From: Elusimicrobiaceae bacterium
GTDB lineage: Bacteria > Elusimicrobiota > Elusimicrobia > Elusimicrobiales > Elusimicrobiaceae
NCBI GenBank assembly: GCA_045612285.1
Contig: JAZKYS010000019.1
Span: 1,447 to 65,446, forward strand
Direction of reading: 5' to 3'
Length of the DNA: 64,000 nucleotides
A model generated the notes under the pieces. That model was given only the letters and a program-made list of their open reading frames with translations, had not been told where the DNA came from and made no database searches. Within the stretch, counting starts at the first letter, position 1. Every line of letters begins with the position of its first letter. Shown here one piece after another: positions 1 through 64,000 of the stretch. Both the position numbers and the translations under genes were made by a program.

Positions 1-215
1 CGAAAAACGGTATGGGCTCTTGTCAAAACGGTATTGCCTATTATACCGCAAAAAAAGGCTATACCTATGAACAAGTTTTAAAGAAATACCACCCTAATGC
101 CAAAGTAGGCGATTTTTCTTTAAATATGTTAAAACTGGCGGAAACTATACAAGACAGAGAAGAACTTGAAAATAATTTATCCCAAGCCGAAAATAGACTA
201 AAACAAATGATATAA
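1..215 (+). CDS. C-terminal fragment of a SpoIID/LytB-domain-like protein (5' end outside window)
   Basis: Frame open from window edge. The ...SCQNGIAYYTAKKGYTYEQVLKKYHPNAKV end resembles the conserved MSQxGA...Y..IL..YY end of SpoIID domains. Confidence 0.4.
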   Translation, partial: KNGMGSCQNGIAYYTAKKGYTYEQVLKKYHPNAKVGDFSLNMLKLAETIQDREELENNLSQAENRLKQMI

Positions 216-222
216 TAGTTTT

Positions 223-927
223 ATGAAAAAATTATTATTTTATTTTTGTTTGATATTTTGTATTGCTTGTGCTGTTAAACAAGAAGCACCTTTAGAAGCG
301 GTAAAAAAAGACCTCCCTAAACAAACAGAACAAAAAGATCCTTGTGCTGTTTTTAATAAAGAAATTTTGGCCCTTGCCAAGCAAGACCAATATTTCTTTT
401 TCCCGGTGGATAAAAAACGCCATTTGCCTGCCGAATATACCCCGGCAGATTTAATTGGCAAAGGTAAATTTGCCGTTAGAGAACAAACCAAAAAAGCCTT
501 TGATAAAATGGCCGAAGCGGCAAAAAAAGAGGGAATAAATTTGTTTATTTTATCAGGCTTTAGGCCCTACGCGCGCCAAGAATATCTTTTTAACAGAAGC
601 GTTAAAACAAAAGGCAAAGCACACGCCGATAAATATGTGGCGCGTCCGGGCGCTTCCCAACACCAACTTGGCAGTGCCGTGGATATAAACAGTGTGGAAG
701 ATAGTTTCGTTAATACTAAAGAATATGCCTGGCTTAAAAAAAATGCCGCAAAATTCGGTTTTAGTTTATCCTTCCCAAAAGGACAGGAAGATAAAACAGG
801 ATATTCTTTTGAACCTTGGCATTACCGCTATATCACAATAGAAGGCTGCCAAATACAGCAAGAGCATTTTAACGATAGTCAGGTTGATTTTTTAGATGCC
901 CTTAATGCTTGCTTTGCGCAAAATTGA
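223..927 (+). CDS. M15B (VanY-like) D-alanyl-D-alanine carboxypeptidase, lipoprotein
   Basis: Lipoprotein-type signal peptide (LIFCIAC). Zinc-peptidase motifs SGFRPY, ARPGASQHQLGSAVDI and EPWHYRY. Confidence 0.8.
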   Translation: MKKLLFYFCLIFCIACAVKQEAPLEAVKKDLPKQTEQKDPCAVFNKEILALAKQDQYFFFPVDKKRHLPAEYTPADLIGKGKFAVREQTKKAFDKMAEAAKKEGINLFILSGFRPYARQEYLFNRSVKTKGKAHADKYVARPGASQHQLGSAVDINSVEDSFVNTKEYAWLKKNAAKFGFSLSFPKGQEDKTGYSFEPWHYRYITIEGCQIQQEHFNDSQVDFLDALNACFAQN

Positions 928-940
928 TACAATAGTATAT

Positions 941-1213
941 ATGATAACTTTAGATGAAATTAAAAAAACGGCAAAACTTGCCAAAATTGAAATAACCGAA
1001 CAGGAAGCCCAACTCTATACAAAACAATTAAGCGATGTTTTGGCTTGGGTTGCTAAACTTCAGGAAATTAAAGAAAAACCTGTCTGTAAGGAAAGTATCC
1101 CCAGCACTTATCAAAGGGAAGATACCCCCGTTTCTTTTGAAAACAACGCGGCAATAAGTGCCGCTTTTAATGATAAAAAAGATAATTTCTTAAAGGTAAA
1201 AAAAGTTTTATGA
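941..1213 (+). CDS. gatC: Asp/Glu-tRNA amidotransferase subunit C
   Basis: Start moved to ATG 941 (MITLDEIKKTAKLAKIEITEQE). About 90 aa and GatC-like, with ATGA overlap with gatA at 1210. Confidence 0.85.
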   Translation: MITLDEIKKTAKLAKIEITEQEAQLYTKQLSDVLAWVAKLQEIKEKPVCKESIPSTYQREDTPVSFENNAAISAAFNDKKDNFLKVKKVL

Positions 1214-2604
1214 AAACAGCCCGTCAAATAATTTCAGAAATTAAAGAAGGTAAAACAACTGCCTTAGCCGTAGTTAAAGAAAGTTTAAATAAAATAAAAG
1301 AATTAAACCCCAAAATCAATGCTTTTTTGGAAGTTTTTGAAGAAGAAGCCCTAAAAAAAGCCGCCGAAATTGACGCTAAACCTATTGAACAAAGAGGTTT
1401 GCTTGCAGGTCTTCCTATCGCCTTAAAAGATAATATTTTATATAAAGGGCACAAGGTAAGTTGTGCAAGCAAAATGCTTGAAAATTTTGTTGCCCCTTAC
1501 AGCGCAACCGTGGTGGAAAAACTTTTAAAAGAAGATGCCATAATTATCGGCAGAACTAATATGGATGAATTTGCTATGGGCTCTTCTAACGAGAACTCTG
1601 CCTTCGGTCCTGTTAAAAACCCACACGATTTAACAAGAGTGCCGGGCGGTTCAAGCGGTGGCAGTGCTGCTGCAGTTGCAAGCGGTATGGTAAGCGTGGC
1701 ACTTGGCAGTGATACAGGCGGTTCCGTCCGTCAGCCGGCTTCTTTTTGCGGTGTATGCGGCGTAAAACCGACTTATGGCTCTGTTTCAAGATACGGCCTT
1801 ATTGCTTTTGCTTCAAGCGCAGACCAAATTGCCCCTATCACTTTAGACAGCAAGGACAATGCCTTCATTTTAAGTATTATAAGCGGTGAAGATAAAAAAG
1901 ATTCTTCTTACACAAAACCTTTTGTTTTAAAAGAAGAAGAAATTAAAGATTTAACTATCGGCATTCCAACTGATTTTTTGGCCGGTTTAAATGAAGAAAT
2001 TTTATCTGCTTTAAATCAGGCAAAAGATATTTTAGTAAAACAAGGTTTTAAAGTTAAAGATATAACTTTGCCTTATGCAAAATATTCTTCCCCCTGTTAT
2101 TATATTTTAGCCGGCAGCGAGGCCAGCAGTAATCTTGCCCGTTTTGACGGCCTTAGATATGGCTTTAGCGATAAAACAGCAAAAGATTTAGAAGAAACTT
2201 ACCTTAAAAACAGAGCCGCTTTCGGACCGGAAGTTAAACGCAGAATTATGACCGGCACTTACTGCCTGGGTAGCGCACACGCACAAGATTATTATTTACA
2301 AGCCCAAAAAGTGCGCCAAATTATTAAGGAAGATTTCAAAAGAGCCTTTAGCGAAGTTGATATTATTTTGACGCCAACTTCACCTAGCACCGCTTTTAAA
2401 CTAGGCGAAAAAGTAAATAATATTCTTGATTTATACCTGGCAGATTTATATACCGTGCCTGCTAATATGGCAGGGCTTCCGGCCTTATCAATACCTTTTG
2501 GTAAAGATAAAAACAATCTACCGATAGGTATTCAATTTTACGGCAATTATTTTGAAGAAAATAAACTTTACGGACTGGCCAAACTTTTAGAACAGGAGAA
2601 ATAA
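1210..2604 (+). CDS. gatA: Glutamyl-tRNA(Gln) amidotransferase subunit A
   Basis: Amidase signature GGSSGGSAAAVA, with full-length GatA-like sequence following gatC. Confidence 0.95.
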   Translation: MKTARQIISEIKEGKTTALAVVKESLNKIKELNPKINAFLEVFEEEALKKAAEIDAKPIEQRGLLAGLPIALKDNILYKGHKVSCASKMLENFVAPYSATVVEKLLKEDAIIIGRTNMDEFAMGSSNENSAFGPVKNPHDLTRVPGGSSGGSAAAVASGMVSVALGSDTGGSVRQPASFCGVCGVKPTYGSVSRYGLIAFASSADQIAPITLDSKDNAFILSIISGEDKKDSSYTKPFVLKEEEIKDLTIGIPTDFLAGLNEEILSALNQAKDILVKQGFKVKDITLPYAKYSSPCYYILAGSEASSNLARFDGLRYGFSDKTAKDLEETYLKNRAAFGPEVKRRIMTGTYCLGSAHAQDYYLQAQKVRQIIKEDFKRAFSEVDIILTPTSPSTAFKLGEKVNNILDLYLADLYTVPANMAGLPALSIPFGKDKNNLPIGIQFYGNYFEENKLYGLAKLLEQEK

Positions 2605-3039
2605 ATGTTTGCGGAGTTTTCTTGCGGCGGAGTTATTTTGGAAAATAATAAAGTCCTTCTAGTGCAAGTTAAAAGTATGAAGGGCCGCAAGATTTGGACT
2701 TTCCCCAAAGGCCATATAGAACAGGGCGAAACCCCGCGCCAAGCCGCGCTTAGAGAAGTGCTTGAAGAAACCGGCTATAAAGCCTCTATCGTAAAACCGC
2801 TTTTAAAAGTGCGCTATGCTTTTACCTTAAAAGGCAGATATGTGCGTAAAGTTGTTCAATGGTATCTAATGAAAAAACTCGGCCGTATCGGTAAGCACGA
2901 CCCTTCTGAAATTTTGGCAATTAACTGGGTTTCCATAAACAAAGCAAAAGAAATGGTGGAATACCCCAGCGATAAGCGCCTCTTAGAACTTGTTGAAGAA
3001 GAAAACAATTTAACAAAAGACTTATCTAAAGTTTTATAA
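2605..3039 (+). CDS. NUDIX hydrolase
   Basis: Nudix box GHIEQGETPRQAALREVLEETG. Confidence 0.85.
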   Translation: MFAEFSCGGVILENNKVLLVQVKSMKGRKIWTFPKGHIEQGETPRQAALREVLEETGYKASIVKPLLKVRYAFTLKGRYVRKVVQWYLMKKLGRIGKHDPSEILAINWVSINKAKEMVEYPSDKRLLELVEEENNLTKDLSKVL

Positions 3040-3084
3040 ATCAACACGCATTTAAAATACCTTATTATTTCAAATAGTAAAATA

Positions 3085-3093
3085 TGATATACT
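3085..3093 (+). promoter_or_regulatory. Extended -10 promoter element (TGaTATACT) driving leader RNA copy A
   Basis: The same TGnTATACT lies at the same distance from the conserved 5' hairpin in all three leader copies. It resembles the AAATTT(A/G)nTATAAT motif upstream of smc, the activase and clpC. Confidence 0.55.
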
Positions 3094-3098
3094 AAAAA

Positions 3099-3340
3099 TG
3101 TAAGTATTTTTTTACTTACATAAAAATTTAATCTGTTTTTGGATGCCGAAAGGCTGCTTTTACATAAGTAAAAGTGTATTCAAATCCCAAAACAGCTGTT
3201 ATAGGTGTATAACACAAAGTCTAATTAACTTTTGTGATATACGCTGAATGTTTGCATATGCAAACTACGGCTGTTATATTTAGGGCATTGAATACACTTA
3301 AATATAAAAGCCGTTTTTTATGCTCCGAAAACCTGTTTAA
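3099..3340 (+). ncRNA. Structured 5' leader RNA, copy A (candidate cis-regulatory RNA of pilin-like gene)
   Basis: 5' hairpin 3100-3106/3113-3119, then invariant TAAAAATTTAATCTGTTTTTGGA at 3121-3143. Hairpins at 3145-3154, 3157-3174, 3205-3242 and 3250-3265. Long-range pair 3174-3183/3288-3297, helix 3267-3281/3300-3314, closing pair 3133-3143/3324-3335. All helices covary with copies B and C. Confidence 0.7.
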
Positions 3341-3354
3341 AAGGAGTATAAAAA

Positions 3355-3873
3355 ATGAATATAGTTTCAAAAAAAACAAAAGGCTTTACCTTAATTGAAT
3401 TATTAGTTGTAGTTTTGATTATCGGTATTTTGGCGGCTATTGCCGTGCCGCAATATGAAAAAGCTGTTTTAAATAGCAGATTAACACAATATATTGTCTA
3501 TATGGATGCCTTAAGAAAAGGTGCTGACCTTTATTATTTAGCTAATGGTAAAATGACTAATGATGTCCGGGATCTTGATATAGATGTTGAACCCAATGCG
3601 ATAACATTTAAAACTTCAACTATATCCCCCCTCGCAACGGGTGTTTTTTTTAAAGATGGACTTGAGTGTATGGTCCACTTTCAAGACATAGCTTGCCTTG
3701 GAAAAGATTTCTATTTACTATCTAGTCATTCCTGGAGAAATACTCCTTTTCAAGGAATTATTTGTTTTGGAAAAAATAACAAAAAAGCAGAAGAAATTTG
3801 TAAATCAAAATCCAATGGGATATCTGTTTATTATCACGAAAATTTCCAATCAAATGGATATAGGCTACAATAA
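3355..3873 (+). CDS. Prepilin-type N-terminal cleavage/methylation domain protein (type IV pilin/pseudopilin-like)
   Basis: KG|[24 protein letters not shown] motif, SD AAGGAG at 3341-3346, and a divergent Cys-containing C-terminal domain. Confidence 0.85.
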   Translation: MNIVSKKTKGFTLIELLVVVLIIGILAAIAVPQYEKAVLNSRLTQYIVYMDALRKGADLYYLANGKMTNDVRDLDIDVEPNAITFKTSTISPLATGVFFKDGLECMVHFQDIACLGKDFYLLSSHSWRNTPFQGIICFGKNNKKAEEICKSKSNGISVYYHENFQSNGYRLQ

Positions 3874-3958
3874 TCTTTTTATTTTTATTACTAATTTAAA
3901 AATTTACCTCTTGTAAAAAACATATTAATTATTAATAATATATTTAAGAGGTATATTT

Positions 3959-5650
3959 ATGGAAAATGAAAACGAGAACAGCAAAACTGTTTCAAGTAAA
4001 ATAATTGTCCTTTATTTAGTAGGGATTTTAGTTGTTATATTTCTTTCCCTACCGTTAATTTTTCAAGAGGAAACAAACCCTGTAAATAAACAAAACAAAG
4101 AGCAAGAGGTTTTGCCCCTTCAGAGTGAAAACCCTTTTACCTATTATTTTAAATTATTTAAAAACTTCTACTCATCAAGCAAAAGACAGGAACGCAATAC
4201 ATTTTCAAAAATAAAAAATAATTTGGAAGCAAAAAATAATGTTGCCGGCACTGCTCTAAGAAGAGGCGCCCAGCAATATATGGCTTCTAAATCTTCCGGT
4301 AATATTTCAGAAGAGCAAACTGCTATGGCAAGCAAAAATTATTACGCAGAAGAAAACGCACCCCAACAATATTACCAAAACGAAAAACAACAGCAAATTC
4401 AAAATTCTTTACAGGAACTAACAGAGCCGTTTGCCAAACAAGAACCTTTTGAAGATTTCCTTATGGAAGGCCTTTACGACACTTCCGAATTAGATTCTTA
4501 TGAAAGAAAATCAGAAGCAAGAAAAAAGGCTTTAGATATTATTAATCCAAGCCCTTTTGCCTTTTTGCCCTCTGCCGAAATGACAGAAAAACCTTTGGCA
4601 AAAAATACTTCTCAGATAATTACTCAAAAAAACACCCCGCAAGAAGCCAAAACTATTTTATTTAGCGACGGAACAAAAACTAATAGAGTTTCCGCTTCGG
4701 CCAGCAAATATATTAATAAAGTTTTTAACCCTTTTAAAACTACTGAAACTATCGCAGATAAAATAAACCTGGCAGGACTGCCTTTTGAAACACAAGCAGG
4801 TTTAGTATCCGCAAAATTAAACGATATATACACGGATAATCAAGCCTCTTCAAGTAGCTCCGGCAGTTCTTACCCCTATGGCCCGGATAATCAAGGCGGG
4901 CAAAGCGGCCCCACACCAAGACCGCCGCTTCCGCCAAATCCGCCCGCACCGCCCCAAGATACTTTTGACCCGACAAAATGGGACCCAAAAGTTGATGTTC
5001 TTTGTTCTGTGCCCTCTTTTACAGCGGTTCAGGAAGCCCCTGCCTTATTAAAACCCTTAGGGCAGCCCCAAGAAACGCAAACACAAGAAAAAACGCAAGA
5101 AGAATCTAACCCCGATAAAATAGAACATTGCGACCAAGAATTACAGGATAAACTGCCAAAAGTAAATAATGAAATGCAACAAAATTATAATTATTTGCTA
5201 GTTTCCGGCAGATATCAAGGTAAAATAATGATACCGGCATATAATTCTTTGTCAGATACTATTTTGACCTTTGGTATTCAATCTGTTGACCAAAACTTTT
5301 TAAATTATCCCCAGCAATTACAAGGCAAGAAGTTTTCCGAAAATACAAAACCAACCAATTTTGAATTTGCTGTTGATTTAAACCCTCAAGTTTTTGAACA
5401 AATGCTTAGAGATGATAAAACTATTCTTATTTCCGTTGACCCGCAAGATCAGCAAAGACATCCCGAAAAAACTATTTTAATACAAAGCGGCGAAATTGAA
5501 ACTTTCAGCGGGGTGAACAGAATTATTGACGAGATAAATAACTTCCCGCAAAAACAGGCGGAACTTAAAAGAGCCGCTAAAGAAAACGAAAAAAAGGAAA
5601 AAGAACAAAAAGCGCAAGATTTACAAAATAAAATAAATTCCGCAATATAA
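3959..5650 (+). CDS. Hypothetical membrane-anchored Gln/Pro-rich protein
   Basis: 563-aa ORF with SD AAGAGG and one N-terminal TM helix. Low-complexity Q/N-rich regions, a Ser run and PTPRPPLPPNPPAPP. No family recognised. Confidence 0.6.
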   Translation: MENENENSKTVSSKIIVLYLVGILVVIFLSLPLIFQEETNPVNKQNKEQEVLPLQSENPFTYYFKLFKNFYSSSKRQERNTFSKIKNNLEAKNNVAGTALRRGAQQYMASKSSGNISEEQTAMASKNYYAEENAPQQYYQNEKQQQIQNSLQELTEPFAKQEPFEDFLMEGLYDTSELDSYERKSEARKKALDIINPSPFAFLPSAEMTEKPLAKNTSQIITQKNTPQEAKTILFSDGTKTNRVSASASKYINKVFNPFKTTETIADKINLAGLPFETQAGLVSAKLNDIYTDNQASSSSSGSSYPYGPDNQGGQSGPTPRPPLPPNPPAPPQDTFDPTKWDPKVDVLCSVPSFTAVQEAPALLKPLGQPQETQTQEKTQEESNPDKIEHCDQELQDKLPKVNNEMQQNYNYLLVSGRYQGKIMIPAYNSLSDTILTFGIQSVDQNFLNYPQQLQGKKFSENTKPTNFEFAVDLNPQVFEQMLRDDKTILISVDPQDQQRHPEKTILIQSGEIETFSGVNRIIDEINNFPQKQAELKRAAKENEKKEKEQKAQDLQNKINSAI

Positions 5651-5653
5651 ATT

Positions 5654-7105
5654 ATGAAAATAAAAACAGATTTAAGTAATTTAGAACAGTGCTTACCAAA
5701 AAATTTAAATGCTCAAAAAAAAGATGCGTTTAAAACTTTATTCTATTCAAAAATGGCCCTTGTGATGCACGAAAGGTATAAAGGTAAAATAGCGAGTTTT
5801 CCAAAAGCGGCTTTTTGGGGGCCGGCCTGGCTTAATATTTGGTATACCCCAGGTGTTAGCGCACCAACTTTGGCAATAAAAAATAAAGAAGAAACTTCCT
5901 ACACCTTAACTAACCGCGCAAATAAAGTTGCTATTGTTAGCGACGGAACACGCGTTTTAGGGCTTGGCAACTGCGGGCCTAAAAGCGCACTAGCCGTTAT
6001 GGAAGGCAAGGCCTTATTAATGAATCGCCTTGGCGCAATAGACGCTGAGGCTTTATGTATTGATTCTCTTGATGAAAACGGCCAAAATAATGCCAAAAAA
6101 ATTATTGATTTTGTGCGTATGGTAAGCCCGTCTTATAGCGCAATTAATCTTGAAGATATAAGCCAGCCAAATTGTTATAAAGTATTAGATGAGTTAAAAA
6201 GAGATTGCCCTATCCCCGTTTGGCACGATGATGCGCAGGGAACAGCCTGTATAACTTGCGCCGCTTTAATAAATGCCCTAAAAGTAGCCGGGAAAAAAAT
6301 AGATAAAGTTAAAATAGTTTTATTTGGCGCAGGGGCCGCAAATACAAGCACGGCAACTTTTCTTTTTGCGCTTGGGGCAAAACCGCAAAATATGATTTTG
6401 TTTGATTCTAAAGGCCCTTTACATAAAAACAGAACCGATTTAAAAAATAATCCTAACTATTACAAACAATGGAGTCTTTGCCAAAAAACAAATTTAAAAA
6501 ATATAAATTCCAAAGAAGAAGCCTTTAAAGATGCCGATGTTTTAATTGCTTTTTCTAGGCCGGGGCCAAATGTTATTGAGCCGGACTTAATTAAACTTAT
6601 GGCAAAACGCGCTATTGTTTTTGCCTGCGCAAACCCCGTGCCGGAAATCTACCCCGAAGAAGCAATAAAAGCAGGCGCTTTTATCGTTGGCACCGGCAGG
6701 GGCGACTTTGAAAATCAAATAAATAATTCCCTTTGTTTCCCGGGGATTTTAAAAGGGGTTTTACTTTGCGGAGCAAAAAAAATAACTGATACTATGGCTA
6801 TCGCCGCAGCAAAAGCCATTGCCAAACGCGCGCAAGATACCGCTTTAAACCGCCACCACATTTTGCCTGATTCAAACGATAGGGAAGTTTACCCCCTTCA
6901 AGCAGCGGCCGTTGCCGCGCAAGCACAAAAGGAAGGCCTTGCAACTATAAAAATTACTCCTAAACAAGTTTACAAGCAAGTTAAAGCGGAAATTACTAAA
7001 AAAGATAAAATAAGTAAACTTTTAATTAAAAATAAATTTATAAAAAAGCCTTCCCAAAGTTTAATTGAAAAAGTTTTTAAACAAACTTTAAAGGAAATTT
7101 TATGA
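5654..7105 (+). CDS. NAD(P)-dependent malic enzyme
   Basis: VAIVSDGTRVLGLGNCG, VMEGKALL and Rossmann GAGAAN motifs typical of bacterial malic enzymes. Confidence 0.85.
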   Translation: MKIKTDLSNLEQCLPKNLNAQKKDAFKTLFYSKMALVMHERYKGKIASFPKAAFWGPAWLNIWYTPGVSAPTLAIKNKEETSYTLTNRANKVAIVSDGTRVLGLGNCGPKSALAVMEGKALLMNRLGAIDAEALCIDSLDENGQNNAKKIIDFVRMVSPSYSAINLEDISQPNCYKVLDELKRDCPIPVWHDDAQGTACITCAALINALKVAGKKIDKVKIVLFGAGAANTSTATFLFALGAKPQNMILFDSKGPLHKNRTDLKNNPNYYKQWSLCQKTNLKNINSKEEAFKDADVLIAFSRPGPNVIEPDLIKLMAKRAIVFACANPVPEIYPEEAIKAGAFIVGTGRGDFENQINNSLCFPGILKGVLLCGAKKITDTMAIAAAKAIAKRAQDTALNRHHILPDSNDREVYPLQAAAVAAQAQKEGLATIKITPKQVYKQVKAEITKKDKISKLLIKNKFIKKPSQSLIEKVFKQTLKEIL

Positions 7106-7941
7106 AGATTATAGAAGCAAAAAAAATTACAACTGCCGTTAGAGAAATGTGTATCAAAGCAGCGCATAATTTGCCCGCTGATATTTTGCTTGCTATAAAA
7201 GAATCTAAAACAAAACAAACAGGCCTAGCAAAACATTTAACAGATTTAATGCTTGAAAATGCCAAAATCGCTAAAACAGAGTTTTACCCCCTTTGCCAAG
7301 ATACAGGCACAGCTGTTTTGTTTGTAGAAATCGGCAGCGAGATTTTTATTAAAGGCAATATTACAAAAGCCATAAACGCCGGTGTCAAGCAAGGCTACAA
7401 AGAAGGTTATTTAAGAAAATCTATCGTCAAAGATCCTCTTTTTAAGCGCAAAAACACCACCGATAATACGCCAGCCATTATTCATTATTCTTTTAAAAAC
7501 GGCGATAAATTAAAAATTTCCCTTTTACTTAAAGGGGCCGGTTCGGAAAACAAAAGTGTTCTAAAAATGTTTGCGCCAAGCGCAAGCGTTCAAGATATAA
7601 AAGATTTTATTTTATCAGCCGTTAAAACAGCCGGTGCAAACGCTTGCCCGCCTTTTGTTATAGGTATCGGTATCGGCGGAAATTTTGAACAGTCCGCCAA
7701 ACTTGCCAAAAAAGCCTTACTTAGAAAAATAAACAATTTTAATAAAAACAAATCTTATGCTGAGTTAGAAAAAGATTTACTTAAAGAAATAAATAAAACA
7801 AAAATCGGCCCGCAGGGCCTTGGCGGTAATATTTCTGCTTTAGGTGTTTTTATTGAACAGGAACCCTGCCACACTGCTAGTTTACCCGTTGCCGTAAATA
7901 TAAGTTGCCATGTTTCAAGGCATATAACAGAGGTTTTATGA
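7102..7941 (+). CDS. Class I (Fe-S) fumarate hydratase, alpha-type subunit
   Basis: CQDTGTAV and KGAGSENKS motifs. Stop overlaps the start of the beta subunit. Confidence 0.85.
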   Translation: MKIIEAKKITTAVREMCIKAAHNLPADILLAIKESKTKQTGLAKHLTDLMLENAKIAKTEFYPLCQDTGTAVLFVEIGSEIFIKGNITKAINAGVKQGYKEGYLRKSIVKDPLFKRKNTTDNTPAIIHYSFKNGDKLKISLLLKGAGSENKSVLKMFAPSASVQDIKDFILSAVKTAGANACPPFVIGIGIGGNFEQSAKLAKKALLRKINNFNKNKSYAELEKDLLKEINKTKIGPQGLGGNISALGVFIEQEPCHTASLPVAVNISCHVSRHITEVL

Positions 7942-8444
7942 TAAATCTTACAACACCTTTAAATTTAGAAAAAATAAAAAATATAAAAGCCGGCACGCAA
8001 ATTTTTTTAAGCGGAACAATTTTTTCTATGCGAGATAAAGCCCATAAAAAAATGGTGGAAGAAAATTTTTATCCTTTAAATTTAAAAAATCAAACAATCT
8101 TTTATATGGGCCCTTCTCCGACGAGGCCCGGCCGTAAAAGCGGCAGTTGCGGGCCAACAACAAGCGCCCGTATGGATAAATGGACTCCCACTTTTATAAA
8201 AAAAACGGGTATAATTGGTATTATAGGCAAAGGAGAACGCTGCCAAGCAGTTAAAGAAGCTATGAAAGGCAAAGTTGTTTACTTTCTTGCTTTTGGCGGG
8301 CTTGGTGCCCTTTACGCAAAATGCGTTAAGAAAAGTGAAGTTGTGCTTTTTAAAGATTTAGGCTGTGAAGCTGTTTATAAACTTGAAGTTGAAAAGATGC
8401 CCTTAATTGTGGCACAAGATATTAAAGGAGATTCTATTTTATGA
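7938..8444 (+). CDS. Class I fumarate hydratase, beta-type subunit
   Basis: Start moved to ATG 7938 (ATGA overlap). GPTTSARMD and IGKGER motifs. Confidence 0.85.
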   Translation: MINLTTPLNLEKIKNIKAGTQIFLSGTIFSMRDKAHKKMVEENFYPLNLKNQTIFYMGPSPTRPGRKSGSCGPTTSARMDKWTPTFIKKTGIIGIIGKGERCQAVKEAMKGKVVYFLAFGGLGALYAKCVKKSEVVLFKDLGCEAVYKLEVEKMPLIVAQDIKGDSIL

Positions 8445-9031
8445 AAAAAACTATATCTTTATCTTTATTTTTAATTGCTGTTATTTGCTTTTGTGCTTGT
8501 ATAGGTTCTAAAGCGCCAAGAACAACTAAACAAGAACAGGCAGATGAAGCCTCTACTTATAACCGCTCTAAAAAAGCCTCTTATGAAAACAGAATAAGAT
8601 ATTCCGCTTTTGCCCCTTTTATGTATGAAGATAAATTTTATTCTTATTATTCTCTTGCTTATACGCCCTCTAATCCGGATAAAAACGGTTATAGCGAAGC
8701 CGTCTTAAAAAACGGTCCCAAAGCAGGGCAAACTGTGCGCACAAAAAATATTATTTATAAAACGAAACCAGCAAGCGCAAGTGATTTAAAAAAAGGGCAA
8801 GTTGTTTTAGTAAATCATTGGAATCCAAGAGTTCAAGATGAAAACGCCCGCATTGATATCTGGAGAAAAGGCATTGTCTATAACTTAGATGAAATAGATA
8901 ATGGTAAAGTTATGCTTGAATTCCCGCATGACCAAAACGATTTTATGGCAACAAAAGAAACTTACCTTTTACAAAATATTCGCCTTATTGTAAAACCAAT
9001 TTTAAAAGATCCAAGGAATTTTATAGAATAA
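8441..9031 (+). CDS. Hypothetical lipoprotein
   Basis: Signal peptide with Cys-rich lipobox-like end (CFCACIGS). No family recognised. Confidence 0.55.
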   Translation: MKKTISLSLFLIAVICFCACIGSKAPRTTKQEQADEASTYNRSKKASYENRIRYSAFAPFMYEDKFYSYYSLAYTPSNPDKNGYSEAVLKNGPKAGQTVRTKNIIYKTKPASASDLKKGQVVLVNHWNPRVQDENARIDIWRKGIVYNLDEIDNGKVMLEFPHDQNDFMATKETYLLQNIRLIVKPILKDPRNFIE

Positions 9032-9032
9032 A

Positions 9033-9725
9033 ATGCTAAAAAAACTATTATTTGTTTTACCCTTTATTTTAGCCAGCGCCTTAAATGCTACGCAGATAGA
9101 AGAATACTTAATAGACACCCCGACAGCAAAAGTAGCCCCGGTAAAAACTTTTATGGTAACAAGCCGTATATTTAGCGAAGGCGGTTTGCTTACCTTTTTT
9201 TCCTTTACGCCTTTTGAACGCTTTTCTATCGGCACAGGTATAACTTTGGAGCATATCGTAGGAACAAATGACAAAGATATAAAAGTTTTGCCGCCTTCCT
9301 TACAATTAAAATTTCAAATGTATGACGGAAGCGAAACTTGGCCGATGCTTGCTATCGGTTTTAACAATCAGGGTTTTTATTATGATCACGACGAAGATAA
9401 ATATTTACAATTTGCAAAAGGCCTTTATTTATCTGCCACGCAGGAAGTTTTTACTGAAGGTTTAATGTTTAATTACGGCGCAAATATCACAACCGATGGC
9501 TTTGAGTTTGACAAACTACACGCTTTTACGGCATTAAATTATGATATCACAAATTATTTGGCCTTTATGGTTGAGTGGGATAATATACGCTCTATTAAAA
9601 CTTCCCGTGTAAATAGCGGGTTAAGAGTTTATATTTCCGAATTTTTTGCCCTTGATTTTGCCGTGCGTAATTTTAATAATAAAGCAGAAAGAATTTTACA
9701 GATAAAATATAATTATACCTTTTAG
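9033..9725 (+). CDS. Hypothetical outer-membrane beta-barrel protein
   Basis: Signal peptide, amphipathic beta-strand pattern and C-terminal ...KYNYTF. Confidence 0.5.
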   Translation: MLKKLLFVLPFILASALNATQIEEYLIDTPTAKVAPVKTFMVTSRIFSEGGLLTFFSFTPFERFSIGTGITLEHIVGTNDKDIKVLPPSLQLKFQMYDGSETWPMLAIGFNNQGFYYDHDEDKYLQFAKGLYLSATQEVFTEGLMFNYGANITTDGFEFDKLHAFTALNYDITNYLAFMVEWDNIRSIKTSRVNSGLRVYISEFFALDFAVRNFNNKAERILQIKYNYTF

Positions 9726-9733
9726 GGGTTTTT

Positions 9734-10171
9734 ATGTCAGAAAAAATACAAAGAAAAATAATATTTATTAAAAAGAAGTTTCAATTAAAAATTGTTGCTT
9801 TCGTAATGTTATGTGTTCTTTTTTCAACTGCTTTGATAACTTATGAGTTTTTATCGCTTTTACAGGATATTTTCTCAAAACACCCGGCCCTTTTACAAAA
9901 TATTTTTGCGGAGGGTTCTTCTCTAGTCGTATTATTCTTAATTAAAATTGCAATTTGTTTTATAGTTATTTTGCTATTTACGGCGCTTTTATCAAACAAA
10001 ATTGCCGGCCCGATTTACAGATTTGAAGAGGCCTTCAAGCAAGTGGCCCAAGGCAATAAAAAAGTCCGTGTTTCTTTAAGACAGGGCGATACTTTAAGAG
10101 ATTTAGAAAAAGGTTTTAATAATATGATGGATATTTTAGATGACAGAGATGAGACAAAGGAGGAAAAATAA
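9734..10171 (+). CDS. Small membrane protein with HAMP-like domain
   Basis: Two TM helices followed by AGPIYRFEEAFKQVAQGN...LEKGFNNMMDIL. No output domain. Confidence 0.55.
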   Translation: MSEKIQRKIIFIKKKFQLKIVAFVMLCVLFSTALITYEFLSLLQDIFSKHPALLQNIFAEGSSLVVLFLIKIAICFIVILLFTALLSNKIAGPIYRFEEAFKQVAQGNKKVRVSLRQGDTLRDLEKGFNNMMDILDDRDETKEEK

Positions 10172-11466
10172 TGAAAAGATTTTTACTTTTCGTTTTAACT
10201 TTAACGCTTGCCGCAGGCGCCTTTGCCCAACAATACAGAATTAAATATACAACCGACGACAAAGACCCTCTTTCTTTAGAAAATGCTATCCGCCTTGCCC
10301 TTGAAAATAATTATCAATTACTTTTGACAGAACAAGATGTTATTATCGCAGAGCAAAAAGTAAAAGAAGCAAAATTTTTATATTTACCGCGCATTAGTTT
10401 AAACGCCGGCGCAACTGCCTATAATTTAGATTACCCAACAATTATACCGGAAAATCTCGGTATGCGTTTTATAACCCAGGAAGAAGGCCACGAAAACAGC
10501 GATTTGTTTTATGGCGCAGGGGTTAGCGCAATACAATATCTTTATACAGGCGGCAGAACAAGCAGCACCGTAAGCCTTGCCAAAGCAACTTTAAAAGAGG
10601 CTTTAAGCCGCTATGAAGCCGTTAAAAGCAAAACAATTTATGAAGTAAAAGAAGCCTTTTTTAATTTACTTTTCTTACAAAAGAAAAAAGAACTTTTTGA
10701 AGATACTTCCAGTAAAATTTCAAAAATTTTAAATAAGAAAAATAGTAAATCTTGGGAAAATATTTTAGTTAAATCCGAACTTGCCAAAATCAAAAGCGAT
10801 CAAAATTTTATCGGTGAAGAAACAAGAAACGCAAGCCTTGCTCTTTTAAAAACAATGAACAAAGAACTTAACAATACTCTTGCTATACAAGGAGATTTTG
10901 AGTTAAACCCCGTAGAAACAGATTTAAAAAAGTTAAGTGTTTGGGCTATGGAATTTAGACCGGAACTTAAAAGCGCCCTTTATAAACTTGAAATGGATAA
11001 TATCTCCGTTAATCTTTCCTTAGCAAGAAGATATCCCGATATTATGCTTGGTGCTTCTTATGACAGGCTTGGGGTAAATAATTTCAAAGATGAAAATATG
11101 CAAATTACCCTTGCTTTAAAATTGCCTTTAGGTTATGACTACGCAAGCCAAATTAAACAAAAACGGGCCGAACAAAGACAAACTGTTTTAAAACAAGCCG
11201 AAATTGAGGACCAAATCCGTATTGAAGTGGCGCAAGCTTATAATAAACTTCTCTTTTGGCAAGAAGAAGCGCAAAACCGCCAAAACACTTGGGAAGATAT
11301 CAGCAAGGATATCAAAAACATTAATTTCAGTGCTATAAATAAAGAAGATGCTATTAAAGTTTATGAATATTATTATAAAGCAGGGGTAGATTATTTAGAA
11401 GGCATCCGCCAATATAAACTTGCTATTGCAGCACTGGAACTTGCCGTCGGGCAGGATATACACTAA
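10171..11466 (+). CDS. TolC-family outer membrane efflux protein
   Basis: Signal peptide and duplicated OEP-type repeat architecture, 431 aa. Confidence 0.8.
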   Translation: MKRFLLFVLTLTLAAGAFAQQYRIKYTTDDKDPLSLENAIRLALENNYQLLLTEQDVIIAEQKVKEAKFLYLPRISLNAGATAYNLDYPTIIPENLGMRFITQEEGHENSDLFYGAGVSAIQYLYTGGRTSSTVSLAKATLKEALSRYEAVKSKTIYEVKEAFFNLLFLQKKKELFEDTSSKISKILNKKNSKSWENILVKSELAKIKSDQNFIGEETRNASLALLKTMNKELNNTLAIQGDFELNPVETDLKKLSVWAMEFRPELKSALYKLEMDNISVNLSLARRYPDIMLGASYDRLGVNNFKDENMQITLALKLPLGYDYASQIKQKRAEQRQTVLKQAEIEDQIRIEVAQAYNKLLFWQEEAQNRQNTWEDISKDIKNINFSAINKEDAIKVYEYYYKAGVDYLEGIRQYKLAIAALELAVGQDIH

Positions 11467-11472
11467 ACAATA

Positions 11473-12417
11473 ATGAAGAAATTATTTTTCTGTTTACTCA
11501 CTTTAACTTTAGCCTTAAACTCTTTTGCTTTGACAAGTAAAGAGGAAGATACTTTACTGCGGGAATTTTTATGGCACGAATTTGTTTTGCTGCCAAAAGA
11601 TAAAAGACCGAAAATAGGCATAACACTTTCTGCGGGCGGCTTAAGAGGTTTTTCGCATATCGGCTCAATGGAAGTGCTTATGGAAAGCGGACTGCCGGTT
11701 GATTATATGACCGGCACTTCTATGGGTTGTATCGTGGGCGCTTTGTTTAGCGCAGGCGTAAGCCGTGAGCGTATGTATAAACTTGCCAGTGATATGCCGC
11801 TTTCTACCTTATCCAGCGATTTAACTTTAGTCGGTGCTATGAAGTTTTTGTTTAATGATAAACTTTTTTCTTCCCAAAAATTCCAAGATTTTATTGATAG
11901 GGAAATAGGCGGGGTTTATTATGAAAATTTAAATATCCCCTTTGCCTGTGTTTCGGCTGATATTAAAACCGGAGAAAAAATTATCTTTGATAGCGGCCCT
12001 GTGGCACGCGGTGTTAGGGCAAGTATGAATTTGCCCGGTATTTTTGCGCCGGTTGAATACCGCCAACGCTATCTTGTTGACGGCGGCGTTGTTGATTATA
12101 TGCCTGTTGATATCGTGCGCGATATGGGAGCCGATTGGGTTTTAGCAATATTTGCTTTGCCTGATTATTCTAAAAATGTGCCTTCTACTATTATGGGTTA
12201 TGTTTTAAGAACGGCAGATTTAAGAGGTGCCTACTTAACGGCAAATTCCGAAAAAACCGCAAATTTTGTTATTGCCGCAAGAGTCGGTGATATCGGTGCA
12301 ATGGATGTAAAAGAAACTTTGCGGGCTGTTGATATAGGAGCAAAAGCAACTATAAAAGATTTGGCTGCTTTACAGGAAAATTTGCTTTTGTTTAGCACAG
12401 ATTATGTATTTAAATAG
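11473..12417 (+). CDS. Patatin-like phospholipase
   Basis: GGLRG oxyanion motif, GTSMG nucleophile elbow and DGG catalytic Asp. Confidence 0.85.
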   Translation: MKKLFFCLLTLTLALNSFALTSKEEDTLLREFLWHEFVLLPKDKRPKIGITLSAGGLRGFSHIGSMEVLMESGLPVDYMTGTSMGCIVGALFSAGVSRERMYKLASDMPLSTLSSDLTLVGAMKFLFNDKLFSSQKFQDFIDREIGGVYYENLNIPFACVSADIKTGEKIIFDSGPVARGVRASMNLPGIFAPVEYRQRYLVDGGVVDYMPVDIVRDMGADWVLAIFALPDYSKNVPSTIMGYVLRTADLRGAYLTANSEKTANFVIAARVGDIGAMDVKETLRAVDIGAKATIKDLAALQENLLLFSTDYVFK

Positions 12418-13375
12418 AACACTCATTTTTATTTCTTTTTTGCTTATGGCTTTAAATGCCAATGCTATTTTTGGCTTAAAAGGCAGAACTGAGCAAAAAG
12501 AACAAATCGCCAAAGCGCGCGAGGCCTTTGCTGCGGAAAATTACCCCGAAACTATCCGCCTAATGAAAGAATTTACTTTAAGAGATGCCCCAAAAAGAAG
12601 AATAAAAAGAGCTTATGTTTTAATTGCAGATTCCTATATCGCTATGGAAGAATATGACAAAGCAATGCTCACTTTAAGCGAAGCTTTGGAGTTTTACCCA
12701 AAAGATACCGGACTGCGCTTAACCTTAGCTGAGGTTTATTATATTTGCGATTTAAACACCCGCGCTATTGAAGAATATGAGCATGTTTTAAATCTTGATA
12801 AAGATAATCCTAAAGCAATTTTAGGCCTTGCCCAGGCTATGCTTAAAGAAGGTTTTTACAGTAAGGCTTGCGAGTATTTTAAAAAGTATATAGAATTAAC
12901 AAATTCCCAGGCGGCAAATGTCTATTATAATTATGCCAAAAGCAATTATATGGCAAATAATTTTGAGCCGGCCCTTGAACTTGCTTTGATTTCTTTTGAA
13001 CAAAAGGAAACACCCGATACTAAACTTTTAATTGCAAAAATTTATAAAAGCCAGGGCAAACTTGAAAAGGCCCTTTTAACTGTCCGCGATGCGTGGCTTT
13101 TGGATATTAACAGGGAAGATATTTATTTGACCTATGCTTTGTGGACAGCTTATGAAAAATCTACCGCAAAACAAGGGCTTGAAATGGCGCAAGATTATCT
13201 AAAAGAACACCCAAAAAACCGCCTTGCTTTATTTGTTCAATATATCGCTTATACGCGCCTTGGCAAAGAGAAAAAGGCAAAAGAATCTTTAAGAAAAATT
13301 ACTGCTTCAAAAGAAAAAGGCTTCATTAACAATCTAGCTGTTAAAATTTTGGGAAATACTGATTTAGACAAATAA
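12404..13375 (+). CDS. TPR-repeat protein
   Basis: N-terminal signal/anchor followed by several TPR-like repeats. Confidence 0.7.
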   Translation: MYLNRTLIFISFLLMALNANAIFGLKGRTEQKEQIAKAREAFAAENYPETIRLMKEFTLRDAPKRRIKRAYVLIADSYIAMEEYDKAMLTLSEALEFYPKDTGLRLTLAEVYYICDLNTRAIEEYEHVLNLDKDNPKAILGLAQAMLKEGFYSKACEYFKKYIELTNSQAANVYYNYAKSNYMANNFEPALELALISFEQKETPDTKLLIAKIYKSQGKLEKALLTVRDAWLLDINREDIYLTYALWTAYEKSTAKQGLEMAQDYLKEHPKNRLALFVQYIAYTRLGKEKKAKESLRKITASKEKGFINNLAVKILGNTDLDK

Positions 13376-13379
13376 AAAA

Positions 13380-13450
13380 CTCCGGGACTAGGACTCGAAC
13401 CTAGGCTAAACGCTCCAGAGGCGCTTGTGCTACCATTACACCATCCCGGA
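13380..13450 (-). tRNA. tRNA-Gln (anticodon CTG)
   Basis: Manual cloverleaf: acceptor TCCGGGA/TCCCGGA, D arm GTGT/GCAC, anticodon stem AGCGC/GCGTT with loop CTCTGGA, T arm CTAGG-TTCGAGT-CCTAG. CCA is not encoded. Confidence 0.85.
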
Positions 13451-13637
13451 ATATAAAAATATTCTCTAATCTTATTTTATCATTTTTGGCTTTTACTTGC
13501 TAGATTTTATTTCATCTCATCATCCTACAAAAATGTTATAGCTTTTACTTTGTAAAAGTAATTTATTTACTACTGTTTTTACAAATATCTTATTTTTTCA
13601 GTCGGTAATATTTTTATTTATCGTCGTAGAAATTGAC

Positions 13638-13663
13638 TTGATTTTCAAAAAAAAAAATAAAAT
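13638..13663 (+). promoter_or_regulatory. Candidate promoter with A11 tract in spacer (TTGATT-ttc-A11-TAAAAT)
   Basis: -35-like TTGATT at 13638-13643, A11 at 13647-13657, -10-like TAAAAT at 13658-13663. Near-identical block at 32121-32147 upstream of another pilin-like gene. Confidence 0.5.
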
Positions 13664-13683
13664 ATTGGTAGCTGAAGAAATAC

Positions 13684-13724
13684 CCCACCCTTTATCCCTC
13701 CCCTCTTTAAAAAAGAAGGGAGGG
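13684..13724 (+). repeat. CCCTCCC/GGGAGGG hairpin module (copy 1) in 5' UTR of pilin-like gene
   Basis: CCCACCC 13684-13690 and CCCTCCC 13696-13702 are two candidate 5' arms for GGGAGGG 13718-13724. Homologous modules at 43558-43614 and 56736-56792. Confidence 0.6.
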
Positions 13725-13751
13725 AAATATAAGGAAAAGGAGAAAATAAAA

Positions 13752-14243
13752 ATGAAAACAAATAAAGGGTTTACTTTAATTGAATTATTAGTAGTAGTCT
13801 TAATTATAGGTATTTTAGCAGCTATTGCCCTACCGAAATATCAAGTAGCTGTAGTTAAAAGCCGTTATTCCACAATGAAAGAATTAGCTAATTCTATTAA
13901 AGAAGCACAAGAAGTATATTATTTAGCCCACGGAGAATATGCCGCAACTTTGCCAGAATTAGATATTACACTTGGCGATAGCACAACTGATAAACAAGAA
14001 TACCCTTGGGGTTATTGTGCCATTGAAAAAAACAATGCTCTTGTTTATTGTGCAAACACTCAAATAGGTATGGAATATCAAATAATTTTTAATAATCACC
14101 CAGCTACTTCAATAGCAGGGAAGCGCCAATGCGTAGCTTACGGCAATGATTTATCTGCCCCTAATCATAGTATTTGTAAACAAGAAACAGGCTTAGTTAA
14201 TCCAACAAGTCCAGGTCAAAAACACAGCATTTATAATTACTAA
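13752..14243 (+). CDS. Prepilin-type N-terminal cleavage/methylation domain protein (pilin-like)
   Basis: Start moved to ATG 13752 (MKTNKG|[24 protein letters not shown]) behind SD AAGGAAAAGGAG. The TTG 13638 extension in the ORF track covers the promoter region. Confidence 0.85.
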
Positions 14244-14262
14244 TAAAAATATCCTTACAATT

Positions 14263-14294
14263 AAAAAACCCCTGCCGTAAAAGCAGGGGTTTTT
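14263..14294. terminator. Bidirectional intrinsic terminator
   Basis: AAAAAA-CCCCTGC-cgtaaaa-GCAGGGG-TTTTT between convergent genes. Confidence 0.8.
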
Positions 14295-14318
14295 ATTTTT
14301 ACTATTTCCTAAAAATTT

Positions 14319-14903
14319 TTAGAAATAGAATCTGCCAACTAAAGCACCGCTGATACCGCTTCTATCGGTTTTATAACCGTTTTTTTCCATTTTAGCAGAA
14401 ATATTATATTTTGCTTCAACACCTAAAGCAAAAAGTTGTGTAAATCTATATTCTGCACCGGCAACAACATGAGGGAAAACTTTGGTTTTATGTTCTTTAA
14501 ACTCACCAGCTTCAAGTTCGGTTCTCATATAAGTTGCACCGACACCGCCATATAAGCTAACGGCGTTTATACCTTTGTCCATTCTATAATAAACGGTTAA
14601 AGGAATGCCGTAAGTGCTTTCTGTAAGTTTATCAGTGCCGACTTTTAGTTCATTATCACCGTAAACATCAACACCAAGTCTAAGACCGAGTTTGCCGGTT
14701 TCGTTTAAAGCCCATTCATATTGGCCTTCAATAGCAAAAATGCCATAACCTTCGTCAAGTTCACCACCAAAAGCATCATGCATTTGTTTTAAGGTTTTAG
14801 GGTCATTTTGACCTGCGCCAAGTTTTAAACCTAAGCCCCAATCGCTGGCAAAAGCGGCAGAGGCGACAAATACTGCGAGCACTGCTAAGACTAATTTTCT
14901 CAT
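14319..14903 (-). CDS. Small outer-membrane beta-barrel protein (OmpW/OmpA-beta-barrel-like)
   Basis: Signal peptide ...ASAAFA, alternating strands and C-terminal GRFYF. Confidence 0.7.
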   Translation of the reverse strand: MRKLVLAVLAVFVASAAFASDWGLGLKLGAGQNDPKTLKQMHDAFGGELDEGYGIFAIEGQYEWALNETGKLGLRLGVDVYGDNELKVGTDKLTESTYGIPLTVYYRMDKGINAVSLYGGVGATYMRTELEAGEFKEHKTKVFPHVVAGAEYRFTQLFALGVEAKYNISAKMEKNGYKTDRSGISGALVGRFYF

Positions 14904-15010
14904 TAGTTTCTCCTTATATAATTAAGATACCTAAATGATAGCAAAAAAATAAATAGTTTTACAAGATAAAAGTTTCTTACACGCTTTCTTTTTATGTATA
15001 ATTTTATTAT

Positions 15011-15808
15011 ATGATAAAAGCGCAAAATTCTATCGGTATTTTTGATTCCGGCCTGGGCGGGTTGACGATTTTAAAAGAAGTCAGACGCGTTATGCCTAGA
15101 GAAAATATTATTTATTTCGGCGATAGCGCCCATGTGCCTTACGGCTCTAAATCAAAAGAAACGGTTAGCCAGTTTTCTCTTGATATAGCAAAATTTTTGG
15201 AATCAAAAAAAGTTAAACTGATTTTAGTTGCCTGTAATACAGCTTCAGCTTTGGCCTTAAATACTTTACAAAAACATATTTCCGTTCCTATTTTAGGCGT
15301 TATTACGCCCGGGGCAAAAGCGGCTACGCAAACAAAAAACAAAAATATTTTTGTTATCGGCACCCGCGCCACCGTTAAAAGCGAGGCATACGCAAAAGAA
15401 ATTAAAAAATTAAACGCAAAGGCAGCTGTTAAACAAATTGCCTGCCCTCTTTTTGTGCCTTTGATAGAAGAAGGCCTTGCCGATGATAAAATAACAAAAT
15501 TAACGATAGAAAAATATTTAACGGAAATTAAAAAATTCGGCCCTTGTACTTTAATTTTGGGTTGCACCCATTACCCTGTTATAAAAAACAATATTGCTAA
15601 ATTTTTGCCAAAAGCCGTTTTAGTAGATTCCGCAAAAGAAATAACAAAAGAAGCAAAACTTTTACTTGAAAAAGAAAATTTACTAAACAAAACAGGTAAA
15701 GGTAAAATTGAACTTTTTGTAAGCGACAGCCCAAAAAACTTTACCGAACTAGCCAAAAGAATTTTAGGCTTTAATTTAAAAGCAAAGGAAATAAGATTTT
15801 ATATATGA
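15011..15808 (+). CDS. murI: Glutamate racemase
   Basis: IGIFDSGLGGLT, VACNTAS and LGCTHYP motifs. Confidence 0.9.
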   Translation: MIKAQNSIGIFDSGLGGLTILKEVRRVMPRENIIYFGDSAHVPYGSKSKETVSQFSLDIAKFLESKKVKLILVACNTASALALNTLQKHISVPILGVITPGAKAATQTKNKNIFVIGTRATVKSEAYAKEIKKLNAKAAVKQIACPLFVPLIEEGLADDKITKLTIEKYLTEIKKFGPCTLILGCTHYPVIKNNIAKFLPKAVLVDSAKEITKEAKLLLEKENLLNKTGKGKIELFVSDSPKNFTELAKRILGFNLKAKEIRFYI

Positions 15809-16512
15809 GAAGAATTTACGACGATGAAAGAATGCTAGAAGCCGGCTTTATAGGCGGCACTTTATCAAAAGATTTCGGCAATGCAAGAGACAGGGAAACT
15901 GCCAAAAAAATTTTTGCTGATTTACATTTGCCCGTTGATAAAATGCTTTCCTTAAAGCAAGAACATACTGATACAATTATTTCTATTACAACGGAAGAAG
16001 AACTTGTCGCATATAAGGCACAAAAAGAAATTATTGCCGATGCTTGGTTAATTGGTTTAAATAATACAGGTGCTATGATTTTGACTGCAGACTGCGTGCC
16101 TTTATTTTTGTGGGATGAAAACGGCAAATATATCGGCCTAGCCCACTGCGGTTGGCGCGGTATTGTTAAAAAATTGCCGCAAAAACTTGCGCGTTTAATT
16201 AAAGAAAAAGATAAAGAGGCAAAACTGCTTGCCTATATCGGCCCACATATTGAAAAATGCTGTTTTGAAGTTAAAGAAGATGTGGCAAGCCAATTTCCCG
16301 AGCAGAGTTTAATAAAAAAAGACGGTAAAATTTTTGTAGATTTAACTAAAGAAATTGTTTTACAGTTAATGGCAGAAGGCGTTGACGCACTTAAAATTAA
16401 ACGCGGCTGCCACTGCACCTGCACTTGCTGTAACGAGCAAGATTTCTTTTCTTACAGGCGCACAAAACAAAAAGATAGTTTAATGAGTTTTATATATAAA
16501 ATTGGCCGATAA
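15805..16512 (+). CDS. pgeF: YfiH/PgeF-family (DUF152) purine nucleoside phosphorylase / peptidoglycan editing factor
   Basis: TADCVPLFL and GLAHCGWRG motifs. Translationally coupled to murI. Confidence 0.75.
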   Translation: MRRIYDDERMLEAGFIGGTLSKDFGNARDRETAKKIFADLHLPVDKMLSLKQEHTDTIISITTEEELVAYKAQKEIIADAWLIGLNNTGAMILTADCVPLFLWDENGKYIGLAHCGWRGIVKKLPQKLARLIKEKDKEAKLLAYIGPHIEKCCFEVKEDVASQFPEQSLIKKDGKIFVDLTKEIVLQLMAEGVDALKIKRGCHCTCTCCNEQDFFSYRRTKQKDSLMSFIYKIGR

Positions 16513-17305
16513 AGGCTTTATGAACAGGTCCGGCCATTAAAATTTCGCCATCTTTATTTTCTATTTCAAGAGTGCCGCCTGGCATAACAATTTGCGCTTT
16601 ACTCGCAGAAAGACCTTTTTTATAAGCCGCTGCCAAAGTGGCGCAAGCACCGCTGCCACAGGCCTGCGTAATACCGGCCCCGCGTTCCCACACGCGCATA
16701 AGTATTTTATTAGGCGCAACAACTTGCGCAAATTCTACATTTGTTTTATTAACAAATAAAGGGTTATGTTCTACTAAAGGGCCATATTTGGCAAGATCAA
16801 TTTTATTAATATCTTCCACAAAAAATACACAATGAGGGTTACCCATAGAAACCCCGCAGCCGTTTAAATTAGGCAAAAGGTCTGTTAAATTTGCGGTGTC
16901 TTTTTCTTCGGCTAGTCCAATACCCTGCCAAGAAAAATCAGGTTTGCCCATATTAACGCAAATTTGCCCTTTATTATAGGCTTTTAAAATTTTACCGCCG
17001 GGGGCTTCAATAAGAACTTTTTCTTTTGAATGCTTTTCCTCAAAGATTAAACTTGCAATACAGCGTGAACCATTACCGCAAGCAGCCGCCAAAGAACCAT
17101 CGCCGTTATAAATTGTCATTTTGACATCGGCCTTATCAGAATCGGTTAAAATAAAAAGCTGGTCAAAACCGATACCTGTTCTGCGATTTGCAATAGATTC
17201 AATTTCTTTAGCAGTTAATTTAACAATATCCTGCGTTTTTCTACAATCAATAATGACAAAGTCATTACCAAGACCGTCCATTTTTATAAAGGGAATATTT
17301 TTCAT
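16490..17305 (-). CDS. dapF: Diaminopimelate epimerase
   Basis: GLGNDF, CGNGSRC and CGSGACA catalytic Cys motifs. Confidence 0.9.
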
Positions 17306-18480
17306 AATTGTTTAATACGCTCCAAAGCTTTTAAAGTATTTTCGCGCGAGCCAAAAGCCGTTAATCTAAAATAGCCTTGCCCGCCAAAACCAAAACCGCT
17401 GCCCGGCGTGCCGACAACAGCGCATTTATTTAATAACTCGTCAAAAAATTGCCAGGAATCTTTGCCAACTTCAAGCCAAATATAAGGCGCATTTTCCCCG
17501 CCGTAAACTTTAAATTTTTTGCCAAGTTCTTCTTTAATAATTTTGGCATTTTTCATATAATAAGAAATCATTTCTTTTATTTCTTTTTGGCCTTGCGGCG
17601 TGTAAATTGCCTCGGCCGCTCTTTGAACAATATAAGAAACACCGTTAAATTTTGTGGTGTGGCGTCTGCGCCAGAGCGAATTTAAGCTGATTAAGCCTTT
17701 TGAACTTTGCCCTTTTAACTCGCTAGGCACAACCATATAGGCACATCTAAGCCCTGTAAAACCTGCCGTCTTAGAAAAAGAGCGTATTTCTATTGCCACT
17801 TCTTTTGCGCCGTCAATTTCGTAAATAGAGCGTGGCAAAGTCGGGTCTTGGATATATTCCTTGTAAGCGCTATCAAAAATTATTAAAGAATTATTTTTCT
17901 TTGCGTAAGCAACCCACTCTTTTAAATCTTGATGGGTTAAGACGCTGCCTGTTGGGTTATTTGGCGAACATAAATAAATAATATCTGCTTTTTCTGCCGG
18001 AATTTGCGGGACAAAATTATTTTCCGCTTTACAAATAAGTTTGCTTATTTTGCGCCCTGCCATAATATTTGTATCAAGATAAACGGGGTAAACAGGATCG
18101 CAGATAAGCACGCTATTATTAACAGATAAAATCTCCTGAATATTACCAACATCACATTTTGCGCCGTCGGAAACAAAAATTTCTTCTTTAGATAAATTTA
18201 TACCTAAAGGTTTATAATCGCCGTTGATAATGGCTTCAAGTAAAAAGTCATAGCCTTGCTCGGGGCCATAACCGCGGAAGGTTTCTTTTTGGCCCATTTC
18301 TTTGCTTGCTTTAATAAGCGCTTCAACACAAACTTGCGGCAAAGGCAAAGTAACATCACCAATACCAAGAGAAATAACTTCTTTACCCGGGTTATTTTTT
18401 TTGAATTCGGCAACTCTTTTTGCTATCATAGGGAATAGATAGCTTTGTTCTAAATTAAGATAATTATTATTTATGTTCAT
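17302..18480 (-). CDS. dapL: LL-diaminopimelate aminotransferase (class I/II aminotransferase)
   Basis: N-terminal NYL..SYLF....R...F and ISLGIGD, with [15 protein letters not shown]-lysine motif. Coupled to dapF. Confidence 0.8.
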
Positions 18481-18499
18481 AACAATAGTATATAAATTT

Positions 18500-19090
18500 A
18501 TGAAGAAAATTTTTATAGTTTTATTTTTATTTTGCTTTTGTGCCTGCGCTAAAAAGGATATAACAAACTATCCGCCTAAGGCCGGGCCTATTATTGCTTT
18601 TGGTGATAGTATAACTTATGGCTACGGCGTAAGTGCTGCGGAGGCTTACCCCGCCTTGCTTTCAAAAATGTGGGATAGAAAAGTTATAAATTTAGGTATT
18701 TCCGGCGATACTTCTTTAAAAGGATATGAAAGGAGAGCAGAATTAAAAGACTTAGAACCTTCTTTTGTTTTAATTGAATTTGGCGGAAATGATTTTTTAA
18801 AAAAAGTGCCCCGCGAGCAAACACAAAAAGCCCTTGAAGATTTAGTAGATTATATCCACTCTATCGGCGCCGTAGCTGTTTTAATTGATACCGGCGGGCA
18901 CGGGCCTATGGATACTTATACAAAAATCAATAAGAAAATTGCTAAAGAAAAAAACACTTTATATATTGACGGAATTATGAACGGAATTTTTACCGATAGA
19001 AATTTAAAAACTGACCAAATACACCCAAATAAAGAAGGACACAAAATTATAGCGCAAAGAATTGATAAGGCCTTAAAAAAATATCTTTAA
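18500..19090 (+). CDS. SGNH/GDSL hydrolase (arylesterase/lysophospholipase-like), lipoprotein
   Basis: Start moved to ATG 18500 (MKKIFIV...CAC). [14 protein letters not shown] and DQIHPN blocks. Confidence 0.8.
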
Positions 19091-19392
19091 AACATACTGC
19101 CGGAAAGAAGCGAAGAATAAAAATCATTTAATCTTTTAACAGCAATATAAAACTGATAACAAAATATTGCTGAAATAATTGTAATTAAAACGGCATTGAT
19201 AATTTTTACTTTTGTGTTTTTATAAGGTGATTTATATAAGAACCATAAACAAAAAGGGCCTATTATAAAAAGTAAAATCCACACGCCCCACATTTGATAA
19301 TACCAAGCAATATGGCTGCCTTGGCCTTTACCGCAAAAGCGGCAATAATTATCTGTTTCGTCTATTTCTTTTTTACAGTTATAACAAATCAT
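19087..19392 (-). CDS. Zinc-ribbon membrane protein, hypothetical
   Basis: CYNC...CRFC zinc-ribbon followed by three TM helices. Start overlaps the rel stop. Confidence 0.5.
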   Translation of the reverse strand: MICYNCKKEIDETDNYCRFCGKGQGSHIAWYYQMWGVWILLFIIGPFCLWFLYKSPYKNTKVKIINAVLITIISAIFCYQFYIAVKRLNDFYSSLLSGSMF

Positions 19393-20831
19393 AAATCTAT
19401 TCCGCGGGCTCTTAAGGATACCTTTATCTTTGAACGCGCGCGGGCGGTTCTTGCGGCTTCAAGCCATTGTTTTGAAGGTAAAACATTTTTGCGGGTTTGA
19501 ATTGTGCAGATATCACCGCTTTTTAACTCGTGATTCATTTTGACCATTTTGCCGTTTACAAGAGCGCCGGCATAATGGTCGCCAATTTCGGTATGTATGC
19601 TATAAGCAAAATCCAAAGGGGTTGCGTGTTCGGGCAAAACTTTAACTTCGCCCATAGGAGTAAACACGAAAATCTGACTTAAGTTTATATCCGTTTGGAA
19701 ACTTTCAATAAATTCTCTTGGGGCAGTTAAATCGCGTTGCCACTCAATCCATTGGCGTATCCAATTTAATTTTTCGTCAAAGTGCGGGTCTTCTTTAGTG
19801 CCCAGTTTATAACGCCAATGCGCCGCGATACCATATTCGCAAGTGCGGTGCATTTCTTCGGTTCTGATTTGGACTTCAATTAATTGCCCTTCATAAAAAA
19901 CGGTTGTATGTATGCTTTGATACATATTCATTTTTGGCATAGCAATATAATCGGTAAAAGTGCCGCTAACGGGTTTAAAATTGGCGTGTAAAGCACCTAA
20001 AGCGCGGTAGCAATCAAGTTTACTTTCCGTTATAATACGCACGCCCAGCAAATCTTGTATTTGTTCAAAAGAAATATTTTGCTTAACCATTTTTCTATGA
20101 ATAGAATAATAGTTTTTAACTCTTGAAAGTAAGCGGTGCGGTATTTGTTCTTTTATTAAAACTTTATCTAAACTTTCTTTAAAAGAAAGCAAAATTTTAT
20201 CTAAACTTTCTGACCTTTTGGCTACTCCGGCAACTAAATTTTTATATTCTTCCGGCTCTAAATATTTAAAAGATAAATCTTCAAGTTCGTTTTTCAAACT
20301 GAACATACCAAGGCGCTGGGCCAAAGGGGCATATAAATTAATTGTTTCCTGCGCTTTTTCTATTCTTCTTTTAGGAGCAAGGGCATCAAGCGTTTTCATA
20401 TTGTGGGTTCTATCAGCCAGTTTAATTAAAATTATGCGCATATCGTGGGAAACGGCAATCAACATCTTACGCCAGTTTTCCATAGTTTGCTCGTCATTAG
20501 AAGTGTTTTCAAGTTTATCAATTTTGGTTAAGCCTTCAACCATTAAGGCAATTTCTTTATTAAAATTCTTTTCAATATCGGCAACGGTGGTGGGGGTATC
20601 TTCAACCGTATCGTGTAAAAGGGCTGCGCAAATGGTATCAACATCAAGTTTATGTTCAAGCAAGATTAAAGCAACCTCGCAACAATGCATAAAAAAGTCT
20701 TCACCCGTTAAGCGTTTTTGGCCTTTGTGGGCTTCTTCAGCGAAGTGATAGGCCTTCTCAATCATAGCGGTATCTTGAGTTGGATTATACGCTTTAAAAC
20801 CTTCTAATATTCTCTTAAGATAGTCTTGCAT
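19389..20831 (-). CDS. rel: RelA/SpoT-family (p)ppGpp synthetase/hydrolase (HD + synthetase + TGS, no ACT)
   Basis: HD motif HDTVEDT, synthetase YQSIHT, and a TGS domain at the C-terminus. Confidence 0.9.
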   Translation of the reverse strand: MQDYLKRILEGFKAYNPTQDTAMIEKAYHFAEEAHKGQKRLTGEDFFMHCCEVALILLEHKLDVDTICAALLHDTVEDTPTTVADIEKNFNKEIALMVEGLTKIDKLENTSNDEQTMENWRKMLIAVSHDMRIILIKLADRTHNMKTLDALAPKRRIEKAQETINLYAPLAQRLGMFSLKNELEDLSFKYLEPEEYKNLVAGVAKRSESLDKILLSFKESLDKVLIKEQIPHRLLSRVKNYYSIHRKMVKQNISFEQIQDLLGVRIITESKLDCYRALGALHANFKPVSGTFTDYIAMPKMNMYQSIHTTVFYEGQLIEVQIRTEEMHRTCEYGIAAHWRYKLGTKEDPHFDEKLNWIRQWIEWQRDLTAPREFIESFQTDINLSQIFVFTPMGEVKVLPEHATPLDFAYSIHTEIGDHYAGALVNGKMVKMNHELKSGDICTIQTRKNVLPSKQWLEAARTARARSKIKVSLRARGIDL

Positions 20832-20834
20832 AGT

Positions 20835-21983
20835 TTATTTGTTATGAACAACTTCTCCCAAAATAACTTCGGCCACTCTTTTTGCAACGCCGGGCATACC
20901 AAGATGCTCTCTTATGGCGCTCATATTTTTACACATAGCGCTAAATTTCTTTTGATTACCTAAAACATAAGTAGTTTCTTTGGCAATATTTTTTGGTGTT
21001 GCCTGGTTTTGGATAAGTTCTTTTACCACCTGTTGTTTACGCAAAATATTTACAAGAGAGATAAACGGAACTTGTATTATCATCCTAGCAATAGCGTAGG
21101 TTATCCAAGAAGTTTTATATACAACTACCATAGGTAAGTTTAAAAGGGCATTTTCCAAAGTGGCAGTGCCCGAGCAAGTGATAACAAAATCCATATCCCT
21201 TCTGATTTTGTAATCCTTTTCTCTGATAATTTCAAAATCTTTATCTTTCCCGCCGATGTGGCCAAACAAAGTTTCATCGCTAACTTCCGGCACGGCAAAT
21301 AAATAGGCTTTGGCATTGGGCAAAGTCTTTTTGATTTCTTTAAAAGCCTGCCAGAAAAGTTTGGTATGTTTTTCTATCTCGCTGCGGCGGCTGCCGGGCA
21401 TCATACCGATTTTAAATTCAGCGTTTTTATCTTCCTTAAAAGTTTTGCGTGAAGGTTCCGGTATGCTGTCAAGCAAAGGGTTGCCCAAGAACATGGCATC
21501 CCCGCCAAGTTCGGTATAAATCTTCTTTTCAAAAGGAAAAATGACAAACATTTTTTTTGCCATTTTAACAATTTTCTTGGCGCGGTATTTCCTGCTGGCC
21601 CAAACTTGTGGGCAGACATAATAATACACAGGTATTTTACGCGCGTAAGCGGCCTTCATAACACGGCTGTTAAAACCAAAAAAATCTGTTAAAACCACAC
21701 AAGCAGGTTTTTGTTTATCAAAATAATCTTTAATAAGATTTAATAAATCCAGCAAGGTAAAAATTTTCTTTATCGGTTCAACAAAACCGCTTGCGCCTTT
21801 TGCTACCATATCGTATAAAAAGGTATCGCTAAGGGCCTTCATCCTTTGACCGCCGACGGAATCAAAACACAAATTAGGAGAAAGATTTTTTAATTCTTTC
21901 ATCAAATTAGATGCGTGGATATCGCCGGAAACATCCCCCGCGCAAAAGAAAATTCTTTTTTTAATTGGTGTTTGTTGGTTCAT
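20835..21983 (-). CDS. lpxB: Lipid-A-disaccharide synthase
   Basis: Full-length LpxB-like sequence (FFCAGDVSGD..., MPGSRRSEI). Confidence 0.9.
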   Translation of the reverse strand: MNQQTPIKKRIFFCAGDVSGDIHASNLMKELKNLSPNLCFDSVGGQRMKALSDTFLYDMVAKGASGFVEPIKKIFTLLDLLNLIKDYFDKQKPACVVLTDFFGFNSRVMKAAYARKIPVYYYVCPQVWASRKYRAKKIVKMAKKMFVIFPFEKKIYTELGGDAMFLGNPLLDSIPEPSRKTFKEDKNAEFKIGMMPGSRRSEIEKHTKLFWQAFKEIKKTLPNAKAYLFAVPEVSDETLFGHIGGKDKDFEIIREKDYKIRRDMDFVITCSGTATLENALLNLPMVVVYKTSWITYAIARMIIQVPFISLVNILRKQQVVKELIQNQATPKNIAKETTYVLGNQKKFSAMCKNMSAIREHLGMPGVAKRVAEVILGEVVHNK

Positions 21984-22003
21984 TTTACCTCTAAAAAATC
22001 TTT

Positions 22004-22954
22004 TTATTTAACATTATAACAATTAATCTTATCTATAATTTCCAAAGCAACCTGTAAGGCTTTTGCGCCTTTTTCGCCGCTGGGGCCGGGTGTCTTATGG
22101 TTTTTAATACAATCAATAAAGTGTAAAATTTCAGAAGTCATGGGCAGTTGCTTTTCCACCTGCGGAAAAATAACTTCCACATCATCAAGCGTTTTAACTA
22201 CCGGTGTTTTTTTGCGGTAAATTTTAACTCTTGCGTTCATAAAATCTACGGAAATATAAGCATCTTGCTGATAAAGATTCATTGTTCTTGCTTTTTCAAA
22301 ACTTGCGCGACTGGCCGTTACATCAGCTACGCAACCATTAGCAAATTTCAAACGGACATTTGCAATATCTTCATAGTTTGAAAGAGCGCTAAGGCCAAGG
22401 GCCTCAATACTGATAACATCACTTTTAAGCATAGTTAAAAGTAAATCAATATCGTGTATCATCAAGTCTAAAACAACGCCAACACTTGCAACACGCGGGT
22501 CATAAGGCCCCATACGCTTAATAGCAATAAATTTTGGTTCTTTAATATACTTAAATGCTTCTATTACGGCAGGATTAAATCTTTCAATATGGCCTATTTG
22601 CAAAAGAACATTGTTTTGTTTAGCTGCTTCAACAAGTTCGCGCGCTTGCTCCATAGTGGAGGCTATCGGTTTTTCCAAAAGGGTATGCTTTTTTTGATTA
22701 AGGCAATACATACCGATTTCGTGGTGTAAAGGTGTTGGCGCAGCAATGATAAGGGCTTCAACATCTTTTAACATTTCTTTATAATCGCTGTAAGGTTGAC
22801 AGTTATATTCTTTGGCAAGAGCGGTAGCTCTTTCAAAATTAGTGTCGCAAACGCCGACAAGTTCAACTTCACTTAAAGTTGATAAAGTGCGGGTGTGAAA
22901 AGTGCCTATTCTGCCCCCGCCGATAACACCGAATTTTATTTTTTTATCACTCAT
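22004..22954 (-). CDS. Gfo/Idh/MocA-family NAD-dependent oxidoreductase
   Basis: N-terminal Rossmann FGVIGGGRIG and EKP motif. Immediately upstream of lpxB. Confidence 0.85.
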   Translation of the reverse strand: MSDKKIKFGVIGGGRIGTFHTRTLSTLSEVELVGVCDTNFERATALAKEYNCQPYSDYKEMLKDVEALIIAAPTPLHHEIGMYCLNQKKHTLLEKPIASTMEQARELVEAAKQNNVLLQIGHIERFNPAVIEAFKYIKEPKFIAIKRMGPYDPRVASVGVVLDLMIHDIDLLLTMLKSDVISIEALGLSALSNYEDIANVRLKFANGCVADVTASRASFEKARTMNLYQQDAYISVDFMNARVKIYRKKTPVVKTLDDVEVIFPQVEKQLPMTSEILHFIDCIKNHKTPGPSGEKGAKALQVALEIIDKINCYNVK

Positions 22955-23044
22955 AAAACACTACTCCACAAAACTATTATAGCAAAATACGACGAAATAG
23001 TTTTATTTTACTTAAAATGTTTATGAAAGATAAGAATCTAAAGT

Positions 23045-23485
23045 TTATTTATAAACCCAAGCCTTGTATCCAGTACCATTAATAGGAGTAGAACCTGTTT
23101 CTTGGGCACATATTTTTTCGCCCATTTCGTCAATGGATATGCATTTTCTGCGTTTATTTGAATATTCAATCTGATATTGAAGATAGGGATTTGAAGAAAT
23201 AAAGCATCCTATTTGGGCTTGTCCTTCCAACCAACAATTCCCCCCTTCATAATAGCCACTATTTGGAATTGCTATATCTAAATCTTTATAATTTGTTGCG
23301 TATTTTCCATTTGCCAGATAATAAACATCTTGGGCGGAAACAACACTTTCCGCGAACATTTTTAACTGCACATATCTGCTTTTAGCAACTGCCATTTGAT
23401 ATTTTGGAACAGCAATAGCCGCCAAAATACCGATTATTAAAACAACGACTAATAACTCTATTAGCGTGAACGCGCGGTTTTTCAT
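23045..23485 (-). CDS. Prepilin-type N-terminal cleavage/methylation domain protein (pilin-like)
   Basis: MKNRA|[24 protein letters not shown] with SD AAGAGG. Confidence 0.85.
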   Translation of the reverse strand: MKNRAFTLIELLVVVLIIGILAAIAVPKYQMAVAKSRYVQLKMFAESVVSAQDVYYLANGKYATNYKDLDIAIPNSGYYEGGNCWLEGQAQIGCFISSNPYLQYQIEYSNKRRKCISIDEMGEKICAQETGSTPINGTGYKAWVYK

Positions 23486-23522
23486 AAAAACACCTCTTTA
23501 AATGATTAAAATTGATAAAAGT

Positions 23523-23550
23523 AGTTTATCAAAAAAAAAAAAATACACAA
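23523..23550 (-). promoter_or_regulatory. Candidate promoter with T13 tract in spacer (TTGTGT-a-T13-ga-TAAACT on minus strand)
   Basis: -35-like at 23545-23550, homopolymer at 23531-23543, -10-like at 23523-23528, spacer 16 nt. About 38 nt upstream of the pilin-like start. Homologous block at 32032-32058. Confidence 0.5.
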
Positions 23551-23714
23551 CCCCCCTTTCAGCTATCCGTCCTACAAATATTCGCTGGCTTTTGCGTTGC
23601 AAAAACAATTTGCCGCGCTACTCTTTTTATAAATTTGTTCTTTTTTGTTTATTCTTTCAACAAGAGTTTTTGCATTCGTGTAATTATTATATAATGAATA
23701 TATAGGAAAATTTT

Positions 23715-24158
23715 ATGGAAAAAACTTTAATCTTAATCAAACCTGATGCCATAAGCAAAAAACTTACCGGCATTATTATTGACAGAATTGAACACCTTGG
23801 CCTTGATATGAAAGCCGCCAAGGTCGCAGTTGTGAGTGAAGAAATTGCAAAAGAACACTATGCCAATTTGGCAGGCAAACCCTTTTTGCCAAGCGTAATC
23901 AGTTTTATGCGCGGGGACTATAACGGCATTAAAGACCACAGAATTTATGCTTTTGTTTACGAAGGCGAAAATGCTGTTTCTAAAGTGCGCGCGGCCCTTG
24001 GCGCAACAGACCCTGCAAAAGCAGAACCTTGGACTATCCGCGGCGCTTTTGGCTGCTTTAAAGACGGAGTTATGCAAAACTGCGTTCACGCTTCCGGCAC
24101 ACCTGAAGAAGCAATAAGAGAAATTAATATTTGGTTTAAACCCGAGGAAGTTTTATAA
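23715..24158 (+). CDS. ndk: Nucleoside diphosphate kinase
   Basis: TLILIKPDA and NCVHAS (active-site His) motifs, 147 aa. Confidence 0.95.
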   Translation: MEKTLILIKPDAISKKLTGIIIDRIEHLGLDMKAAKVAVVSEEIAKEHYANLAGKPFLPSVISFMRGDYNGIKDHRIYAFVYEGENAVSKVRAALGATDPAKAEPWTIRGAFGCFKDGVMQNCVHASGTPEEAIREINIWFKPEEVL

Positions 24159-24973
24159 TGAAAAAGTTTTTACTTCTCTTAGTTTTGGCTTTTGTTTGCC
24201 CGCTATGCTTTGCGCAAAGCGAAGTAAGTTGGAAAACACAAGATAATTGGACTATAAAAGGCTCTTTTTTGCCCTCTAAAAATGGCAAAATGGTTATACT
24301 TTTACACGATCTTGGCAGAACTAGAGATGATTATAAAAACTTTGAAAAAAGACTTGAAAATGAAACTTTCGGCTATCTTGCTTTTGATTTAAGAGGCCAC
24401 GGCCAAAGCACTAATCTTGGCTCTTATACCGGTTTTAAAAAATCCGGCACCGATAATGAATATAACCAGATGGTCCGTGATGTTGAAGGGGCGATAGCTT
24501 TTTTAAATAGTAAAGGTTATCCGTCTGAAAATATTTTTATTATCGGTGCCGGCCTTGGTGCAAATGTGGCAGCAAAAGCCGTCGGCTTGAACCCACAAAT
24601 TGCAGGCCTTGGCCTTTTGACACCGGGGTTAAAAACAAAAGATGTTCTTTCTATGGGCGGAATAAAAATGTATAAAAACCCAGTTATGATTGCCGTTGGC
24701 TCAGTAGATAGAAAACCTATGATGGAAGCAAACTTGCTTAGAAATGCGGCCTTTTTATCTTCGGGAGAAGGCAAAGTTTTATTTTTAACCGCCTATGAAC
24801 TTACCGGCACTAAAATGCTTGACCGCTATTTAACAAGTAATGTTATTTGGTGGCTTAAAGAGCCTGCCTTGCCGGAAGTTCTGCCCGATGCCCCTTACTT
24901 TGAAGAAACACCGCAAGAAGTTAAACCCCAAGAAGAAGAGATTATCCATTTAGGAACGCCAAGCGTTTTATAA
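24158..24973 (+). CDS. Secreted alpha/beta-hydrolase-fold protein (nucleophile elbow reads GAGLG)
   Basis: Signal peptide, HDLG... and IIGAGLGANVA blocks in alpha/beta-hydrolase order. Confidence 0.6.
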   Translation: MKKFLLLLVLAFVCPLCFAQSEVSWKTQDNWTIKGSFLPSKNGKMVILLHDLGRTRDDYKNFEKRLENETFGYLAFDLRGHGQSTNLGSYTGFKKSGTDNEYNQMVRDVEGAIAFLNSKGYPSENIFIIGAGLGANVAAKAVGLNPQIAGLGLLTPGLKTKDVLSMGGIKMYKNPVMIAVGSVDRKPMMEANLLRNAAFLSSGEGKVLFLTAYELTGTKMLDRYLTSNVIWWLKEPALPEVLPDAPYFEETPQEVKPQEEEIIHLGTPSVL

Positions 24974-24974
24974 A

Positions 24975-25853
24975 ATGTCAAATTTAAGCGAAACAGAAAA
25001 AATAAATAAGAACACCGCTAATTTACATACTCTCACTTTAGATAAGCAAATTGACTTGATGAATAAGGAAAATTTGCGTTCTGTTTTATGCGTAAAAAAA
25101 GCAAAAACTTCTATAAAAAAAGCTATTGATTTAGTTGTAAAAACTTATCAAAATAATAAAACAATTTTATTTATGGGCGCTGGCACAAGCGGACGCCTTG
25201 GTATTTTGGAAGCTGCCGAACTGCCCCCCACTTTTAGCACTTTACCTAACGAATTTAAAGCAATAATTGCCGGCGGAAACAGCGCTGTTTTTAAAGCCGT
25301 TGAAGGTGCGGAAGATTCTTGCCAAAACGGAGCAAAAGATTTCCTTAAAAACTCAAAAAATCTTGGCGCGCTTATAACTATTGCCGCAAGTGGAAACACG
25401 CCTTATATTCAAGGTGCTTTAAAAACGGCAAAACAAAAAAAAGTTCCTACAATTTTAATAACTTCAAATAAAAATGCCGATAAAAAAAATGTTGATGTTT
25501 TTATTTTTCTTGATAGCGGGCCGGAGTTTATAAGCGGTTCTACCCGTCTAAAAGCGGCAAGCGCGGCAAAATTTGCTTTAAATATGATTACGACTTTAGC
25601 TATGACAAAATGTAATAAAGTTTATAAAAATTATATGGTTGATGTTAATGCCACAAATACAAAATTAAAAGCGCGCGCTGTTAGATTAATTGCTTTAACT
25701 TTAAATATCAGCAAAGAAAAAGCACAAACTTTAGCCAAAAAAACAAATTATAAAGTAAAAGAAGCCATTTTACTTGGCAAAGGCAAAAAAAATTATAAGA
25801 CTTTACTTATAAAACATAAAGGCAATTTGGAGGCCGCTTTAAATGATAAATAA
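24975..25853 (+). CDS. murQ: N-acetylmuramic acid 6-phosphate etherase
   Basis: SIS domain with GAGTSGRLG. Confidence 0.85.
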   Translation: MSNLSETEKINKNTANLHTLTLDKQIDLMNKENLRSVLCVKKAKTSIKKAIDLVVKTYQNNKTILFMGAGTSGRLGILEAAELPPTFSTLPNEFKAIIAGGNSAVFKAVEGAEDSCQNGAKDFLKNSKNLGALITIAASGNTPYIQGALKTAKQKKVPTILITSNKNADKKNVDVFIFLDSGPEFISGSTRLKAASAAKFALNMITTLAMTKCNKVYKNYMVDVNATNTKLKARAVRLIALTLNISKEKAQTLAKKTNYKVKEAILLGKGKKNYKTLLIKHKGNLEAALNDK

Positions 25854-26907
25854 TCCCGTTGCCCTTGGCTTAATGAGCGGAACTTCTGCCGACGGCTTAA
25901 CTATTGCCGCTTTAGATTTAAAAGAAAAAACTTGCCTTTGTTATAAAACTTATAAATACCAGACTAAATTACAAAAAGAAATTTTATCTGCCGTCAATTT
26001 TACCGCGCCAAAACTTAGCAAACTTGATTATGATTTAGGCAGACTTTATTTAACTTTAACAAAGAAATTTATACAAGAATTTAAACTAAAAAATATAAAA
26101 GTTATCGGCTGCCACGGGCAGACAATTTGCCACACGCCGCAAGATAAAGCAACTTTGCAAATAGGGCAAGGTGCTTTTTTGGCAAAAGGTTTAAATGTGC
26201 CGGTGGTTAATAATTTTAGAGCCGCTGATATTGCCTTTGGCGGTCTTGGCGCGCCTTTAATGCCGATTTTTGATGAAGCATTTTTTAAAAATTCAAAGCC
26301 GATAATTTTGCTTAATCTTGGCGGTATTGCAAATTTTAGTTTAGTCGGTAAAAACATTAAAACTTTTGGTTTTGATATCGGCCCGGCCAATGCTTTAAGC
26401 GACAGCGCAGTAGCCCTTTTAACTAAAGGTAAAAAAACTTTTGATAAAGAAGGCGCGCTTGCCGCAAAATATCAGCCGGATATTAAACAAGCAAAAGAAC
26501 TTGCTAAAAAATTTACCTCTGAAAAAATAGGTCTTTCTTTGGACAGAAATATTTTTGGCGCAAATTTTTTAAATAAATATTTCCCCAAATTACAGGAAAA
26601 AGATATCGCCACTTTAAATTATTTTACCGCTCTACTTATAAGTGAAAATCTTAAAAAATTTGTGCTTTTAAAACATAAAGTTAGCGCTATTGCCGTTTCT
26701 GGCGGTGGAATTTTCAATAAAACTCTAATTGAAAATTTGCAAAATTTAACACAACTTGATATCATAAACACTATACAACTCGGCCTAGAACCGATGGCAA
26801 AAGAGGCTTTAGCTATGGCTTATTTTTCCTGGCAAACAATAAGCAAAAAACCTGTTAAACTAACAAACAATAAAAAAACTATCTTGGGGGAAATTATTTT
26901 ACCATGA
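25843..26907 (+). CDS. anmK: Anhydro-N-acetylmuramic acid kinase
   Basis: GLMSGTSADG N-terminus and AnmK-like length. Confidence 0.85.
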   Translation: MINNPVALGLMSGTSADGLTIAALDLKEKTCLCYKTYKYQTKLQKEILSAVNFTAPKLSKLDYDLGRLYLTLTKKFIQEFKLKNIKVIGCHGQTICHTPQDKATLQIGQGAFLAKGLNVPVVNNFRAADIAFGGLGAPLMPIFDEAFFKNSKPIILLNLGGIANFSLVGKNIKTFGFDIGPANALSDSAVALLTKGKKTFDKEGALAAKYQPDIKQAKELAKKFTSEKIGLSLDRNIFGANFLNKYFPKLQEKDIATLNYFTALLISENLKKFVLLKHKVSAIAVSGGGIFNKTLIENLQNLTQLDIINTIQLGLEPMAKEALAMAYFSWQTISKKPVKLTNNKKTILGEIILP

Positions 26908-28319
26908 ATATAAATCGTCTTATATATCCCGGATTTTGGTTTGGCAAAAGTGATAAAAAAGAAGCCATAAAACTTGCGCGCTTAGGCGTGGGCGGTTTTT
27001 GTATTTATAACGGAACAACAAAAGAAGTTAAAGATTTAATTAAAGAACTCCGCGCAAATGCCCCCCACAAATTGCTTATCTGTTGCGATTATGAATATGG
27101 CCTAGGCCGTTGGCATAAAGATGCGCCGTTGCTTGCTTCTAATATATCTATCGGTGCAGCTGATAATAAAGAACTTGCCTATAAAAAGGGTTATTCTACC
27201 GCCGTTCAGGCGCGTGCCTTGGGTGTTGATTGGGTTTTTGCCCCTGTTGTAGATTTAGCGCAAGAGCCAAAAAATCCTATTGTTAATACGCGCTCTTTTG
27301 GCGCAAACCCAAATAAAGTGGCCGCTTTGGCAGGTGCTTTTATGGCAGGTCTTGCCGAGGGTGGTTGCTTAAATTCTTTAAAACATTTCCCGGGCCATGG
27401 CTCAACAAATATTGATTCCCATTTAGCAATGCCTGTTATAAAAAAAGATTTTAAATTGTTTGAACAAGAAGACCTTTTGCCATATAGAAAACTCTTAGAT
27501 AAGGCAGATTCTATTATGATAGGCCATTTAAATACACCTGCTTTTGATAAAAATTTGCCGGCCTCTTTTTCTACTCAAATAATGCAAAATTATTTAAGGG
27601 GAAAAATGGGTTATCAGGGTTTGATTATTACTGATGCACTTGTAATGAAAGCAATAGGACCTTTAAGTCCCTTAGCACCTTTGCAAGCAGGCGCAGATAT
27701 TTTGCTTTGCCCGAGCGAGCCGGAAGTTTTAATAAAAGAATTAGAGAAAAATAAAGAAAGATTTTCCGCCAGAATAGAACAGGCTTTAAAGCGTCAGGAA
27801 GAACTTATTTTGAAACTTGAAAATTTACAAAAAAATGCTTTAACAAAACATATAGACGCAAGTAAATTAAATACCGAAATTGCGCAAAATTGTATAGTGC
27901 AAAAAGGCACTTTTAACCTAAAAAAAGGCGACAGCGTTTATTATTTTGAAGCGGAAACTTACCCAAGTATTTCTTGGCGCGCACAAACTTTTATTAATGA
28001 GTTAAAAAATCAAAATATCAATGTAAAACCTTATACACAGCAAATAAAAAATGAAAAAATAATTATTGCTACCTACTCTAATTATGCGGCTTTCAGCGGA
28101 CAAATAAATTTTACTCAAGAACAAATAGTTTTACTTCAAAAAGCAATAAACGATAATAAAGAAAGCGCTTTAATATCTTACGGAAGTCCTTTTGTTGATA
28201 AAGATTTAAGAAATTTAACTTCTTTTATTATGGCAGGCTCTGCCGGAAAAGAATTTGAAAAAGCCACCGCGCAAGTTCTTCTTGACAAAATAGCGGCCAA
28301 AGGCAAAATGCCTTTTTAA
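26904..28319 (+). CDS. nagZ: Glycoside hydrolase family 3 beta-N-acetylhexosaminidase (NagZ-like) with C-terminal extension
   Basis: KHFPGHG and ITDAL motifs. Coupled to anmK. Confidence 0.8.
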   Translation: MNINRLIYPGFWFGKSDKKEAIKLARLGVGGFCIYNGTTKEVKDLIKELRANAPHKLLICCDYEYGLGRWHKDAPLLASNISIGAADNKELAYKKGYSTAVQARALGVDWVFAPVVDLAQEPKNPIVNTRSFGANPNKVAALAGAFMAGLAEGGCLNSLKHFPGHGSTNIDSHLAMPVIKKDFKLFEQEDLLPYRKLLDKADSIMIGHLNTPAFDKNLPASFSTQIMQNYLRGKMGYQGLIITDALVMKAIGPLSPLAPLQAGADILLCPSEPEVLIKELEKNKERFSARIEQALKRQEELILKLENLQKNALTKHIDASKLNTEIAQNCIVQKGTFNLKKGDSVYYFEAETYPSISWRAQTFINELKNQNINVKPYTQQIKNEKIIIATYSNYAAFSGQINFTQEQIVLLQKAINDNKESALISYGSPFVDKDLRNLTSFIMAGSAGKEFEKATAQVLLDKIAAKGKMPF

Positions 28320-28336
28320 ATTGATAAAATATAAAT

Positions 28337-29200
28337 ATGAGTGAAAATAACGATATTATTATTGCTAAATCTGCCGGTTTCTGCCCTGGTGTAAAAAGAG
28401 CCATAGAGTGCGTTTTGGAGCTTGAAGCGCAAGGTTATAAACCTATTTACACGCTTGGCCCGCTTATTCATAATAAGCAGGTAACGGACAGCCTTGAAGC
28501 AAAAGGTATAAAAGCAATAGAAAGTTTATCTGAAGCAAAAGATAAAAACGGCGTTTTGGTAATACGCGCGCACGGCATTACACCGGCTTTCCAAAAAGAA
28601 ATAATGGAATATGGAATGAAAGTTGTTGATGCTACTTGCCTGCTCGTTAAAAAAGTTCATAATGTTATTGAAGAATATGCCAAACAAGGTTATGAAACAA
28701 TTATCGTAGGCGATAGCAAACACGCAGAAGTTATCGGCTTAATGGGCTACACTCAAGATAAAGGCAAAGTAATAGGTAGTATTGAAGAAGCACAAAATTT
28801 ACCTAATTTTGAAAAAGTAAATGTGGTTTCACAAACAACACAAAAGGAAGCAACCTTCCTTGAAATTGCAAACATTATAAAACAAAAAGCAAAAATTTGT
28901 AATATTTCAAATACCATCTGCCAACCCACAAAACAAAGACAAACAGAAACAACCAAATGTGCTAAAGATGCTGATCTTGTTGTGGTCGTGGGCGGGCATC
29001 ACAGCGCAAACACAGCACGCCTTGCCAAACTTTGCTCTGATTTATGTAAAAATGTTATTCATGTTGAAACATCACAAGATATAGAACCGCAAATAATTAT
29101 CAACAGCAAAAAGATTTTTATTACAGCAGGTGCTTCAACACCTATTTGGCTTGTGGAAGAAGTGGCAAATTATATTAAAACTTTAAAGGAGAAAAAATAA
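28337..29200 (+). CDS. ispH: 4-hydroxy-3-methylbut-2-enyl diphosphate reductase
   Basis: GFCPGVKRA, HN and three Cys ligand regions. IspH length. Confidence 0.9.
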   Translation: MSENNDIIIAKSAGFCPGVKRAIECVLELEAQGYKPIYTLGPLIHNKQVTDSLEAKGIKAIESLSEAKDKNGVLVIRAHGITPAFQKEIMEYGMKVVDATCLLVKKVHNVIEEYAKQGYETIIVGDSKHAEVIGLMGYTQDKGKVIGSIEEAQNLPNFEKVNVVSQTTQKEATFLEIANIIKQKAKICNISNTICQPTKQRQTETTKCAKDADLVVVVGGHHSANTARLAKLCSDLCKNVIHVETSQDIEPQIIINSKKIFITAGASTPIWLVEEVANYIKTLKEKK

Positions 29201-30301
29201 ATGAGTATCTCAAGAATCGGCATTTTAACCGCCGGAGGCGATTGCCCCGGATTAAATGCAGTTGTCCGTGCGGCAACAAAACACGCTTTAAAAAATAATA
29301 TTGAAGTTTTCGGTTTTAAAAACGGCTTTGACGGTTTAGTAAAAAATCAATTTGTAATTTTAGATGATAGAATTGTTTCCGGCATTTTAACAAGAGGCGG
29401 AACAATTTTGGGAACAAGCAATTTGGCTAATCCTTTTAATTATACTCTTGCCCCTTTAGCAAGTCCGCAAGAACCTAAAGATTTATCTGCTTTAGTTTTG
29501 CACGTTCTTAAAGCAAATAAAATTGATGCCTTAATTGCTATCGGTGGGGATGGCACTTTATCAATGGCAAGCAAATTTATTGATATGGGTGTTAAAATTA
29601 TCGGCGTGCCTAAAACTATTGATAATGATTTAAGCGCAACTGATTTTACTTTTGGTTTTGATTCTGCTTTAGCAGTTGCAAGTGAAGCTGTTGACAGAAT
29701 ACACACAACAGCAGAATCGCATCACAGGGTTATGATTGTTGAAACTATGGGCCGCTACGCCGGCTGGATTGCCTTGCGCTCATGTATTGCTGGTGGTGGC
29801 GATATTTGTTTGATACCGGAAATTCCTTATAATATTGATATTATTGCAAAAGCAATAGAACAAAGACAAAGAAAGGGTAAAACTTTCAGTATTATCGTTG
29901 CAGCAGAAGGTGCTGTTGATGAATCAGGCCAAATGGCCGTTCAAAAGAAAGTTGAAGGCTCTACCGACCCGATAAGACTTGGCGGTATCAGTGGAAAAAT
30001 TGCCGCACAACTTGAAAAGATTTTAAATGTAGAGTGCCGCGTTGTCGTCTTAGGGCACTTACAAAGAGGTGGCACTCCCACCGCTTTTGACAGGTGGCTT
30101 GCAACAAGATTCGGTGCAAAAGCAGTTGATTTGATTTTACAAGGTCAGTTTGGCAATATGGTGGCTTTACGCGGAACAGATATTGTTAGCGTGCCTGTAA
30201 AAGAAGCCGTTGCCAAACTTAAAAAAGTTGACCCGAATGGGCAGGAAGTTAAAACTGCTTTAGAAGTTGGCACAAGTTTTGGCTCCCCCACTTTAGGTTA
30301 A
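29201..30301 (+). CDS. pfkA: 6-phosphofructokinase
   Basis: GILTAGGDCPGLNA, IGGDGT, PKTIDND and MGR motifs. Confidence 0.9.
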   Translation: MSISRIGILTAGGDCPGLNAVVRAATKHALKNNIEVFGFKNGFDGLVKNQFVILDDRIVSGILTRGGTILGTSNLANPFNYTLAPLASPQEPKDLSALVLHVLKANKIDALIAIGGDGTLSMASKFIDMGVKIIGVPKTIDNDLSATDFTFGFDSALAVASEAVDRIHTTAESHHRVMIVETMGRYAGWIALRSCIAGGGDICLIPEIPYNIDIIAKAIEQRQRKGKTFSIIVAAEGAVDESGQMAVQKKVEGSTDPIRLGGISGKIAAQLEKILNVECRVVVLGHLQRGGTPTAFDRWLATRFGAKAVDLILQGQFGNMVALRGTDIVSVPVKEAVAKLKKVDPNGQEVKTALEVGTSFGSPTLG

Positions 30302-30323
30302 ATTATAAAAGGAAGAAGATTTT

Positions 30324-31073
30324 ATGGAAAGAATTAGCAAAGAAGAATTAATTTTTGGTTTACACTCAGTTAGAGAAGCCCTTAAAACAAAAAAACGCCA
30401 GGTATCTGTTTTATATATCGTGGCAAATAAGACCGCTTCAAAACAGGTAGAAGAAGTTATCCGCCTTGCAAAAACAAATAATGTAAAAATTAAATCTTTA
30501 GAGTTAAGACTTATGGATAATCTTGCTTCCGGCGGCAATCACCAGGGCGTTATTGCAAAAGCAGAACCTATAAAAGCTATGCGTCTTTCAAGTGCAATTT
30601 ACGAAGCGCAAAACAATAAAAAAGAACTTTGGCTTGCCGTTGATGAAGTAACCGACCCGCAAAATTTAGGCTCACTTTTAAGAAGTGCGGCCTGTCTTGG
30701 CTTTACCACAATTCTGTTGCCAAAGCACAGAACTGTCGGTATAAATGCAACCGTTCATAAAGTTGCCTGCGGTGCTGTTGAAAAATTAAGAATTGTTGAA
30801 GTTTCAAATTTAAATACCGCCTTAATTGATTTAAAGGAAGAAGGCTTTTGGGTTTACGGCGCTGATATGGACGGCAAAAGCATTGTTAATTTTGATTATG
30901 CTTACCCTGCTGTTTTGATTGTCGGCTCTGAAGGCACAGGCATACGCCAAAAAACTTTGGAACATTGTGATGATGTTATCAGCATACCGCAAAAAGGTGG
31001 CGTTAGCAGTTTAAATGCTGCGGCTGCCGGCGCAATTATTATGTATGATATGTTCGCCAAAAGTTTAAAGTGA
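30324..31073 (+). CDS. rlmB: SpoU/TrmH-family 23S rRNA 2'-O-methyltransferase (RlmB-like)
   Basis: SpoU substrate-binding N-domain plus LGSEGTGI and SLNAAAAG motifs. Confidence 0.8.
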   Translation: MERISKEELIFGLHSVREALKTKKRQVSVLYIVANKTASKQVEEVIRLAKTNNVKIKSLELRLMDNLASGGNHQGVIAKAEPIKAMRLSSAIYEAQNNKKELWLAVDEVTDPQNLGSLLRSAACLGFTTILLPKHRTVGINATVHKVACGAVEKLRIVEVSNLNTALIDLKEEGFWVYGADMDGKSIVNFDYAYPAVLIVGSEGTGIRQKTLEHCDDVISIPQKGGVSSLNAAAAGAIIMYDMFAKSLK

Positions 31074-31074
31074 A

Positions 31075-31326
31075 TTTACTTCAGCTTTTGCGTTTATATT
31101 GCGTTGCGCGTCGCTCACATATGCGGGGTTGCCACCCGCTCAAGGTATACCTCATTTCTAAAAGCGCTTTTTCTAAAAGAAAAAGTTAATTAAAATTTAC
31201 TCAAAAATCCTTGTAAAACAATTTGCTCTATATAATCTTATCTAAACACAAAATCTTCGTAAAAACTTTGTATTCTGTTTAGCAAAATTAAAACGCAAAA
31301 TCCTTGTAAAACTTTATGCTGTGTTT
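31075..31326 (-). repeat. Rod-like intergenic repeat element, locus R1 (three 5' boxes, one GGCA-loop hairpin, conserved tail)
   Basis: Minus-strand reading has boxes TTTTACAAGGATTTT (31297-31311), TTTTTACGAAGATTTT (31250-31265) and TTTTACAAGGATTTTT (31203-18). Hairpin GCGGGT-GGCA-ACCCCGC at about 31117-31152. Tail ...AAACGCAAAAGCTGAAGTAAA ends at 31075. Outer helix 31086-31095/31291-31300. Confidence 0.7.
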
Positions 31327-31354
31327 AAGTCTTTTTACATTAATTGCTAGTTAA

Positions 31355-31891
31355 TTATTGAAATTCATATAATGGATATCCGCTATATCTTTCTTCCTCT
31401 ATCAAATGTCCTAATGATTGACAAATTTTTGTACCTAATTGACTAGAATTTTGTCCCATACAACGAAATTTACCCGGTCTAGACCATGAAATATAAGACT
31501 GATATTTACTTCCAAGTCCTATCTGGAAATCTCTATAAGGTTTACATGTAGAAAAATCATCACTACGACCAGGGCAATAACTAGCCAATAATACAAAGTT
31601 TGAAACAGACCATTCTATAAAAAAATCTCCGCATTTAAATGTTGCGCCTGAAATACGAGAACAAGCAGAGGGTAATTCTATATCTAAATCAGATAAATCA
31701 TTTGTATAACTTCCATTTGCTAAATAAAAAAGTTCCTCTGCTTGCACTATATTAGCCATCAATGGCAATATTGTGGAAACTTCCGATTTTACAGCTGCTA
31801 CACGATATTTGGGAACGGCAATTGCTACCAAAATACCAATAATTAAAACTACGACTAACAACTCTATAAGCGTGAAGGCACGGTTTTTCAT
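31355..31891 (-). CDS. Prepilin-type N-terminal cleavage/methylation domain protein (pilin-like)
   Basis: MKNRA|[24 protein letters not shown] with SD AAGAGG. Confidence 0.85.
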   Translation of the reverse strand: MKNRAFTLIELLVVVLIIGILVAIAVPKYRVAAVKSEVSTILPLMANIVQAEELFYLANGSYTNDLSDLDIELPSACSRISGATFKCGDFFIEWSVSNFVLLASYCPGRSDDFSTCKPYRDFQIGLGSKYQSYISWSRPGKFRCMGQNSSQLGTKICQSLGHLIEEERYSGYPLYEFQ

Positions 31892-32031
31892 ACTTTTTTA
31901 CCTCTTTTTTTCTTTTGTTCAATCGTCATTCCGGAAGGTTTTTGTCCGGAATCTCTACCGATTTTATTTTTTAAAAAATAGGAAGAGATACTGAGCAAAA
32001 ACTCCTCAGTATGACTTTATTTCATAAAGTC

Positions 32032-32058
32032 AGTTTATCAAAAAAAAAAAATACGCAA
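32032..32058 (-). promoter_or_regulatory. Candidate promoter with T12 tract in spacer (TTGCGT-a-T12-ga-TAAACT on minus strand)
   Basis: -35-like at 32053-32058, homopolymer at 32040-32051, -10-like at 32032-32037, spacer 15 nt. Homologous to the 23523-23550 block. Confidence 0.45.
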
Positions 32059-32120
32059 GCGCCCTGCTAAGACGAAGAAAAAAGCAAAAAAAGAAGAAAT
32101 ATCGTCGTAAAACAAAAAAC

Positions 32121-32147
32121 TTGATTTTCAAAAAAAAAAAAATAAAA
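32121..32147 (+). promoter_or_regulatory. Candidate promoter with A12 tract in spacer (TTGATT-ttc-A12-TAAAAT)
   Basis: TTGATT at 32121-32126, A12 at 32130-32141, TAAAAT at 32142-32147. The upstream ATCGTCGTA block is shared with 13621-13663. Confidence 0.5.
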
Positions 32148-32190
32148 TTTAATTTGTTAAGTCAATAAAACAATAGGAGAAAAAACATTT

Positions 32191-32709
32191 ATGAAATCAA
32201 ATAAAGGGTTTACACTTATAGAATTATTAGTCGTTGTCTTAATTATCGGTATTTTGGCGGCTATTGCTGTTCCGCAATATCAAATAGCTGTTGAAAAATC
32301 TAGATATTCCACCATAAAAGCCAAAACAAGAGCTATCGGTGAAGCCGTTAACAGATATTATCTTACAAAAGGTTCTTACCCCAGAGAATTTGGAGAGCTT
32401 GATATTTCTTTGTCAGATATTATAGACGCACCAAGAGTGTCCGAGGAAGCAGGCGGTTTTAGTGTTACATTTAAAACATCCAAAGGATATTCTGAGTGCT
32501 ACATATGGAGATATAATATTTTTTCTCAACTTTATTGTAGTGTTAATAACAATAAAATGCTCTTTTATTTTAATCACAAAACTATTGCTCCCAGTTTATG
32601 TAGTACTAAGAAAGACTATGAAATCGGACACAAAGTTTGCCAACAGGAAACAGGTAAAACAAAAGAAGAAGGTGAGGAATCCGGTAATTATTTTATTTAT
32701 GCTTATTAA
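32191..32709 (+). CDS. Prepilin-type N-terminal cleavage/methylation domain protein (pilin-like)
   Basis: MKSNKG|[24 protein letters not shown] with SD AGGAGA. Confidence 0.85.
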   Translation: MKSNKGFTLIELLVVVLIIGILAAIAVPQYQIAVEKSRYSTIKAKTRAIGEAVNRYYLTKGSYPREFGELDISLSDIIDAPRVSEEAGGFSVTFKTSKGYSECYIWRYNIFSQLYCSVNNNKMLFYFNHKTIAPSLCSTKKDYEIGHKVCQQETGKTKEEGEESGNYFIYAY

Positions 32710-32710
32710 T

Positions 32711-33451
32711 TTACACGCCTTTTGGCAGGCGGTCAGATAAAATCTGCGGCAGTTTCAATTTTTCAATTTTAGCTTGAACTGCTTTAATATCATAAGGCAA
32801 GCGGATAAGTCTAAAAGTATTTTTCTCGGTATCAAAAATACCAAAAGAAGCCATATTATTTGTGTCGCGTGGCTGCCCGACAGAGCCGGGATTTATCATA
32901 TATCTAATGCCAGGCATAAGTTTGATACTTACATCTTTACCGTAAAAAACATCAATTTGCGGGATATGGCCTTCCTTATAACTCATAATAAAGGGAACAT
33001 GGCTGTGGCCTACAAAACAAACATTGCCTTCCCATCTGGGCAAGTTCATAATAAATTGTTCCGGAGTTAAAAGATAATCTCTGTAAGGGTCGTAAAAAGA
33101 GCCGTGAACCATAGAAAAATGTTCACCTTGATATTCTGTCAAAAACTCGGCAATAAATCTTTTACTTCTTAAACTTAATTTTTTTGAAGTCAAAGCCATT
33201 GCTTTGCTTGCATATTCGCTAAACCAACGCGAAAAATCTTTATGGAACAAACAAACATCGTGATTGCCCATAACAGCAATTAGATTTCTTAACTTCATAA
33301 CTTCTTTGGTGCATTCTTCCGGATCAGGACCATAGCCCACCAAATCACCACAAAAGGCATAGGCATCTACTTTAAGCTCTCTCATTTTAGCTAAACAAAC
33401 TTTTAGAGCTTCATAATTAGAGTGAATATCCGAAAAAATAGCATATTTCAT
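32711..33451 (-). CDS. Calcineurin-like metallophosphoesterase
   Basis: SDIHSN, GDLVGYG, GNHD and GHSH motifs. Confidence 0.8.
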   Translation of the reverse strand: MKYAIFSDIHSNYEALKVCLAKMRELKVDAYAFCGDLVGYGPDPEECTKEVMKLRNLIAVMGNHDVCLFHKDFSRWFSEYASKAMALTSKKLSLRSKRFIAEFLTEYQGEHFSMVHGSFYDPYRDYLLTPEQFIMNLPRWEGNVCFVGHSHVPFIMSYKEGHIPQIDVFYGKDVSIKLMPGIRYMINPGSVGQPRDTNNMASFGIFDTEKNTFRLIRLPYDIKAVQAKIEKLKLPQILSDRLPKGV

Positions 33452-33472
33452 AAAATTATTTTACCAAAATAA

Positions 33473-36400
33473 TTATGCGGCTGATGCTGCTTCAACAAGT
33501 TGTTTTGTTTTAGAATCCTGCTCTTTTAAATTTAATGATAAAATTTTTGAAACGCCTTTTTCTTCCATAGTAACGCCGTAAAGCATTTGCGCAGCTTCCA
33601 TAGAGCGTTTATTATGGGTAACAACAATAAACTGTGTCTTAGCGGAAAATTCTTTTATCAAATTGACAAAGCGTTCAACATTGGCTTCATCAAGCGGAGC
33701 ATCGGCTTCGTCCAAAATACAGAACGGAGAAGGACTATGCGTAAAGAACGCAAACAGCAAAGAGACTGCCGTTAAGGCCTTTTCCCCGCCGGACATTGCA
33801 GAAATTGTTAAAAGTTTTTTGCCGGGTGGTTGGGCGATAATTTCTATACCGGTTTCAAGTAAGTTTTCAGGATCGGTAAGTTTAAGTTCGGCCTCGCCAC
33901 CGCGGAAAAGTATTTGATAAATTCTCTTAAAATGCGTGCGCACTTGGTCAAAAGTATATTTAAAGTTTTCTTTTGTCGTTGCGTTAATTTTAGAAATAGC
34001 GGCTTTTAAATCTTTTTTAGCATTCTGCAAATCTTCAATTTGCTTCTTTAAGAACTCATTTCTTTGAGTTAAGGCGTCGTATTCTTCCGGCGCGGTCATA
34101 TTAACAGCGCCCATATTTTCAATACGCTTGCGCATCATTTTGACTCTTTCAAGGTCAACGGTTTTACCTTCGCACTTCATTTGAGCTTCTTGGGGTGTTG
34201 TGTTCCAAGATTCAAGCAAAGTGTTAACGATTGCCGTTTTTTGCCTGCGGTGATTAGTTAAATTATTTTCTAACTCTTGTGCTTTTAAAGCAAGTTCGCC
34301 GGAACGGGTTTTATTTTTATTTAAAGCGGTAATTTTATTATTATATTCCGTCTTTAAAACATTTAAGTCGCCGCGCATTTTATTTTCAGATGTTTCAAGT
34401 GCGGCAAGATTATCGCGGCAGGCAGCAAGTTTTGCTTGGGAAGTAAGTTTTTCTTCCTGCAAGGTTTTTATTCTTGCTTCGGCGGCAGTTGTTTCCTGCG
34501 TGCGTTTTGTTTTGGCTTCAAGCAAAGTTGTCTGTTCGCCCGCGGTGGTTTTATAGTCAAGTTCAATATTATTCTTTTTGATTTTTATTTCATAAAGTTT
34601 GGTATTGGCTTTTTCTATTTCCACTTTTAAAGTTTGTTCTTCTTGTTCCAAAGCTGCCCTTTTAGCGTGCAAGGCCTCGTGTTGTTTTTTGGCTTCTTCA
34701 TGCTGATTGTTAAGGGCGTTTAATTCGTCTTTAAAAGTTTGGACTTTGGCTTTGCGTTTTTCAACGCGGTCCAAAATTTCTTGTTTATTATTGACGATTT
34801 GCTTGCTTGCCTGTTCTAAATCATTTAAAAGTCTTTGCTTATTGTTTAAATTATTTTGCAAAGAGTTTAAAGATAAAGATTCTTCCTGAAATTTATTTCT
34901 GGCCGTCTTAAGCAAATCTTCCGTCCTGGCAAGGTCATCAATATTTTTTAGAGTTTGCTGGGTAAGTTCTTCTTGCTCTTTATTTAATTCTTTAAGTTCG
35001 GCTTTGGCAGATTCTTCTTTACCCCAATAGGCTTCCGGCGATTCTACACCGACGGCACCGGCAGAAAGCCAAAAACCGCAATTTACTTTGCCTTCCGTGC
35101 TGCTAGCATTACCTAAAATATAATTAACTAAGGGGCGTAGATTTTCCGCACAATTTATTTTTGCGGATAAATCTTGGGCGCTGTTTGAGCCTTGCGGAAC
35201 AGCATTTAAAAGGATAAAGCGGCATCTTGTTTTGCCGTTTTGCTTTAAGATTTGTTCGGCTTGATTAAAAGCATTTTCATTTTCGCAAACTACGGAATCA
35301 AGATATTTACCGAAGGCTTCTTCAAAGGCAAGTTCCAAAGTTTTATCAAATTTAAGATTCTTTCTAAGAGTGCCAAGCACGCCGGGTATTTGGGCATCTT
35401 CCACAAGTTTTGTGCCGACCCAATAAGGATTATTTTTGCCCTGTGTTTGTATCATTTGCATTTTGGTATTAAGGGCGGCTTGTTTTGTTTTTAGAGTTGT
35501 TAACTTATCGTTTAACTCTTGTTTTTGGTTTTGGAGTTTTTGTCTTTGTTCTTCCAAATTTGTTTGTTCTTGGCGGAGTTTTTCAACTTCCTGTTTTTTG
35601 GTTTCAAGGGAAGTTTTAATTGTTTCTAATTCTTTTTTAACTTCTTCAAGTTGCACTTTTTGCGCAGTTAAAGAACGTTCAAGATTGATTAAATTATTAT
35701 TTTCGTGCTGGGCGGCGGATTCTTCAAGAGCGATTTTGCCGCTTAATTCCATTTCTTTATGGGTAAAGCCCATTAAATTATTTGTTGCTTTTTCAAAATC
35801 TTGTCTGATTTGCAAAATTGCCTGCTCGTTAGCACTAACCTGCTGATATTTATTATTATATTCCTGTTGGGCAGGTTCAAGTTGCAAAGTAATTTCTTCA
35901 AGTTTCTTTTTTAAGTTAGCTAGTGCCGGTTCAATTTCGCCTAGTCTGCTTAAACTTAAAGTTTCTTCGGAAGCAAAATTTTTAAGTCGGGCTTGAAGTT
36001 CTTGGGCCATATTTTCGCAATTTTGTATTGCGCCTTCTAAAAGACCAATTTGGTATTTATCTGCGGCAATTTTTTCGCTAAACTCGCTTAATTGTTTTTG
36101 CTTGTGGGTTAAATTTAAGTCTAATGCGGCGGTTTCGCCTTCGGCCGCGCTGATAGTGCTTTGCAAATCTTCTTTTTCTTTTAAAACGGGTTCAAGTTCG
36201 GCCGCGATTTTATTTATTTGTTCTTCGTGTATTTTAATATTTTCAAGGCACAAAATAATTTCACTTTCTTTTAATTCTTCGCGGTATTTTTGGTAAAGGC
36301 GCGCTTTGCGGGCTTCGCCGTCAAGTTTTTTGATTTGCTCTTCAAGTAAAGCAAGGGTATCACTTAAGCGGGCAATATCCATATCTACTCTTTCAAGACG

Positions 36401-36937
36401 GCGGACTGCTTCATCCCTTTTTGCTTTGTATTTGGAAACGCCGGCAACCTCTTCAAACATTTCGCGTCTTTGTTCAGGGGAGGCCTCTAACATTTGATGG
36501 ACTGAGCCCTGGTCAATAATAGCATAACCTGCCCCGCCGATACCGGTATCTAAAAACATTTCCCTAATATCTTTAAGACGGCAAGGCACGCGGTTTAAGA
36601 AATATTCGCTTTCCCCCGAGCGAAAGATTTTGCGTGATACTGTCACCTCATTAAATTCCACCGGCAATTTGCGCGAAGTATTATCAAAAATCATATTAAC
36701 TTGCGCCATATTTAAAGGCGGGCGTGTTTTGGTGCCGTTAAAAATAATATCAACCATAGAGCCGGAGCGAAGTGCCTTCCAAGACATTTCGCCAATACAC
36801 CAACGCACAGAATCTATAACATTTGATTTGCCGCAGCCGTTTGGCCCTACAATACAAGATACGCCGGGTTCAAAATTAAGGCGCATTTTATCTGCAAAAG
36901 ATTTAAAACCGATTATTTCAATTGCTTTAAGATACAT
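33473..36937 (-). CDS. smc: Chromosome segregation protein SMC
   Basis: Walker A GPNGCGKSN, long coiled coils, hinge, signature LSGGEK and Walker B ILDEADAPLD. Confidence 0.95.
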   Translation of the reverse strand: MYLKAIEIIGFKSFADKMRLNFEPGVSCIVGPNGCGKSNVIDSVRWCIGEMSWKALRSGSMVDIIFNGTKTRPPLNMAQVNMIFDNTSRKLPVEFNEVTVSRKIFRSGESEYFLNRVPCRLKDIREMFLDTGIGGAGYAIIDQGSVHQMLEASPEQRREMFEEVAGVSKYKAKRDEAVRRLERVDMDIARLSDTLALLEEQIKKLDGEARKARLYQKYREELKESEIILCLENIKIHEEQINKIAAELEPVLKEKEDLQSTISAAEGETAALDLNLTHKQKQLSEFSEKIAADKYQIGLLEGAIQNCENMAQELQARLKNFASEETLSLSRLGEIEPALANLKKKLEEITLQLEPAQQEYNNKYQQVSANEQAILQIRQDFEKATNNLMGFTHKEMELSGKIALEESAAQHENNNLINLERSLTAQKVQLEEVKKELETIKTSLETKKQEVEKLRQEQTNLEEQRQKLQNQKQELNDKLTTLKTKQAALNTKMQMIQTQGKNNPYWVGTKLVEDAQIPGVLGTLRKNLKFDKTLELAFEEAFGKYLDSVVCENENAFNQAEQILKQNGKTRCRFILLNAVPQGSNSAQDLSAKINCAENLRPLVNYILGNASSTEGKVNCGFWLSAGAVGVESPEAYWGKEESAKAELKELNKEQEELTQQTLKNIDDLARTEDLLKTARNKFQEESLSLNSLQNNLNNKQRLLNDLEQASKQIVNNKQEILDRVEKRKAKVQTFKDELNALNNQHEEAKKQHEALHAKRAALEQEEQTLKVEIEKANTKLYEIKIKKNNIELDYKTTAGEQTTLLEAKTKRTQETTAAEARIKTLQEEKLTSQAKLAACRDNLAALETSENKMRGDLNVLKTEYNNKITALNKNKTRSGELALKAQELENNLTNHRRQKTAIVNTLLESWNTTPQEAQMKCEGKTVDLERVKMMRKRIENMGAVNMTAPEEYDALTQRNEFLKKQIEDLQNAKKDLKAAISKINATTKENFKYTFDQVRTHFKRIYQILFRGGEAELKLTDPENLLETGIEIIAQPPGKKLLTISAMSGGEKALTAVSLLFAFFTHSPSPFCILDEADAPLDEANVERFVNLIKEFSAKTQFIVVTHNKRSMEAAQMLYGVTMEEKGVSKILSLNLKEQDSKTKQLVEAASAA

Positions 36938-36983
36938 GGGGAAAATTCCTATAAAAAAATTAGGCGCAAAATGCCCTATTTAT

Positions 36984-37000
36984 ATCATACTAAATTTGGG
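36984..37000 (-). promoter_or_regulatory. Candidate smc promoter (AAATTTAGTATGAT motif)
   Basis: Minus strand reads CCCAAATTTAGTATGATATAAAT. The same AAATTTAGTATnAT block is upstream of the 37576 and 42247 gene starts. Confidence 0.4.
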
Positions 37001-37066
37001 GTGTTTTATAAAGAAGATATAACAATATTTTGTATAGGAAAAATATCATTTTAGTTAAAAGGAATT

Positions 37067-37576
37067 TTACCCCTGATAGGTAAAGCCCTTTTTCTCTAAA
37101 TAATCTCTTAAGGCTTGTTTATTTTGTGCAGTTAATACATCTATATGAAATTTATAGGCCTTTTCATCTTTTGTTCTAAAGACAAGGCAATTATCGCGAA
37201 GGGACTGACTTTTAGCCAAATCTGTTATATTGCTGTTTAATAAAGAAGCGACACTTCTCTTTTCGTAAATAATAGCAACTATTTGTGAATACGGCACAGA
37301 AAAAGGTGCAATAATACCTTCGTCATTTAAAGCAATAATTGTTTTAGGTTTTATAAAGCGTATAAAGAAAAAGATATCAGAAATTAATTCTATTAAAATT
37401 ACACCCGTAAAAATTTTATAGACAAGGCCCATATTAGGAACTAATTTAAAATGAATAAATAAAAAGGCAAGTACTATCGTGCATATTGTTACACAAACGG
37501 CGCAACATAAACTTACATATTTGTTTTGATAGAATTTTATTGTTCCATCGGACAAAACTTTCATTTTTTGGGTCAT
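37067..37576 (-). CDS. Hypothetical membrane protein
   Basis: 169-aa ORF with two TM helices then a soluble domain. No family recognised. Confidence 0.5.
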   Translation of the reverse strand: MTQKMKVLSDGTIKFYQNKYVSLCCAVCVTICTIVLAFLFIHFKLVPNMGLVYKIFTGVILIELISDIFFFIRFIKPKTIIALNDEGIIAPFSVPYSQIVAIIYEKRSVASLLNSNITDLAKSQSLRDNCLVFRTKDEKAYKFHIDVLTAQNKQALRDYLEKKGFTYQG

Positions 37577-37613
37577 TTTAATCTCCGTTTTTATGACTTG
37601 TGATTATGGATAT

Positions 37614-37630
37614 ATAATACTAAATTTGAG
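37614..37630 (-). promoter_or_regulatory. Candidate promoter (AAATTTAGTATTAT motif) for 37067-37576 gene
   Basis: Minus strand reads CTCAAATTTAGTATTATATATCC, about 40 nt upstream of the start codon. Confidence 0.4.
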
Positions 37631-37660
37631 ATGTTTTTTAAAGAGAAAAAATGGAATAAA

Positions 37661-38025
37661 CAAAGCAAATGATTTTGCAAGGATTTTTGTGGAAATTTTA
37701 ATTAACTTTTTCTTTTAGAAAAAAGCGGTTCTTTCAAACGAGGTATACCAAGAGGGGGCGGCAGCCCCGAGTATCCGAAGGCTTTAAAAAATAAAAACTA
37801 GTCCAAAAGCCGAAGTAAAAGTTTTGCGAGGATTTTGCGTTTAGAGAACGAAACAAATTTTATCTAAACAGAGCATATAGTTTTACGAGTATTTTGAGGT
37901 TAGTTTTAATTAATTTTTTCTAAAGAAAAAATGTTTTAAAAAATGAGGTATACCTAGAGCGGACGGCAGTCCCGCGTATCCGAAATTTTTTAAAAATTAA
38001 AACTAGCCCAAAAGACGAAGTAAAA
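37661..38025 (+). repeat. Rod-like intergenic repeat elements, locus R2 (two tandem full units plus a partial unit)
   Basis: Unit 1 is 37661-37820 and unit 2 is 37866-38025, with about 75% identity. GGCA-loop hairpins at 37740-37779 and 37945-37984. Unit 2 outer helix 37901-37911/37995-38005 (11/11). Box 37881-37896 is complementary to tail 38009-38025. Confidence 0.75.
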
Positions 38026-38026
38026 A

Positions 38027-41000
38027 TCAGGAGTCTTGTTTGGAGATGGACATCATCAACTTAATACGGTTAACTTGGTTTGTTTCGCTGGCGCCGGGGT
38101 CATAGTCAACGGCGATAATATTGGCACTTGGGTAGCGTTTTTTAATTTCTTTAATAAAACCTTTGGCAATAATATGGTTGGGCAAGCAGCCAAAAGGTTG
38201 AACGCATAAAATATTGCGAACGCCGGCTTCAAGAAGTTCAACGATTTCGGCTGTTAAGAGCCAGCCTTCGCCCGCCTGATGACCTAAAGAAGCAATACCG
38301 CGCACTTTACGGCGAAGTTTCTTAAAAGAACCAAACGGTTCAAAATGTTTAGATAATTTTAAACCGATACGCTGTGGCAAGCGGAATAATTCTATAACTA
38401 AAAGACCAAGACGGCTAAACAAACTATCTTTTAATTTACCCGTTAAATAGCGGTGGCGGAAAATATGGTCATAAAAACCATATAAAATAAAGTCAAGAAG
38501 ACCGGTTATAACGACTTCGCCGCCTTCCTGCTCAATAATTTGAGCGGCATTATTATTTGCGTCGGGGTGATATTTAAGTAAAATTTCGCCAACTATACCA
38601 ACGCGCGGTTTCCTTTTTTGGCGTTTAAGCGGAATTTTATCAAAATCTCTAATCATAGCAAAAATATTATATAGGAAAGTAAACAAATTGCCGTTTTTGA
38701 TATTTTTATGAATACGCTTTAGCCATTTTTGCTCTAAAGCATCTGTTGCGCCTTTTTCTTTTTCATAAGGGCGCATACGACAGGTTAGAGCGAGTAAAGT
38801 ATCGCCATAACAACCAAGCATTAAAATACGCAAGAAAACTTTGCGACCTGGGGCAAAACCGGTATTTGCTTTTTTACCGCTTACATTTAAAGCAATAACA
38901 GGGATATGGGATAAATTGCATTGGGCAAGCGCTTTTCTAAGAAGCCAAGTATAATTTGAAGCACGGCAACCGCCATTAGTTTGGGAAATAAGCAAAGCAA
39001 TTTTATGTGTATCATAATTGCCGTCTTGTATCGCTTTTAATAATTGCCCTATAACAACAATAGCCGGGTAGCAAACATCGTTATTGACATGTTTTAAACC
39101 GAGTTCTATTGCCTCTTTGCTAACGTGCGGTAATTGCACAAGTTTATAACCTTCACTTGCAAAAACATTTTCAATAAATTGGAAATGTAAAGGCGACATT
39201 TGCGGCACTAAAATTGTGTGGGTCTTTTTCATTTCAGGGGTAAAGATAGCAAATTTTTCTTTATCACTTTGACTAGTAAGATAGTCTTGCGGTTGTCTAT
39301 CGCGCATAGCAGCCAAAAGTGAGCGTATGCGTATTTTGGCAGGGCCTAAATTATCGCCTTCATCTATTTTAATTTGGGCATATAAACGCCCTTTACTGCT
39401 GACGATTTCTTCCGTCTGATCTGCCGTAATAGCATCAAGTCCGCAACCAAAAGAAACAAGTTGCAAAATAGCCAAATTATCTTGCTTTGCCACAAAAGCA
39501 GCAGCACGGTAAAGTCTTGCGTGATAAGTCCATTGATCGCGCACTTTTAAAGGCCCTGGGTCCGGTTGTAAATGAGCAACACTATCTTCAGTTAAAACAG
39601 CAAGACCGCAAGAATTGGCAAGTTCGGGTATGCCGTGATTTATAGCCGGGTCAATATGATAAGGGTGACCGCTTAAAACGATACCGAGCTTACCTTGCGC
39701 TTTTAATTCCTCAACGGCTTTTGCACCGGCTTCGTGAATATCTTTAGTATATTTTCTTTGTTCGGCAAAGGCTTTTTTAACCGCTTTAGCAAGTTGCTCT
39801 TTAGTAAACTTTTTAAATAAATCAACTTTTTTAAGACGCTTTGCCAAAACTCTTTCATCCAAAGGCAAGAAAGGACAATAATAAGGAATATTCCTTTCCG
39901 CAATTTCTGTAATATTTTTGAAAAGCAGCTCCGGGTAGCCGGCAACTATCGGGCAATTATAGGAATCTTCCTGAGAAGAAAAATCTTTCTTTTGTAAAAT
40001 AATTGACGGGAAGAAAATTGCATCAACTTTTTTGCTAAGCAAATTCATAATATGACCGTGCGCCATTTTTGCAGGATAACAAATTGTTTGTGAAGGTATT
40101 GAACTATAACCTTCAAAGAAAAGTTTCTTGGAAGATGCTTCCGATAATTCAACTTTAAAGCCAAGTTCGCTAAGTAAAGTAAACCACAAAGGATAAGTTT
40201 CAAACATATCAAGCGCACGCGGAATACCGATAGTGCCGTTTTTTGCTTCCTTTGAGGATAAGGGTTTATAATAATTAAACAAGCGGTTATATTTATATTC
40301 CGCTAAATTGATATGTTTGCTTTTAGGTTGTCCCGCACCGCGTTCGCAACGATTGCCGGAAATAAAATTTTCCTTCCCGCCGAAATTACTGATAGTTAAA
40401 GCACAATGATTTGTGCAACCTTGACAGCGGACATTGCGGGTAGTTATTTTTAAATTATCTATTTCTTCTTTTGAAAGTAGAGCCGTTTTTTTACCGTTTT
40501 CAGGCCCGCGCTTTTTGGCAATTAAAGCCGCACCGAAAGCACCCATTAAACCCGATAAACTCGGCCTGATAATTGTTTTACCTACTTGCAACTCAAGTGC
40601 TCTAAGTAAAGCATTATTTAAGAAAGAACCGCCTTGCGCAACAATCGTATCGCCAAGTTCTTCAACATTTCTGATTTTAATAACTTTATAACAGGCATTT
40701 TTTATGACGGAATAAGAAAGTCCTGCTGCAATATCGCCAACGGGCACGCCTTCTTTTTGCGCTTGCTTTACTTTAGAGTTCATAAAGACGGTGCAGCGGG
40801 TGCCAAGGTCAACAGGATTTTTTGCTTTTAAAGCGGCTTCAACAAATTGTGGCAGTTCCATATTAAGCGATTTGGCAAAATTTTCAATAAAAGAACCGCA
40901 ACCGGCAGAGCAGGCCTCGTTTAAACCGATATGGTCTATTGCGCCGTTTTTTAAGGACATACATTTGATATCTTGTCCGCCGATATCTAAAACAAAGGTA

Positions 41001-42247
41001 GCTTTTGGTGCGAAGAATGTTGCCGCCGTGCAATGGGCAATAGTTTCAACTTCGTCAATATCAAATTTTAAGCCGGCTTTTAAAAGAGCGCTGCCATAAC
41101 CTGTGGCGGCGGCGGCTTTGATTTCAAGCCCCGGTTTTTTACGGGAGTAAATTTCCTGTAAAATTTTTATTGCGATTGTAAAAGGATCGCCATTATTTGA
41201 GCCGTAAGAAGAATATAAAACGCGGTTTTGCTCGTCTATCAAAACGGCTTTTATTGTTGTGCTGCCGCTATCAATACCCAAGTAAGCAGGGCCTTCATAT
41301 TCTTCTAAAGGAAAAGTTTTAACATCACTTTTTTGGTGGCGTTTTAAAAATTCTTTTTCTTCTTTTTCGTTTTTAAATAAAGGCGGTAATTTTTGAATAT
41401 CTTGGTCTGTTTTTAAATCTTTTAAATCGTCTATAATTTTGGGTAAAGAATATTCTTGTTCGGTATGCCTTAAAGCATATAAAGCAGCACCGATTGCAAC
41501 AAAAATTTCTGCTTTTTGGGGAAAAATTGCGTGCTTATCATCTAAATTAAGCGTTTTGACAAAGCATTTGCCAAGAGATTTTAAAAAGGATAAAGGACCG
41601 CCTAAAAAGACAACTGTTCCTTCTATCTTGCGGCCTCTTGCAAGCCCGCCGATAAATTGGTTTACAACGGCCTGCATAATGGAAAGGGAAATATCACTTT
41701 TAGTGCAACCTTCGTTAATTAAAGGGACAATATCTGTTTTGGCAAAAACACCGCAACGCGATGCAATGGGGTAAACATTTTTTGCTTCAAGCGCAAGCGC
41801 GTCCATTTGCGGAACTTCCAAATTTAAGAAGGAAGCCATTTGGTCAATAAAGGCCCCTGTTCCGCCGGCACAAGTTTCGTTCATTCTTAAATCTGTGCCA
41901 TTGGTTAGGAAGGTGAGTTTAGCATCTTCCCCGCCGAGTTCTACTATAACATCGGCATTAGGAATTCTATTTTTTATACTTAAACCCGAAGCAATAACTT
42001 CCTGAACGAAATTTAAGTTTAATTTTGAATATAAGGTTAAAGCGCCTGAACCTGTTAAAGCCAAGCGAAAGGAATAATTTGGAAATTTAGTTTGAACTTC
42101 TTGTAAAATAGCAATAATTTTTTGGCGAACTTCTGACATATGGCGCTGATAAGTGGAAAATAAAATTTCTTCCTTATCATCTATAACAACCACTTTTACC
42201 GTTGTAGAGCCGACATCAATACCAATATTTAAAATCTTTTTTTCCAT
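38027..42247 (-). CDS. Fused BadF/BadG/BcrA/BcrD-type ATPase x2 plus CoA-substrate-specific enzyme activase/DUF2229-type domains (2-hydroxyacyl-CoA dehydratase-activase-related)
   Basis: Two actin-fold ATPase modules (GIDVGSTTVK and GIDSGSTTIKAV) each with Cys cluster ligands, followed by large C-terminal domains. 1406 aa. Confidence 0.8.
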   Translation of the reverse strand: MEKKILNIGIDVGSTTVKVVVIDDKEEILFSTYQRHMSEVRQKIIAILQEVQTKFPNYSFRLALTGSGALTLYSKLNLNFVQEVIASGLSIKNRIPNADVIVELGGEDAKLTFLTNGTDLRMNETCAGGTGAFIDQMASFLNLEVPQMDALALEAKNVYPIASRCGVFAKTDIVPLINEGCTKSDISLSIMQAVVNQFIGGLARGRKIEGTVVFLGGPLSFLKSLGKCFVKTLNLDDKHAIFPQKAEIFVAIGAALYALRHTEQEYSLPKIIDDLKDLKTDQDIQKLPPLFKNEKEEKEFLKRHQKSDVKTFPLEEYEGPAYLGIDSGSTTIKAVLIDEQNRVLYSSYGSNNGDPFTIAIKILQEIYSRKKPGLEIKAAAATGYGSALLKAGLKFDIDEVETIAHCTAATFFAPKATFVLDIGGQDIKCMSLKNGAIDHIGLNEACSAGCGSFIENFAKSLNMELPQFVEAALKAKNPVDLGTRCTVFMNSKVKQAQKEGVPVGDIAAGLSYSVIKNACYKVIKIRNVEELGDTIVAQGGSFLNNALLRALELQVGKTIIRPSLSGLMGAFGAALIAKKRGPENGKKTALLSKEEIDNLKITTRNVRCQGCTNHCALTISNFGGKENFISGNRCERGAGQPKSKHINLAEYKYNRLFNYYKPLSSKEAKNGTIGIPRALDMFETYPLWFTLLSELGFKVELSEASSKKLFFEGYSSIPSQTICYPAKMAHGHIMNLLSKKVDAIFFPSIILQKKDFSSQEDSYNCPIVAGYPELLFKNITEIAERNIPYYCPFLPLDERVLAKRLKKVDLFKKFTKEQLAKAVKKAFAEQRKYTKDIHEAGAKAVEELKAQGKLGIVLSGHPYHIDPAINHGIPELANSCGLAVLTEDSVAHLQPDPGPLKVRDQWTYHARLYRAAAFVAKQDNLAILQLVSFGCGLDAITADQTEEIVSSKGRLYAQIKIDEGDNLGPAKIRIRSLLAAMRDRQPQDYLTSQSDKEKFAIFTPEMKKTHTILVPQMSPLHFQFIENVFASEGYKLVQLPHVSKEAIELGLKHVNNDVCYPAIVVIGQLLKAIQDGNYDTHKIALLISQTNGGCRASNYTWLLRKALAQCNLSHIPVIALNVSGKKANTGFAPGRKVFLRILMLGCYGDTLLALTCRMRPYEKEKGATDALEQKWLKRIHKNIKNGNLFTFLYNIFAMIRDFDKIPLKRQKRKPRVGIVGEILLKYHPDANNNAAQIIEQEGGEVVITGLLDFILYGFYDHIFRHRYLTGKLKDSLFSRLGLLVIELFRLPQRIGLKLSKHFEPFGSFKKLRRKVRGIASLGHQAGEGWLLTAEIVELLEAGVRNILCVQPFGCLPNHIIAKGFIKEIKKRYPSANIIAVDYDPGASETNQVNRIKLMMSISKQDS

Positions 42248-42275
42248 TATTTTATGCTTTTCCCCTTAGACATAA

Positions 42276-42292
42276 ATTATACTAAATTAAGA
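42276..42292 (-). promoter_or_regulatory. Candidate promoter (TTAATTTAGTATAAT) for the 1406-aa gene
   Basis: Perfect TATAAT (plus-strand ATTATA at 42276-42281) about 25 nt upstream of ATG, with SD AAGGGGA. Confidence 0.45.
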
Positions 42293-42319
42293 GTGTTCAA
42301 TAAATATATACAATTAATG

Positions 42320-42521
42320 TTTTTACAAGGATTTTTCATTTAGAACAAATCTAGTTTTGCAAGGATTTTTTAGATAAATTAAATTTAAACAGAGCGAATT
42401 ATTTTATCAAGTATTTTGATTTTAGAGAAGGCGCAAGGAGCGAAGCATATCCCGAGAGGGTGGCAACCCCGTATATGTGAGCGACGAGCAACGAACTATA
42501 AAATCAAAAGACGCAGATAAC
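42320..42521 (+). repeat. Rod-like intergenic repeat element, locus R3 (three 5' boxes plus alpha-type body)
   Basis: Boxes at 42320-42336, 42355-42371 and 42402-42417. Outer helix TATTTTGATTTT 42412-42423 / AAAATCAAAAGA 42500-42511. Hairpin GGGT-GGCA-ACCC at 42446-42477. Followed by terminator 42522-42551. Confidence 0.7.
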
Positions 42522-42551
42522 AAAAAGCACTTCTTTTTGAGAAGTGCTTTT
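42522..42551. terminator. Bidirectional intrinsic terminator (3' of tRNA-Ala; also 3' of element R3)
   Basis: AAAAA-GCACTTC-tttttga-GAAGTGC-TTTT. Confidence 0.75.
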
Positions 42552-42555
42552 AAAA

Positions 42556-42631
42556 TGGTGGACCTGAACGGGATCGAACCGATGACCTCCTGCATGCCAT
42601 GCAGGCGCTCTCCCAGCTGAGCTACAGGCCC
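42556..42631 (-). tRNA. tRNA-Ala (anticodon GGC), CCA encoded
   Basis: Manual cloverleaf: GGGCCTG acceptor with G3:U70 Ala identity pair, anticodon stem CCTGC/GCAGG with loop ATGGCAT, T loop TTCGATC, and 3' ACCA. Confidence 0.9.
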
Positions 42632-42639
42632 GTAAATAT

Positions 42640-42669
42640 ATTATAGCAAATAAATTTTGAAATTGGCAA
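42640..42669 (-). promoter_or_regulatory. Candidate tRNA-Ala promoter (TTGCCA-18-TATAAT)
   Basis: Minus strand has TTGCCA (42664-42669) and TATAAT (42640-42645), 8 nt before the mature 5' end. Confidence 0.5.
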
Positions 42670-42695
42670 ATTAAAAACATAAAAGTTTTTTAATT

Positions 42696-42704
42696 TGATA
42701 TACT
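42696..42704 (+). promoter_or_regulatory. Extended -10 promoter element (TGaTATACT) driving leader RNA copy B
   Basis: Same motif and spacing to the 5' hairpin as copies A and C. Confidence 0.55.
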
Positions 42705-42709
42705 AAAAT

Positions 42710-42975
42710 TGTAAGTAGTTTTTACTTACATAAAAATTTAATCTGTTTTTGGAACCTTGTAAAAACAAGGATAGCTTTTGAGAAATCAAAAGCCATAGCG
42801 AAGTCCAAGAACAGCTCGTTATTAGGCACAGGACAAACGGCTTAATTACCCGCTTGTTTTGTGCCGAGTGTTTGCCGTTCTTTTAGAACGGCAAACTACG
42901 GCTGTTATATTTTTTGGTCACTTCGCTAGGCTAAAATATAGCAGCCGTCTTTCATAAGTTCCAAAAACAGTAAGA
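42710..42975 (+). ncRNA. Structured 5' leader RNA, copy B (candidate cis-regulatory RNA of pilin-like gene)
   Basis: 5' hairpin 42711-42729, invariant 23-mer 42731-42753. Hairpins 42755-42770, 42774-42793, 42825-42865 and 42870-42896. Long-range pair 42793-42804/42920-42930, helix 42898-42913/42933-42948, and 12/12 closing helix 42743-42754/42959-42970. Confidence 0.75.
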
Positions 42976-42984
42976 GAGGAATTT

Positions 42985-43518
42985 ATGAAAAACAAAAAAG
43001 GCTTTACTCTTATTGAAATACTTGTTGTTGTTTTAATTATCGGTATTTTAGCAGCGATAGCTGTGCCGCAATATCAAAAATCAGTATGGAAAAGTAGGGC
43101 TACAGGTATGCTCTTTAATTTAAAATCACTACATGAAGCAGTTAAAGTTTATCAATTAGCAAATAGCGCAAATCCATCAAATATAAATAAATTAGATATT
43201 TCCCTTAATAATTATAAACAAGCTTGTGTAAACACAGGACCGAGTTTTACCGAATCATCTTGTAAGGCAGATAAATATTCAAATTTATTTCTAAACATAA
43301 ATACAAACACTGGAAAAGGAACCGGAGAAGTTTTTTCACAATTTAATATAGGTCCTTATAAAAGTGGCGGTTTTTCAATAGCAGGTAATACTGTTATATG
43401 TTGGGAATACCCCTCATATATTAGTTTGAAAGGAGATTTTTGTAAAAAAATAATGGGTTGCCAACCAAGATCAGGCATAACAACTGAAGGCAGGCAATTC
43501 CTCTGTCCAAATTTATAA
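42985..43518 (+). CDS. Prepilin-type N-terminal cleavage/methylation domain protein (pilin-like)
   Basis: MKNKKG|[24 protein letters not shown] with SD AGAGAGGA. Confidence 0.85.
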   Translation: MKNKKGFTLIEILVVVLIIGILAAIAVPQYQKSVWKSRATGMLFNLKSLHEAVKVYQLANSANPSNINKLDISLNNYKQACVNTGPSFTESSCKADKYSNLFLNINTNTGKGTGEVFSQFNIGPYKSGGFSIAGNTVICWEYPSYISLKGDFCKKIMGCQPRSGITTEGRQFLCPNL

Positions 43519-43557
43519 AATAAAGACCTTCGGGAATGACAATTTTATCTTTTACAA

Positions 43558-43614
43558 CCCACCCTTTTATCACTTCCATAATTTTTTTGCTAACGCAAAA
43601 AAGTCAAGGGTGGG
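43558..43614 (+). repeat. CCCACCC/GGGTGGG hairpin module (copy 2)
   Basis: CCCACCCTT 43558-43566 pairs with AAGGGTGGG 43606-43614. Inner hairpin TTTTTTGC-taac-GCAAAAAA at 43583-43602. Covaries with the CCCTCCC/GGGAGGG copies. Confidence 0.6.
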
Positions 43615-43641
43615 AAATAATAGGAAATTTAAAAAACTAGC

Positions 43642-43778
43642 GACACAGAGCATATAGTTTTACAAGTATTTTGCGTTTAGAGTAGGCGCAACCGAGGAAG
43701 AGTATACTGTGAAAGGCCGGCAGGCCGAAGTATCCGACCGAGGTTGCAACGCACTATAAACGCAAAAGACGAAGTAAA
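43642..43778 (+). repeat. Rod-like intergenic repeat element, locus R4 (single alpha-type unit)
   Basis: Box at 43658-43672. Outer helix TATTTTGCGTTT 43667-43678 / AAACGCAAAAGA 43758-43769. Hairpin GGCC-GGCA-GGCC within 43700-43737. Tail ...GACGAAGTAAA ends 2 nt before the tolB stop codon. Confidence 0.7.
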
Positions 43779-43780
43779 TA

Positions 43781-45079
43781 CTAGTTGCTCCAGCAGGGGG
43801 TAAAGGAATTCCCCCCAATATTCGCAATCAAATGTTGTGCGCTGCCGTCGGCATCCATAACATAAATTTGGCGTCTGCCACCGCGGGTGGTGGTAAAGGA
43901 AATAAAGCGACCGTCAGGCGACCAGAAAGGGTCTTCATTATTACCGCTGTCTGCGGTAAGTTGTCTGATTTGGGAGCCTGTGATATCAACTAAAAATAAA
44001 TCTATCGGGTGGTTTGGCGCTTGGCGGCCGGCAAAAACAATCCAATCGCCGCTGGGGGACCATTGGGGTGTATCTGTCCAATTAAATTTAGTTAAACGGC
44101 GGGTTTGTTTTGTAGTTAAATCCAAAACATAAATTTGAGGATTGCCCGAACGGTTTGAAACATAGGTGACAAATTTGCCATCCGGTGAAAAAGAAGGTGA
44201 ACCGTCAACGCCGTATTTATCGGTTAATTGCCTTAAATTGCCCGTATCAAGTTCTTTAACGAAGATGCTGGCATTTTCCCCGCGGGACATTGTAAAAACA
44301 ATTTTGGAATCATCCGGCGAAACACCGCCAATCAAATTTAAGCCTTCACCTTTGATTAAAGATCTGATTTTACCTGCTTTTAAATCAATATAGAAAATAT
44401 CCGGGTTATTATTGCGGTAAGTAGTATAGAAAATTTTTGTGCCGTCGCTATTCCAGCGCGGTAAAAGGGTGATACTTTTATCTTTTGTTAGTTTGGTTAA
44501 ATTATAGCCGTCATAATCAACCATAAAAATTTCTTTATAACCGGCGGAATCATTGGCAAAAGCAATTTTGGTATCGGCAATACCGCGTTTGCCTTGTAAA
44601 AGTTGGACCACTTGGTCGCTAAACAAATGGGCTAAACGCCTGAGCCCTTTTTGAGAACTTACAAATCTTTTAGCTAAAACTGCTTTTTGGCTTTGCGTAT
44701 CATAAACAAAAGCCTTTAATTCCCAAGCATTATTTTGGTTTAAAGAAACTTCGCCAAACAAAAGATAATCTGCTTTTTTTGAACGGGCTAAATCCAAAGA
44801 AGAAGCCATATTTTTTGTATCAATAAAACCAATATTTTCTTCCAAATTAAAATATCTTGAACGCATTAAATCAGAACGAACGACATTGCTTAAAAGGTTG
44901 GCTGTTTCTTGTGTTTTTTCATCGCCTTCGGTATATCTAAAAGAACCTAAAGCAATTTTAGGTAAAGCGTTTGGGTCGTATTTAGAAGAAATACCGATAT
45001 AAACATCGCTATTTCTGGCAAAACAAAATAAAGGACATAGCAAAAATGCTATGAATAATAAGAGTTTTAAATTTTTCAT
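43781..45079 (-). CDS. tolB: Tol-Pal system beta-propeller protein TolB
   Basis: Signal peptide, TolB N-domain and repeated PD40/WD40-like blades (SPDG..., WSPDG...). Confidence 0.9.
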   Translation of the reverse strand: MKNLKLLLFIAFLLCPLFCFARNSDVYIGISSKYDPNALPKIALGSFRYTEGDEKTQETANLLSNVVRSDLMRSRYFNLEENIGFIDTKNMASSLDLARSKKADYLLFGEVSLNQNNAWELKAFVYDTQSQKAVLAKRFVSSQKGLRRLAHLFSDQVVQLLQGKRGIADTKIAFANDSAGYKEIFMVDYDGYNLTKLTKDKSITLLPRWNSDGTKIFYTTYRNNNPDIFYIDLKAGKIRSLIKGEGLNLIGGVSPDDSKIVFTMSRGENASIFVKELDTGNLRQLTDKYGVDGSPSFSPDGKFVTYVSNRSGNPQIYVLDLTTKQTRRLTKFNWTDTPQWSPSGDWIVFAGRQAPNHPIDLFLVDITGSQIRQLTADSGNNEDPFWSPDGRFISFTTTRGGRRQIYVMDADGSAQHLIANIGGNSFTPCWSN

Positions 45080-45759
45080 TTTATATCTTTAAGTAGTTCT
45101 TTTGCTTCTTTAGCAAAATCTGTATTTTTGAAATCTTGAACAACAGATTTTAAATACATTGCGGCCTCGTCCTTTTTGTTTAAAGGCAAAATGCTTTGCG
45201 CATAAACAATGCGGGTTTGGGCCGTTAATTTACTGTTTGGGTATTTATCAATTAAAGTAGCAGCGTTTACAGCAGCTGTTTGATAATCTTTTAATTCCAA
45301 ATTGCTTTTGGCTAAATAAAAATAGGCCTCTTCAATATTTGCGCCGTTAGGGGCTGATTTTATATACAAATTAAAACCTTCAGCGGCGGCGGCATAATTT
45401 TTATTATCAAATTGTTTTTTTGCTTCCGCGTAAAGTTCTGTCGGGGAAGTTTTATATTGTGTTGTTTCCTTTTCACTTATAGAAGTGTTAATATCATCAA
45501 GTTTTGAGGAAAGGGTATCAAGTTTATAATTAAAATCTTTTAAATTATCATTAGCCTGGGTTAATTGAACGGATAAATCTTGTATTTGCTGGTCGCTTGC
45601 GGCTTGATTTGCCTGAACGCTTTGTAAAGTTTTATTTAAAGCAGAAATTTGTGTTTTTAAAATACTGATATCATCCCTAGTGGCAACACAACCACAAAGA
45701 GAAAGGGAGTTTATCCCCACGAAAATTAAAAATAAGTTTCTAAATTTCATATAAAACAA
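45076..45759 (-). CDS. cpoB: YbgF/CpoB-like coiled-coil + TPR protein
   Basis: Lipoprotein-like signal, N-terminal coiled coil (LQSVQANQAASDQQIQDL...) and C-terminal TPR. Lies between pal and tolB. Confidence 0.65.
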   Translation of the reverse strand: MFYMKFRNLFLIFVGINSLSLCGCVATRDDISILKTQISALNKTLQSVQANQAASDQQIQDLSVQLTQANDNLKDFNYKLDTLSSKLDDINTSISEKETTQYKTSPTELYAEAKKQFDNKNYAAAAEGFNLYIKSAPNGANIEEAYFYLAKSNLELKDYQTAAVNAATLIDKYPNSKLTAQTRIVYAQSILPLNKKDEAAMYLKSVVQDFKNTDFAKEAKELLKDIK

Positions 45760-45776
45760 ACTCCCTTTGAAAAGTC

Positions 45777-46286
45777 TTACATAATTGCTGTATCAGCTCT
45801 GCGGTTTTGAGCCCAGCAAGCATTGGTGCTTTCTGTACAGACAGGTTTTTCTTCACCATAAGAAACAACCCTAATGTTTGCAGCAGGAATACCAAGTTTA
45901 ATGTAATAATTTTTGACTTCTTGTGCTCTCTTATCGCCTAAGACAATATTGTAAGCGATAGTGCCTCTGTCATCGCAATTACCTTCAATTACGATTTTGG
46001 TTGCGCCTTTTTCTTTAATAGCGCTGGCATTATCTTCCAGAGTCTTGCGGCTTTGGGCATTAAGGCTGTATTCATTAAATCCGAAATAGACCGGCTCAAG
46101 CATTGCAGAAGGAACTGCGAGGGCTTCGCCATCGTCTTCTACATCAAGTTCTTCTTCTACATAGATCTCTGTTGATGCACCAACGGCAGTTGTATCTGCT
46201 GTGGCATCTTTCTTAACGTTTTTGCTACAAGCGGCTACGCCGAAAACTAAAGCAAAAACGAGCATTAACTTCATTGTTTTACTCAT
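45777..46286 (-). CDS. pal: Peptidoglycan-associated lipoprotein (OmpA-family)
   Basis: Lipobox VAAC. OmpA C-terminal domain GNCDDRGTIAYNIVLGDKRA...NRRA. Confidence 0.85.
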   Translation of the reverse strand: MSKTMKLMLVFALVFGVAACSKNVKKDATADTTAVGASTEIYVEEELDVEDDGEALAVPSAMLEPVYFGFNEYSLNAQSRKTLEDNASAIKEKGATKIVIEGNCDDRGTIAYNIVLGDKRAQEVKNYYIKLGIPAANIRVVSYGEEKPVCTESTNACWAQNRRADTAIM

Positions 46287-46365
46287 TGTTGTTCTCCTTT
46301 TTAGGTCCTACTTAATCCTATATAATAATAAATGATACAAGACTTTTGGCCTTTCAGTCAATATC

Positions 46366-47430
46366 TTATCTCGGTAAACGGCCGGACATAACTTCCGCAA
46401 AAACTTTAGTCGGTTCTATTTTACTCAAAATAATATGTAATGCCGAAGTTATGGGAACAGCCAAAAAAGCCCCCGGTATTCCCCAAACCAAAGTCCAAAA
46501 AACAAGGGAACAGATTATCGTGACCGGGTGTAAATCCATACCGCTACCTAGGAATTTAGGTTCCAAAATACTACCTATTATTATTTGTGTGGCGGTTGGT
46601 ATTAACAACACAATAAAAAAATGAGCGCTAAAACCATATTGCATATAGGCAATAGGCAAAGGCAGTAAAACTGCTATAACAGAACCTATATTAGGTATAA
46701 AGTTTAAGATTATTGTTAATACCGCAAAAGTAAAAGCAAGCTTTACCCCTACGCCATAATATACGGCACCCACACAAATACCTGTCATGATAGACATTAT
46801 AATATGGATAAACAAATAAGCGGAAATTTTATTTTGAATTTCTTTTATTAAAGGATTTGTTATTTTTGTGCGGCTGCCGCCAATAAATAAAAAGAATAAA
46901 AAGAGTATTACAAGCATTGTGCCGGAAAGAAGTTTTATCGTCATACCGCTAAGATTTTTCATAATGGTTGCGCCATAGTCAACACTAATGATTTTAGAAA
47001 GGGTATCAAACTCAAAAAAATCTTGTGAAACAGGTATTTTATTTTTAGCAAAAAAATCACCTACTTGCGTAAGTAATTCTGTTATATTTTGCTGATAACT
47101 GGAAATAACTTTTAAAAAATTGCTTATAGATTGAATTATAAAAATTGAAACAAAAATTAAAGGAACAATTACTAAAGCAGCGCCAATTAACATTGATATC
47201 CACCTGGGCAACTTAAATTTTATGCGGATATAGCGGGTGATAGGGGTAACCATAGTAAAAATAAATACAGAAATTACCAAAGGTATTAAAATTGTTTTTG
47301 TGTAGGCTAGAGCAATAGTTAAACTCACCGCGGCAAGAACAATTAAACAAAGAGTATTTATTTTACGATACACTTCAGGAATATTTTTTTGTTCCGTAAT
47401 TTTAGAAATATTATCTTGTTTTTCCGGCAT
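46366..47430 (-). CDS. AI-2E family transporter (PerM/UPF0118)
   Basis: About 8 TM helices and conserved C-terminal ...GIPGAFLAVPIT. Confidence 0.8.
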   Translation of the reverse strand: MPEKQDNISKITEQKNIPEVYRKINTLCLIVLAAVSLTIALAYTKTILIPLVISVFIFTMVTPITRYIRIKFKLPRWISMLIGAALVIVPLIFVSIFIIQSISNFLKVISSYQQNITELLTQVGDFFAKNKIPVSQDFFEFDTLSKIISVDYGATIMKNLSGMTIKLLSGTMLVILFLFFLFIGGSRTKITNPLIKEIQNKISAYLFIHIIMSIMTGICVGAVYYGVGVKLAFTFAVLTIILNFIPNIGSVIAVLLPLPIAYMQYGFSAHFFIVLLIPTATQIIIGSILEPKFLGSGMDLHPVTIICSLVFWTLVWGIPGAFLAVPITSALHIILSKIEPTKVFAEVMSGRLPR

Positions 47431-47440
47431 TTTTCCCTAC

Positions 47441-48241
47441 TTAAATATTATTTTTATCTTGTGATTTAGGAAACTTTAACGAAATTATTGTTCCTATACC
47501 ATATTGGGAACGCATAGCAATATGCCCTTTATGTAAAGCAATAATTCTTTTTACCAAAGCAAGGCCTAGCCCCCAACCTTCTATTTGACCTGTAAAAAAG
47601 TCATCAACTTGATAGAAAGTTTCAAAAATTCTATGTAAATCTTCTTCCTTTATGCCAACGCCGTTATCAGCAATAGCAACAACATCCTGGCCGTCTTCTT
47701 CATAATAAAAAAGTTTCAAACGCTTGTTCATATTATTGTTAAACTTAATACTGTTATCAAGCAATTCTTCTAAGGCCATAATAAATAAATTTTTATCAAC
47801 CGTAATTATTGTATCTTCCGGACATCTGATTTCTATATTCGGGCCTTTACGGCGCATAGTTTCCTCGGAAGAATTTATACTTACGGCATCATCTCTAAAA
47901 GCGCATTTTGTAGCCACTTCCGTTAAAATGGGGTATAGATTTATAGGTTCGGGTTTTAAATCGGTTTCTTTTAACTCCGTAATTGAAGAAAAGTGAACAA
48001 GCCTATCCACCAAAAGAGCCATTTTTTGACCTTGCTTACTAATATTGCGCAAGGCTTGTATGTTAAACGAAGACATTTCCCCCGGTTGCATTGTTGATAA
48101 AATAGTTTCGCTGTATCCGTTTATAATAGACAAAGGTGTTTTTAATTTATGGGAAACTAAGGCAAGTAATTTTGAAGCCGGATCTTTTGCTATTTGTGGT
48201 TTTGTTTCTTCTGGCATAAGTTTTTCTTCTGACATAGACAC
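47441..48241 (-). CDS. Cytoplasmic sensor histidine kinase (HisKA + HATPase_c)
   Basis: H-box SHKLKTPLSII, N-box LLDNSIKF, G-boxes DNGVGI and GWGLGLALV. No TM segment and no adjacent response regulator. Confidence 0.85.
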   Translation of the reverse strand: MSMSEEKLMPEETKPQIAKDPASKLLALVSHKLKTPLSIINGYSETILSTMQPGEMSSFNIQALRNISKQGQKMALLVDRLVHFSSITELKETDLKPEPINLYPILTEVATKCAFRDDAVSINSSEETMRRKGPNIEIRCPEDTIITVDKNLFIMALEELLDNSIKFNNNMNKRLKLFYYEEDGQDVVAIADNGVGIKEEDLHRIFETFYQVDDFFTGQIEGWGLGLALVKRIIALHKGHIAMRSQYGIGTIISLKFPKSQDKNNI

Positions 48242-48247
48242 CCCTTA

Positions 48248-49102
48248 TTAAAATTTTAAAGATATTGCACCTTTAAAAATATCTTTATCCTTTTGCGACT
48301 GAACAAAAATATGATTATAGGCCAAATTAATATATAAATTATAAGTCAACTTAATAACACTTGAAAACATTAAGGAATGGTGCGCACAAGTATCGTGTTC
48401 TTTAAACTCTATATATCTATAAGAAATAGTATTTGAAGTTTGGCTTGCTTCTGAATTCCATTTTATTTTAGCAGCTAAAGAATATTTCGGCAAACTTAAA
48501 ACATAATTCAAAGTATCTAAAGAAGCAACATTTTGTTGATCTAAAACACCGGCAATATTTTCCACATCGCTTATACCGGAAATATAATCAAAGGTATTAC
48601 CTGAAAACTCAAAAAAGTAAACATTAAAATAATCAAAAACCAGGCCGCCTTCATAAACTATTTGTTTAAAATCTTCTTTTTGGGTGGTAAGATCGCTTTT
48701 ACTAACATAAGCATTTTGATTTGCAAAACCTGCTGATAAAAACATACTTGAAGAAGAATTGTCAACTTCATCTTGTTTTATGTTTAAAGTTAGTGTTGCT
48801 TTTACCCCGTAGGCACTAGCATCATTGGCATTATCCGGAATAATAAAAGGTCTTAAATAAAAACCAAATCTTTCCGCACGGAACATTAACGGCACACTAA
48901 GCGTATAAATATGATTAGCAATATCATCGTGTTCGGTTATATCAAAATTTAAACCGGCATTAAACATATAGTTAAACTCGTGAGATATCCCGACGCTATT
49001 TTGCCAAAAATCTTTACTATAAGTAAAGCTGTCGGAAATCTCAAAAGCTCCGGCAGAAAAACTAAATAAGGATAAAATAAGAGTCAAAAATATTTTTCTC
49101 AT
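48248..49102 (-). CDS. Hypothetical outer-membrane beta-barrel protein
   Basis: Signal peptide ...SAGAFE, beta-strand periodicity and C-terminal ISLKF. Confidence 0.5.
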   Translation of the reverse strand: MRKIFLTLILSLFSFSAGAFEISDSFTYSKDFWQNSVGISHEFNYMFNAGLNFDITEHDDIANHIYTLSVPLMFRAERFGFYLRPFIIPDNANDASAYGVKATLTLNIKQDEVDNSSSSMFLSAGFANQNAYVSKSDLTTQKEDFKQIVYEGGLVFDYFNVYFFEFSGNTFDYISGISDVENIAGVLDQQNVASLDTLNYVLSLPKYSLAAKIKWNSEASQTSNTISYRYIEFKEHDTCAHHSLMFSSVIKLTYNLYINLAYNHIFVQSQKDKDIFKGAISLKF

Positions 49103-49119
49103 AAATTTATTCTACTAAA

Positions 49120-50556
49120 TTAACTCATTAAACGAACAAGTATTTTGTTAATTATAGCAGGATTGGCTTTGCCTTTTGAAAGTTTCATAACCATACCTAC
49201 CATAGCCCCTATTGCTTTTGTATTGCCGGCTTTATAATCGGCAACGGCTTTGGGGTTAGCTTCAACAGCCTGCTTGGCCCAAGCTTCTATTTGGGCTTCA
49301 TCATTAATTTGAGTTTGGCCTAAACCCTTAACTAAATCGGCAATTTTTTTGTTTTCATTAAATGCTTTGGGGAAAATTTCCCTTGCCATCTTAATAGAAA
49401 TTTTGCCTTCTTGTATAAATTTAATTAAAGCGGCAAGTTCACTTGGGGGCAGGGGGCTATCTTCAATTTCTTTACCGCAAGCATTTAAAGCACCAAGCAA
49501 ATCAGTGCCAATCCAATTTGAAGCCTGCTTGGCAGGAACTCCGTAAGATAAAACTTTTTCAAAGTAATCTGTAATTTGGCGGCTTTTTGTTAAAACCCCG
49601 GCATCATAAGCGGCAAGGCCAAGTTCCTTCTCAAAATATTCTCTTTTTTGGGCGGGAAGCATTGGCATAGAAGCGCGGACTTGGGCAATTTCTTCTTCAG
49701 TAATAATTAAAGGTTTTAAATCCGGCTCCGGGAAATAACGATACTCTTGCGCGGTTTCTTTACTGCGCATAACTTTGGTTTGGCCTGCGACTTCATCCCA
49801 AAGCATAGTTTGCTGGTGTAAAGTTTCCCCCGCTTTAACTGCGGCAATTTGGCGGTTAATTTCATAAGTCAAAGCATCTTTTACCGCTTTAAAAGAATTA
49901 AGATTTTTTATTTCCATCCTAGTGCCAAATTTTGTTTGTCCCATAGGACGGACGGAAACATTAACATCAACTCTTAATTCGCCTTTTTCCATATCGCAAT
50001 TTGAAACATCTAACCAAGATAAAAGGGCGCGTAAATTTGTTAAATAGTCATAAGCCTCTTGCGGGCTTCTTAAATCAGGTTCGCCGACAATTTCAAGCAA
50101 AGGAACACCGCTTCTGTTTAAATCCACTAAGGAATCAGTTGCTTCGTGCATACTTTTGCCGGCATCTTCTTCTAAATGAGCGCGAGTAATACCGATTTTT
50201 TTTGTATTACCTTGCGCATCTTTAATTTCTATATATCCTTTACCAATAATAGGTTTATCATCTTGGGAAATTTGATAGCCTTTTGGCAAATCTGGGTAAA
50301 AATAATTTTTGCGCGCAAAAACAGATTCTTTATTTATTTGCGCATTAAAACCAAAACCTGCTTTTAAAGCAAGTTCAACGGCTTTTTTATTTAAAACGGG
50401 TAAAGCCCCCGGTTGACCGCTACAAACAGGGCAAAGTGCCGTGTTAGGGGCAAGATTCTTTTTTGCTCCGCTAGGGCAAGAGCAAAACATTTTACTTTCG
50501 GTATTTAATTGGACATGTATTTCAAGTCCGATAATAGATTCAAAATTTTGTTCCAT
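49120..50556 (-). CDS. gatB: Asp/Glu-tRNA amidotransferase subunit B
   Basis: IGLEIHVQL and KMFCSC...CPVC motifs. Full-length GatB with GatB/YqeY tail. Confidence 0.95.
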   Translation of the reverse strand: MEQNFESIIGLEIHVQLNTESKMFCSCPSGAKKNLAPNTALCPVCSGQPGALPVLNKKAVELALKAGFGFNAQINKESVFARKNYFYPDLPKGYQISQDDKPIIGKGYIEIKDAQGNTKKIGITRAHLEEDAGKSMHEATDSLVDLNRSGVPLLEIVGEPDLRSPQEAYDYLTNLRALLSWLDVSNCDMEKGELRVDVNVSVRPMGQTKFGTRMEIKNLNSFKAVKDALTYEINRQIAAVKAGETLHQQTMLWDEVAGQTKVMRSKETAQEYRYFPEPDLKPLIITEEEIAQVRASMPMLPAQKREYFEKELGLAAYDAGVLTKSRQITDYFEKVLSYGVPAKQASNWIGTDLLGALNACGKEIEDSPLPPSELAALIKFIQEGKISIKMAREIFPKAFNENKKIADLVKGLGQTQINDEAQIEAWAKQAVEANPKAVADYKAGNTKAIGAMVGMVMKLSKGKANPAIINKILVRLMS

Positions 50557-50626
50557 ATATTTAATATAATATCATAATGATAGATTTTAAGAAAGGGCCT
50601 TTTTCAAAGTTATAAAGGTTTTCTTT

Positions 50627-50641
50627 AAATTTATATATAAT
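50627..50641 (+). promoter_or_regulatory. Candidate clpC promoter (AAATTTATATATAAT)
   Basis: TATAAT at 50636-50641 preceded by AAATTT, about 40 nt upstream of ATG 50681. Confidence 0.45.
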
Positions 50642-50680
50642 ATAAGTAAACATATTTTATAACACACAAGGATTTTTATT

Positions 50681-53164
50681 ATGTTAAGATTTAGCCCCGG
50701 CGCACAAAAAGCAGTTTTAATTGCTCAACAAGAAGCAAAAAAATTAAATCATGATTATGTAGGAACTGAACACCTTCTACTTGGACTTGCCAAAGCAGAA
50801 GGCGAAATTTCTTATGCTATCTTATATAATCTTGGTCTTGAAGCACCAAAAATTATTAATGCTATTGAACAACTTGTAGGAAGAGGTGATAATGTTTCTA
50901 TCCCTAGCGAAATTCCTTTTACCGCAAGATCAAAAAGAGTTTTAGAGCGCTCTTTTGAAGAAGCACAAATTTTAAACAGTGTGTTTATTAATACGGAACA
51001 TTTACTGCTGGGCCTTGCCGCAGAACAAGAAGGCGTAGGCGCAAAAATCTTACAAAATTTTAATATAACAGAAGACCTTATCCGCGCTTTAGTTTTAAAA
51101 ACAATTTCCGAACAGGAAAGAGAATTTAAAGAAGAAAAACAAAATAAAACTTTAGCAAATTTGGAAAAGAAACAAGAAACTTCTTCCACCCCGACACTTG
51201 ATGAACACTCCCGCGATTTAACCCAACTTGCCCGCGAAGGCAAACTTGACCCTGTTATCGGCAGAGAAGAAGAAATTGAACGCTTAACCCAAATCCTTGC
51301 AAGAAGAACAAAAAATAATCCGATTTTAATTGGCGACCCCGGTGTCGGTAAAACTGCTATTGTTGAAGGCCTTGCCCAGCGTATGGCAAGCGGCGAAATT
51401 GCCGAAGTTTTACATAATAAACGCCTTGTTAATATTGATCTTGGTTCGCTTGTTGCCGGCACAAAATACCGCGGTGAATTTGAACAAAGACTTAAAAATA
51501 TTATCAGCGAAGTGGAAGAAGCAAAAAATGTTATTTTGTTTATTGACGAATTCCATACTATCGTCGGCGCAGGCGCGGCTGAAGGTTCTATGGACGCTTC
51601 AAATATGTTAAAACCTGCTTTAGCCAGAGGTTCTTTTCAATGTATCGGCGCTACCACTTTTGATGAATATAGAAAATATGTTGAAGCAGACCCAGCTTTA
51701 GAAAGAAGATTCCAACCGATTACAACGGAACCGGCTTCTTTAACTGAAACTTTAGAAATTTTAAAAGGTTTAAAAAATAAATATGAACAACACCACGAAG
51801 TTGTTTTTACCGACGAAGCCTTAAAAGCAGCCGCAAATATTGCTGATAGATATATTACCGAGCGCGCTTTGCCAGATAAGGCTATTGACCTTTTAGATGA
51901 AGCCGGCTCAAGAGTCCGTTTGAAAAACTCCACCTTGCCGCCAAGTTTAAGAGAAAAACAAAGAAATTTAACTGCTTTAAATGAAGAAAAAGAAGAAGCT
52001 CTTAATAAACAAAAATACGAACAGGCAGAAAAAATAAAACAAAAAGCGGCTAAACTTTCAGAAGAAATTGAAAAAGCAAAAGAAACTTTCTTTAAAAATA
52101 AAAAGAAGAAACATCCGCAAGTTTCCGCAGAAGATATTGCTATTGTTGCTTCTAAATGGACGGGCATTCCCGTGACCCGCTTAACGCAAAGCCAGACTGA
52201 TAAAATTTTAAATATGGAAGCATTTTTACACGAAAGAATTATCGGCCAAGATGAAGGCGTGCACGCAATTTCCCAAGCAATTAAGAGAAGCAGGACAGGT
52301 CTTTCTAATCCAAACAGACCTTTGGGTGGTTTCTTATTCTTAGGGCCGACCGGTGTTGGTAAAACAGAACTTGCCAAAACTTTGGCCTCTTTCTTATTTG
52401 GCGATGAAGACGCTATGATAAGAATTGATATGTCAGAGTATATGGAAAAATTTGCAGTTTCACGCTTAATCGGTGCGCCCCCAGGTTATGTTGGTTATGA
52501 GGAAGGTGGGCAACTGACCGAAGCTGTTAGAAGACGCCCTTACAGTGTGGTTGTTTTAGACGAATTTGAAAAAGCACACCCTGATATTTATAATATTCTT
52601 TTACAAGTGCTTGATGAAGGCAGTTTGACCGATAATTTAGGCCATAAAGTTAATTTTAAAAATACTATAATTATTATGACTTCAAATGTCGGTGCGCGTG
52701 AAATTGTTAATAAAGGCAACCGCCTTGGCTTTACCGCGCAAAATACTGTTGAACAGCAATATTCCGATATGAAAGGCGATGTTCTTGAACAGGTAAAAAG
52801 AACCTTCAACCCCGAGTTTATAAACAGAATTGACGAAATTATTGTTTTCCATCAATTAACCGAAGAAAATATGCACAAAATTCTTGATATAAACTTAAAG
52901 GATATTGAAAAGAAACTTGCCGCCCATAATTTAAAAATTAAATTCACGGCAAGCGTAAAAGATTTCTTAGTCAAAACCGGCTTTGACCCAAAATATGGCG
53001 CAAGACCTTTGCTTCGCACTATTAGACGCGAACTTGAAGATCCTTTAGCCGAATATATTTTGGAAAATCAACTTGGCGATAAGAGCGAAGTCGTTGCCGA
53101 TTATGATAAAGCAAAAGATAAAATAGTTTTTAGTATTTCAAAATCTAAAAGTGCTAAAAAATAG
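50681..53164 (+). CDS. clpC: ATP-dependent Clp protease ATP-binding subunit ClpC
   Basis: Two Clp_N repeats, two AAA+ modules (GDPGVGKT and GPTGVGKT) and a short UVR-like middle domain. Confidence 0.9.
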
Positions 53165-53177
53165 GAGGAAGTAAAAA

Positions 53178-54221
53178 ATGGCAGAAACAAATTTAGATAA
53201 GAAAAAAGCCCTTGAACTTGCTATCGGGCAGATTGAAAAATCTTTCGGTAAAGGCGCAATTTGCCGTCTGGGCCAAGCAGCAACACAAAAAATTGAGTGT
53301 ATCCCAACAGGGGCACTTTCCCTTGATTTAGCACTTGGTATCGGCGGTATTCCGCGCGGCAGAGTTATTGAAATTTACGGCCCTGAAGCAGGCGGTAAAA
53401 CAACTTTAAGTTTACATATCGCCGCGCAAGCACAAAAAGCAGGCGGAACAGTTGCCTTTATTGATGCAGAACACGCTTTAGACCCTTCATACGCAAAATT
53501 AATTGGCGTAAATATTGATGAATTATTTATTTCCCAACCTGATAGTGGCGAACAAGCCTTGGAAATTGCAGAAAAATTAGTCCGCTCCGGTGCTACTGAT
53601 TTAATTATCGTTGACTCCGTTGCAGCACTTGTTCCGCAGGCAGAAATTGAAGGCGAAATGGGTGATTCCCACGTTGGTTTACAAGCACGCTTGATGAGCC
53701 AGGCCTTAAGAAAATTAACCAGCCTTCTTGCCAAAACAAAAACAAGTATTATCTTTATTAACCAACTCCGCCAAAAAATCGGCGTTATGTTTGGCAACCC
53801 GGAAACCACACCCGGCGGTCTTGCTTTGAAATTTTATTCTTCCGTTCGTTTGGAAGTTAGAAAAATTGAAAACCTTAAAAACGGCGAACACGTTATCGGC
53901 ACAAGAGTCAGAGTTAAAGTTGTTAAAAACAAAGTTGCACCCCCTTACAGACAAGCCGAATTTACAATGCTCCACGGTGAAGGTATTTCTAAAGAAGCTT
54001 GCTTACTTTCCATGGGCGCAGATAATGGCGTTATTGAAAAGAGCGGCAGTTGGTTTATTTATAATGGCGAAAAGCTCGGCCAAGGTGCTGAAAATGCCCG
54101 CCAATACTTAAAAGATAACCCGGAAGTGGCAAACGAAATTGAGAACAAATTAAAAGAAATGTTCTTAAACACAGGTTCACTTCCCGCTAAGGCTGAAAAG
54201 AAATCTAAAAAAGCAGCCTAA
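53178..54221 (+). CDS. recA: Recombinase A
   Basis: GPEAGGKTT Walker A, IFINQLR, and full-length RecA. Confidence 0.97.
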
Positions 54222-54240
54222 GAATATTCTTACAAAATAT

Positions 54241-54277
54241 AGGGCTTATGGCTGCGCGCTGTAAGCCCTGTTTTTTT
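54241..54277 (+). terminator. Intrinsic terminator after recA
   Basis: AGGGCTTA-13 nt loop-TAAGCCCT followed by GTTTTTTT. Confidence 0.75.
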
Positions 54278-54293
54278 AAAAAGAAAAGTAAAA

Positions 54294-55172
54294 ATGGAAA
54301 TTGAAGATTTTTTAAATCATCTTTCTTTTGAAAGGCAATTATCAAAAAACACTATCCTTGCTTACGGTAGGGATATTAAGCAATTTTTTGATTATTGCGC
54401 GCAAAATAAAACAGAGCCGGTGGAGGCAACGCCGGAGTTCTTGGATAATTATATTTACCATTTAAAAGCAGAGTTAATGCTTGCCCCTGCCAGCACTCAA
54501 AGGAAACTTGAAGCCCTAAAAGCTTATTATAAATTTTTGATGATTGAAGGGATTTTGAAAAATGACCCTTCGCGTTTTTTAATTTCGGCAAGAACTATCC
54601 GCCATTTGCCAAAACAGTTAACAAAAGAACAAATGGAGCGTTTGCTAAGTTTCCCCGCTAAAACTTTTAGCGAAAAAAGAACCCTTGCCATTTTACATTT
54701 ACTTTATGCAAGCGGTATAAGAGTGAGCGAACTTATTAATTTGCGTATAGAAAATGTTAACCTTGAAGAAAGGTGGCTACTGGCCTTTGGTAAAGGCAGG
54801 AAGCAAAGATTTGTGCCTATTAATAAGGAAGCATGCCGTGTGCTAAAAGATTATCTTGAGTTAAGGCGCGCGCACTTTGCTAAAAAAAATACTTCTGATG
54901 AATTCTTTTTAAACCGCGACGGCAAAAAAATGAGCCGCGTTATTGTTTGGAAAGATCTAGCCCAAATCGGGCGTTTAAGCGGTATTACAACAAAATTACA
55001 CCCCCACCTTTTGCGCCACACTTTTGCAACACATCTCTTAAGTGGCGGGGCAGATTTGCGCTCTTTACAGGAAATGTTGGGCCATGAAAGCCTAAATACC
55101 ACCCAAATTTATACCCATGTTGATACCTCTGATCTGAAGAGAAAGCATAAATCAGCACACCCAAGGGGCTAG
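54294..55172 (+). CDS. Tyrosine recombinase XerC/XerD family
   Basis: R..ELINL, HLLRHTFATHLL and LGHESLNTTQIYTHV catalytic blocks. 292 aa. Confidence 0.85.
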   Translation: MEIEDFLNHLSFERQLSKNTILAYGRDIKQFFDYCAQNKTEPVEATPEFLDNYIYHLKAELMLAPASTQRKLEALKAYYKFLMIEGILKNDPSRFLISARTIRHLPKQLTKEQMERLLSFPAKTFSEKRTLAILHLLYASGIRVSELINLRIENVNLEERWLLAFGKGRKQRFVPINKEACRVLKDYLELRRAHFAKKNTSDEFFLNRDGKKMSRVIVWKDLAQIGRLSGITTKLHPHLLRHTFATHLLSGGADLRSLQEMLGHESLNTTQIYTHVDTSDLKRKHKSAHPRG

Positions 55173-55279
55173 TGTGCTATAACAAAAAACATTTTTAAAA
55201 GCAATACTCTTTAAAGTTTTTTCTTCCCCCCAAACTTTATAACTGATAAAATATAAGTGTAGAAGTAATGGAGGAAAAA

Positions 55280-56581
55280 ATGAAAAAACTAACAAAAATA
55301 GCAACTTTAGTGTTATCCGTTTGCTTTGCCGGACAGATTGCTTTTGCAGCTGGATTTGGTTTATATGAGTTCAGCGCAAGAGGCAATGCTATGGGCGGTG
55401 CCGTTTTAGCAGGGGAAGCAGAACCTGCATCCTTGGCACTTAACCCGGCCTTAATTACCCAATTACCCGGCAAACAGGTTCAATTATCCACAACTTTGGT
55501 AACAGCAAAAATTGAAGATGTAGAATATGGCTCTGCCAAAACTGATACTGATAGAGAATGGTGGCCTTTGCCAGCTTTATATTATACCCAACAACTTAAT
55601 GATAAATGGTGGCTTGGCTTGGGTGCTTTTACCCGTTTTGGTTTAAGCAATACTTATTCTGATAAAGGTTGGGTACTTAATGCACCAAGTGCTGCAAGTT
55701 TAAACCATGTCGGCGTAGTAACCTATACCGTTCAACCGACAGTTGCTTATCAAGCAACAGATAGATTTGCTGTTTCCGCCGGTCTTGAAGTTCAATATTT
55801 AAACTTTACCGAAAAAGTTCGTTTCGGAACACCCAGCACAACTTATGCTGACTTAAATTTAGATGGCGATAGCGTTGCTTTTTCCGGAATACTTGCTTTC
55901 TTTTATAATGCTAATGAAAAGGTTAACTTTGGCGGTAGTTTCCGTATGAGAAATGACCATAGTGTAAGAGGTCCGCAAAAATATGACTATGTAAATCCCG
56001 CCGTTTCACCTATGTTTGTACAAGGCGGAGATTTCTGGGGAGATATTACCTTTCCCGCACAACTTGCTTTAGGTGCTTCTTATAAACCAACAGATAAATG
56101 GTTATTTGAATTTAACTGGACAAATATCTTTTGGAGCTGCTTTAGATCTATTGATATTTATTTTGATAATGTCCCCGGTAAAGCAGGCGGTGGCAAAGAT
56201 ATGCTTGGTACAAAAGAAGGTAACATGAAAGAATATCAAGATGCTTACAGAATCGGCCTTGGTGCTGAATATACTTTAAGTGCTAAAACTAAACTCCGCG
56301 GCAGCTTCATTTTTGATAAATCACCTATAAATGACCAATTTATGGATGTTATGCTCCCTGCTGATGATAGATATATCGTCGGTCTTGGTGCAGGTTTTGA
56401 TTTAGGCAAAAATGTTCTTTTAGACCTCAGCTATAATATCTTGTTTGTTCAAGGTTTAAAAGGTGTTTATACATCTGCTGATTACAGTGATCCAGACAAT
56501 CCTATTATAAAACACGGTCCTGTTCACTATAAGAGTTCTATCAGCCACTTATTTGGCCTTTCAGTTAGATACACTTTCTAG
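55280..56581 (+). CDS. FadL/OMPP1/TodX-family outer membrane transport protein
   Basis: Start placed at ATG 55280 behind GGAGGA. Signal peptide, GFGLYEFSARGNAMGGA N-terminal hatch motif, and C-terminal RYTF. Confidence 0.8.
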   Translation: MKKLTKIATLVLSVCFAGQIAFAAGFGLYEFSARGNAMGGAVLAGEAEPASLALNPALITQLPGKQVQLSTTLVTAKIEDVEYGSAKTDTDREWWPLPALYYTQQLNDKWWLGLGAFTRFGLSNTYSDKGWVLNAPSAASLNHVGVVTYTVQPTVAYQATDRFAVSAGLEVQYLNFTEKVRFGTPSTTYADLNLDGDSVAFSGILAFFYNANEKVNFGGSFRMRNDHSVRGPQKYDYVNPAVSPMFVQGGDFWGDITFPAQLALGASYKPTDKWLFEFNWTNIFWSCFRSIDIYFDNVPGKAGGGKDMLGTKEGNMKEYQDAYRIGLGAEYTLSAKTKLRGSFIFDKSPINDQFMDVMLPADDRYIVGLGAGFDLGKNVLLDLSYNILFVQGLKGVYTSADYSDPDNPIIKHGPVHYKSSISHLFGLSVRYTF

Positions 56582-56610
56582 TTTTCTAACAAGAATAAAA
56601 AACTTACAAA

Positions 56611-56638
56611 CTCCGCAAAATACTTTGCGGAGTTTTTT
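56611..56638 (+). terminator. Intrinsic terminator after fadL-like gene
   Basis: CTCCGCAAA-atac-TTTGCGGAG followed by TTTTTT. Confidence 0.8.
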
Positions 56639-56673
56639 ATTTTACCTCAAAAACACTCAAAATGACAAAGCGC

Positions 56674-56906
56674 AACAGAGCAAAATATTTTTGCGAGGAT
56701 TTTGGAAATAGTTTTAATTAGTTTTTCTTCTAATACCCCTTCCTTTATCCCTCCCCTAATTTTTTGCTAATGCAAAAAAGTCAAGGGAGGGAAATTAAAA
56801 GAGATGAAAAAATGATTTTAGAAATGAGGTATACCCCGAGTGGCTGGCAAGCCCGTGTATCCGAAATTTCTAAAAAATTAAAAATAGCCCAAAAGCCGAA
56901 GCAAAC
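56674..56906 (+). repeat. Rod-like intergenic repeat element, locus R5 (beta-type unit interrupted by the CCCTCCC hairpin module)
   Basis: Box at 56689-56703 and GGCA-loop hairpin (GGCT-GGCA-AGCC) at 56826-56865, with tail ...AGCCCAAAAGCCGAAGCAAA. A 56736-56792 module sits inside the loop of the TTTTTC/GAAAAA hairpin. Confidence 0.7.
56736..56792 (+). repeat. CCCTCCC/GGGAGGG hairpin module (copy 3), nested in R5
   Basis: TCCCTCCCC 56748-56756 pairs with GGGAGGGA 56785-56792. Inner hairpin TTTTTTGC-taat-GCAAAAAA. Confidence 0.6.
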
Positions 56907-56946
56907 CCCTCTTGTAAACATTTACATTTTATAATAAGATATACTT

Positions 56947-58386
56947 ATGAGAATCACTAAAATTTTTATCTTATTTACTTTACTTACTTTACCGCTTTTT
57001 GCCCAAAATAATGCAATTATTGTGGAAGGCCCTTACGGCTCTGAGCAAAGGCAATTATCCTCGCAAGAAGAAGCTAAAAAAATTACCGATTTAAATAGAA
57101 AAATTGAAGAACTTAACAGAGCAGCAAAGGAAGAAAATTATAAATTTATTCAAAAAGAAGCACACAAACTGCTCGCGCAAGATATAAAAGATTCAAGAAT
57201 TGAACGCCTGCTCGCTTTAAGTTATGAAAAACAAAGCGATTGTAAAAACGCACTTTATTATGCCTCTCAAGCAATAGCACGACAACCGGCCGACGCCCAG
57301 GCCTATGCCGTGCGCGCAAGTTGTTATTATAAAAACGGCGATACTTTAAGAGCAACCGAAGATATTGAAACAGCCTTAAAATTAAACCCCAATTATCTTT
57401 TTGCCAAGGATTTAAAAAAATTAATTGATAATTATGATACACAAATTGTAAAGAAAAAATATCAGGCGAAAAATCAAAGAAGATTGCCCTCTTGGTTTTT
57501 ACCTTATTTAATCGGCGTTTTAATACTTATAGGTCTTTTGCTTTTATTACACTTTAAGGCAATGTATTCTTTAAAAGATAGAAAAGGAACGGCCTATCAA
57601 GGTATCAATATCAAAGAAAAGTATAATTTCATCCGCCAAATAGGCGAAGGCGGTATGGGTAAAGTTTACGAGGCCTATGACAATATGTTAAAAAGACGCG
57701 TCGCCGTAAAAAGAATACGCCCGGAACTTTTAAAAAATGATTATATAAGAGAACAATTTTTAGCCGAAGCACGCTTGGTTGCAATGCTAAGGCACCCTTG
57801 TATTGTGGAGATTTATACAGTTATAGAAACTGCAAACAGCCTTTACTTAGTATTTGAATATGTTGACGGACAAACTTTGGAAACACGCCTTGATATTGAT
57901 AATAATTTAACTTTGGAACAGGCAAAAGATATTTTTGCTTCCGTATGTAAAGGGCTTGCTTACGCCCACAGCCAAGATATCGTGCACGGCGATTTAAAAC
58001 CGGGTAATATTATGATTTCAGATAGCGGAATAGCAAAAGTCATGGATTTTGGCGTAGCAAAAAAAGTTGCAGGCGGCTCTAAAAAAGAAGCAAAAAATCT
58101 CGCCGGAACGCCGGCCTATATGTCGCCCGAACAACAACAAGGTGTTATGTCAAAACAATCGGATATTTACTCCCTTGCGGTTTGTTTATACGAAACCCTT
58201 TGCGGGCAAGTGCCGTGGTCTATTGAAGGCTTTGATGTGGAAACAAAAAAAATTGTTCCCCTTTCAAAATTGGTATCTAATATTCCGCCTACCGTTGATG
58301 CTTTGATTGAGAGATGCTTAAAAGAAGACCCTGAAGAAAGAATCCAAAGTGTAGAAGAATTTTGGGAAAGATTATCTAAAGCATAA
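56947..58386 (+). CDS. Hanks-type Ser/Thr protein kinase with N-terminal extracytoplasmic TPR domain
   Basis: Signal peptide, TPR region and TM helix (LPYLIGVLILIGLLLLLHF). Kinase motifs GEGGMGKVY, VAVKRI, HGDLKPGN, DFG and GTPAYMSPE. Confidence 0.85.
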   Translation: MRITKIFILFTLLTLPLFAQNNAIIVEGPYGSEQRQLSSQEEAKKITDLNRKIEELNRAAKEENYKFIQKEAHKLLAQDIKDSRIERLLALSYEKQSDCKNALYYASQAIARQPADAQAYAVRASCYYKNGDTLRATEDIETALKLNPNYLFAKDLKKLIDNYDTQIVKKKYQAKNQRRLPSWFLPYLIGVLILIGLLLLLHFKAMYSLKDRKGTAYQGINIKEKYNFIRQIGEGGMGKVYEAYDNMLKRRVAVKRIRPELLKNDYIREQFLAEARLVAMLRHPCIVEIYTVIETANSLYLVFEYVDGQTLETRLDIDNNLTLEQAKDIFASVCKGLAYAHSQDIVHGDLKPGNIMISDSGIAKVMDFGVAKKVAGGSKKEAKNLAGTPAYMSPEQQQGVMSKQSDIYSLAVCLYETLCGQVPWSIEGFDVETKKIVPLSKLVSNIPPTVDALIERCLKEDPEERIQSVEEFWERLSKA

Positions 58387-58464
58387 AATAGAAATATATT
58401 CTTTTTTTGTGCTAAAAATGGTATCCTTTATTTAGGTATTAGTTGTTTTAATTAAGAAGATTTT

Positions 58465-59403
58465 TTGGGAGATTTTATTGTGCAGAAAACTTATGTATTA
58501 AAAGACAATAAAATTGTGGAAGATACAAATGTAAGCGCAAACGCTTGCGATGTTTTGCTTTTTGTGGACCCTACTTCCGCCGAGCAACAATATTTAATTA
58601 ATGAATTAAAAATTGACGAACACACTCTTGCTTCCGCAATGGACCCGGAAGAATTGCCCCGTGTAGAACAAGAACCAAACCACACCGCTTTGATTTTAAA
58701 TAGACCGCGCAATTATTCCGGCAAGGACCAACTTGTTTTTAAAGTTGCTTCCATGGGTTTATTTTTGTTTAAAGATAAACTTGTTATTGTTATGACGGAA
58801 GATATCCCGCTGTTTATAGGAAAAAGATTTAATAATGTAAGTTCTATACAAGATGTTTTCTTGAAAATTATTTATAATGCTATTGCCCATTATCTTGAGC
58901 ACTTGCGCGTTATCAATATGATTTCAGAAGAGATTGAAAAGAAAATGGCAGAATCTCTTGATAATAAATATTTGCTTAATTTATTTAGTCTTGAAAAAAG
59001 TTTGGTGTATTATATCAGCGCAATTACCGCAAACGGTTTTGCTTTTGAAAAATTAAGAACCTTCTCCACGCGTATTGGTTTTGATGAAGCAAGCAGAGAA
59101 ACTTTAGACGATATTATAGTTGAAAATACCCAATCCCAAAAACAAGCGGAAATTTACTCCGATATTTTAGCAGGCTTAATGGATGCAAGAGCCTCTATCG
59201 TAAATAATAACTTAAACTGGCTTATTAAACGCTTAAACAATATAACAATCGGTATTATGGTGCCGACTTTTGTTGTTAGCGCATTTTCTATGAACGTTAG
59301 AATTCCGCTTGCGCAACACTATTACGCCTTCTGGATAGTTATGGCTCTTGGCCTATTATCTGTGTGGCTAATGATTTCCATTTGGAAATATAAAAAGTGG
59401 TAA
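58465..59403 (+). CDS. CorA-like divalent metal transporter
   Basis: CorA-type cytoplasmic domain and two C-terminal TM helices with an SMN (GMN-like) motif. Start uncertain: TTG 58465 or GTG 58480. Confidence 0.7.
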   Translation: MGDFIVQKTYVLKDNKIVEDTNVSANACDVLLFVDPTSAEQQYLINELKIDEHTLASAMDPEELPRVEQEPNHTALILNRPRNYSGKDQLVFKVASMGLFLFKDKLVIVMTEDIPLFIGKRFNNVSSIQDVFLKIIYNAIAHYLEHLRVINMISEEIEKKMAESLDNKYLLNLFSLEKSLVYYISAITANGFAFEKLRTFSTRIGFDEASRETLDDIIVENTQSQKQAEIYSDILAGLMDARASIVNNNLNWLIKRLNNITIGIMVPTFVVSAFSMNVRIPLAQHYYAFWIVMALGLLSVWLMISIWKYKKW

Positions 59404-59418
59404 AATTTTAGACAAAAC

Positions 59419-59453
59419 AAAACCCCTGCTCATAAAAAGAACAGGGGTTTTTT
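59419..59453. terminator. Bidirectional intrinsic terminator
   Basis: AAAA-CCCCTG-13 nt-CAGGGG-TTTTTT between convergent genes. Confidence 0.75.
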
Positions 59454-59470
59454 ATTGTGAAAAAACTTAA

Positions 59471-60004
59471 TTAAAATTTCTTAAGATAATTAAGTAGTTC
59501 GTCAAATAAGCGCGAAAGCATATCTTGAATATATTGCGAAAAACTTTCCTTCTTTGTCGGGCTTTTTGGCGTTTTACACCAATCAACTTCGGCCTTGGTT
59601 TCGCCGTAATATCTGACGGCTAAATGATTATTTACAAGTTCTTCGGATAAATCATAACCTTGATTTGGGCCAAGAACAACGACATCACAAAGGATGCGAA
59701 AATATTTATCTCTTTTACAATTTTTAAGTAAAACAGTTCCTTTAGATAAAACTTCTTTTGTTAAGGCTTGGGCTTCTTTTGCTTTTTTCTTTTCGCAAGA
59801 GTTTTGGGCCTTCATTTCAGGGGTATCAACGCCGTAAACACGCACGGAAATATCCCTGCAAAAAATATCTTGCGTGCAAGGTAAATTAACTTTAAAAGTA
59901 TCGCCGTCATAAACGGAAACAACTTTGACATTGTCAAAATTTTCCGCAGTTAAAAGCGAAAAGCAAAATAAACAAAGGCAAAACAAAAAATATTTTTTTA
60001 TCAT
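59471..60004 (-). CDS. Secreted thermonuclease (staphylococcal nuclease homologue)
   Basis: Signal peptide plus DGDTFKV and VRVYGVDTPE motifs. Confidence 0.8.
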   Translation of the reverse strand: MIKKYFLFCLCLFCFSLLTAENFDNVKVVSVYDGDTFKVNLPCTQDIFCRDISVRVYGVDTPEMKAQNSCEKKKAKEAQALTKEVLSKGTVLLKNCKRDKYFRILCDVVVLGPNQGYDLSEELVNNHLAVRYYGETKAEVDWCKTPKSPTKKESFSQYIQDMLSRLFDELLNYLKKF

Positions 60005-60007
60005 AAA

Positions 60008-61210
60008 TTAAAGCGTGTATCTTTCGTAAACTTTCAAATCAAAAACTGAAATGATAGACAAAAGATGATCAAAAATATCCGCCTGTATGCCTTCATAAGA
60101 AACCCAATTTGTATCATTGGAAAATGCGTAAACTTCCAAAGGTAAACCTTCTGAAGTCGGCTCAAGTTGGCGCACCATACAAGTAAATTTTTGTGTAATA
60201 TTTTTATTGTGTTTTAAATATTCTTGGCAATAAGCCCTAAAAGTACCGATATTGGTTAAACGCCTTGTATTATAAATATTTTCGCGGTGTTCAACTTTTT
60301 TATTATAATCGGCAAGTTCTTTTTCTTTTCTTGCTAAATAGTCTTTCAAAAGTGAAATACTTTTTAATTTTTCAATTTCTTCCGGTGTTAAAAATCTAAT
60401 TGAGTGAATATCTATATTAATTGCTCTTTTTATTCTTCTTGCGCCCGATTCGCTCATAGCGCGCCAGTTTGTAAAAGAGTGGGAAACAAGGTCATAAGCC
60501 GGAACATTGACAATAGTATTATCCCAATTTTTAACTCTAACGGTGGAAAGCAAAATATCAACAACTTCTCCGTCTGCGCCTTGGCCGGGAATAACTATCC
60601 AATCGCCGACTCTTACCAAGTCATTTAAGGAAAGCTGGAAACCCGAAACAAGACCTAAAATAGAATCTTTAAAAATTAAAAGTAAAATTGCAGATAAAGC
60701 AGTTAAACCGCCGAGCAAATAAACCGGCTCTTTATTAACAATAATAGATACCATTAAAATAACGGAAACAAGCCAACACACAACTTGAATTGCCTGCACA
60801 ATACCTTTAACAGGTATTTTGACGGAGCGGGAATATTTCTCGCCAAACACACTTAAACAGGCTGTTACCAGTAAAGTAAATTTTGCAATTATAATGATGT
60901 TTAAAATTCTTAAAATAAAAGCTGTAAATTTAGGAAATTCTTGACTTAAAAAAATGTCATTTACGCCGACTAAAACACAAAGCCCGATAGCAAAAAATAA
61001 ATGGTCCAAAACTTTATGTTTGATAATTAAACTTACCCAACCTCTGCCGATAATTTGTCTTTTATTTAAAAATTTTTCCGTAAGCCATTGTAAAGTGCGG
61101 GAAATATATTTTAAGACAATAACAATTAATATTATTATCCCAACACCGATAATGTATCTTGTTAGGGCGCTTTCAATAGTTATAAAATTTTTAAAAAATT
61201 CACCTGACAT
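60008..61210 (-). CDS. Mechanosensitive ion channel (MscS family)
   Basis: Multiple TM helices and conserved MscS beta-domain ...NDLVRVGDWIVI...GEVVDILLSTVRVKNWDNTIVNVP. Confidence 0.85.
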   Translation of the reverse strand: MSGEFFKNFITIESALTRYIIGVGIIILIVIVLKYISRTLQWLTEKFLNKRQIIGRGWVSLIIKHKVLDHLFFAIGLCVLVGVNDIFLSQEFPKFTAFILRILNIIIIAKFTLLVTACLSVFGEKYSRSVKIPVKGIVQAIQVVCWLVSVILMVSIIVNKEPVYLLGGLTALSAILLLIFKDSILGLVSGFQLSLNDLVRVGDWIVIPGQGADGEVVDILLSTVRVKNWDNTIVNVPAYDLVSHSFTNWRAMSESGARRIKRAINIDIHSIRFLTPEEIEKLKSISLLKDYLARKEKELADYNKKVEHRENIYNTRRLTNIGTFRAYCQEYLKHNKNITQKFTCMVRQLEPTSEGLPLEVYAFSNDTNWVSYEGIQADIFDHLLSIISVFDLKVYERYTL

Positions 61211-61272
61211 AAACTCTCCTTTTTATGCTATCATATATTATACATTGTATAAATTATGGAGGACTTTTTAAA

Positions 61273-62022
61273 ATGAAAAAAATTATTTTAGGCACCCTTG
61301 CTATCTTTTTAGTGGCGCAAGTTTATGCTTTAAATATTACTGACCCCTTTTATATACCACAAAAAGGCGGTTTTATTTCCGACACCACTGTTTTAAAACA
61401 AAATAGCGGTATGGCTAGAGCCTACGGTATCAGAGAAAGAGTAGATTACGGTATTACCAACGAAATATCTTTGGGCGCAAGCCTTGGCTGGGCCAAAATT
61501 AAAGACGGCGACAGCGGTTTAGAAGACCCTACTATCTACGGAAGATGGAGAGTAGCAGACGAAGCTAAAACTTCTAATGGTATTATTGTTGATTTAAAAG
61601 CCTATATCAGCCCTGAAATTTTTGACTCTCCTTTAAACGGCAAAAAAGGCGTGGCAAAAGGTTCTACCGATTTTGGTATTTCCGCTATGGCCGGTTCAAA
61701 AGAGTTTGTTAAAGATTTTGTATTATGGGCGGAAGCCGGTGTTGATTTAATAGGAAGCACAAAAGCTACAAAATCAAGCAATGTTCTTTTTATCTCCGGT
61801 AATGCTAAATACTATATGGATGATTTAAATTCCTTTGACGGTGGTATTTTCTTAAAGCACTATTCCGCAGGGGATGGGTATACCGGTTATGGTATTAAAC
61901 TTGATTATGTAAGACTCTTACAAGATAATCTTGCGCTTGTTCCTTTCTGGTCAGCGGAATCCCATAGCGATAATGTGCCTTCTACCGTTCAATTCGGTAT
62001 TACTTTAAGATATACTTTCTAG
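61273..62022 (+). CDS. Hypothetical outer-membrane beta-barrel protein
   Basis: Start moved to ATG 61273 (MKKIILGTLAIFLVAQVYA). C-terminal LRYTF. Confidence 0.5.
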   Translation: MKKIILGTLAIFLVAQVYALNITDPFYIPQKGGFISDTTVLKQNSGMARAYGIRERVDYGITNEISLGASLGWAKIKDGDSGLEDPTIYGRWRVADEAKTSNGIIVDLKAYISPEIFDSPLNGKKGVAKGSTDFGISAMAGSKEFVKDFVLWAEAGVDLIGSTKATKSSNVLFISGNAKYYMDDLNSFDGGIFLKHYSAGDGYTGYGIKLDYVRLLQDNLALVPFWSAESHSDNVPSTVQFGITLRYTF

Positions 62023-62044
62023 TTTCTTAAAACAATCAGACAAA

Positions 62045-62079
62045 AGACCTTTGCCAAATAGCGCAAAGGTCTTTTTTTT
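62045..62079 (+). terminator. Intrinsic terminator
   Basis: AGACCTTTGC-8 nt-GCAAAGGTCT followed by T8. Confidence 0.8.
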
Positions 62080-62093
62080 AGTAAAATTAATAT

Positions 62094-63269
62094 ATGAAGA
62101 AATTTTTATTTTTTGTTTTTATTTGTCTTAGTTTTAATCTTAACGGCGCGCAAATTGTGCGCGGGCCTTATATACAAGATACCGAGCCGACAACGGCTGT
62201 TATCCGTTTTTCTACCGATGAGCCATCGCCTGCTTGGATAGAATACGGACCTAAAGATAATTGCTCCCTTATAATGACAAACAGCCCAAAACAAAGAAAC
62301 CACGCTATTAATTTACACGGGCTTATACCCAATACCCAATTTTGTTATAAAGTTTATGTGGAAAATAATAAAGGCACCGGCGTTCAAGCACCGCAAAGCG
62401 GAACTTTTACCACCGCTTACAGCGCAGAAAGAAAAGAATTAAGTTTTCTTGTTTTAGGCAATACCGCAGACCCCAATAATAATGCCGGGCAAATTAAAAA
62501 ACAACTTGCCCAAAGTATGCTTAACCATCAAGCAGATTTATTAATTCACACGGGCAATATCGCAACCGACGGTCTTTTAACTAATGTTTATAAAGATTTT
62601 TTTGAACCTTTTAAAGAAGTTCTTAAAAAAACGCCTTATATTGCTGCGCTTGGCCAAGATGAATATGGCCCCAACAGAACCGAAGCCGAAAGTAAAGGCT
62701 TTTTAAACGCAAATTACCGCGTAATAAACTCTATGCCTTGGAGCAAAGGGACACCCAACTATTATTATTATGACAGCGCAAATGCCAGAATAATCGTGCT
62801 TGATACAAATAATATGTTTGATGCCGTAAATGCTCCTAAACTTGATAAAGACAGCCCGCAATATGCCTGGTTAAAAAATGCTCTTTCTACCGCCGGTTCG
62901 GATAAATGGAAAATCGTTGTTTTACATCACCCTGTTTATTCAAGCGGAGCAAGCGAAGATAGATTAAGCCAGTTGCTTGCCCCTTTGTTTGAAGCATATA
63001 GAGTTAATTTAGTTTTACAAGGCTATCAAGGCGCCTATGAAAGAACAAAACCCATACGCTCCGGTGAAGCAAGCAAAACAGGTCCGACTTATGTTAGTAT
63101 CGGCGGGGCAGGGCGTTCTTTTGAACCTTCATCTTATTCTAATGAGTGGTCCACAAAATATTATGCTACACCGCATTTTGCCCATATTAAAATTGTGGAT
63201 AGAAAACTTTCCCTAAGAATTTATACCCACGAAGATAAAAAAATTGACGCTTTAGATATTTATTTCTAA
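62094..63269 (+). CDS. Purple-acid-phosphatase-like metallophosphoesterase
   Basis: Signal peptide and N-terminal FN3/PAP-N-like domain, with GNTAD, HTGN and [10 protein letters not shown] metallophosphoesterase blocks. Confidence 0.8.
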
Positions 63270-63277
63270 ACTTTTAT

Positions 63278-63778
63278 ATGATTGATTTAAAAGTTATTCA
63301 AGGGGATATAACCACCTTTAAAACAGATGCTATTGTTAATGCCGCAAATAAAACTTTGCTTGGCGGTGGCGGTGTTGACGGCGCAATACACCGAGCAGCC
63401 GGCCCTGATTTATTAAACGAGTGCCGCACCTTAGGCGGATGCCAAACGGGCGAAGCAAAAATAACCTCTGCCTATAATTTGCCTTGTAAATATGTGATAC
63501 ATACCGTTGGCCCTGTTTGGTCCGGCGGAAAAAATAACGAAGAAGAAAAACTATATAATTGTTATATAAATTCCCTAAAATTAGCAGATTCTTATAATTG
63601 TAAAAGTGTTGCTTTCCCTTGTATTTCTACCGGTGTTTACCGCTTTCCAAAAGATAAAGCCGCAAAAATTGCAACTAGCGCGATAAAAGAAATTTCCCCC
63701 TCTTTAAAAAAGGTAAAGCAAGTTTTATTTGTTTGCTTTAGCGCAGAAGATAAAATTATCTACGATAATCTATTATAA
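63278..63778 (+). CDS. Macro-domain protein (O-acetyl-ADP-ribose deacetylase-like)
   Basis: GDIT...[23 protein letters not shown] and HTVGP motifs. Confidence 0.9.
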
Positions 63779-63781
63779 ATT

Positions 63782-63790
63782 TGTTATACT
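63782..63790 (+). promoter_or_regulatory. Extended -10 promoter element (TGtTATACT) driving leader RNA copy C
   Basis: Same motif and spacing as copies A and B. Begins 4 nt after the macro-domain stop codon. Confidence 0.5.
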
Positions 63791-63795
63791 ATAAG

Positions 63796-64000
63796 TGTAA
63801 GTAGCAATACTTACCTAAAAATTTAATCTGTTTTTGGAACCTTGTTTGTAGAACAAGGAGAACTTTTGAGAAATCAAAAGTGCTATGAGGTCCGAAAGCA
63901 GTCGTATTATAAATATACAGAAAAGTATATTTTATTCTGCCGTCTTTTTAGGCGGCAGATACGGCTGTTTATATTTGGGTTCCCTCATAGCACTCAAATA
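63796..64000 (+). ncRNA. Structured 5' leader RNA, copy C (3' end truncated by window)
   Basis: 5' hairpin 63797-63803/63808-63814 with GCAA loop, invariant 23-mer 63816-63838. Hairpins 63840-63858, 63862-63881, 63909-63935 and 63937-63958. Long-range pair 63880-63890/63983-63993. Confidence 0.7.

Follow-up and report, generated by a model that had tools for sequence, protein, structure and literature searches.

Terminator/antiterminator leaders, such as riboswitch platforms and the T-box, PyrR and LicT/RAT systems, carry a terminator-like hairpin and a U-run in the 5' leader, and the 5' arm of the terminator can be tied up in a mutually exclusive pairing with sequence further upstream. T-box leaders have a Stem I specifier loop and a T-box antiterminator bulge that pairs with the NCCA end of tRNA, and they precede genes of aminoacyl-tRNA supply. 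c-di-GMP riboswitches precede type IV pilin genes, for example pilA1 of Clostridioides difficile. Among self-complementary RNA loops, that of the HIV-1 DIS reads AA-GCGCGC-A. Homodimeric and multimeric RNAs also occur naturally in bacteria, including AdoCbl riboswitch dimers, HYER group IIC introns, ARRPOF, OLE, ROOL and GOLLD (PMC12990946). The HYER ribozymes have palindromic pairing in D3, and members with the palindrome dimerise while the others are monomeric; in ARRPOF certain helices form either within one molecule or between molecules (PMC12990946).

The leader RNA described here is a real and previously undescribed family of folded RNAs of ~230-260 nt. It shares with the terminator/antiterminator leaders the hairpin and U-run, the exclusive pairing upstream, a second, Shine-Dalgarno (SD)-masking layer in many members, and a conserved sensor joined to a variable 3' platform. 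It differs from them in having no Rfam 15 match, specifier loop, T-box sequence or obvious ligand pocket, and in that the genes concerned are mainly pilin-like paralogues. Like the c-di-GMP riboswitches before pilin genes, it is a structured leader with a terminator, here the terminator-like hairpin T, but its architecture and conserved bases are different. The first-pass annotation had recognised no known class, and a search of the window (the whole 64-kb stretch of DNA that was analysed) with the 4227 models of Rfam 15 at gathering thresholds agreed with this, returning two tRNAs only. Permissive scans of copies A and B (E up to 10) gave best E values of 0.19-1.3 at 18-25 bits, compared to gathering thresholds of 37-49 bits, and no match to the T-box model or to the c-di-GMP-I/II models (GEMM-I, GEMM-II). 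A T-box leader was rejected on this lack of a model match and on the targets, which are pilin-like, TPR, nuclease and similar genes. A mobile element, an integron attC site, a retron, a CRISPR-associated RNA and a TnpB/IscB guide RNA were rejected as there were no associated genes and no terminal repeats, and leader-peptide attenuation since no coding frame is conserved among the window copies. CC-licensed PMC papers and bioRxiv yielded no account of a pilin leader in Elusimicrobia, where absence is no proof.

Three copies of the element lie in the window where the first-pass annotation had placed them. Copy A spans 3100-3354 and copy B 42711-42984; copy C starts at 63797 and is cut by the window end within its last hairpin (T). 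Their features are as follows.

Copy A
3085..3093, + strand: extended -10 promoter TGATATACT, read directly from the sequence
3100, + strand: putative transcript start (G3100), placed by spacing only
3100..3119, + strand: hairpin P0 (GUAAGUA/UACUUAC), at the predicted 5' end
3121..3143, + strand: conserved 5' tag UAAAAAUUUAAU, followed by S1 CUGUUUUUGG (3133-3142)
3145..3154, + strand: hairpin Pa (GCC-GAAA-GGC), from the model R1 alignment
3157..3174, + strand: hairpin Pb (CUUUUAC-AUAA-GUAAAAG)
3174..3183, + strand: Px 5' strand GUGUAUUCAA, single-stranded in the 5' three-way junction, from a same- versus cross-copy duplex test and 5'-domain folds
3185..3195, + strand: S1' UCCCAAAACAG, the partner of S1
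3204..3245, + strand: long hairpin Pc, apical loop CUAAUUA with the palindrome UAAUUA at 3222-3227
3250..3265, + strand: hairpin Pd (GUUUGC-AUAU-GCAAAC)
3267..3321, + strand: terminator-like hairpin T, ACGGCUGUUAUAUUUAGGG ... AAAUAUAAAAGCCGU, with the Px 3' strand as its loop (3288-3297) and a U-run at 3315-3319
3322..3357, + strand: expression platform, with anti-SD GCUCC (3322-3326), SD GGAG (3343-3346) and AUG (3355)
3324..3332, + strand: S1'' UCCGAAAAC, complementary to S1
3355..3873, + strand: downstream gene, a 172-aa prepilin-type protein (PF07963, E = 4.4e-9)

Copy B
42696..42984, + strand: whole copy, from promoter to start codon
42696..42704, + strand: promoter TGATATACT
42711..42729, + strand: P0
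42731..42753, + strand: tag and S1
42755..42770, + strand: Pa
42774..42793, + strand: Pb
42793..42804, + strand: Px 5' strand
42804..42814, + strand: S1'
42825..42865, + strand: Pc, with the loop palindrome UAAUUA at 42843-42848
42870..42896, + strand: Pd
42898..42948, + strand: T, with the Px 3' strand at 42920-42930
42958..42970, + strand: S1'' GUUCCAAAAACAG, an exact CCAAAAACAG
42974..42979, + strand: SD
42985..43518, + strand: downstream gene, a 177-aa prepilin-type protein (PF07963, E = 8.2e-10)

Copy C
63782..64000, + strand: whole copy, the window end falling inside T
63782..63790, + strand: promoter TGTTATACT
63797..63814, + strand: P0
63816..63838, + strand: tag and S1
63840..63858, + strand: Pa
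63862..63881, + strand: Pb
63880..63890, + strand: Px 5' strand
63891..63901, + strand: S1'
63907..63935, + strand: Pc, with a plain loop without palindrome
63938..63958, + strand: Pd
63961..63969, + strand: 5' arm of T
63983..63993, + strand: Px 3' strand

Each copy is preceded by TGnTATACT, which ends 6 nt upstream of it, and opens with the GTAAGTA/TACTTAC hairpin, both as first reported. Across the family, TGnTAtAMT stands at the same distance in 36/85 members, and the arms of P0 vary yet stay complementary (UAGGG/CCCUA or UAAGCC/GGCUUA, for example). A simple promoter scan did not detect the extended -10 promoter and a simple terminator scan did not call T, the latter because the T loop exceeds the scanner's limit of 8 nt; both calls come from direct reading and family statistics. 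Copy B scored 87.4 bits with model R1 and 119.7 bits with model R2, and copy C 77.8 bits with R1 and, as a truncated match, 33 bits with R2. The 23-mer TAAAAATTTAATCTGTTTTTGGA had been called invariant. It occurs exactly three times in the window (3121, 42731 and 63816, all on the + strand; shuffles expect 0.01) and so is exact in all three copies, but it is invariant solely within this lineage: in a sample chosen via the 3' hairpin, CUGUUUUUGGA alone was near-constant and the upstream tag varied around (U)AMAAUUUnAWU. Scanning the window with R1 and R2 gave no copies beyond A, B and C. A 20-bit match at 32141-32176 was rejected as a promoter-proximal look-alike that does not belong to the family.

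Outside the window the family is much larger than the three members first proposed, and comprises more than 150 elements, found in metagenomes from gut and rumen and in at least 34 genomes of Elusimicrobiaceae. Its hosts are gut and rumen Elusimicrobia, with 16 elements in one MAG, and the elements lie mainly ahead of pilin-like genes. A 19-mer inside the 5' tag was exact in ~87 elements from 34 Elusimicrobiaceae genomes. Among the genome hits, 12/99 were chance matches in other phyla; roughly half of the metagenome pattern hits were unrelated, and the R2 scan of a 100-locus batch left 48 elements. The prepilin-type genes reported directly 3' of copies A and B were recovered with Pfam N_methyl (E = 4e-9 and 8e-10). 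Family-wide, ~70% of the downstream genes are prepilin-type and ~30% of members precede non-pilin genes, with TPR, nuclease, DUF805 and LicD proteins among the products. The start codon lies at a near-constant distance, ~230-260 nt past the tag, and only one orphan-like copy, which is truncated, was found (L066). Flanking genes are ordinary chromosomal ones (gatCA, a Nudix gene, a tRNA and a macro-domain gene). Six pilin-like paralogues are encoded in the window and the leader heads a subset of them. The size and range of the family and its non-pilin targets go beyond the first-pass annotation, as do the closing helix, the palindromic loop and the terminator/antiterminator logic described below.

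The RNA is laid out as a 5' three-way junction closed by S1:S1' and containing Pa, Pb and the Px 5' strand, followed by Pc, Pd, and finally T with its U-run. Helices Pa, Pb and Pd, which had been proposed earlier, are present in the sequence and were recovered by covariance-model alignments. Three further helices that had been missed are supported here, namely Pc, T (~19 bp) and the closing helix S1:S1' formed by the conserved CUGUUUUUGG. In alignments fitted to the model structure, the genome-derived set had 97.8% of cells paired in the 5' domain compared to 80.8% after shuffling, with changes on both sides at 17/23 pairs, and 94.9% compared to 74.8% in the 3' domain, with such changes at 32/38 pairs; these cells are not independent events, many of the copies being paralogous or closely related. 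Covariation was repeated in the metagenome sample, which had been collected through another segment of the RNA. By helix, both sides had changed at 6/6 pairs of Pa, 7/7 of Pb, 14/14 of Pc, 9/9 of Pd and 9/15 of T, and in whole-structure counts 0/500 shuffles equalled the real alignment in paired fraction or in covariation score. The earlier reading of an unrecognised multi-helix leader under selection for structure is thus borne out by pair counts in two independently anchored sets. S1:S1' is 99.3-99.7% paired; its changes are mostly A-to-G or C-to-U on the S1' side with wobble pairs kept, and compensatory changes occur in divergent copies. When MAFFT and RNAalifold were applied to all 72 5' domains, S1:S1' was the sole helix recovered, because Pa and Pb were misaligned, a problem solved by a curated seed of 18 sequences and covariance models. 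Predicted folding was far more stable than chance (z = -8.1 for copy A and -10.9 for copy B). G-U pairs are frequent (GU:48 at one T pair, UG:24 at one Pc pair), and antisense matches reached at most 30 bits compared to 95-143 bits for most sense matches, suggesting that the RNA is made from the + strand. The stricter R2 alignment, which excludes ~22 weak antisense matches, was used.

The long-range pairing Px proposed earlier is real, and joins 3174-3183 to 3288-3297 in copy A, 42793-42804 to 42920-42930 in copy B and 63880-63890 to 63983-63993 in copy C. Among 83 members, the mean duplex energy was -15.4 kcal/mol for strands of the same copy compared to -5.2 kcal/mol (sd 2.4) for strands of different copies, and 96% of same-copy but 4% of cross-copy pairings fell below -10. 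This copy-specific helix of 10-13 bp, joining the terminator loop to the 5' junction, has no counterpart in the terminator/antiterminator leaders. The Px 3' strand almost fills the T loop (in L007, 10/11 loop bases are paired in Px), and the upper stem of T beside the loop covaries at 3/3 pairs. It is therefore unlikely that Px and a closed T exist together. Since both helices covary but can hardly be accommodated together for steric reasons, two alternative states are suggested, although a strained pseudoknot holding both Px and T is conceivable. T and its U-run look like an intrinsic terminator: a stable hairpin is followed, upstream of the start codon, by a run with at least 5 U in the 7 bases after AGCCGU in 77/83 copies, the tail of copy B (CUUUCAU) being weak.

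A chain of five mimics (S1, S1', T5', T3' and S1''), which the terminator/antiterminator leaders do not have, runs through the element. S1 (CUGUUUUUGG) and the 5' arm of T (T5', CUGUUauaUUUGG) are near-copies of one another. Their complement recurs in near-identical form as S1', as the 3' arm of T (T3') and, in roughly half of the family, as S1''. In copy A, S1' with the bases that follow it (AACAGCUGU) is complementary also to T5'. A pairing is thus available that sequesters one arm of the terminator. Its core, AACAGCY:RGCUGUU, was 97.7% paired compared to 18-57% when one partner was slid, with compensatory change at 4/7 pairs. The paired fraction of S1':T5' was barely above a column-shuffle control (91.8% compared to 91.3%); with S1' and T5' so strongly conserved, the evidence for the antiterminator is complementarity and a few compensatory events. 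S1, S1' and T5' change in parallel in L034 and L069. The two folds are close in energy, averaging -77.9 and -73.6 kcal/mol, and a fold in which Px was enforced builds the predicted long helix of Px and S1':T5'. S1'' adjoins the anti-SD sequence and the ribosome-binding site, and shares bases with the anti-SD arm of a hairpin in which the SD or the AUG is masked; in the MFE structure of copy A, UUUUUAUGCUCC is paired with GGAGUAUAAAAA. A duplex of S1 with downstream sequence below -10 kcal/mol was found for 54% of copies compared to 9% of shuffles. Around half of the family is without S1'' and has a different 3' platform (UUUUUAUUGGCUGA...).

Collectively, these results suggest that the element is a cis-acting 5' leader of a new family, with its own extended -10 promoter, which decides whether the downstream gene is expressed; we put the probability of this at about 0.6. 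From the complementarities, we read it as a combined transcription-attenuation and translation switch. In the OFF state S1:S1' and T5':T3' would form and transcription would terminate, and in any read-through RNA the SD would stay masked. In the ON state Px would form and nucleate S1':T5'. Pc and Pd would be enclosed by the resulting long antiterminator helix, T3' would stay unpaired, and the freed S1 would pair with S1'' and open the ribosome-binding site. The trigger would most likely be a trans-acting factor bound to the conserved single-stranded 5' tag and S1, which is proposed because nothing else in the RNA pairs with the tag. No locus complementary to the tag was found in the window, where the only extra CCAAAAACAG is the S1'' of copy B itself.

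The apical loop of Pc usually holds a palindrome of 4 or 6 nt that varies between copies by symmetric double changes. In the genome set 75/83 copies have one (6 nt in 58, 4 nt in 17), and in the metagenome set 42/47. A palindrome of at least 6 nt was present at the Pc apex in 29/48 unique sequences compared to a shuffle mean of 7.1, and the apexes of Pa, Pb and Pd showed no enrichment, being at or below shuffle values. Eight different hexamers are linked by symmetric double substitutions, and of about 13 palindrome classes several coexist in one genome. The loop core is therefore self-complementary, flanked, and palindromic through change, and two leader RNAs probably kiss through it. As in the HIV-1 DIS, the loop is typically of 9 nt, with a 6-nt self-complementary core preceded by 2 unpaired bases and followed by 1 (AC-UAAUUA-C, AA-UUGCAA-G and AC-UCUAGA-C, for example). 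Unlike the DIS, it sits in a bacterial mRNA leader, has mostly AU-rich cores in at least 13 palindrome classes, and is a putative dimerisation site. A few leaders, such as copy C and those of the L006 type, have no palindrome, and this division parallels that among the HYER ribozymes; Px could also alternate between intra- and intermolecular pairing, as do helices of ARRPOF. No sequence or structure similarity to AdoCbl dimers, HYER, ARRPOF, OLE, ROOL or GOLLD was detected and there were no Rfam hits. The leader is much smaller than OLE, ROOL and GOLLD and, unlike the natural multimeric RNAs, is tied to a start codon and carries a terminator. A bolder proposal, which we regard as possible but unlikely, is that the palindromic loops form an RNA-RNA pairing code. 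Terminated or nascent leaders would dimerise with others that have the same palindrome, each palindrome being common to a subset of paralogues, and dimerisation, possibly with intermolecular Px, would flip the switch.

The same palindromes are compatible with a main product that is a free terminated RNA of ~215-230 nt, homodimeric or of higher order, which would act as a scaffold, a sponge or a trans-regulator of paralogues, the gene being incidental or reached by read-through. Bacterial RNAs that assemble in this way are known (PMC12990946), T with its U-run is universal in the family while the 3' platform is not, and S1, S1' and S1'' are common to all paralogues, so that transcripts could cross-pair. 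This is distinctly unlikely, as the element nearly always has the same orientation and a fixed distance directly upstream of a start codon, and the truncated L066 is its single orphan-like copy. Moreover, the hairpins that mask the SD or AUG vary in step with the start region of the gene they precede (L028 and L084, for example), which couples the element to its gene. At least as unlikely is a riboswitch for a small molecule or ion, with a pocket in the S1:S1'/Pa/Pb junction or the Pc/Pd junction, whose ligand would stabilise S1:S1' as P1 and favour the terminator. The layout does resemble an aptamer followed by a platform: the 3' strand of the closing helix is shared with the antiterminator, the 3' platform varies between subfamilies, and junction bases are conserved (UUUAGG before Pc, GARU between Pc and Pd). 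However, neither metabolism nor transport is a theme of the downstream genes, few unpaired bases apart from the 5' tag are conserved, the loops of Pa and Pb vary, and no known model matches, those of the c-di-GMP classes included. One strand of the 5'-domain junction is the hypervariable Px 5' strand, a poor basis for a conserved pocket.

A 5' hairpin is a classical protection from 5'-end decay, as in the ompA leader, and P0 is predicted exactly at the 5' end of the window copies. The element might then be a constitutive 5' UTR that does not switch, its compact pseudoknotted fold stabilising the mRNA by means of the 5' hairpin and extensive structure, or setting the level of translation, with no regulatory input sensed; all helices could in principle coexist, with Px pseudoknotted to a partly open T. 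We give this little credence, since a hairpin and U-run inside such a leader would be self-defeating, and a static fold leaves unexplained the triple mimicry, the parallel changes in L034 and L069 and the overlap of S1'' with the anti-SD. Very improbable is conservation at the level of DNA, as the operator or promoter of a shared transcription factor or as the end of a mobile element, with the hairpins incidental. A -10-like TAAAAT does lie inside the tag, a similar AAAATTTAATTTGTT (32141-32158) coincides in part with the promoter of a different pilin gene, and there are many copies per genome, with 16 in one MAG. This explanation is largely refuted by the covariation, in which compensatory changes keep six helices and a pairing across 100-130 nt. 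The abundant G-U wobbles are strand-specific and inexplicable by DNA symmetry, and no terminal repeats, transposase genes or target duplications surround the copies.

The finding adds a well-supported leader RNA family, with seven helices and a long-range pairing, from a phylum with almost no recorded RNA biology, and it may be tied to the choice among the many pilin-like paralogues of these bacteria. Of general interest are the switch built from a chain of mimics and the copy-specific helix that reaches into the terminator loop. A loop that stays self-complementary while its sequence changes would be the signature of selected RNA homodimerisation, which is rarely documented for bacterial mRNA leaders. 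Should dimerisation prove real and feed into the switch, it would be a new kind of regulatory input; even without it, the family could serve as a clean and testable model of co-transcriptional switching by strand displacement. Were the pairing code true, groups of pilin-like genes would respond to the concentration of their own transcripts or those of their class-mates, and the leader would be a riboregulator whose input is its own RNA in place of a metabolite or protein.

The three leader RNAs reported by the first-pass annotation (copies A, B and C, at 3100-3354, 42711-42984 and 63797 to the window end, which cuts copy C inside hairpin T) were present as described. Each opens with the GUAAGUA/UACUUAC hairpin P0, the extended -10 motif TGnTATACT lies 6 nt upstream of each, and the window contains the invariant 23-mer TAAAAATTTAATCTGTTTTTGGA exactly three times, compared to 0.01 expected. 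Copies A and B were also correctly placed directly 5' of prepilin-type genes, both of which have the prepilin N-terminal methylation motif; the gene downstream of copy C is past the window end. Folding z-scores against shuffled sequence were -8.1 for copy A and -10.9 for copy B, and a search of Rfam 15 gave no match to the leader, in agreement with the annotation, which could assign it to no known class. The initial observation is real, and its interpretation is supported and extended here.

Anatomy of copy A, 5' to 3'
3085-3093, + strand: promoter, TGATATACT
3100-3119, + strand: hairpin P0, predicted 5' end
3121-3132, + strand: tag, a conserved single-stranded stretch, UAAAAAUUUAAU
3133-3142, + strand: segment S1, CUGUUUUUGG
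3145-3154, + strand: hairpin Pa
3157-3174, + strand: hairpin Pb
3174-3183, + strand: Px5', 5' strand of long-range helix Px, single-stranded, copy-specific
3185-3195, + strand: segment S1', UCCCAAAACAG
3204-3245, + strand: long hairpin Pc
3250-3265, + strand: hairpin Pd
3267-3314, + strand: hairpin T, its loop containing Px3' (3288-3297)
3315-3319, + strand: U-run directly 3' of T
3322-3346, + strand: platform, with anti-SD and segment S1'' (3322-3332) and SD (3343-3346)
3355, + strand: AUG start codon

Genomes, one per species, were scanned for the exact 19-mer AAATTTAATCTGTTTTTGG, which yielded 99 loci. About 87 of these are genuine family members, found in 34 Elusimicrobiaceae or Elusimicrobiales genomes (rumen, gut, faecal), with 16 analysed copies in MAG RGIG5124; the remainder are chance matches in other phyla. 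Covariance models of the 5' domain (R1) and the 3' domain (R2) matched strongly 103 and 99 times, respectively, in these loci; roughly a dozen of the matched copies do not contain the exact 19-mer. Neither model revealed copies in the window beyond the three. Metagenomes were scanned with the 3' hairpin as anchor (ACGGCTGTT-N26-40-CAGCCGTTTTT) to obtain an independent sample: among 100 loci scanned, 48 elements pass R2, and R1 also detected the 5' domain in 40 of the R2-positive loci. Elements on contigs labelled Muribaculaceae (CAVKWQ01; L058, L082) and Spirochaetes (UQJU01; L076, L095) closely resemble those of the Elusimicrobia MAGs DJFE01 and JBNMIY01, suggesting that these contigs are probably mis-binned or mislabelled. 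A truncated variant (L066:6952-6970, - strand) has the tag and S1, then ~20 nt, then AGCCGUUUUUG, with Pa, Pb, Pc, Pd and most of T apparently deleted.

The proposed selection on RNA structure was borne out by the homologue alignments and covariance models, with 94.9-98.7% of cells paired compared to 71.1-80.8% in shuffles.

Pairing in the genome and metagenome sets (cells paired; shuffled; pairs changed on both sides, in alignments fitted to the covariance models)
Genome set, 5' domain: 97.8%; 80.8%; 17/23
Genome set, 3' domain: 94.9%; 74.8%; 32/38
Metagenome set, 5' domain: 98.7%; 80.2%; 16/23
Metagenome set, 3' domain: 94.9%; 71.1%; 30/38

Both sides had changed in all pairs of Pa, Pb, Pc and Pd and in 9/15 pairs of T (genome set), counts that overstate independent events because many copies are related. 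The covariation score of the 3' domain was 0.613 compared to 0.232 in shuffles, and sliding one partner by 1-3 columns reduced pairing to 33-49% (5' domain) or 34-49% (3' domain). When folded alone, the 5' domain of essentially all members formed the same three-way junction, in which S1:S1' closes Pa and Pb and Px5' provides ~10 unpaired bases. S1:S1' was paired in 99.3-99.7% of cells; most changes were A-to-G or C-to-U substitutions in S1', and these retain wobble pairing with the U- and G-rich S1; divergent copies showed full compensatory changes. Px was tested outside the covariance models by pairing the 14 nt before S1' with the T interior of the same copy and then of other copies. As had been claimed, the partners are complementary within a copy and unrelated between copies: mean energies were -15.4 (same-copy) and -5.2 kcal/mol (cross-copy), and duplexes below -10 kcal/mol were obtained in 96% and 4% of pairings, respectively. 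The frequent G-U pairs and weak antisense scores assign the RNA to the + strand and speak against an explanation at the DNA level.

T has a stem of ~19 bp, followed in 77/83 copies by at least 5 U among the next 7 bases, and looks like an intrinsic terminator. Its loop is filled almost wholly by Px3', and the adjacent upper stem of T covaries too. From RNA geometry, a stem-closed loop of 11-13 nt would not readily accommodate an uninterrupted 10-12-bp helix with an outside strand, so Px and fully formed T are probably alternatives, both under selection. S1' together with the following bases (AACAGCYGU) shows complementarity to T5', the 5' arm of T (ACGGCUGUU). The 7-bp core of S1':T5' was paired in 97.7% of cells compared to 18-57% in slid controls, with compensatory change in four pairs; since both segments are highly conserved, the case for an S1':T5' antiterminator is mainly one of complementarity. 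S1 (CUGUUUUUGG) and T5' (CUGUUauaUUUGG) are near-copies of one another, and S1, T5' and S1' change in parallel in two divergent elements, L034 (S1 CUA..., S1' ...UAG, T5' GGCUA) and L069 (S1 ...UUAG, S1' CUAAA..., UUUUAG at the top of T5'). Enforcing Px in the folding model produced a long Px plus S1':T5' helix enclosing Pc and Pd. Mean fold energies were -73.6 kcal/mol with Px enforced and -77.9 kcal/mol with T enforced, and the Px-enforced fold was more stable in 14/83 copies, suggesting that the two states are close in energy before downstream sequence is added.

In about half of the members, including copies A and B, S1 has a third complementary segment, S1'', located 3' of T and 5' of the SD; this segment overlaps with the anti-SD arm of a hairpin masking the SD or AUG. 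Duplexes of S1 with downstream sequence below -10 kcal/mol occurred in 54% of copies compared to 9% of shuffles, and in copy B S1 and S1'' match exactly over 13 bp. A class-2 subfamily (e.g. L017, L021, L022, L072, L099) has UUUUUAUUGGCUGA after the U-run instead of this platform; its GGCUG can pair with CAGCC of T3', the 3' arm of T, in a small alternative hairpin that spans the U-run. Collectively, the sequence and covariation evidence suggests a coherent two-state scheme. In the OFF state, S1:S1' and T would be formed and the SD masked; in the ON state, Px and S1':T5' would be formed, T3' would be free, S1 would pair with S1'' and the SD would be open.

The tag before S1 lacks a pairing partner in the RNA, yet is strongly conserved, being exact in the window's lineage and (U)AMAAUUUnAWU in the unbiased sample chosen through the 3' hairpin. 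Our preferred reading is binding of a trans-acting factor to the tag and S1, which would release S1' for the antiterminator; no locus complementary to the tag was found in the window. A small-molecule ligand as the input seems less likely, because the regulon has no metabolic theme, one strand of the 5'-domain junction is hypervariable and conserved unpaired bases are few.

Most Pc apical loops are self-complementary, with a 6-nt palindrome in 58/83, a 4-nt palindrome in 17/83 and none in 8/83 copies of the genome set, and a palindrome in 42/47 copies of the metagenome set; the number of independent events is close to the number of classes (~20, of which ~13 are palindromic), not to the number of copies. 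Palindromes of at least 6 nt were found at the Pc apex in 29/48 unique 13-mers (shuffle mean 7.1, maximum 14 in 300 shuffles), compared to 7/64 for Pa, 12/71 for Pb and 10/73 for Pd, at or below shuffle values. The hexamer cores are UAAUUA, UUAUAA, UCAUGA, UCUAGA, UUGCAA, UUCGAA, GUCGAC and CUCGAG, most of them related to one another through symmetric double substitutions (from UAAUUA to UCAUGA at positions 2 and 5; from UCAUGA to UCUAGA at positions 3 and 4), and the tetramer cores are GAUC, AGCU, GGCC, UGCA and CGCG. Pairing within a single loop is not possible for the central dinucleotide, yet it is self-complementary in every case. Two unpaired bases, the 6-nt core and one unpaired base make up the usual Pc loop, the same arrangement as in the HIV-1 dimerisation-site loop. 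These sequences would be explained most naturally by selection for pairing between the loops of two RNA molecules; comparable natural RNA homodimers have been reviewed (PMC12990946). Several palindrome classes occur in one genome, each common to several paralogues, and a few leaders, copy C included, have a plain loop. The loop is also plain in L006 and L052 (JAFQAA01, a goat-abomasum MAG), which lie upstream of the gene for a small protein with the N-terminal sequence MH(D/K)L..I(I/K)YT.AKY...Y.KW.IGLT, without a Pfam match.

In other genomes, 24/85 family members have an SD and then an AUG-stop upstream of P0, within the 50 nt before the 19-mer (L005, L016, L021-L024, L036, L037, L044, L047, L056, L057, L062, L063, L070, L072, L083, L085, L088, L089, L092, L094, L099). 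A good SD lies at the apparent transcript start, the AUG follows 7-10 nt later, and UAG or UAA comes directly or after two codons, inside the 5' arm of P0. Where AUG-UAG has changed to AUG-CAG-GGC-UAA, an in-frame stop is retained. This looks like a conserved start-stop mini-ORF; its SD site is absent from the window copies.

Prepilin-type genes make up ~70% of downstream genes across the family. In about 10 copies the next gene encodes a TPR protein of ~150 aa; a staphylococcal-nuclease homologue, a DUF805 protein, a LicD protein and others each follow one copy. Six pilin-like genes lie in the window (36% G+C). A leader precedes only two of them, and the rest have short UTRs and a TTGATT-N17-TAAAAT promoter. 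Those starting near 13753 and 32192 have a common promoter-like block at 13620-13665 and 32115-32160 (CTTGATTTTC, then A10-13, then TAAAAT; short UTRs). The stretch at 32141-32176 has a tag-like sequence (AAAATTTAATTTGTT) and a 20-bit R1 match, but lacks all internal helices and is not counted as a member. Each of the tRNA genes at 13380-13450 and 42559-42631 (both - strand) is situated 5' of a pilin-like gene and points away from it, the second at ~65 nt from the copy B promoter. In L062 (~+230 to +400 after the 19-mer), L069, L093, L018 and L044, a G+C-rich inverted-repeat insert (e.g. CGCCCCACACTTTTGCAAAGCAAAAGTGGGTGGG) lies between the U-run and the pilin start codon, with the gene displaced to +400-490; this insert may represent a small repeat element.

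The leader is a new family among terminator/antiterminator leader RNAs, a known kind. Two features are unusual: the mimic-chain design with a long-range helix invading a loop, and the covarying self-complementary loop.

Follow-up and report, generated by a model that had tools for sequence, protein, structure and literature searches.

The DNA analysed here, a stretch of 64,000 nt with a G+C content of 36% (hereafter the window), carries a solitary type IV pilin-like gene at 13752-14243, preceded by the promoter-like arrangement TTGATT-TTC-A11-TAAAAT, the A11 run of which lies 94 nt 5′ of the gene. The elements of the locus are as follows:

13620-13628, forward strand: ATCGTCGTA block upstream of the −35-like hexamer
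13633-13638, forward strand: TTGACT, overlapping the start of TTGATT
13638-13643, forward strand: −35-like hexamer TTGATT, part of an invariant core CTTGATTTTC
13647-13657, forward strand: A11 run, preceded by TTC, with which it makes up a spacer of 14 nt
13658-13663, forward strand: −10-like hexamer TAAAAT, conserved across the promoter family
13696-13724, forward strand: stable hairpin (CCCTCCCCTCTT..AAGAAGGGAGGG) in the predicted 5′ UTR of the 13752 gene
13752-14243, forward strand: type IV pilin-like gene of 163 aa, intact and full length
14264-14294, forward strand: intrinsic-terminator-like hairpin with a T run, 3′ of the pilin gene

The original prediction had reported the two hexamers, the A11 run between them and the 14-nt spacer, all of which reappear at the same positions when the sequence is re-read. 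It had also placed the run inside the promoter spacer of a pilin-like gene; the hexamers on either side of the run recur in conserved form across 68 promoters (described below), which upholds this placement, and on such comparative evidence the promoter-spacer reading of the A11 run is well supported. Judged by a sigma-70 criterion of hexamers 16–18 nt apart, the copy at 13638 falls outside the accepted range with its 14 nt, and it was not called by a generic promoter scan. The 5′ UTR of the gene folds with a predicted energy of −24.8 kcal/mol (z = −2.6), and its hairpin at 13696-13724 sits on an insertion that the orthologous locus L015 does not have. An inverted repeat similar to this hairpin, CCCACCCTT..AAGGGTGGG, is also found 3′ of a pilin gene at 43549-43623.

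Six complete proteins encoded in the window have the prepilin cleavage/methylation N-terminus, with a short basic leader (as in MKTNKG|; general pattern M..K(G/A)), G at −1, F at +1, E at +5 and a hydrophobic helix. All six match PF07963 (30.9–38.3 bits, cut-off 21.2) and TIGR02532 (29.9–36 bits, cut-off 16.3). None can be assigned to a specific pilin or pseudopilin type, as every equivalog model searched (GspG, PilA, ComGC and others) stayed below its cut-off for these six proteins, the GspG model for instance reaching 38–53 bits against a cut-off of 88.85.

The A11 run is one of four A or T runs of at least 11 nt in the 64-kb window (A11, A13, T12 and T13), all of them uninterrupted. All four lie between a TTGNNN and a TAnnnT hexamer, 45–148 nt 5′ of the start codon of a pilin-like gene, and together they precede four of the six complete pilin-like genes. 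The remaining three runs and their surroundings are:

23045-23485, reverse strand: type IV pilin-like gene of 146 aa
23523-23550, reverse strand: poly-T promoter TTGTGT-A-T13-GA-TAAACT, run at 23531-23543, 16-nt spacer
31355-31891, reverse strand: type IV pilin-like gene of 178 aa, starting MKNRAFTLIELL
32032-32058, reverse strand: poly-T promoter TTGCGT-A-T12-GA-TAAACT, run at 32040-32051, 15-nt spacer, TG at −15/−14
32101-32109, forward strand: second copy of the ATCGTCGTA block, upstream of the 32121 promoter
32121-32148, forward strand: poly-A promoter TTGATT-TTC-A13-TAAAAT (TTGATT 32121-32126, A13 32130-32142, TAAAAT 32143-32148), 16-nt spacer
32191-32709, forward strand: type IV pilin-like gene of 172 aa

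The promoters of the 31891 and 32191 genes are arranged back to back, and 78 nt separate their runs. A near-identical second block in front of another pilin-like gene had been predicted and is indeed present, but its run is A13 rather than A12 and it ends at 32148 rather than 32147. This copy is called by the generic promoter scan, with 9/12 matches and a 16-nt spacer. The other two tracts had escaped the prediction; they are poly-T on the gene strand and stand before two more pilin-like genes.

The six complete pilin-like genes thus fall into three promoter classes. Class A (13752 and 32191, forward strand) has the form ATCGTCGTA..CTTGATTTTC-An-TAAAAT. Class B (23485 and 31891, reverse strand) reads TTG(T/C)GT-A-T13/T12-GA-TAAACT on the gene strand, and the T and G before its −10 form an extended −10. 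Reading class B instead as TTGATA-N16, with the −35 taken from the end of the run and the −10 further downstream, was rejected, as it does not work for P0080 and in P0100 would leave no space for a 5′ UTR. Class C (3355 and 42985, forward strand; a third leader, at 63828, is truncated by the window end) lacks a long run; its extended −10, TGATATACT or TGTTATACT, leads into a structured leader of ∼230 nt. A sigma-54 pilin promoter was considered and set aside as unlikely, sigma-54 being absent from E. minutum (PMC3162934).

The class C leaders were noted in their own right. Within the window they lie on the forward strand at 3085-3354, 42696-42984 and 63782-64000 (the last cut off by the window end), and others occur in L096, L220, L226, L236 and L239. 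They follow an extended −10 (TGATATACT, TGTTATACT or TTGCTATAAT) and begin ..AAATTTAATCTGTTTTTGGA. RNAalifold on six sequences predicts four helices with compensatory changes in 21 of the 42 pairs, and the leader matches no Rfam family; it is a candidate for a new cis-regulatory RNA. The class C pilin gene 3355-3873 also has an A8 run (3369-3376) within its leader-peptide codons (MNIVSKKTKG), which might act as a translational switch, since a change of one base shifts the frame. The positional counterpart of the class C gene 42985-43518 in the related genome (L093, ∼3080-3700) appears to have a class A promoter with A13; one class of promoter may be swapped for another at a given position in the genome. 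A repeated intergenic element is present as two tandem copies of ∼205 nt at 37657-38025 and again at 43650-43780, with the core GAGGTATACC..GGCGGCAGCC..GTATCCGAAG; the element matches no Rfam family, and copies with 80–93% identity in JAZKZM01, a related metagenome-assembled genome, adjoin pilin genes.

A first-order Markov model of the window expects 7.2 A/T runs of at least 11 nt, against the four observed. This null was dropped as a test of run counts, since it yields too many long runs: the run lengths actually present are bimodal in distribution, with 16 runs of 8 nt, none of 9 or 10, a single run each of 11 and 12, and two of 13. The run count by itself is therefore not decisive, and the non-random part is the location of the runs and their conservation. 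By our own rough estimate, which takes ∼1,200 nt of such upstream DNA in the 64 kb, the chance of all four runs falling upstream of pilin-like genes is ∼1e-7.

Related DNA was scanned, with one genome per species, for CTTGATTTTCAAAAA-N0-12-ATAAAAT, a pattern that permits interruptions of the run past its fifth A. The Elusimicrobiaceae metagenome-assembled genome JAZKZM01 contains ∼40 copies of CTTGATTTTC-An-TAAAAT, and nearly all of those with sufficient downstream DNA stand before a pilin-like gene. Their runs range from A12 to A15 and are chiefly A13, and none of the ∼40 is interrupted even though the pattern would have matched such copies. JAZKZM01 shares ∼86–88% nucleotide identity with the window in syntenic stretches, which indicates that the window belongs to another, related species of the Elusimicrobiaceae. 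When metagenomes were scanned with CTTGATTTTC+A10, most matches were unrelated, largely eukaryote-like or AT-rich; twelve matches from rumen and gut samples are the pilin promoter, ten of them with A13, one with A11 and one with A14. Class B was found before 25 further pilin-like genes, in the flanks of fetched loci and at loci reached via pilin homologues. Since class A was collected by its own core, the conservation of that core is partly built in; class B never served as a search pattern in gathering these loci and is as a whole unaffected by this bias, as are the run lengths and the downstream genes.

A uniform census of 68 distinct promoters, taken from the window and from related DNA of the Elusimicrobiaceae, gives a spacer of 16 nt in 55, 14 nt in three, 15 nt in six, 17 nt in three and 18 nt in one, so that 13 of 68 (19%) are off the norm at the consensus level. 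The earlier judgement that 14 nt is too short agrees with this norm. Wherever the spacer departs from 16 nt, it is the run that has changed and not the flanks. The flanks themselves differ between lineages, with longer flanks accompanying shorter runs of 11, 12 or 13 nt, and each combination found (TTC+A13; A+T13+GA; TG/CG+T12+GA; AATC+A11+C; TG+T12+GG) adds up to 16. From this compensation we take the conserved quantity to be the spacing of the hexamers, with a pure run as the filling. Individual copies have between 23 and 188 nt separating the run from the start codon. The run promoter is a family-wide design before most pilin-like genes of gut Elusimicrobiaceae and not a local oddity, a point that the original prediction had also missed.

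Several further features of the related loci were observed. The ATCGTCGTA block at 13620-13628 is the right half of a variably conserved region, which in relatives is often an inverted repeat such as TCAGACGGAAAA..TTTTCCGTCTGA. Five rumen or gut class A loci (L138, L152, L195, L214 and L058) carry this as a 12-bp inverted repeat, TCAGACGGAAAA-N8-TTTTCCGTCTGA, immediately 5′ of GAAATTGA-CTTGATTTTC, and ATCGTCGTAGAAATTGA in the window is similar to its right half; the repeat could be an operator or an insulator. At the P0005 locus (L106-L113) an A12 run lies ∼65-53 nt before the start codon, outside any spacer of the downstream gene, and its 3′ end adjoins a 17-nt segment leading up to the TATAAT hexamer of an extended −10 promoter (TTGCTATAAT). 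On the opposite strand this run resembles a decayed class B promoter, and in two more divergent assemblies a C-to-A change beside it produces A13. About half of the promoter matches in JAZKZM01 (L002-L094) are less than 200 nt from a contig end, which shows the genome to be fragmented at its pilin loci, and pilin-like genes are probably undercounted in metagenome-assembled genomes of this kind.

To follow the runs between genomes we compared orthologous promoters. The closest homologue of the 13752 pilin is just 68% identical, so for this locus the comparison is with the positional orthologue L015 (likewise located after tRNA-Gln), and the sets of strains represent other pilins. L015 has A13 where the window has A11. 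The orthologue of the 31891 promoter, L193, has T13 where the window has T12, with a 5′ UTR that is ∼95% identical (by eye, from the alignment). The 32191 promoter has A13 in all three genomes (the window, L059 and L193). As both orthologues are at the norm length, the two off-norm promoters of the window are contractions from the norm, and the addition of two A would return the A11 copy to the normal geometry of 16 nt seen with the A13 of L015.

Near-identical strains were compared at seven tracts in 33 assemblies with the same pilin protein, and the consensus run length is unchanged in 32 of the 33, at loci that are all at the 16-nt norm and in assemblies that give the majority allele only, so that minority variants are invisible. 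The lone variant, L101, has A10 where six others have A12, with identical flanks. Contig breaks at the runs were considered as a sign of heterogeneity among reads and set aside, since the repeated promoter and N-terminal coding sequence explain them equally well.

These observations suggest a model in which the A11 run would be the body of the −35/−10 spacer of a sigma-70-type promoter driving 13752-14243. In the family as a whole the spacer consists almost entirely of a pure A run (class A) or T run (class B), with the total held at 16 nt. A homopolymer of 12–13 nt would then be the one part of the promoter that readily changes length, via slipped-strand mispairing, and its length would set the promoter geometry independently for each paralogue. 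Under this model the 16-nt copies (A13 and T13) should be active, the 14-nt copy at 13638 is predicted to be weak or off, and the 15-nt T12 copy at 31891 is predicted to be reduced, weak or off; regaining one or two bases would restore the off-norm copies. With dozens of paralogues the outcome would be a population-level mix of pilin-like proteins, following the contingency-locus logic of M. hyorhinis vlp.

We hold the reading as a whole (a sigma-70-type promoter with a 16-nt optimum, slippage setting expression gene by gene, and an A11 copy that is weak or off) with moderate confidence. Run length probably sets the expression of each gene; the 16-nt norm speaks indirectly for control by length, as does the behaviour of the generic scan, which accepts spacers of 16–18 nt and calls the A13 but not the A11 copy. 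We infer that the hexamers are a working promoter, that its activity is tied to spacer length, and that length changes are frequent and reversible enough for phase variation; slippage-driven phase or rheostat control is plausible. A/T runs are less prone to slip than G/C runs. Class B would be expected to depend less on its −35 and on spacer length, as its TG at −15/−14 provides an extended −10.

The same data can be read as a fixed structural element, in which the promoters need the rigidity of an A-tract, or a protein recognizing the tract, the 16 nt are under purifying selection, and the off-norm copies are rare, slightly harmful or silencing mutations with no adaptive switching. The exact 16-nt spacing of 55 of the 68 promoters fits such an element, as do the constancy of run length in 32 of 33 close-strain assemblies and the complete lack of interrupted runs in a search that permitted them; at P0005, moreover, the A12 run takes the −35 position of an extended −10 promoter and not a spacer. 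Against it, the length of the run is not itself conserved, being 11, 12 or 13 nt according to the flanks, and what is kept is the total spacing; both poly-A and poly-T orientations are in use. The share of off-norm promoters is high for ordinary promoters, and the genes behind the off-norm promoters are intact. A spacer of mixed A and T would be a safer way to maintain the spacing, yet the purity of the run is kept, which is supporting evidence in favour of mutability. On balance we regard a fixed element as rather unlikely, though it is the alternative to be taken most seriously.

The three other alternatives concern the A11 copy itself. Its true length could be A13, miscalled in the contig: the window comes from an assembled contig of ∼65.5 kb, homopolymers of 11–13 nt are error-prone, and contigs of related assemblies frequently end at these runs or close to them (L219, L113, L232). 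The same contig nevertheless reads A13, T13 and T12 at the other runs, no frameshift at an A8 or T8 run interrupts the long ORFs of the window, and off-norm lengths recur in independent short-read assemblies, so that we think an artefact improbable. It would be more improbable still that the working −35 is TTGACT (13633-13638), which the original prediction offered as an alternative and which would give a 19-nt spacer and require the run to shrink rather than grow. TTGACT is nearer to consensus than TTGATT, but its presence depends on the variable bases in front of CTTGATTTTC ending in ..TTGA by chance, as they do not in most members; with a normal A13 its spacer would be 21 nt, and the element that is invariant in the family is CTTGATTTTC, which contains TTGATT. 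Finally, the run could be coding, as an ORF of 201 aa (13638-14243) is open from the TTG at 13638 and in frame with the pilin, so that a change in length would be a translational frameshift. To this we give next to no credence. All homologues start MK..(K/N)(G/A)FTLIELL, so placed that the glycine of the cleavage site follows after 4–10 residues, and an AGGAG ribosome-binding site precedes that start; a prepilin leader of 38 residues would be unusual, the gap between run and start codon ranges over 23–188 nt, and at 32191 the TTG and the ATG are 70 nt apart and out of frame.

Returning to length control by slippage, its extension to whole genomes is more tentative. It is possible, although we would not rely on it, that gut Elusimicrobiaceae possess a genome-wide contingency system of ∼40–50 scattered pilin-like genes per genome, each with a hypermutable A/T-run spacer, such that cells express different subsets and the population resamples its pilus or surface composition against host immunity or phages. 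Members of the Elusimicrobiaceae are common in the gut of humans, livestock and insects but have received very little study, and the E. minutum genome paper reportedly describes an unexplained excess of pilin-like genes. A slippage-prone spacer common to most of these genes would offer a testable reason for that excess, namely stochastic, gene-by-gene control of surface filaments. Spacer length would serve as a sequence signature, with 16 nt likely active, from which the pilin genes that are probably on could be inferred in any metagenome. A practical consequence is that the promoters and the conserved N-terminal coding sequence of the pilins break assemblies. Should the contingency system prove true, it would be the largest repeat-promoter phase-variable set for one protein family known to us, and the first reported in the phylum Elusimicrobiota.

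Full-text literature searches found no description of run-spacer pilin promoters in Elusimicrobia, and the nearest parallels come from other bacteria. In Mycoplasma hyorhinis the poly-A run of the vlp genes is said to lie within the −35/−10 spacer, as reportedly described by Yogev et al. in 1991 and by Citti and Wise in 1995. In both systems each gene of a surface-protein family comes with its own version of a conserved promoter whose spacer is a pure poly-A run, so that run length would set expression one gene at a time. These variable lipoprotein genes undergo combinatorial phase variation (Rosengarten and Wise 1991, as cited in PMC11868660). They differ in being clustered lipoprotein genes, in a genome without mismatch repair, for which switching has been measured, whereas the Elusimicrobiaceae genes are dozens of scattered type IV pilin-like genes with an A/T run of 11–13 nt in a 16-nt spacer and a predicted switching.

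The fim2, fim3 and fimX genes of Bordetella pertussis reportedly have a poly-C run between an activator site and the −10, a finding attributed to Willems et al. in 1990. They too are paralogous fimbrial subunit genes with one homopolymer per promoter and independent variation; unlike the present family they use poly-C, depend on BvgA, encode chaperone-usher fimbriae and number three rather than dozens. In Haemophilus influenzae, TA repeats occupy the shared divergent promoter of hifA and hifB (van Ham et al. 1993, as cited in PMC11868660). There, too, the length of a simple-repeat spacer controls pilus genes, and the genes are divergent as in the 31891/32191 arrangement of the window; however, one dinucleotide repeat serves two overlapping promoters, whereas in the window each promoter has its own homopolymer, ∼78 nt apart. 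The T-tract of Helicobacter pylori sabA is said to act as a rheostat, reportedly from work by Aberg et al. in 2014. Promoter homopolymers in Neisseria meningitidis include the poly-G of porA, the poly-C of opc and the poly-A of nspA (PMC6389960, PMC5320596). In sabA and the neisserial genes the length of a homopolymer in or beside the core promoter likewise governs graded or on/off transcription of surface proteins, but these are single loci of pathogens with documented length variation among strains, and no promoter is shared by a gene family. The M. hyorhinis vlp and Bordetella fim genes are the known systems closest to the control proposed here. The principle is already known; the novelty lies in the phylum, in type IV pilin-like proteins as the target and in the scale, since one genome contains dozens of such genes.

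Follow-up and report, generated by a model that had tools for sequence, protein, structure and literature searches.

The 64-kb stretch of DNA that was analysed (64,000 nucleotides of an Elusimicrobiaceae contig, hereafter the window; G+C content 36%) carries a divergent pair of open reading frames at 31355-31891 on the minus strand and 32191-32709 on the plus strand. Both are intact and each has a good Shine-Dalgarno sequence. The minus gene encodes 178 amino acids beginning MKNRA/FTLIEL and the plus gene 172 amino acids beginning MKSNKG/FTLIEL, where the slash marks the prepilin peptidase site; position -1 of this site is Ala in the minus product (A/FTLIEL) and Gly in the plus product (KG/FTLIEL). 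The pilin-like identity that the first-pass annotation had proposed for the pair was borne out, with each product matching the N_methyl family PF07963 (E = 1.8e-07 for the minus gene, E = 1.4e-09 for the plus gene) and scoring above the cutoff of TIGR02532. Across 44 aligned homologs F7, E11 and the subsequent hydrophobic helix are invariant, as are four cysteines.

The AF2 model of the plus-gene product (pLDDT 92.8) has a helix at residues 9-60 followed by β-strands, and its best PDB matches in Foldseek (2hi2, 5vxx and 1ay2; probability 1.00, TM 0.40-0.48) are to full-length gonococcal type IV pilin. As modelled, the protein is a pilin in fold, with a long N-terminal helix lying on a C-terminal β-sheet. 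No specific orthologue (GspG, PilA, ComGC and others) could be assigned to either protein, as all equivalog models scored far below their cutoffs (for GspG, 52.6 against a cutoff of 88.85).

Between the two genes lie two separate, non-overlapping divergent promoters, as predicted from their hexamers, in each of which an A/T homopolymer forms the spacer between the -35 and -10 boxes; the back-to-back arrangement described at first pass is thereby upheld. The promoter of the minus gene (32032-32058, minus strand) reads TTGCGT-a-T12-ga-TAAACT exactly as claimed, with the -35 box at 32058-32053, the tract (A12 on the forward strand) at 32040-32051, the -10 box at 32037-32032 and a spacer of 15 nt. 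The plus-gene tract had been given as A12 at 32130-32141 with a spacer of the same length, but it is in fact A13 at 32130-32142. In this promoter (32121-32148, plus strand), TTGATT at 32121-32126 and TAAAAT at 32143-32148 are separated by ttc-A13, or 16 nt, and the two promoters are therefore not in the same state. In both, the uninterrupted homopolymer makes up nearly the whole spacer. The tracts are 78 nt apart and the -35 boxes, which are directed away from each other, 62 nt apart.

The window contains six pilin-like genes, about one per 10 kb, and two types of tract cassette. Type 1, cTTGATTttc-A(n)-TAAAAT, is found at 32130 (A13) and at 13647 (A11), and type 2, TTG[CT]GT-a-T(n)-ga-TAAACT, at 32040 (T12) and at 23531 (T13). 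The second type-1 promoter (13638-13663, plus strand; TTGATT-ttc-A11-TAAAAT, 14-nt spacer) serves the pilin-like gene 13752-14243, and the second type-2 promoter (23523-23550, minus strand; TTGTGT-a-T13-ga-TAAACT, 16-nt spacer) serves the pilin-like gene 23045-23485. The pilin-like genes at 3355-3873 and 42985-43518 have no tract promoter.

Exactly four A/T runs in the 64-kb window are longer than 8 nt (11, 12, 13 and 13 nt). In every case they separate a -35-like from a -10-like hexamer, and they have conserved flanks and lie 5′ of four of the six N_methyl genes. An argument from a simple excess of long A-runs was dropped because dinucleotide-preserving shuffles yield equal numbers (9 A11 matches observed against a mean of 13, no excess); the run-length spectrum and the placement of the runs were used in place of the bare count. 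At lengths of 5, 6, 7 and 8 nt the window holds 515, 208, 69 and 16 A/T runs, and at 9-10 nt it holds none, against 28.7 expected under a first-order Markov model of the window. Runs of at least 7 nt are strongly depleted relative to this model (at 8 nt, 16 versus 44). The placement and context of the four long runs are far from chance, although their bare count is not, and the spectrum suggests genome-wide selection against slippage-prone tracts except at pilin promoters. Outside the promoter tracts, one of the longest runs is A8 at 3369-3376, within the first codons (KKT) of the pilin-like gene 3355-3873, a possible weak site of translational slippage.

Neither the two pilins nor the two housekeeping neighbours had an identical protein on record in exact-match look-ups, and the comparison was therefore made with homologs from other species. 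The related loci, which lie in MAGs from animal guts and rumen, place the window in the Elusimicrobiaceae. A pattern scan of metagenomes gave many unrelated A8-A9 matches, and only pure-tract, pilin-linked matches were kept. Type-1 and type-2 cassettes were found 5′ of pilin-like genes in the Elusimicrobiaceae MAGs L001-L004, L006, L008 and L010, where the pilins are about 35-60% identical to the window pilin, and also in rumen and gut metagenome contigs. At least 37 distinct pilin-linked tract promoters were collected from several Elusimicrobiaceae lineages and independent assemblies. The type-2 cassette of the minus gene recurs, apart from its second copy in the window, in L001, L002, L006, L072, L083, L097, L168 and L171; the type-1 cassette of the plus gene is identical in at least 16 further pilin-linked promoters and in its ortholog on contig L182. 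A third type, TTGACT-tg-T(n)-ga-TAAAAT, occurs in yet another species.

Total spacer length among the 37 promoters listed is 16 nt in 27, 15 nt in 4, and 17, 14 and 12 nt in 2 each, one of the two 12-nt spacers being truncated at the edge of its contig. In this set, flanks that contribute 3 nt go with a modal tract of 13 nt, and flanks that contribute 4 nt with one of 12 nt. Tract length thus offsets flank bases such that total spacing is conserved, as would be expected of real promoter hexamers, and this compensation is the strongest argument for reading the putative hexamers as spaced elements and the tract as their spacer. Conservation and the constant total spacer over at least 37 promoters likewise support the assignment of these hexamers as probable -35 and -10 boxes. 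Genes behind tracts of off-mode length are intact open reading frames. In a related MAG without a tract (L011), TTGTAT-N16-TAAACT lies 5′ of a pilin gene. A rough survey of candidate housekeeping promoters in the window gave matches too few to be informative, with spacers spread over 13-19 nt. One variant, TTGACT-tc-A10-TAGAAT with a 12-nt spacer, is identical in five contigs (L183-L187, at about 1450-1459) and could be either a locked-off copy or a differently working promoter.

At least nine loci show the divergent pairing of a type-1 with a type-2 promoter, their tracts lying 66-236 nt apart. Three of the nine paired loci listed share a near-identical module of about 120 nt that carries both promoters, with copies of an upstream motif, one per promoter, in mirror orientation. 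Promoter type also goes with the start of the protein. Pilins linked to type-2 (T-tract) promoters, the class to which the minus gene 31355 belongs, all begin MKN[RQK]A/FTLIEL, with Ala at -1 in place of the near-universal Gly (window 31877-31891 and 23471-23485; L001, L002, L006, L072, L083 and L097), and those linked to type-1 promoters have KG/FTLIEL at their start. Because signal-peptide type tracks promoter type, both travel as one cassette. Judged by these comparisons, the tract-promoter design is not special to the 300-bp region between the two genes; it is a family-wide cassette of promoter, leader and signal peptide for many scattered pilin-like genes.

The one close ortholog found for the plus gene also bears on the history of the pair. 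When positions 1-92 of L182 are set against 32026-32113 of the window, homology begins at 32114, just 5′ of the type-1 cassette; upstream of that point L182 is unlike this locus and resembles the region 5′ of the window gene 23045. The unrelated upstream sequence implies that relatives have exchanged the divergent partner together with its promoter, a hint of cassette recombination.

The minus gene is predicted to have a 5′ leader of about 134 nt (31892-32025), its start inferred from the position of the -10 box. This agrees with the roughly 130 nt of the first-pass annotation, which had placed three hairpins in the leader. Those at 31989-32013 and 31928-31952 form robustly when the predicted leader is folded, both being present in the centroid structure (leader z = -2.96). 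The third, at 32013-32031, was rejected as an RNA hairpin: the sequence is a perfect palindrome, GACTTTAT-gaa-ATAAAGTC, directly 3′ of the minus -10 box, and since it abuts this box it would straddle the start site and is unlikely to form a complete hairpin in the RNA. The palindrome is identical in the related contig L168 and is possibly an operator instead. The two leader stem-loop modules, whose loops carry CAAAAAC, are single-copy in the window and recur with 91-100% identity in other pilin leaders (L083 1314-1349, L097 915-958 and L118 758-795). Pilin leaders measure 29-42 nt without these modules and 83-188 nt with them, as if the hairpins were optional inserted modules. Neither the leaders nor the intergenic region matched an Rfam family at gathering or E-value thresholds.

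Upstream of most cassettes, 10-17 nt 5′ of the -35 box, lies a motif whose core, CGTCG or CGACG, has a T-rich arm on one side and an A-rich arm on the other; it often forms a small, perfect palindrome (TTCCCGaCGGGAA or TTTTTCcgacgaGAAAAA, for example). In the window it was seen at 32100-32114 upstream of the plus promoter (TATCGTCGTAAAACA), at 13617-13632 upstream of the promoter at 13647, which shares TCGTCGTA with the plus promoter, and at 32066-32079 upstream of the minus promoter (TTCTTCGTCTTAGC, minus strand). The last was recognised by eye in the alignment listing, and clearer palindromes are found in L168, L188, L196 and L205. We regard the motif as a candidate binding site for a dimeric regulator common to the pilin promoters.

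Tract length was compared between contigs from different samples that encode an identical pilin protein, using assembly consensus sequences. Three ortholog groups of near-identical contigs contain a tract change (L200-L204, T12/T11; L205-L207, T12/T13; L215-L218, T12/T11). In each of these alignments (1.9-2.9 kb, with 1-3 SNPs) the promoter tract is the sole indel column, a change of ±1 which, in 11-13 nt homopolymers of an assembly consensus, could possibly stem from assembly or sequencing errors; homopolymers of 7-8 nt in the same three alignments do not vary. In sample ERZ27298278 the tract is T11 at one locus but T13 at a second, an indication that loci change independently. Three other ortholog groups are without slippage-type change, at A10 (5 contigs), T12 (4 contigs) and A12 (4 contigs, plus one A13 that arose by substitution). 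For the locus described here, the minus promoter has T12 in the window and T13 in its roughly 87%-identical relative L168, and comparison of the plus gene with the one close ortholog found (L182, 97% amino acid identity) gave no tract polymorphism, with A13 in both. The invariant groups and the A13 of L182 count against switching by slippage. Contigs that end at tracts (L195, L199, L207, L218 and L171) were not counted as evidence of heterogeneity because the cassettes are repeats, and repeats can break assemblies.

The promoter anatomy, its conservation, the constant total spacer and the tract-only indels between near-identical contigs are best explained, with a probability that we put at about 0.6, by σ70-type promoters with a slippage-prone homopolymer spacer that would give each pilin gene independent stochastic ON/OFF or graded control. 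Slipped-strand events during replication would add or remove one base in the tract, so that the distance between the hexamers departs from, or returns to, the 16 nt preferred in the family, and the altered spacing would change transcription of that gene, in ON/OFF or stepwise fashion, independent of its neighbour. The plus gene (A13, spacer 16) would then be in the modal state and presumably active, and so would the pilin gene 23045 (T13, spacer 16) be in the modal state; the minus gene (T12, spacer 15) would stand one step off the mode and the pilin gene 13752 (A11, spacer 14) two steps off. Here we infer promoter activity, start sites, the ON length, and the rate and reversibility of switching.

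The most serious competitor, which we consider unlikely but far from negligible, is that the tract is a fixed structural element: a rigid, easily melted A-tract of set length that makes a good 16-nt spacer or a nucleoid-protein surface, with length changes as rare, mildly harmful accidents. A spacer of exactly 16 nt in 73% of the promoters listed would fit a fixed, selected spacer equally well, as would the several invariant ortholog groups and the identity of L182 and the window at A13. The homopolymeric T-tract beside the -10 box of the Mycoplasma agalactiae vpma promoter, moreover, was shown not to contribute to variation (PMC2268961), which counts against a switching reading. On the other hand, the non-homopolymeric 16-nt spacer of L011 serves the same hexamers, which means that function does not depend on a homopolymer, and runs longer than 8 nt are otherwise purged, yet perfect runs of 11-14 nt are kept here across divergent lineages whose pilins are about 40% identical. 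Off-mode lengths at 10 of the 37 promoters listed, before intact genes, and the restriction of indels between near-identical contigs to the tract also speak for slippage-prone spacers over fixed ones.

Two further explanations can be weighed against the same comparative data. In type-2 promoters the real -35 box might be TTGATA (the last two tract T plus GATA), with a -10 box further 3′ (TAAAGT here, TTTAAT in paralogs), and the tract, now upstream of the -35 box, would tune phasing with the CG-core motif, as in Helicobacter pylori sabA. A consensus scan does list a tract-independent TTGATA-16-TAAAGT at 32041-32014 for the minus gene, paralogs have TTGATA or TTGCTA followed by N15-16 and TTTAAT, and a conserved motif does lie 5′ of the tract cassettes. 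We nevertheless find this reading improbable, as type-3 cassettes (TTGACT-tg-T12-ga-TAAAAT) have no such downstream alternative, leaders would shrink to 10-13 nt in many paralogs, and the modal type-3 tract is shorter by a single base, just enough to make up for the one additional base in its flanks, which is sensible only with TTGNNN and TAAANT as the spaced elements. Least credible, and already contradicted by what the sequence comparisons indicate, is that the tracts are low-complexity sequence expected by chance in an AT-rich genome, arose as an assembly artefact, or form an intrinsic terminator of antisense transcription (stem 32067-32055 followed by the T-run). Shuffled sequence does match the A11 count, and a scan did flag a weak terminator-like hairpin with a T-run. 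However, the 37 promoters listed, from independent assemblies, have conserved flanks and a constant position with respect to the pilin genes, 9-10 nt runs are absent from the window, and the terminator was rejected because its 5-bp stem is missing at the paralogous promoter 23531 and at other loci.

Among known systems, the closest analogue of the proposed slippage-prone pilin promoters is vlp of Mycoplasma hyorhinis, for which PMC2268961, citing Citti & Wise 1995, describes a -35/-10 spacer that contains a poly-A tract. According to the same paper, indels in the spacer switch not only vlp but also maa2 of M. arthritidis and vmm of M. mycoides. As in vlp, a homopolymer or repeat of A/T serves as promoter spacer, the genes of a multigene surface-protein family carry one tract apiece, which here would allow combinatorial expression, and a conserved module of promoter and signal peptide precedes variable mature regions. 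Here, however, the host is not a mollicute but a diderm from the phylum Elusimicrobiota; prepilin-type proteins take the place of lipoproteins, the genes are not clustered but scattered singly or in divergent pairs among housekeeping genes, and both A- and T-oriented tracts are present. Furthermore, vlp switching was shown experimentally, whereas switching in Elusimicrobiaceae is deduced from sequence.

In Bordetella pertussis, a poly-C stretch is said, from work by Willems and colleagues in 1990, to lie in the fimbrial subunit promoters of fim2 and fim3. There, as proposed here, independent homopolymer-controlled promoters of alternative fimbrial subunits give combinations of expression, although the tract is C rather than A/T, the structures are chaperone-usher fimbriae rather than type IV-like pilins, and two to three genes are involved rather than dozens. 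BvgA is the shared upstream regulator in Bordetella, and the candidate conserved CG-core palindrome 5′ of the -35 box is its possible counterpart in the pilin promoters. For Haemophilus influenzae, an entry listed in PMC11868660 (van Ham et al. 1993) places TA repeats in the combined divergent promoter of hifA and hifB. The hif locus resembles this one in its divergent fimbrial genes and in repeat-length changes within the spacer of an intergenic promoter region. Its single TA tract serves two overlapping promoters, however, and the genes switch together, whereas at this and the other paired loci the two homopolymers are separate and each lies between -35 and -10 boxes of its own. The distances between the tracts and between the -35 boxes allow independent states, unlike in hif.

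A T-tract in H. pylori sabA was reportedly described as a 'rheostat' by Åberg and colleagues in 2014, and the porA and opc promoters of Neisseria meningitidis have poly-G/C spacers. In these cases too, the transcript level of a surface adhesin or porin is graded by the length of a homopolymer that lies within or next to the core promoter. The sabA tract, unlike those described here, lies 5′ of the -35 box and acts via phasing with UP-like elements, the Neisseria tracts are G/C, and no large pilin family is involved. As in other promoter-spacer contingency loci, an uninterrupted, slip-capable tract lies between the -35 and -10 boxes of both promoters (T12 and A13), and within the wider family a ±1 tract polymorphism is seen in three ortholog groups, at the level of assembly consensus. 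Searches of the available literature library found no report that ties Elusimicrobia pilins to homopolymer tracts or phase variation. The mechanism itself is classical, indeed textbook. What is new, and gives the observation its value, is the phylum, the gene family, the set of three cassette types that share a conserved total spacer, and the apparent scale.

To our knowledge nothing is known of surface management in the Elusimicrobiota, a widespread phylum of gut bacteria that has barely been cultivated. Conserved, family-wide slippage-prone promoters on so large a family of pilin-like genes would explain why so many pilin paralogs are retained and would suggest that host, phage or protist pressure lies behind surface variation. 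More tentatively, and at somewhat less than even odds, gut and rumen Elusimicrobiaceae may possess a genome-wide pilin 'phasome', in which dozens of pilin-like genes scattered among housekeeping genes would each have their own mutable A/T-tract cassette and a common upstream palindromic regulator site, such that every cell would express a random subset of a large repertoire of pilins. If this is true, no earlier contingency-locus system would have been described in the phylum, and type IV-like pilin diversity would for the first time be traced to promoter-spacer homopolymers. The tracts could also provide a ready marker of population heterogeneity in metagenomes. On the practical side, assemblies break or differ at the tracts, and gene callers move the predicted start codon when the tract shifts (as between L215 and L216).

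Finally, we note repeated sequences elsewhere in the window. The two tract-less pilin genes, 3355-3873 and 42985-43518, have about 270 nt of upstream sequence in common (3085-3354 and 42690-42984; 80% column identity), which holds a hairpin (TGTAAGTA...TACTTACA) and a block, GCAAACTACGGCTGTTATAT. This shared region matched no Rfam family and may be a novel structured leader RNA; a block similar to GCAAACTACGGCTGTTATAT lies 5′ of a tract-less pilin in another species (L208). An intergenic repeat family of 80-92% identity occurs at 31085-31324, 3′ of the minus gene 31355, and at 37664-37979, 42321-42510, 43645-43779 and 56806-56855, and is also present in the metagenome contigs L094, L114 and L168.

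Follow-up and report, generated by a model that had tools for sequence, protein, structure and literature searches.

The rod-like elements that fill the intergenic gap around 37657-38025 are members of a lineage-specific, non-coding, interspersed mosaic repeat family that belongs to a clade of Elusimicrobiaceae from gut and rumen. With a covariance model, six full copies are detected at five loci of the window (the whole 64-kb stretch of DNA analyzed here), along with at least ~100 further copies in ten Elusimicrobiaceae assemblies. The copies share a fold whose pairs covary, they lie between genes, they are gained, lost, and replaced from one genome to the next, and their arrays are polar. 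As for their nature, the best explanation, to which a probability of about one half is given, is that the elements are non-autonomous interspersed DNA, mobile or recombining, akin to MITEs, ERIC, and BIMEs and spread by way of a folded single strand.

A preliminary description of this DNA had left the choice between a MITE- or REP-like mobile family and a multicopy small RNA. That the family is real, multicopy, and structured is borne out, and the mobile branch of that choice is favored because copies are widespread and their sites are filled in some relatives and empty in others; however, the rods are neither classical MITEs nor REPs.

Units in the Window

The two units and the partial unit reported between 37661 and 38025 are all real (Table 1), as are the five loci and the apical stems listed for them. 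The proposal that a whole unit folds as one long rod holds for unit 2, which has a minimum free energy of -44.1 kcal/mol and a z score of -7.54 on the forward strand (-4.8 on the reverse), and whose inner 11/11 helix, 37901-37911:37995-38005, is exact (TAGTTTTAATT / AATTAAAACTA). It does not hold for unit 1, where RNA folding gives no rod (z +0.70) because the 3′ arm comes from another subfamily: the two arms are mismatched, and the syntenic copy in L020 has the matching 3′ arm (L-numbers denote the loci compared in related genomes). Unit 1 is therefore a chimeric or decayed copy. Between the two units, positions 37821-37848 equal the first 28 nt of full type-B units found at the same locus in L020 and L059, and are a 3′-truncated remnant of this second unit type ("type B").

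Table 1. Repeat units, arrays, and unit parts in the window; scores are those of the covariance model
Feature	Positions	Strand	Score (bits)	Remarks
Array	31074-31340	-		two 5′-box-only remnants (~31235-31340) upstream of one full unit
Full unit	31074-31234	-	71.8	hybrid core
Unit 1	37657-37820	+	146.4	full length by sequence
Unit 1, leader	37657-37672	+
Unit 1, 5′ box	37673-37688	+
Unit 1, side hairpin	~37704-37727	+
Unit 1, core	37740-37779	+		GGCA loop 37760-37763
Unit 1, tail	37804-37820	+
Partial unit	37821-37864	+		matches type-B 5′ arm (GTTTTGCGAGGATTTTGCGTTTAGAGAA) at 37821-37848; then 16-nt spacer
Unit 2	37865-38025	+	164.5	intact rod
Unit 2, leader	37865-37880	+
Unit 2, P1	37881-37886:38020-38025	+
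Unit 2, P1b	37889-37890:38015-38016	+
Unit 2, P2	37892-37911:37995-38013	+
Unit 2, P3	37913-37920:37925-37932	+		side hairpin
Unit 2, P4	37935-37944:37985-37994	+		followed by GA/GAA internal loop
Unit 2, P5	37947-37953:37976-37981	+
Unit 2, P6	loop 37965-37968	+		apical; GGCA loop
Array	42303-42521	+		two 5′-box-only remnants (42303-42385), one full type-B unit
Type-B unit	42386-42521	+	49.1	core GAAGCATATCC..GGCA..TATATGTGAGCG; P1 TTATC:GATAA
Full unit	43642-43779	+	51.9	G+C-rich arms; core GAGTATAC..GGCC GGCA GGCC..GTATCCGA
Full unit	56673-56906	+	103.4	carries nested second repeat

The tail of unit 2 ends 1 nt short of the stop codon (38027-38029) of a convergent gene for a 1406-aa protein, and the unit is 99.4% identical to its counterpart at L059:827-987, against 86-90% for the flanking genes. 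Similar settings recur at the other loci. The tail of the unit at 31074-31234 adjoins the stop codon of a SpoU methylase gene (ending at 31073), with a pilin-like gene upstream of the array on the same strand. The type-B unit at 42386-42521 is followed by a terminator and then by the 3′ end of a tRNA-Ala; at this locus L081 carries a different core type. The unit at 43642-43779 lies downstream of a pilin-like gene (42985-43518), and a single nucleotide separates its tail from the TolB stop codon (43781-43783). In the unit at 56673-56906, a second palindromic repeat of ~85 nt (56727-56810) is inserted in the loop of the side hairpin; the same repeat occurs at 43555-43635 and in L007 (4745-4815). 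In the window, the core pattern is matched five times, against 0.03 matches expected, and the tail pattern five times, against 0.57.

Fold, Loops, and Covariation

A full unit is 140-170 nt long. It opens with a short unpaired leader, AAACAGAGCAAAT, after which the two arms come together in an imperfect hairpin of ~46 bp. The internal loops of this hairpin are rich in purines, its apical loop is GNNA (mostly GGCA), and a side hairpin may or may not be present. The leader, conserved in each unit, was not among the four parts listed in the preliminary description (5′ box, A/T hairpin, core hairpin, tail). These four are present in the units, except that the side hairpin is optional, being absent from 16 of the 67 aligned copies; wherever there is one it folds (51/51), and its basal pairs covary. 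Likewise, the GGCA loop is invariant within the window but not in the family at large, where it reads G-N-N-A (GGCA, GGGA, GAGA, GATA, GGTA) or is expanded or replaced.

The fold rests on several measures. RNAalifold on a MAFFT alignment gave the inner helices only, and the outer ones come from a structure drawn by hand and from realignment with the covariance model. The proportion of paired cells is 93.2%, where shuffling gives 81.8% and sliding the partners 39-58%; compensatory changes are seen at 38 of the 46 pairs, and the covariation score is 0.262, against 0.03-0.04. The ends of the unit form an imperfect inverted repeat (14/17, TTTTGC-AA-GG-A-TTTTG versus the reverse complement of the tail). 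Its outermost 6 bp vary more than any other part of the unit; between copies, the two sides covary as strands of one helix. Between nearest-neighbor copies, paired sites differ 2.5 times less than unpaired ones, and double changes are, by our estimate, about five times more frequent than independence predicts, including 14 in the terminal helices P1/P1b, whose strands are ~130 nt apart. The conservation of paired sites and the excess of double changes look like selection on the fold at resident copies. As for the mismatches, G-U and A-C are about equally common, at 77 versus 107 (76 versus 68 once one subfamily site is left out), and show no asymmetry that would point to one strand as the RNA; neutral decay of single copies would give this picture.

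The two strands are not equivalent. A C-GA-GG / CC-GAA-G loop is present twice per rod, with one position that exchanges A.G for G.A, and the forward strand is the more stable one in 62 of 78 copies. Together with the purine-rich loops and the constant orientation after pilin-like genes described below (14:0), these features fit a strand-specific, RNA-like role.

Position, Arrays, and the Possibility of an RNA

The genomes hosting the rods are extremely compact, and an overlap of >40 nt with a called ORF is seen in just two of 103 copies. In roughly 30 of the 103, the tail lies within ~7 nt of the stop codon of a convergent gene, with no terminator between the two; in a second group, a canonical terminator intervenes and the distance is 45-62 nt. 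Of 92 downstream genes, 65 are convergent, tandem or divergent contexts account for 25 of 74, and rods also adjoin the 3′ ends of tRNAs. Where a unit follows a pilin-like gene, its orientation is always forward (14/14). Such units are a minority, 14 of ~100 rods, and the family is dispersed among housekeeping genes in both orientations, with a weak tendency of copies sharing a contig to point the same way (25 versus 10).

The arrays are polar, with 3′-truncated "5′-box" remnants lying upstream of a single intact unit. Solo 5′ boxes within 400 nt of a full unit mostly lie upstream of it on its own strand (63), fewer being downstream on that strand (13) or on the opposite one (five).

Could the rods be, instead, a structured small-RNA or cis-acting RNA family made from the forward strand? 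The intact rod would then be a functional RNA, e.g., a protein-binding one, with the GA/GAA and GNNA loops as recognition features; duplication would account for the growth of the family, and dead copies for the remnants. This reading is possible, if rather doubtful. The strong covariation in every helix agrees with it, and so do the slow change of paired sites with its double changes out to distal P1/P1b, the doubled internal loop with its A.G/G.A swap, the G-N-N-A loop kept in variants, the stabler forward strand (that of unit 2 included), the 14/14 orientation, and the canonical terminator often found after the tail, but other features do not follow from it. G-U is not in excess of A-C; about 30 tails lead straight to a convergent gene without an intervening terminator; copies are often chimeric, truncated, or nested; and subtypes replace one another at one site among related genomes. 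Nor do the rods carry consistent transcription signals of their own. Sigma-70-type promoters before the leader were discarded as candidates (49 sites, against 38±7 in shuffles, none of which recurs at the units), a consensus scan for intrinsic terminators over 30900-44000 flags no rod, the tails end in A-runs, and a T-run after the hairpin is absent on both strands. Rfam has no matching family: at the gathering threshold, two tRNAs and no rod pass in the whole window, and at E-value thresholds the best score in 37560-38060 is 22.8 bits, against a threshold of 50.

Other candidates of this sort were tried and rejected. A sigma-54 promoter in the GGCAC variants has misfitting spacing, and the bases concerned are a P1 variant. 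A kink-turn for the GA/GAA loops requires, in its register, a 3-nt bulge followed by GA, which is at odds with the covarying GG:CC pairs. In the 5′ box (CAAGGAT), the GG of a CsrA-type GGA site covaries with the tail (GT:AC, AG:CT), so that GGA is not conserved. Small ORFs of the type I toxin kind are not conserved in the rods either, the ATG in AAATGAGG being missing from the AAACGAGG subfamily.

Distribution

Far from being restricted to the five loci of the window with no polymorphic sites, the family has ~100 copies elsewhere and sites both filled and empty. A pattern search returned at least 80 loci and, among the matches listed, 79 came from 10 Elusimicrobia assemblies; on the collected element-bearing loci, the covariance model gave 112 matches, 103 of which were analyzed as forward-strand copies. 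The density is about one unit per 10 kb in this clade of gut and rumen Elusimicrobia. An element is present near a TolB relative at 82% identity, and the ~20 kb surrounding three more distant TolB relatives (67%, 63%, and 57% identity, the 57% one from E. minutum) is free of elements. Searches of phage and plasmid collections (blastn) and of viral contigs (pattern scan) returned zero matches.

Gain, Loss, and Replacement

Related genomes differ in which units they carry. One site is filled in L080 and empty in L034. A 1.65-kb block of the window (31074-32710) is missing in L059, and in L081 the Metallophos-SpoU spacer is merely 67 nt; the block 42672-43777 is absent in L081-L084. Blocks that join one or more pilin-like genes to a rod are either wholly there or wholly missing, with the rod tail 0-1 nt from the resident stop codon, and the C-terminus of the resident protein is unchanged either way. 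At one and the same stop codon, four different element sets are found in the window, L020, L059, and L081. Syntenic copies range from 59% to 99% identity, and the L047/L055 copies are 98.7% identical, against 77-81% for their flanks. Within a genome, the mean pairwise identity is 76%, and six of 100 copies have a neighbor at 95% or more; no recent burst of copies is seen.

In flank comparisons, no sign of a target-site duplication emerged, the longest match between the two flanks averaging 5.4 nt, compared with 4.8 nt in shuffled pairings. Two of the long matches were inspected (L007 and the L023/L027 array), and both are junctions of tandem duplications or arrays. The reported absence of a transposase or RAYT gene from the window stands, as no such Pfam domain occurs in the 41 window proteins scanned directly; most of the remaining proteins were covered through precomputed Pfam annotation of orthologues, and three pilin-like genes (3355, 13638, and 23045) were recognized by their N-terminal motif only. 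No transposase, HUH, or RAYT protein is found among the scanned window proteins or the recurrent neighbors in ~0.5 Mb of element-bearing loci, and no transposase with matching ends in the window or near the ~100 copies. Recurrent neighboring ORFs considered as transposases are actually pilin-like, TPR, ABC-F, BipA, subtilase, and similar proteins. The sole recombinase of the window is a XerC/D-like tyrosine recombinase (54294-55172) beside recA, an arrangement repeated in L090.

It is fairly unlikely that the rods, instead of being selfish repeats, are working parts of an undescribed folded-single-strand system, either an attC-like recombination site outside any integron, at which pilin modules are inserted and exchanged directly behind resident stop codons, or a protein-bound RNA rod family that has a dedicated partner. 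If true, either version would explain a terminal helix that is hypervariable yet complementary, and the 14:0 orientation after pilin-like genes. The first version can be framed more closely, and is distinctly unlikely: the rod would be an attC- or Xer-hairpin-like site, recombined as a folded single strand, at which gene modules, especially pilin-like cassettes, are inserted or exchanged. The attC sites of integrons (including VCR) have the core consensus GTTRRRY/RYYYAAC. Like the rods, they are imperfect inverted repeats (57-141 nt) with a conserved folded strand, unpaired bases, and a variable apex, they start at or next to a stop codon, and their structure is kept while their sequence is not; the rod termini, GTTTTGC...GCAAAAC, match the core consensus in 5 of 7 positions. 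The pilin-rod blocks that come and go whole next to a stop codon, always in one orientation, and the Xer-like enzyme as the only recombinase of the window point the same way. However, most rods lie away from pilin-like genes, scattered on both strands among housekeeping genes rather than in a one-way cassette array beside an integrase, and there is no intI; the Xer-like gene, by recA and in a synteny shared with L090, resembles an ordinary housekeeping copy, and no recombination junction is mappable.

No better placed is the view of the rods as immobile, resident 3′-end terminators, insulators, or stabilizers between convergent genes, read mainly on the reverse strand as 3′ UTR: the excess of convergent neighbors, the ~30 tails packed against a stop codon with no other terminator there, the tRNA 3′ ends, and a compact genome in which retained DNA is probably useful all suit it, but there is no T-run on either strand and no rod flagged as a terminator, tandem and divergent contexts occur too, the conserved loops would become pyrimidine-pyrimidine mismatches on the reverse strand, and presence/absence and subtype replacement require some mobility.

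Comparison with Known Repeats and Mode of Spread

The preferred reading, a repeat propagated through a folded single strand, is best judged against known families. MITEs have been defined, and the location of many such repeats at gene 3′ ends noted (PMC3184786). In common with these short (<~400 bp), non-coding, multicopy elements, the rods are 140-170 nt long, carry no ORF, and show insertion polymorphism (L080 versus L034, and the window versus L081 and L059 at two loci). Their lack of target-site duplications, their variable, covarying termini, and the lack of a partner transposase in the window or near the ~100 copies set them apart from classical MITEs.

ERIC/IRU and Correia (CREE) elements, the MITE-like, ~100-160-bp imperfect palindromes of Enterobacteriaceae and Neisseria, are close to the rods in size, in their intergenic position and long stem-loops, in often lying at gene 3′ ends, in having dozens or more copies per genome, and in a presence that varies between relatives. 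In contrast, the rods have no TA or other target-site duplication, their terminal bases are the most variable ones and covary, copies are only ~76% alike within a genome, their arrays of 5′ remnants are polar, and sequence similarity is nil.

With BIMEs, RAYT-dependent mosaics in which short palindromic units are combined, the rods share a mosaic of modules (interchangeable arms, an optional side hairpin, several cores, a nested palindrome), intergenic clustering, and the fact that the hairpin structure is what matters. They are not REPs, which are 20-40 bp long with a GTAG or CGTC tag (PMC3733652): the rods have 140-170 nt, no such tag, and no arrangement in inverted pairs, and no RAYT was seen, nor any Y1/HUH domain in the window.

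A last comparison concerns mechanism. The rods share with palindrome-associated transposable elements the absence of target-site duplications, folded single-strand hairpins, and the weak orientation bias on a contig. Those elements are IS200/IS605 derivatives, moved as single-stranded DNA by HUH transposases, with a sub-terminal hairpin at each end and a fixed 4-5-nt target, whereas the ends of a rod pair together, no fixed target is seen, and no TnpA was found. By analogy, the likeliest mechanism for the rods would most plausibly resemble this single-strand transposition.

Spread would appear to need a folded single strand (a DNA hairpin and/or a transcript) and no fixed terminal sequence, so that subfamilies would keep their pairing while their sequence drifts. 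Copies build up at gene 3′ ends, where units are added, swapped, or partly deleted site by site, and this produces polar arrays with the intact unit packed against a convergent stop codon. We infer that movement of the element involves a hairpin intermediate of single-stranded DNA or RNA and an enzyme acting in trans and that, when transcribed, a unit may act as a stable 3′-end RNA hairpin for neighboring genes.

Significance

Little work has been done on Elusimicrobia, which are difficult to culture, and the repeat family is apparently undescribed, as no description was found in Rfam, in phage, plasmid, and viral collections, or in the full-text literature. The rods behave like an ordinary class of repeats (MITE/ERIC/BIME), except that the folded shape is conserved instead of the sequence. 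They show clearly that, over roughly 100 diverged copies, a fold can be kept when neither sequence nor termini are, and they offer a good system for asking what maintains such hairpins: single-strand transposition or recombination on the one hand, or RNA function on the other. The covariance model and the structure make genome-wide annotation and transcript tests straightforward.

The element also matters for the genomes that host it. Non-coding DNA is scarce in these very compact genomes, and the element takes up a sizeable part of it; it also flags places at which species differ in gene content, notably in pilin-like genes. Several copies sit at the ends of short contigs, so that the element probably fragments metagenome assemblies.

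Structure of the unit

The intergenic repeats of the window belong to a family of rod-like units, and there is about an even chance (0.5) that these rods are a non-autonomous interspersed repeat. The finding of the rods itself is solid, and follow-up is easy with the covariance model (CM) and the structure provided here.

The anatomy of a unit was drawn by hand on one copy from a related genome (L024:7592-7752) and then verified against alignments. The unit starts with a leader, AAACAGAGCAAAT, that is conserved though unpaired. Next are the outermost helix P1, of 6 bp, a loop whose 5' side reads RA and whose 3' side reads GAA, and the 2-bp P1b with an A/G mismatch after it. P2 runs for about 19 bp, with a bulged A and a site that holds either A.G or G.A; it leads to P3, an optional A/T-rich side hairpin, and to P4, of 10 bp. 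P4 is separated by a second GA/GAA loop from P5, which is made of GG:CC, a bulged U and AUAC:GUAU; after an internal loop, P6 (4-5 bp) ends in the tetraloop that closes the apex. P3 is absent from 16 of 67 aligned copies; the other 51 all fold it with at least 6 bp and show covariation at the basal pairs (GT:AC 20, GC:GC 18, AC:GT 5).

The arms are interchangeable: there is an A/T-rich "type A", a "type B" richer in G+C, and a core of a third kind, GGTATAG..CTATCC, without GGCA. The preliminary description called the GGCA loop invariant, which is true within the window but not for the family. Copies detected by the CM only have GGGA, GAGA, GATA or GGTA, or else an enlarged apical hairpin or another kind of apex, and GGCA was imposed by the search pattern on most of the fetched copies. 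A variant carries a longer apical insert, GGCAACACAAAGTTTGTGCCCAC, in place of GGCA (see table).

Is the pairing real? In a model-based alignment of 110 distinct rows, fitted to the hand-drawn structure and so biased towards it, standard pairs fill 93.2% of cells versus 81.8% with shuffled and 39-58% with slid partners, compensatory changes occur in 38 of 46 pairs, and the covariation score is 0.262 versus 0.03-0.04. The pairing is plain despite this bias, because it shows in the raw sequences as well as against the slid controls. The outermost helix is the most variable and keeps its pairing: e.g., TTTTGC:GCAAAA, GGC:GCC, TTAGC:GCTAA, TGCC:GGCA and CCTTTTTCAAGG:CCTTGAAAAAGG.

Copies in the window

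The gap that houses units 1 and 2 is flanked by a 169-aa gene, 37067-37576(-), and by a 1406-aa CoA-enzyme-activase gene, 38027-42247(-). Both full units reported there were recovered by the CM, and the stretch between them opens with 28 nt (37821-37848) that match the initial 28 nt of another unit type, which is complete at the syntenic locus of two related genomes. The five loci first noted also stand, with six full copies by the CM; several have additional "5'-box-only" units alongside. The core pattern has 5 matches in the window versus 0.03 expected, and the tail (3'-end) pattern 5 versus 0.57.

The proposed 11/11 inner helix is exact in sequence. That the whole unit folds as a rod applies to unit 2, a single rod plus side hairpin (-44.1 kcal/mol, z -7.5; reverse complement, z -4.8), but not to unit 1 (z +0.70), whose 3' arm is derived from another subfamily; in the syntenic copy of unit 1 at L020, the 5' arm is matched by the copy's own 3' arm.

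Features of the window and of related loci (L numbers)
Feature	Position	Strand	Basis or remark
Full unit	31074-31234	-	CM
Full unit (unit 1)	37657-37820	+	CM, 146.4 bits
Full unit (unit 2)	37865-38025	+	CM, 164.5 bits
Full unit	42386-42521	+	CM
Full unit	43642-43779	+	CM
Full unit	56673-56906	+	CM
Pilin-like gene	3355-3873		N-terminal motif
Pilin-like gene	13638-14243		N-terminal motif
Pilin-like gene	23045-23485	-	N-terminal motif
Pilin-like gene	31355-31891	-	N-terminal motif
Pilin-like gene	32191-32709		N-terminal motif
Pilin-like gene	42985-43518		N-terminal motif
Pilin upstream leader	3113-3354, 42723-42984, 63808-63845		genes at 3355, 42985
Second palindromic repeat	43555-43635, 56727-56810; L007 4745-4815		
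Promoter-like repeat	36981-37014, 37611-37644, 42273-42306		plus-strand reading
Longer apical insert	L008:3670-3853, L065:320-498, L052:1-159, L064:92-279, L033:32-199		
Tandem array, whole units	L023 1-394, L027 1-200		140-nt period
Same-contig rod sets	L004/L016/L044, L046/L050/L059, L038/L057, L039/L061, L022/L077, L056/L075, window		mostly co-oriented

Host range

An exact pattern scan over one genome per species gave at least 80 loci. Among the matches listed (80 loci), 79 belong to ten assemblies of Elusimicrobiaceae/Elusimicrobia, sampled in the rumen of goat, sheep and cattle and in the human gut, and one is a chance match; the CM finds 112 matches across these loci and the window. The proteins of the window are ordinary Elusimicrobiaceae housekeeping proteins. 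One of them, TolB, has a relative at 82% identity with rods directly after its stop codon. In this small sample the family looks confined to one clade, since the ~20 kb around TolB relatives with identities of 67%, 63% and 57% (57% for Elusimicrobium minutum Pei191) hold no rods. No similar element was found in Rfam, phage, plasmid or viral collections, nor any description of a similar repeat in full-text literature searches; the family is seemingly undescribed, while the class of object is familiar. In one assembly, tandem arrays of whole units lie at contig ends. The repeats probably break assemblies.

Gain, loss and replacement

At L080 there is a solo unit, and the orthologous spacer of L034 holds ~20 unrelated nt instead. 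Compared with L081-L084, which have ~85% DNA identity to it, the window has 1106 extra bp (42672-43777) that comprise a pilin leader, a pilin gene, the second palindrome and a rod, and that end 1 nt from the TolB stop. Another extra block, of 1.65 kb, contains two pilin-like genes and a rod array; in its place L059 has a spacer of 86 bp that contains a terminator, and in L081 only 67 nt remain between the gene calls. Next to the activase stop codon, the unit set is different in each of four genomes; every set ends in an intact unit that abuts the stop, with 3'-truncated units upstream. Solo 5' boxes within 400 nt of a full unit, over all loci, lie upstream on the same strand (63), downstream on the same strand (13) or on the opposite strand (5). 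Whole units are also tandemly duplicated.

Between species, syntenic copies are 59% to 99% identical. In two cases the pair is closer than its flanking genes, 99.4% versus 86-90% (unit 2 and L059) and 98.7% versus 77-81% (L047 and L055), and other pairs differ by whole subfamilies. Copies within a genome are ~76% alike, few are near-identical, and these identities give no sign of a recent burst.

Search for a mover

What moves the rods? As first reported, the window offers no transposase or RAYT gene: none of 41 scanned proteins has a transposase, HUH or RAYT domain, and precomputed Pfam annotation of orthologues in L081 and L090, which covers most other genes, shows none either. The N-terminal motif was the sole means of identifying three pilin-like genes. 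The one recombinase is XerC/D-like (tyrosine recombinase, 54294-55172) and adjoins recA, with the same synteny in L090. The recurrent neighbours of ~100 copies are housekeeping or pilin-like proteins. The activase is most likely no transposase: its weak DEDD_Tnp_IS110 Pfam match (31 bits) probably reflects a fold in common with its BcrAD/BadFG ATPase domain.

Array pairs on one contig have the same orientation in 25 cases and the opposite in 10 (p ~0.02, the pairs not being independent). This co-orientation may be a replication-direction or gene-direction bias, and gives no more than a hint that a replication-linked, single-strand mechanism is at work.

Readings of the family

The reading as an interspersed repeat is favoured by the many diverged intergenic copies, by gain, loss and replacement among relatives, by remnants, chimeras and nesting, by near-identical copies despite 10-20% gene divergence, and by the symmetry of mismatch types: G-U cells number 77 versus 107 A-C cells (68 without one subfamily-wide C.A), with no G-U excess. 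The fold must matter for propagation or retention. The most economical idea would be an intermediate in which single-stranded DNA is folded, in the manner of IS200/IS605-type elements or attC sites.

The rods could also be a functional structured-RNA family, a less likely reading that is compatible with a mobile repeat; ERIC and Correia elements combine mobility with activity as RNA (PMC3184786). It would fit the slower change of paired sites, which between nearest-neighbour copies differ by 6.0% versus 15.1% for unpaired ones (2.5 times less). Pair-keeping double changes are, by our estimate, ~5 times the expectation under independence; most fall in P6 and P4, and 14 in the distant P1 and P1b. 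Also in its favour are the conserved loops, purine-rich on the forward strand, and the strict orientation after pilin-like genes. The forward strand is the more stable in 62 of 78 copies (mean 2.6 kcal/mol).

Pilin-like genes, with an N-terminal methylation motif, are the commonest neighbours: 14 of 36 are followed by a unit within 450 nt, forward in 14 of 14, often after a normal terminator. A recombination site of the attC kind, linked to pilin modules, would suit this, but is improbable: the rods lack both the array and the integrase that mark an integron.

A purely resident 3'-end structure is just as unlikely in view of the gains and losses, even though position speaks for it. The units occupy intergenic DNA, with 2 of 103 overlapping a called ORF, and 65 of 92 downstream genes, judged in the element's orientation, are convergent. 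Some 30 of 103 copies have their tail between -5 and +7 nt of the convergent stop codon; in a second group the distance is 45-62 nt and a canonical terminator intervenes. In some copies (L016, L045, L022) the stop falls within the P1 3' strand, and the P1 5' strand is complementary to it. SpoU methylase and TolB end at the same residue as orthologues without the element. This tight packing may be general streamlining and not a targeting rule, because convergent genes often abut or overlap anyway: in this extremely compact genome they are 1 nt apart or overlapping, with no terminator between, at 32709/32711, 16490-16512 and 19087-19090.

As an interspersed repeat, the rods work like ERIC, Correia and BIME-type repeats, and possibly also like single-strand hairpin elements. 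They lack the size and the tag of REP, match no Rfam family, and fall outside the classical definition of a MITE, a search for target-site duplications having found none. As for terminal inverted repeats, their ends are complementary at 14 of 17 positions, and the outermost 6 bp vary and covary between copies.

Accompanying repeats and pilin modules

A second small palindromic repeat, CCC(A/T)CCC...TTTTTGCTAA(C/T)GCAAAAAAGTCAAGGG(T/A)GGG, is nested once inside the side-hairpin loop of a rod, in a window copy, and is twice followed by a rod 3'-arm remnant; it may be another module of the rods' mosaic system. A promoter-like repeat, TATATAATACTAAATTTGAGATGTTTT, lies immediately upstream of three minus-strand genes.

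The 64 kb hold six pilin-like genes (prokaryotic N-terminal methylation motif), whose presence varies among related genomes. Such genes have in common a conserved upstream leader of ~250 nt, which matches no Rfam family at the gathering threshold and could be a regulatory 5' UTR, and a 142-nt N-terminal coding block. At L090, a rearrangement breakpoint falls at pilin-like modules adjoining tRNA genes.
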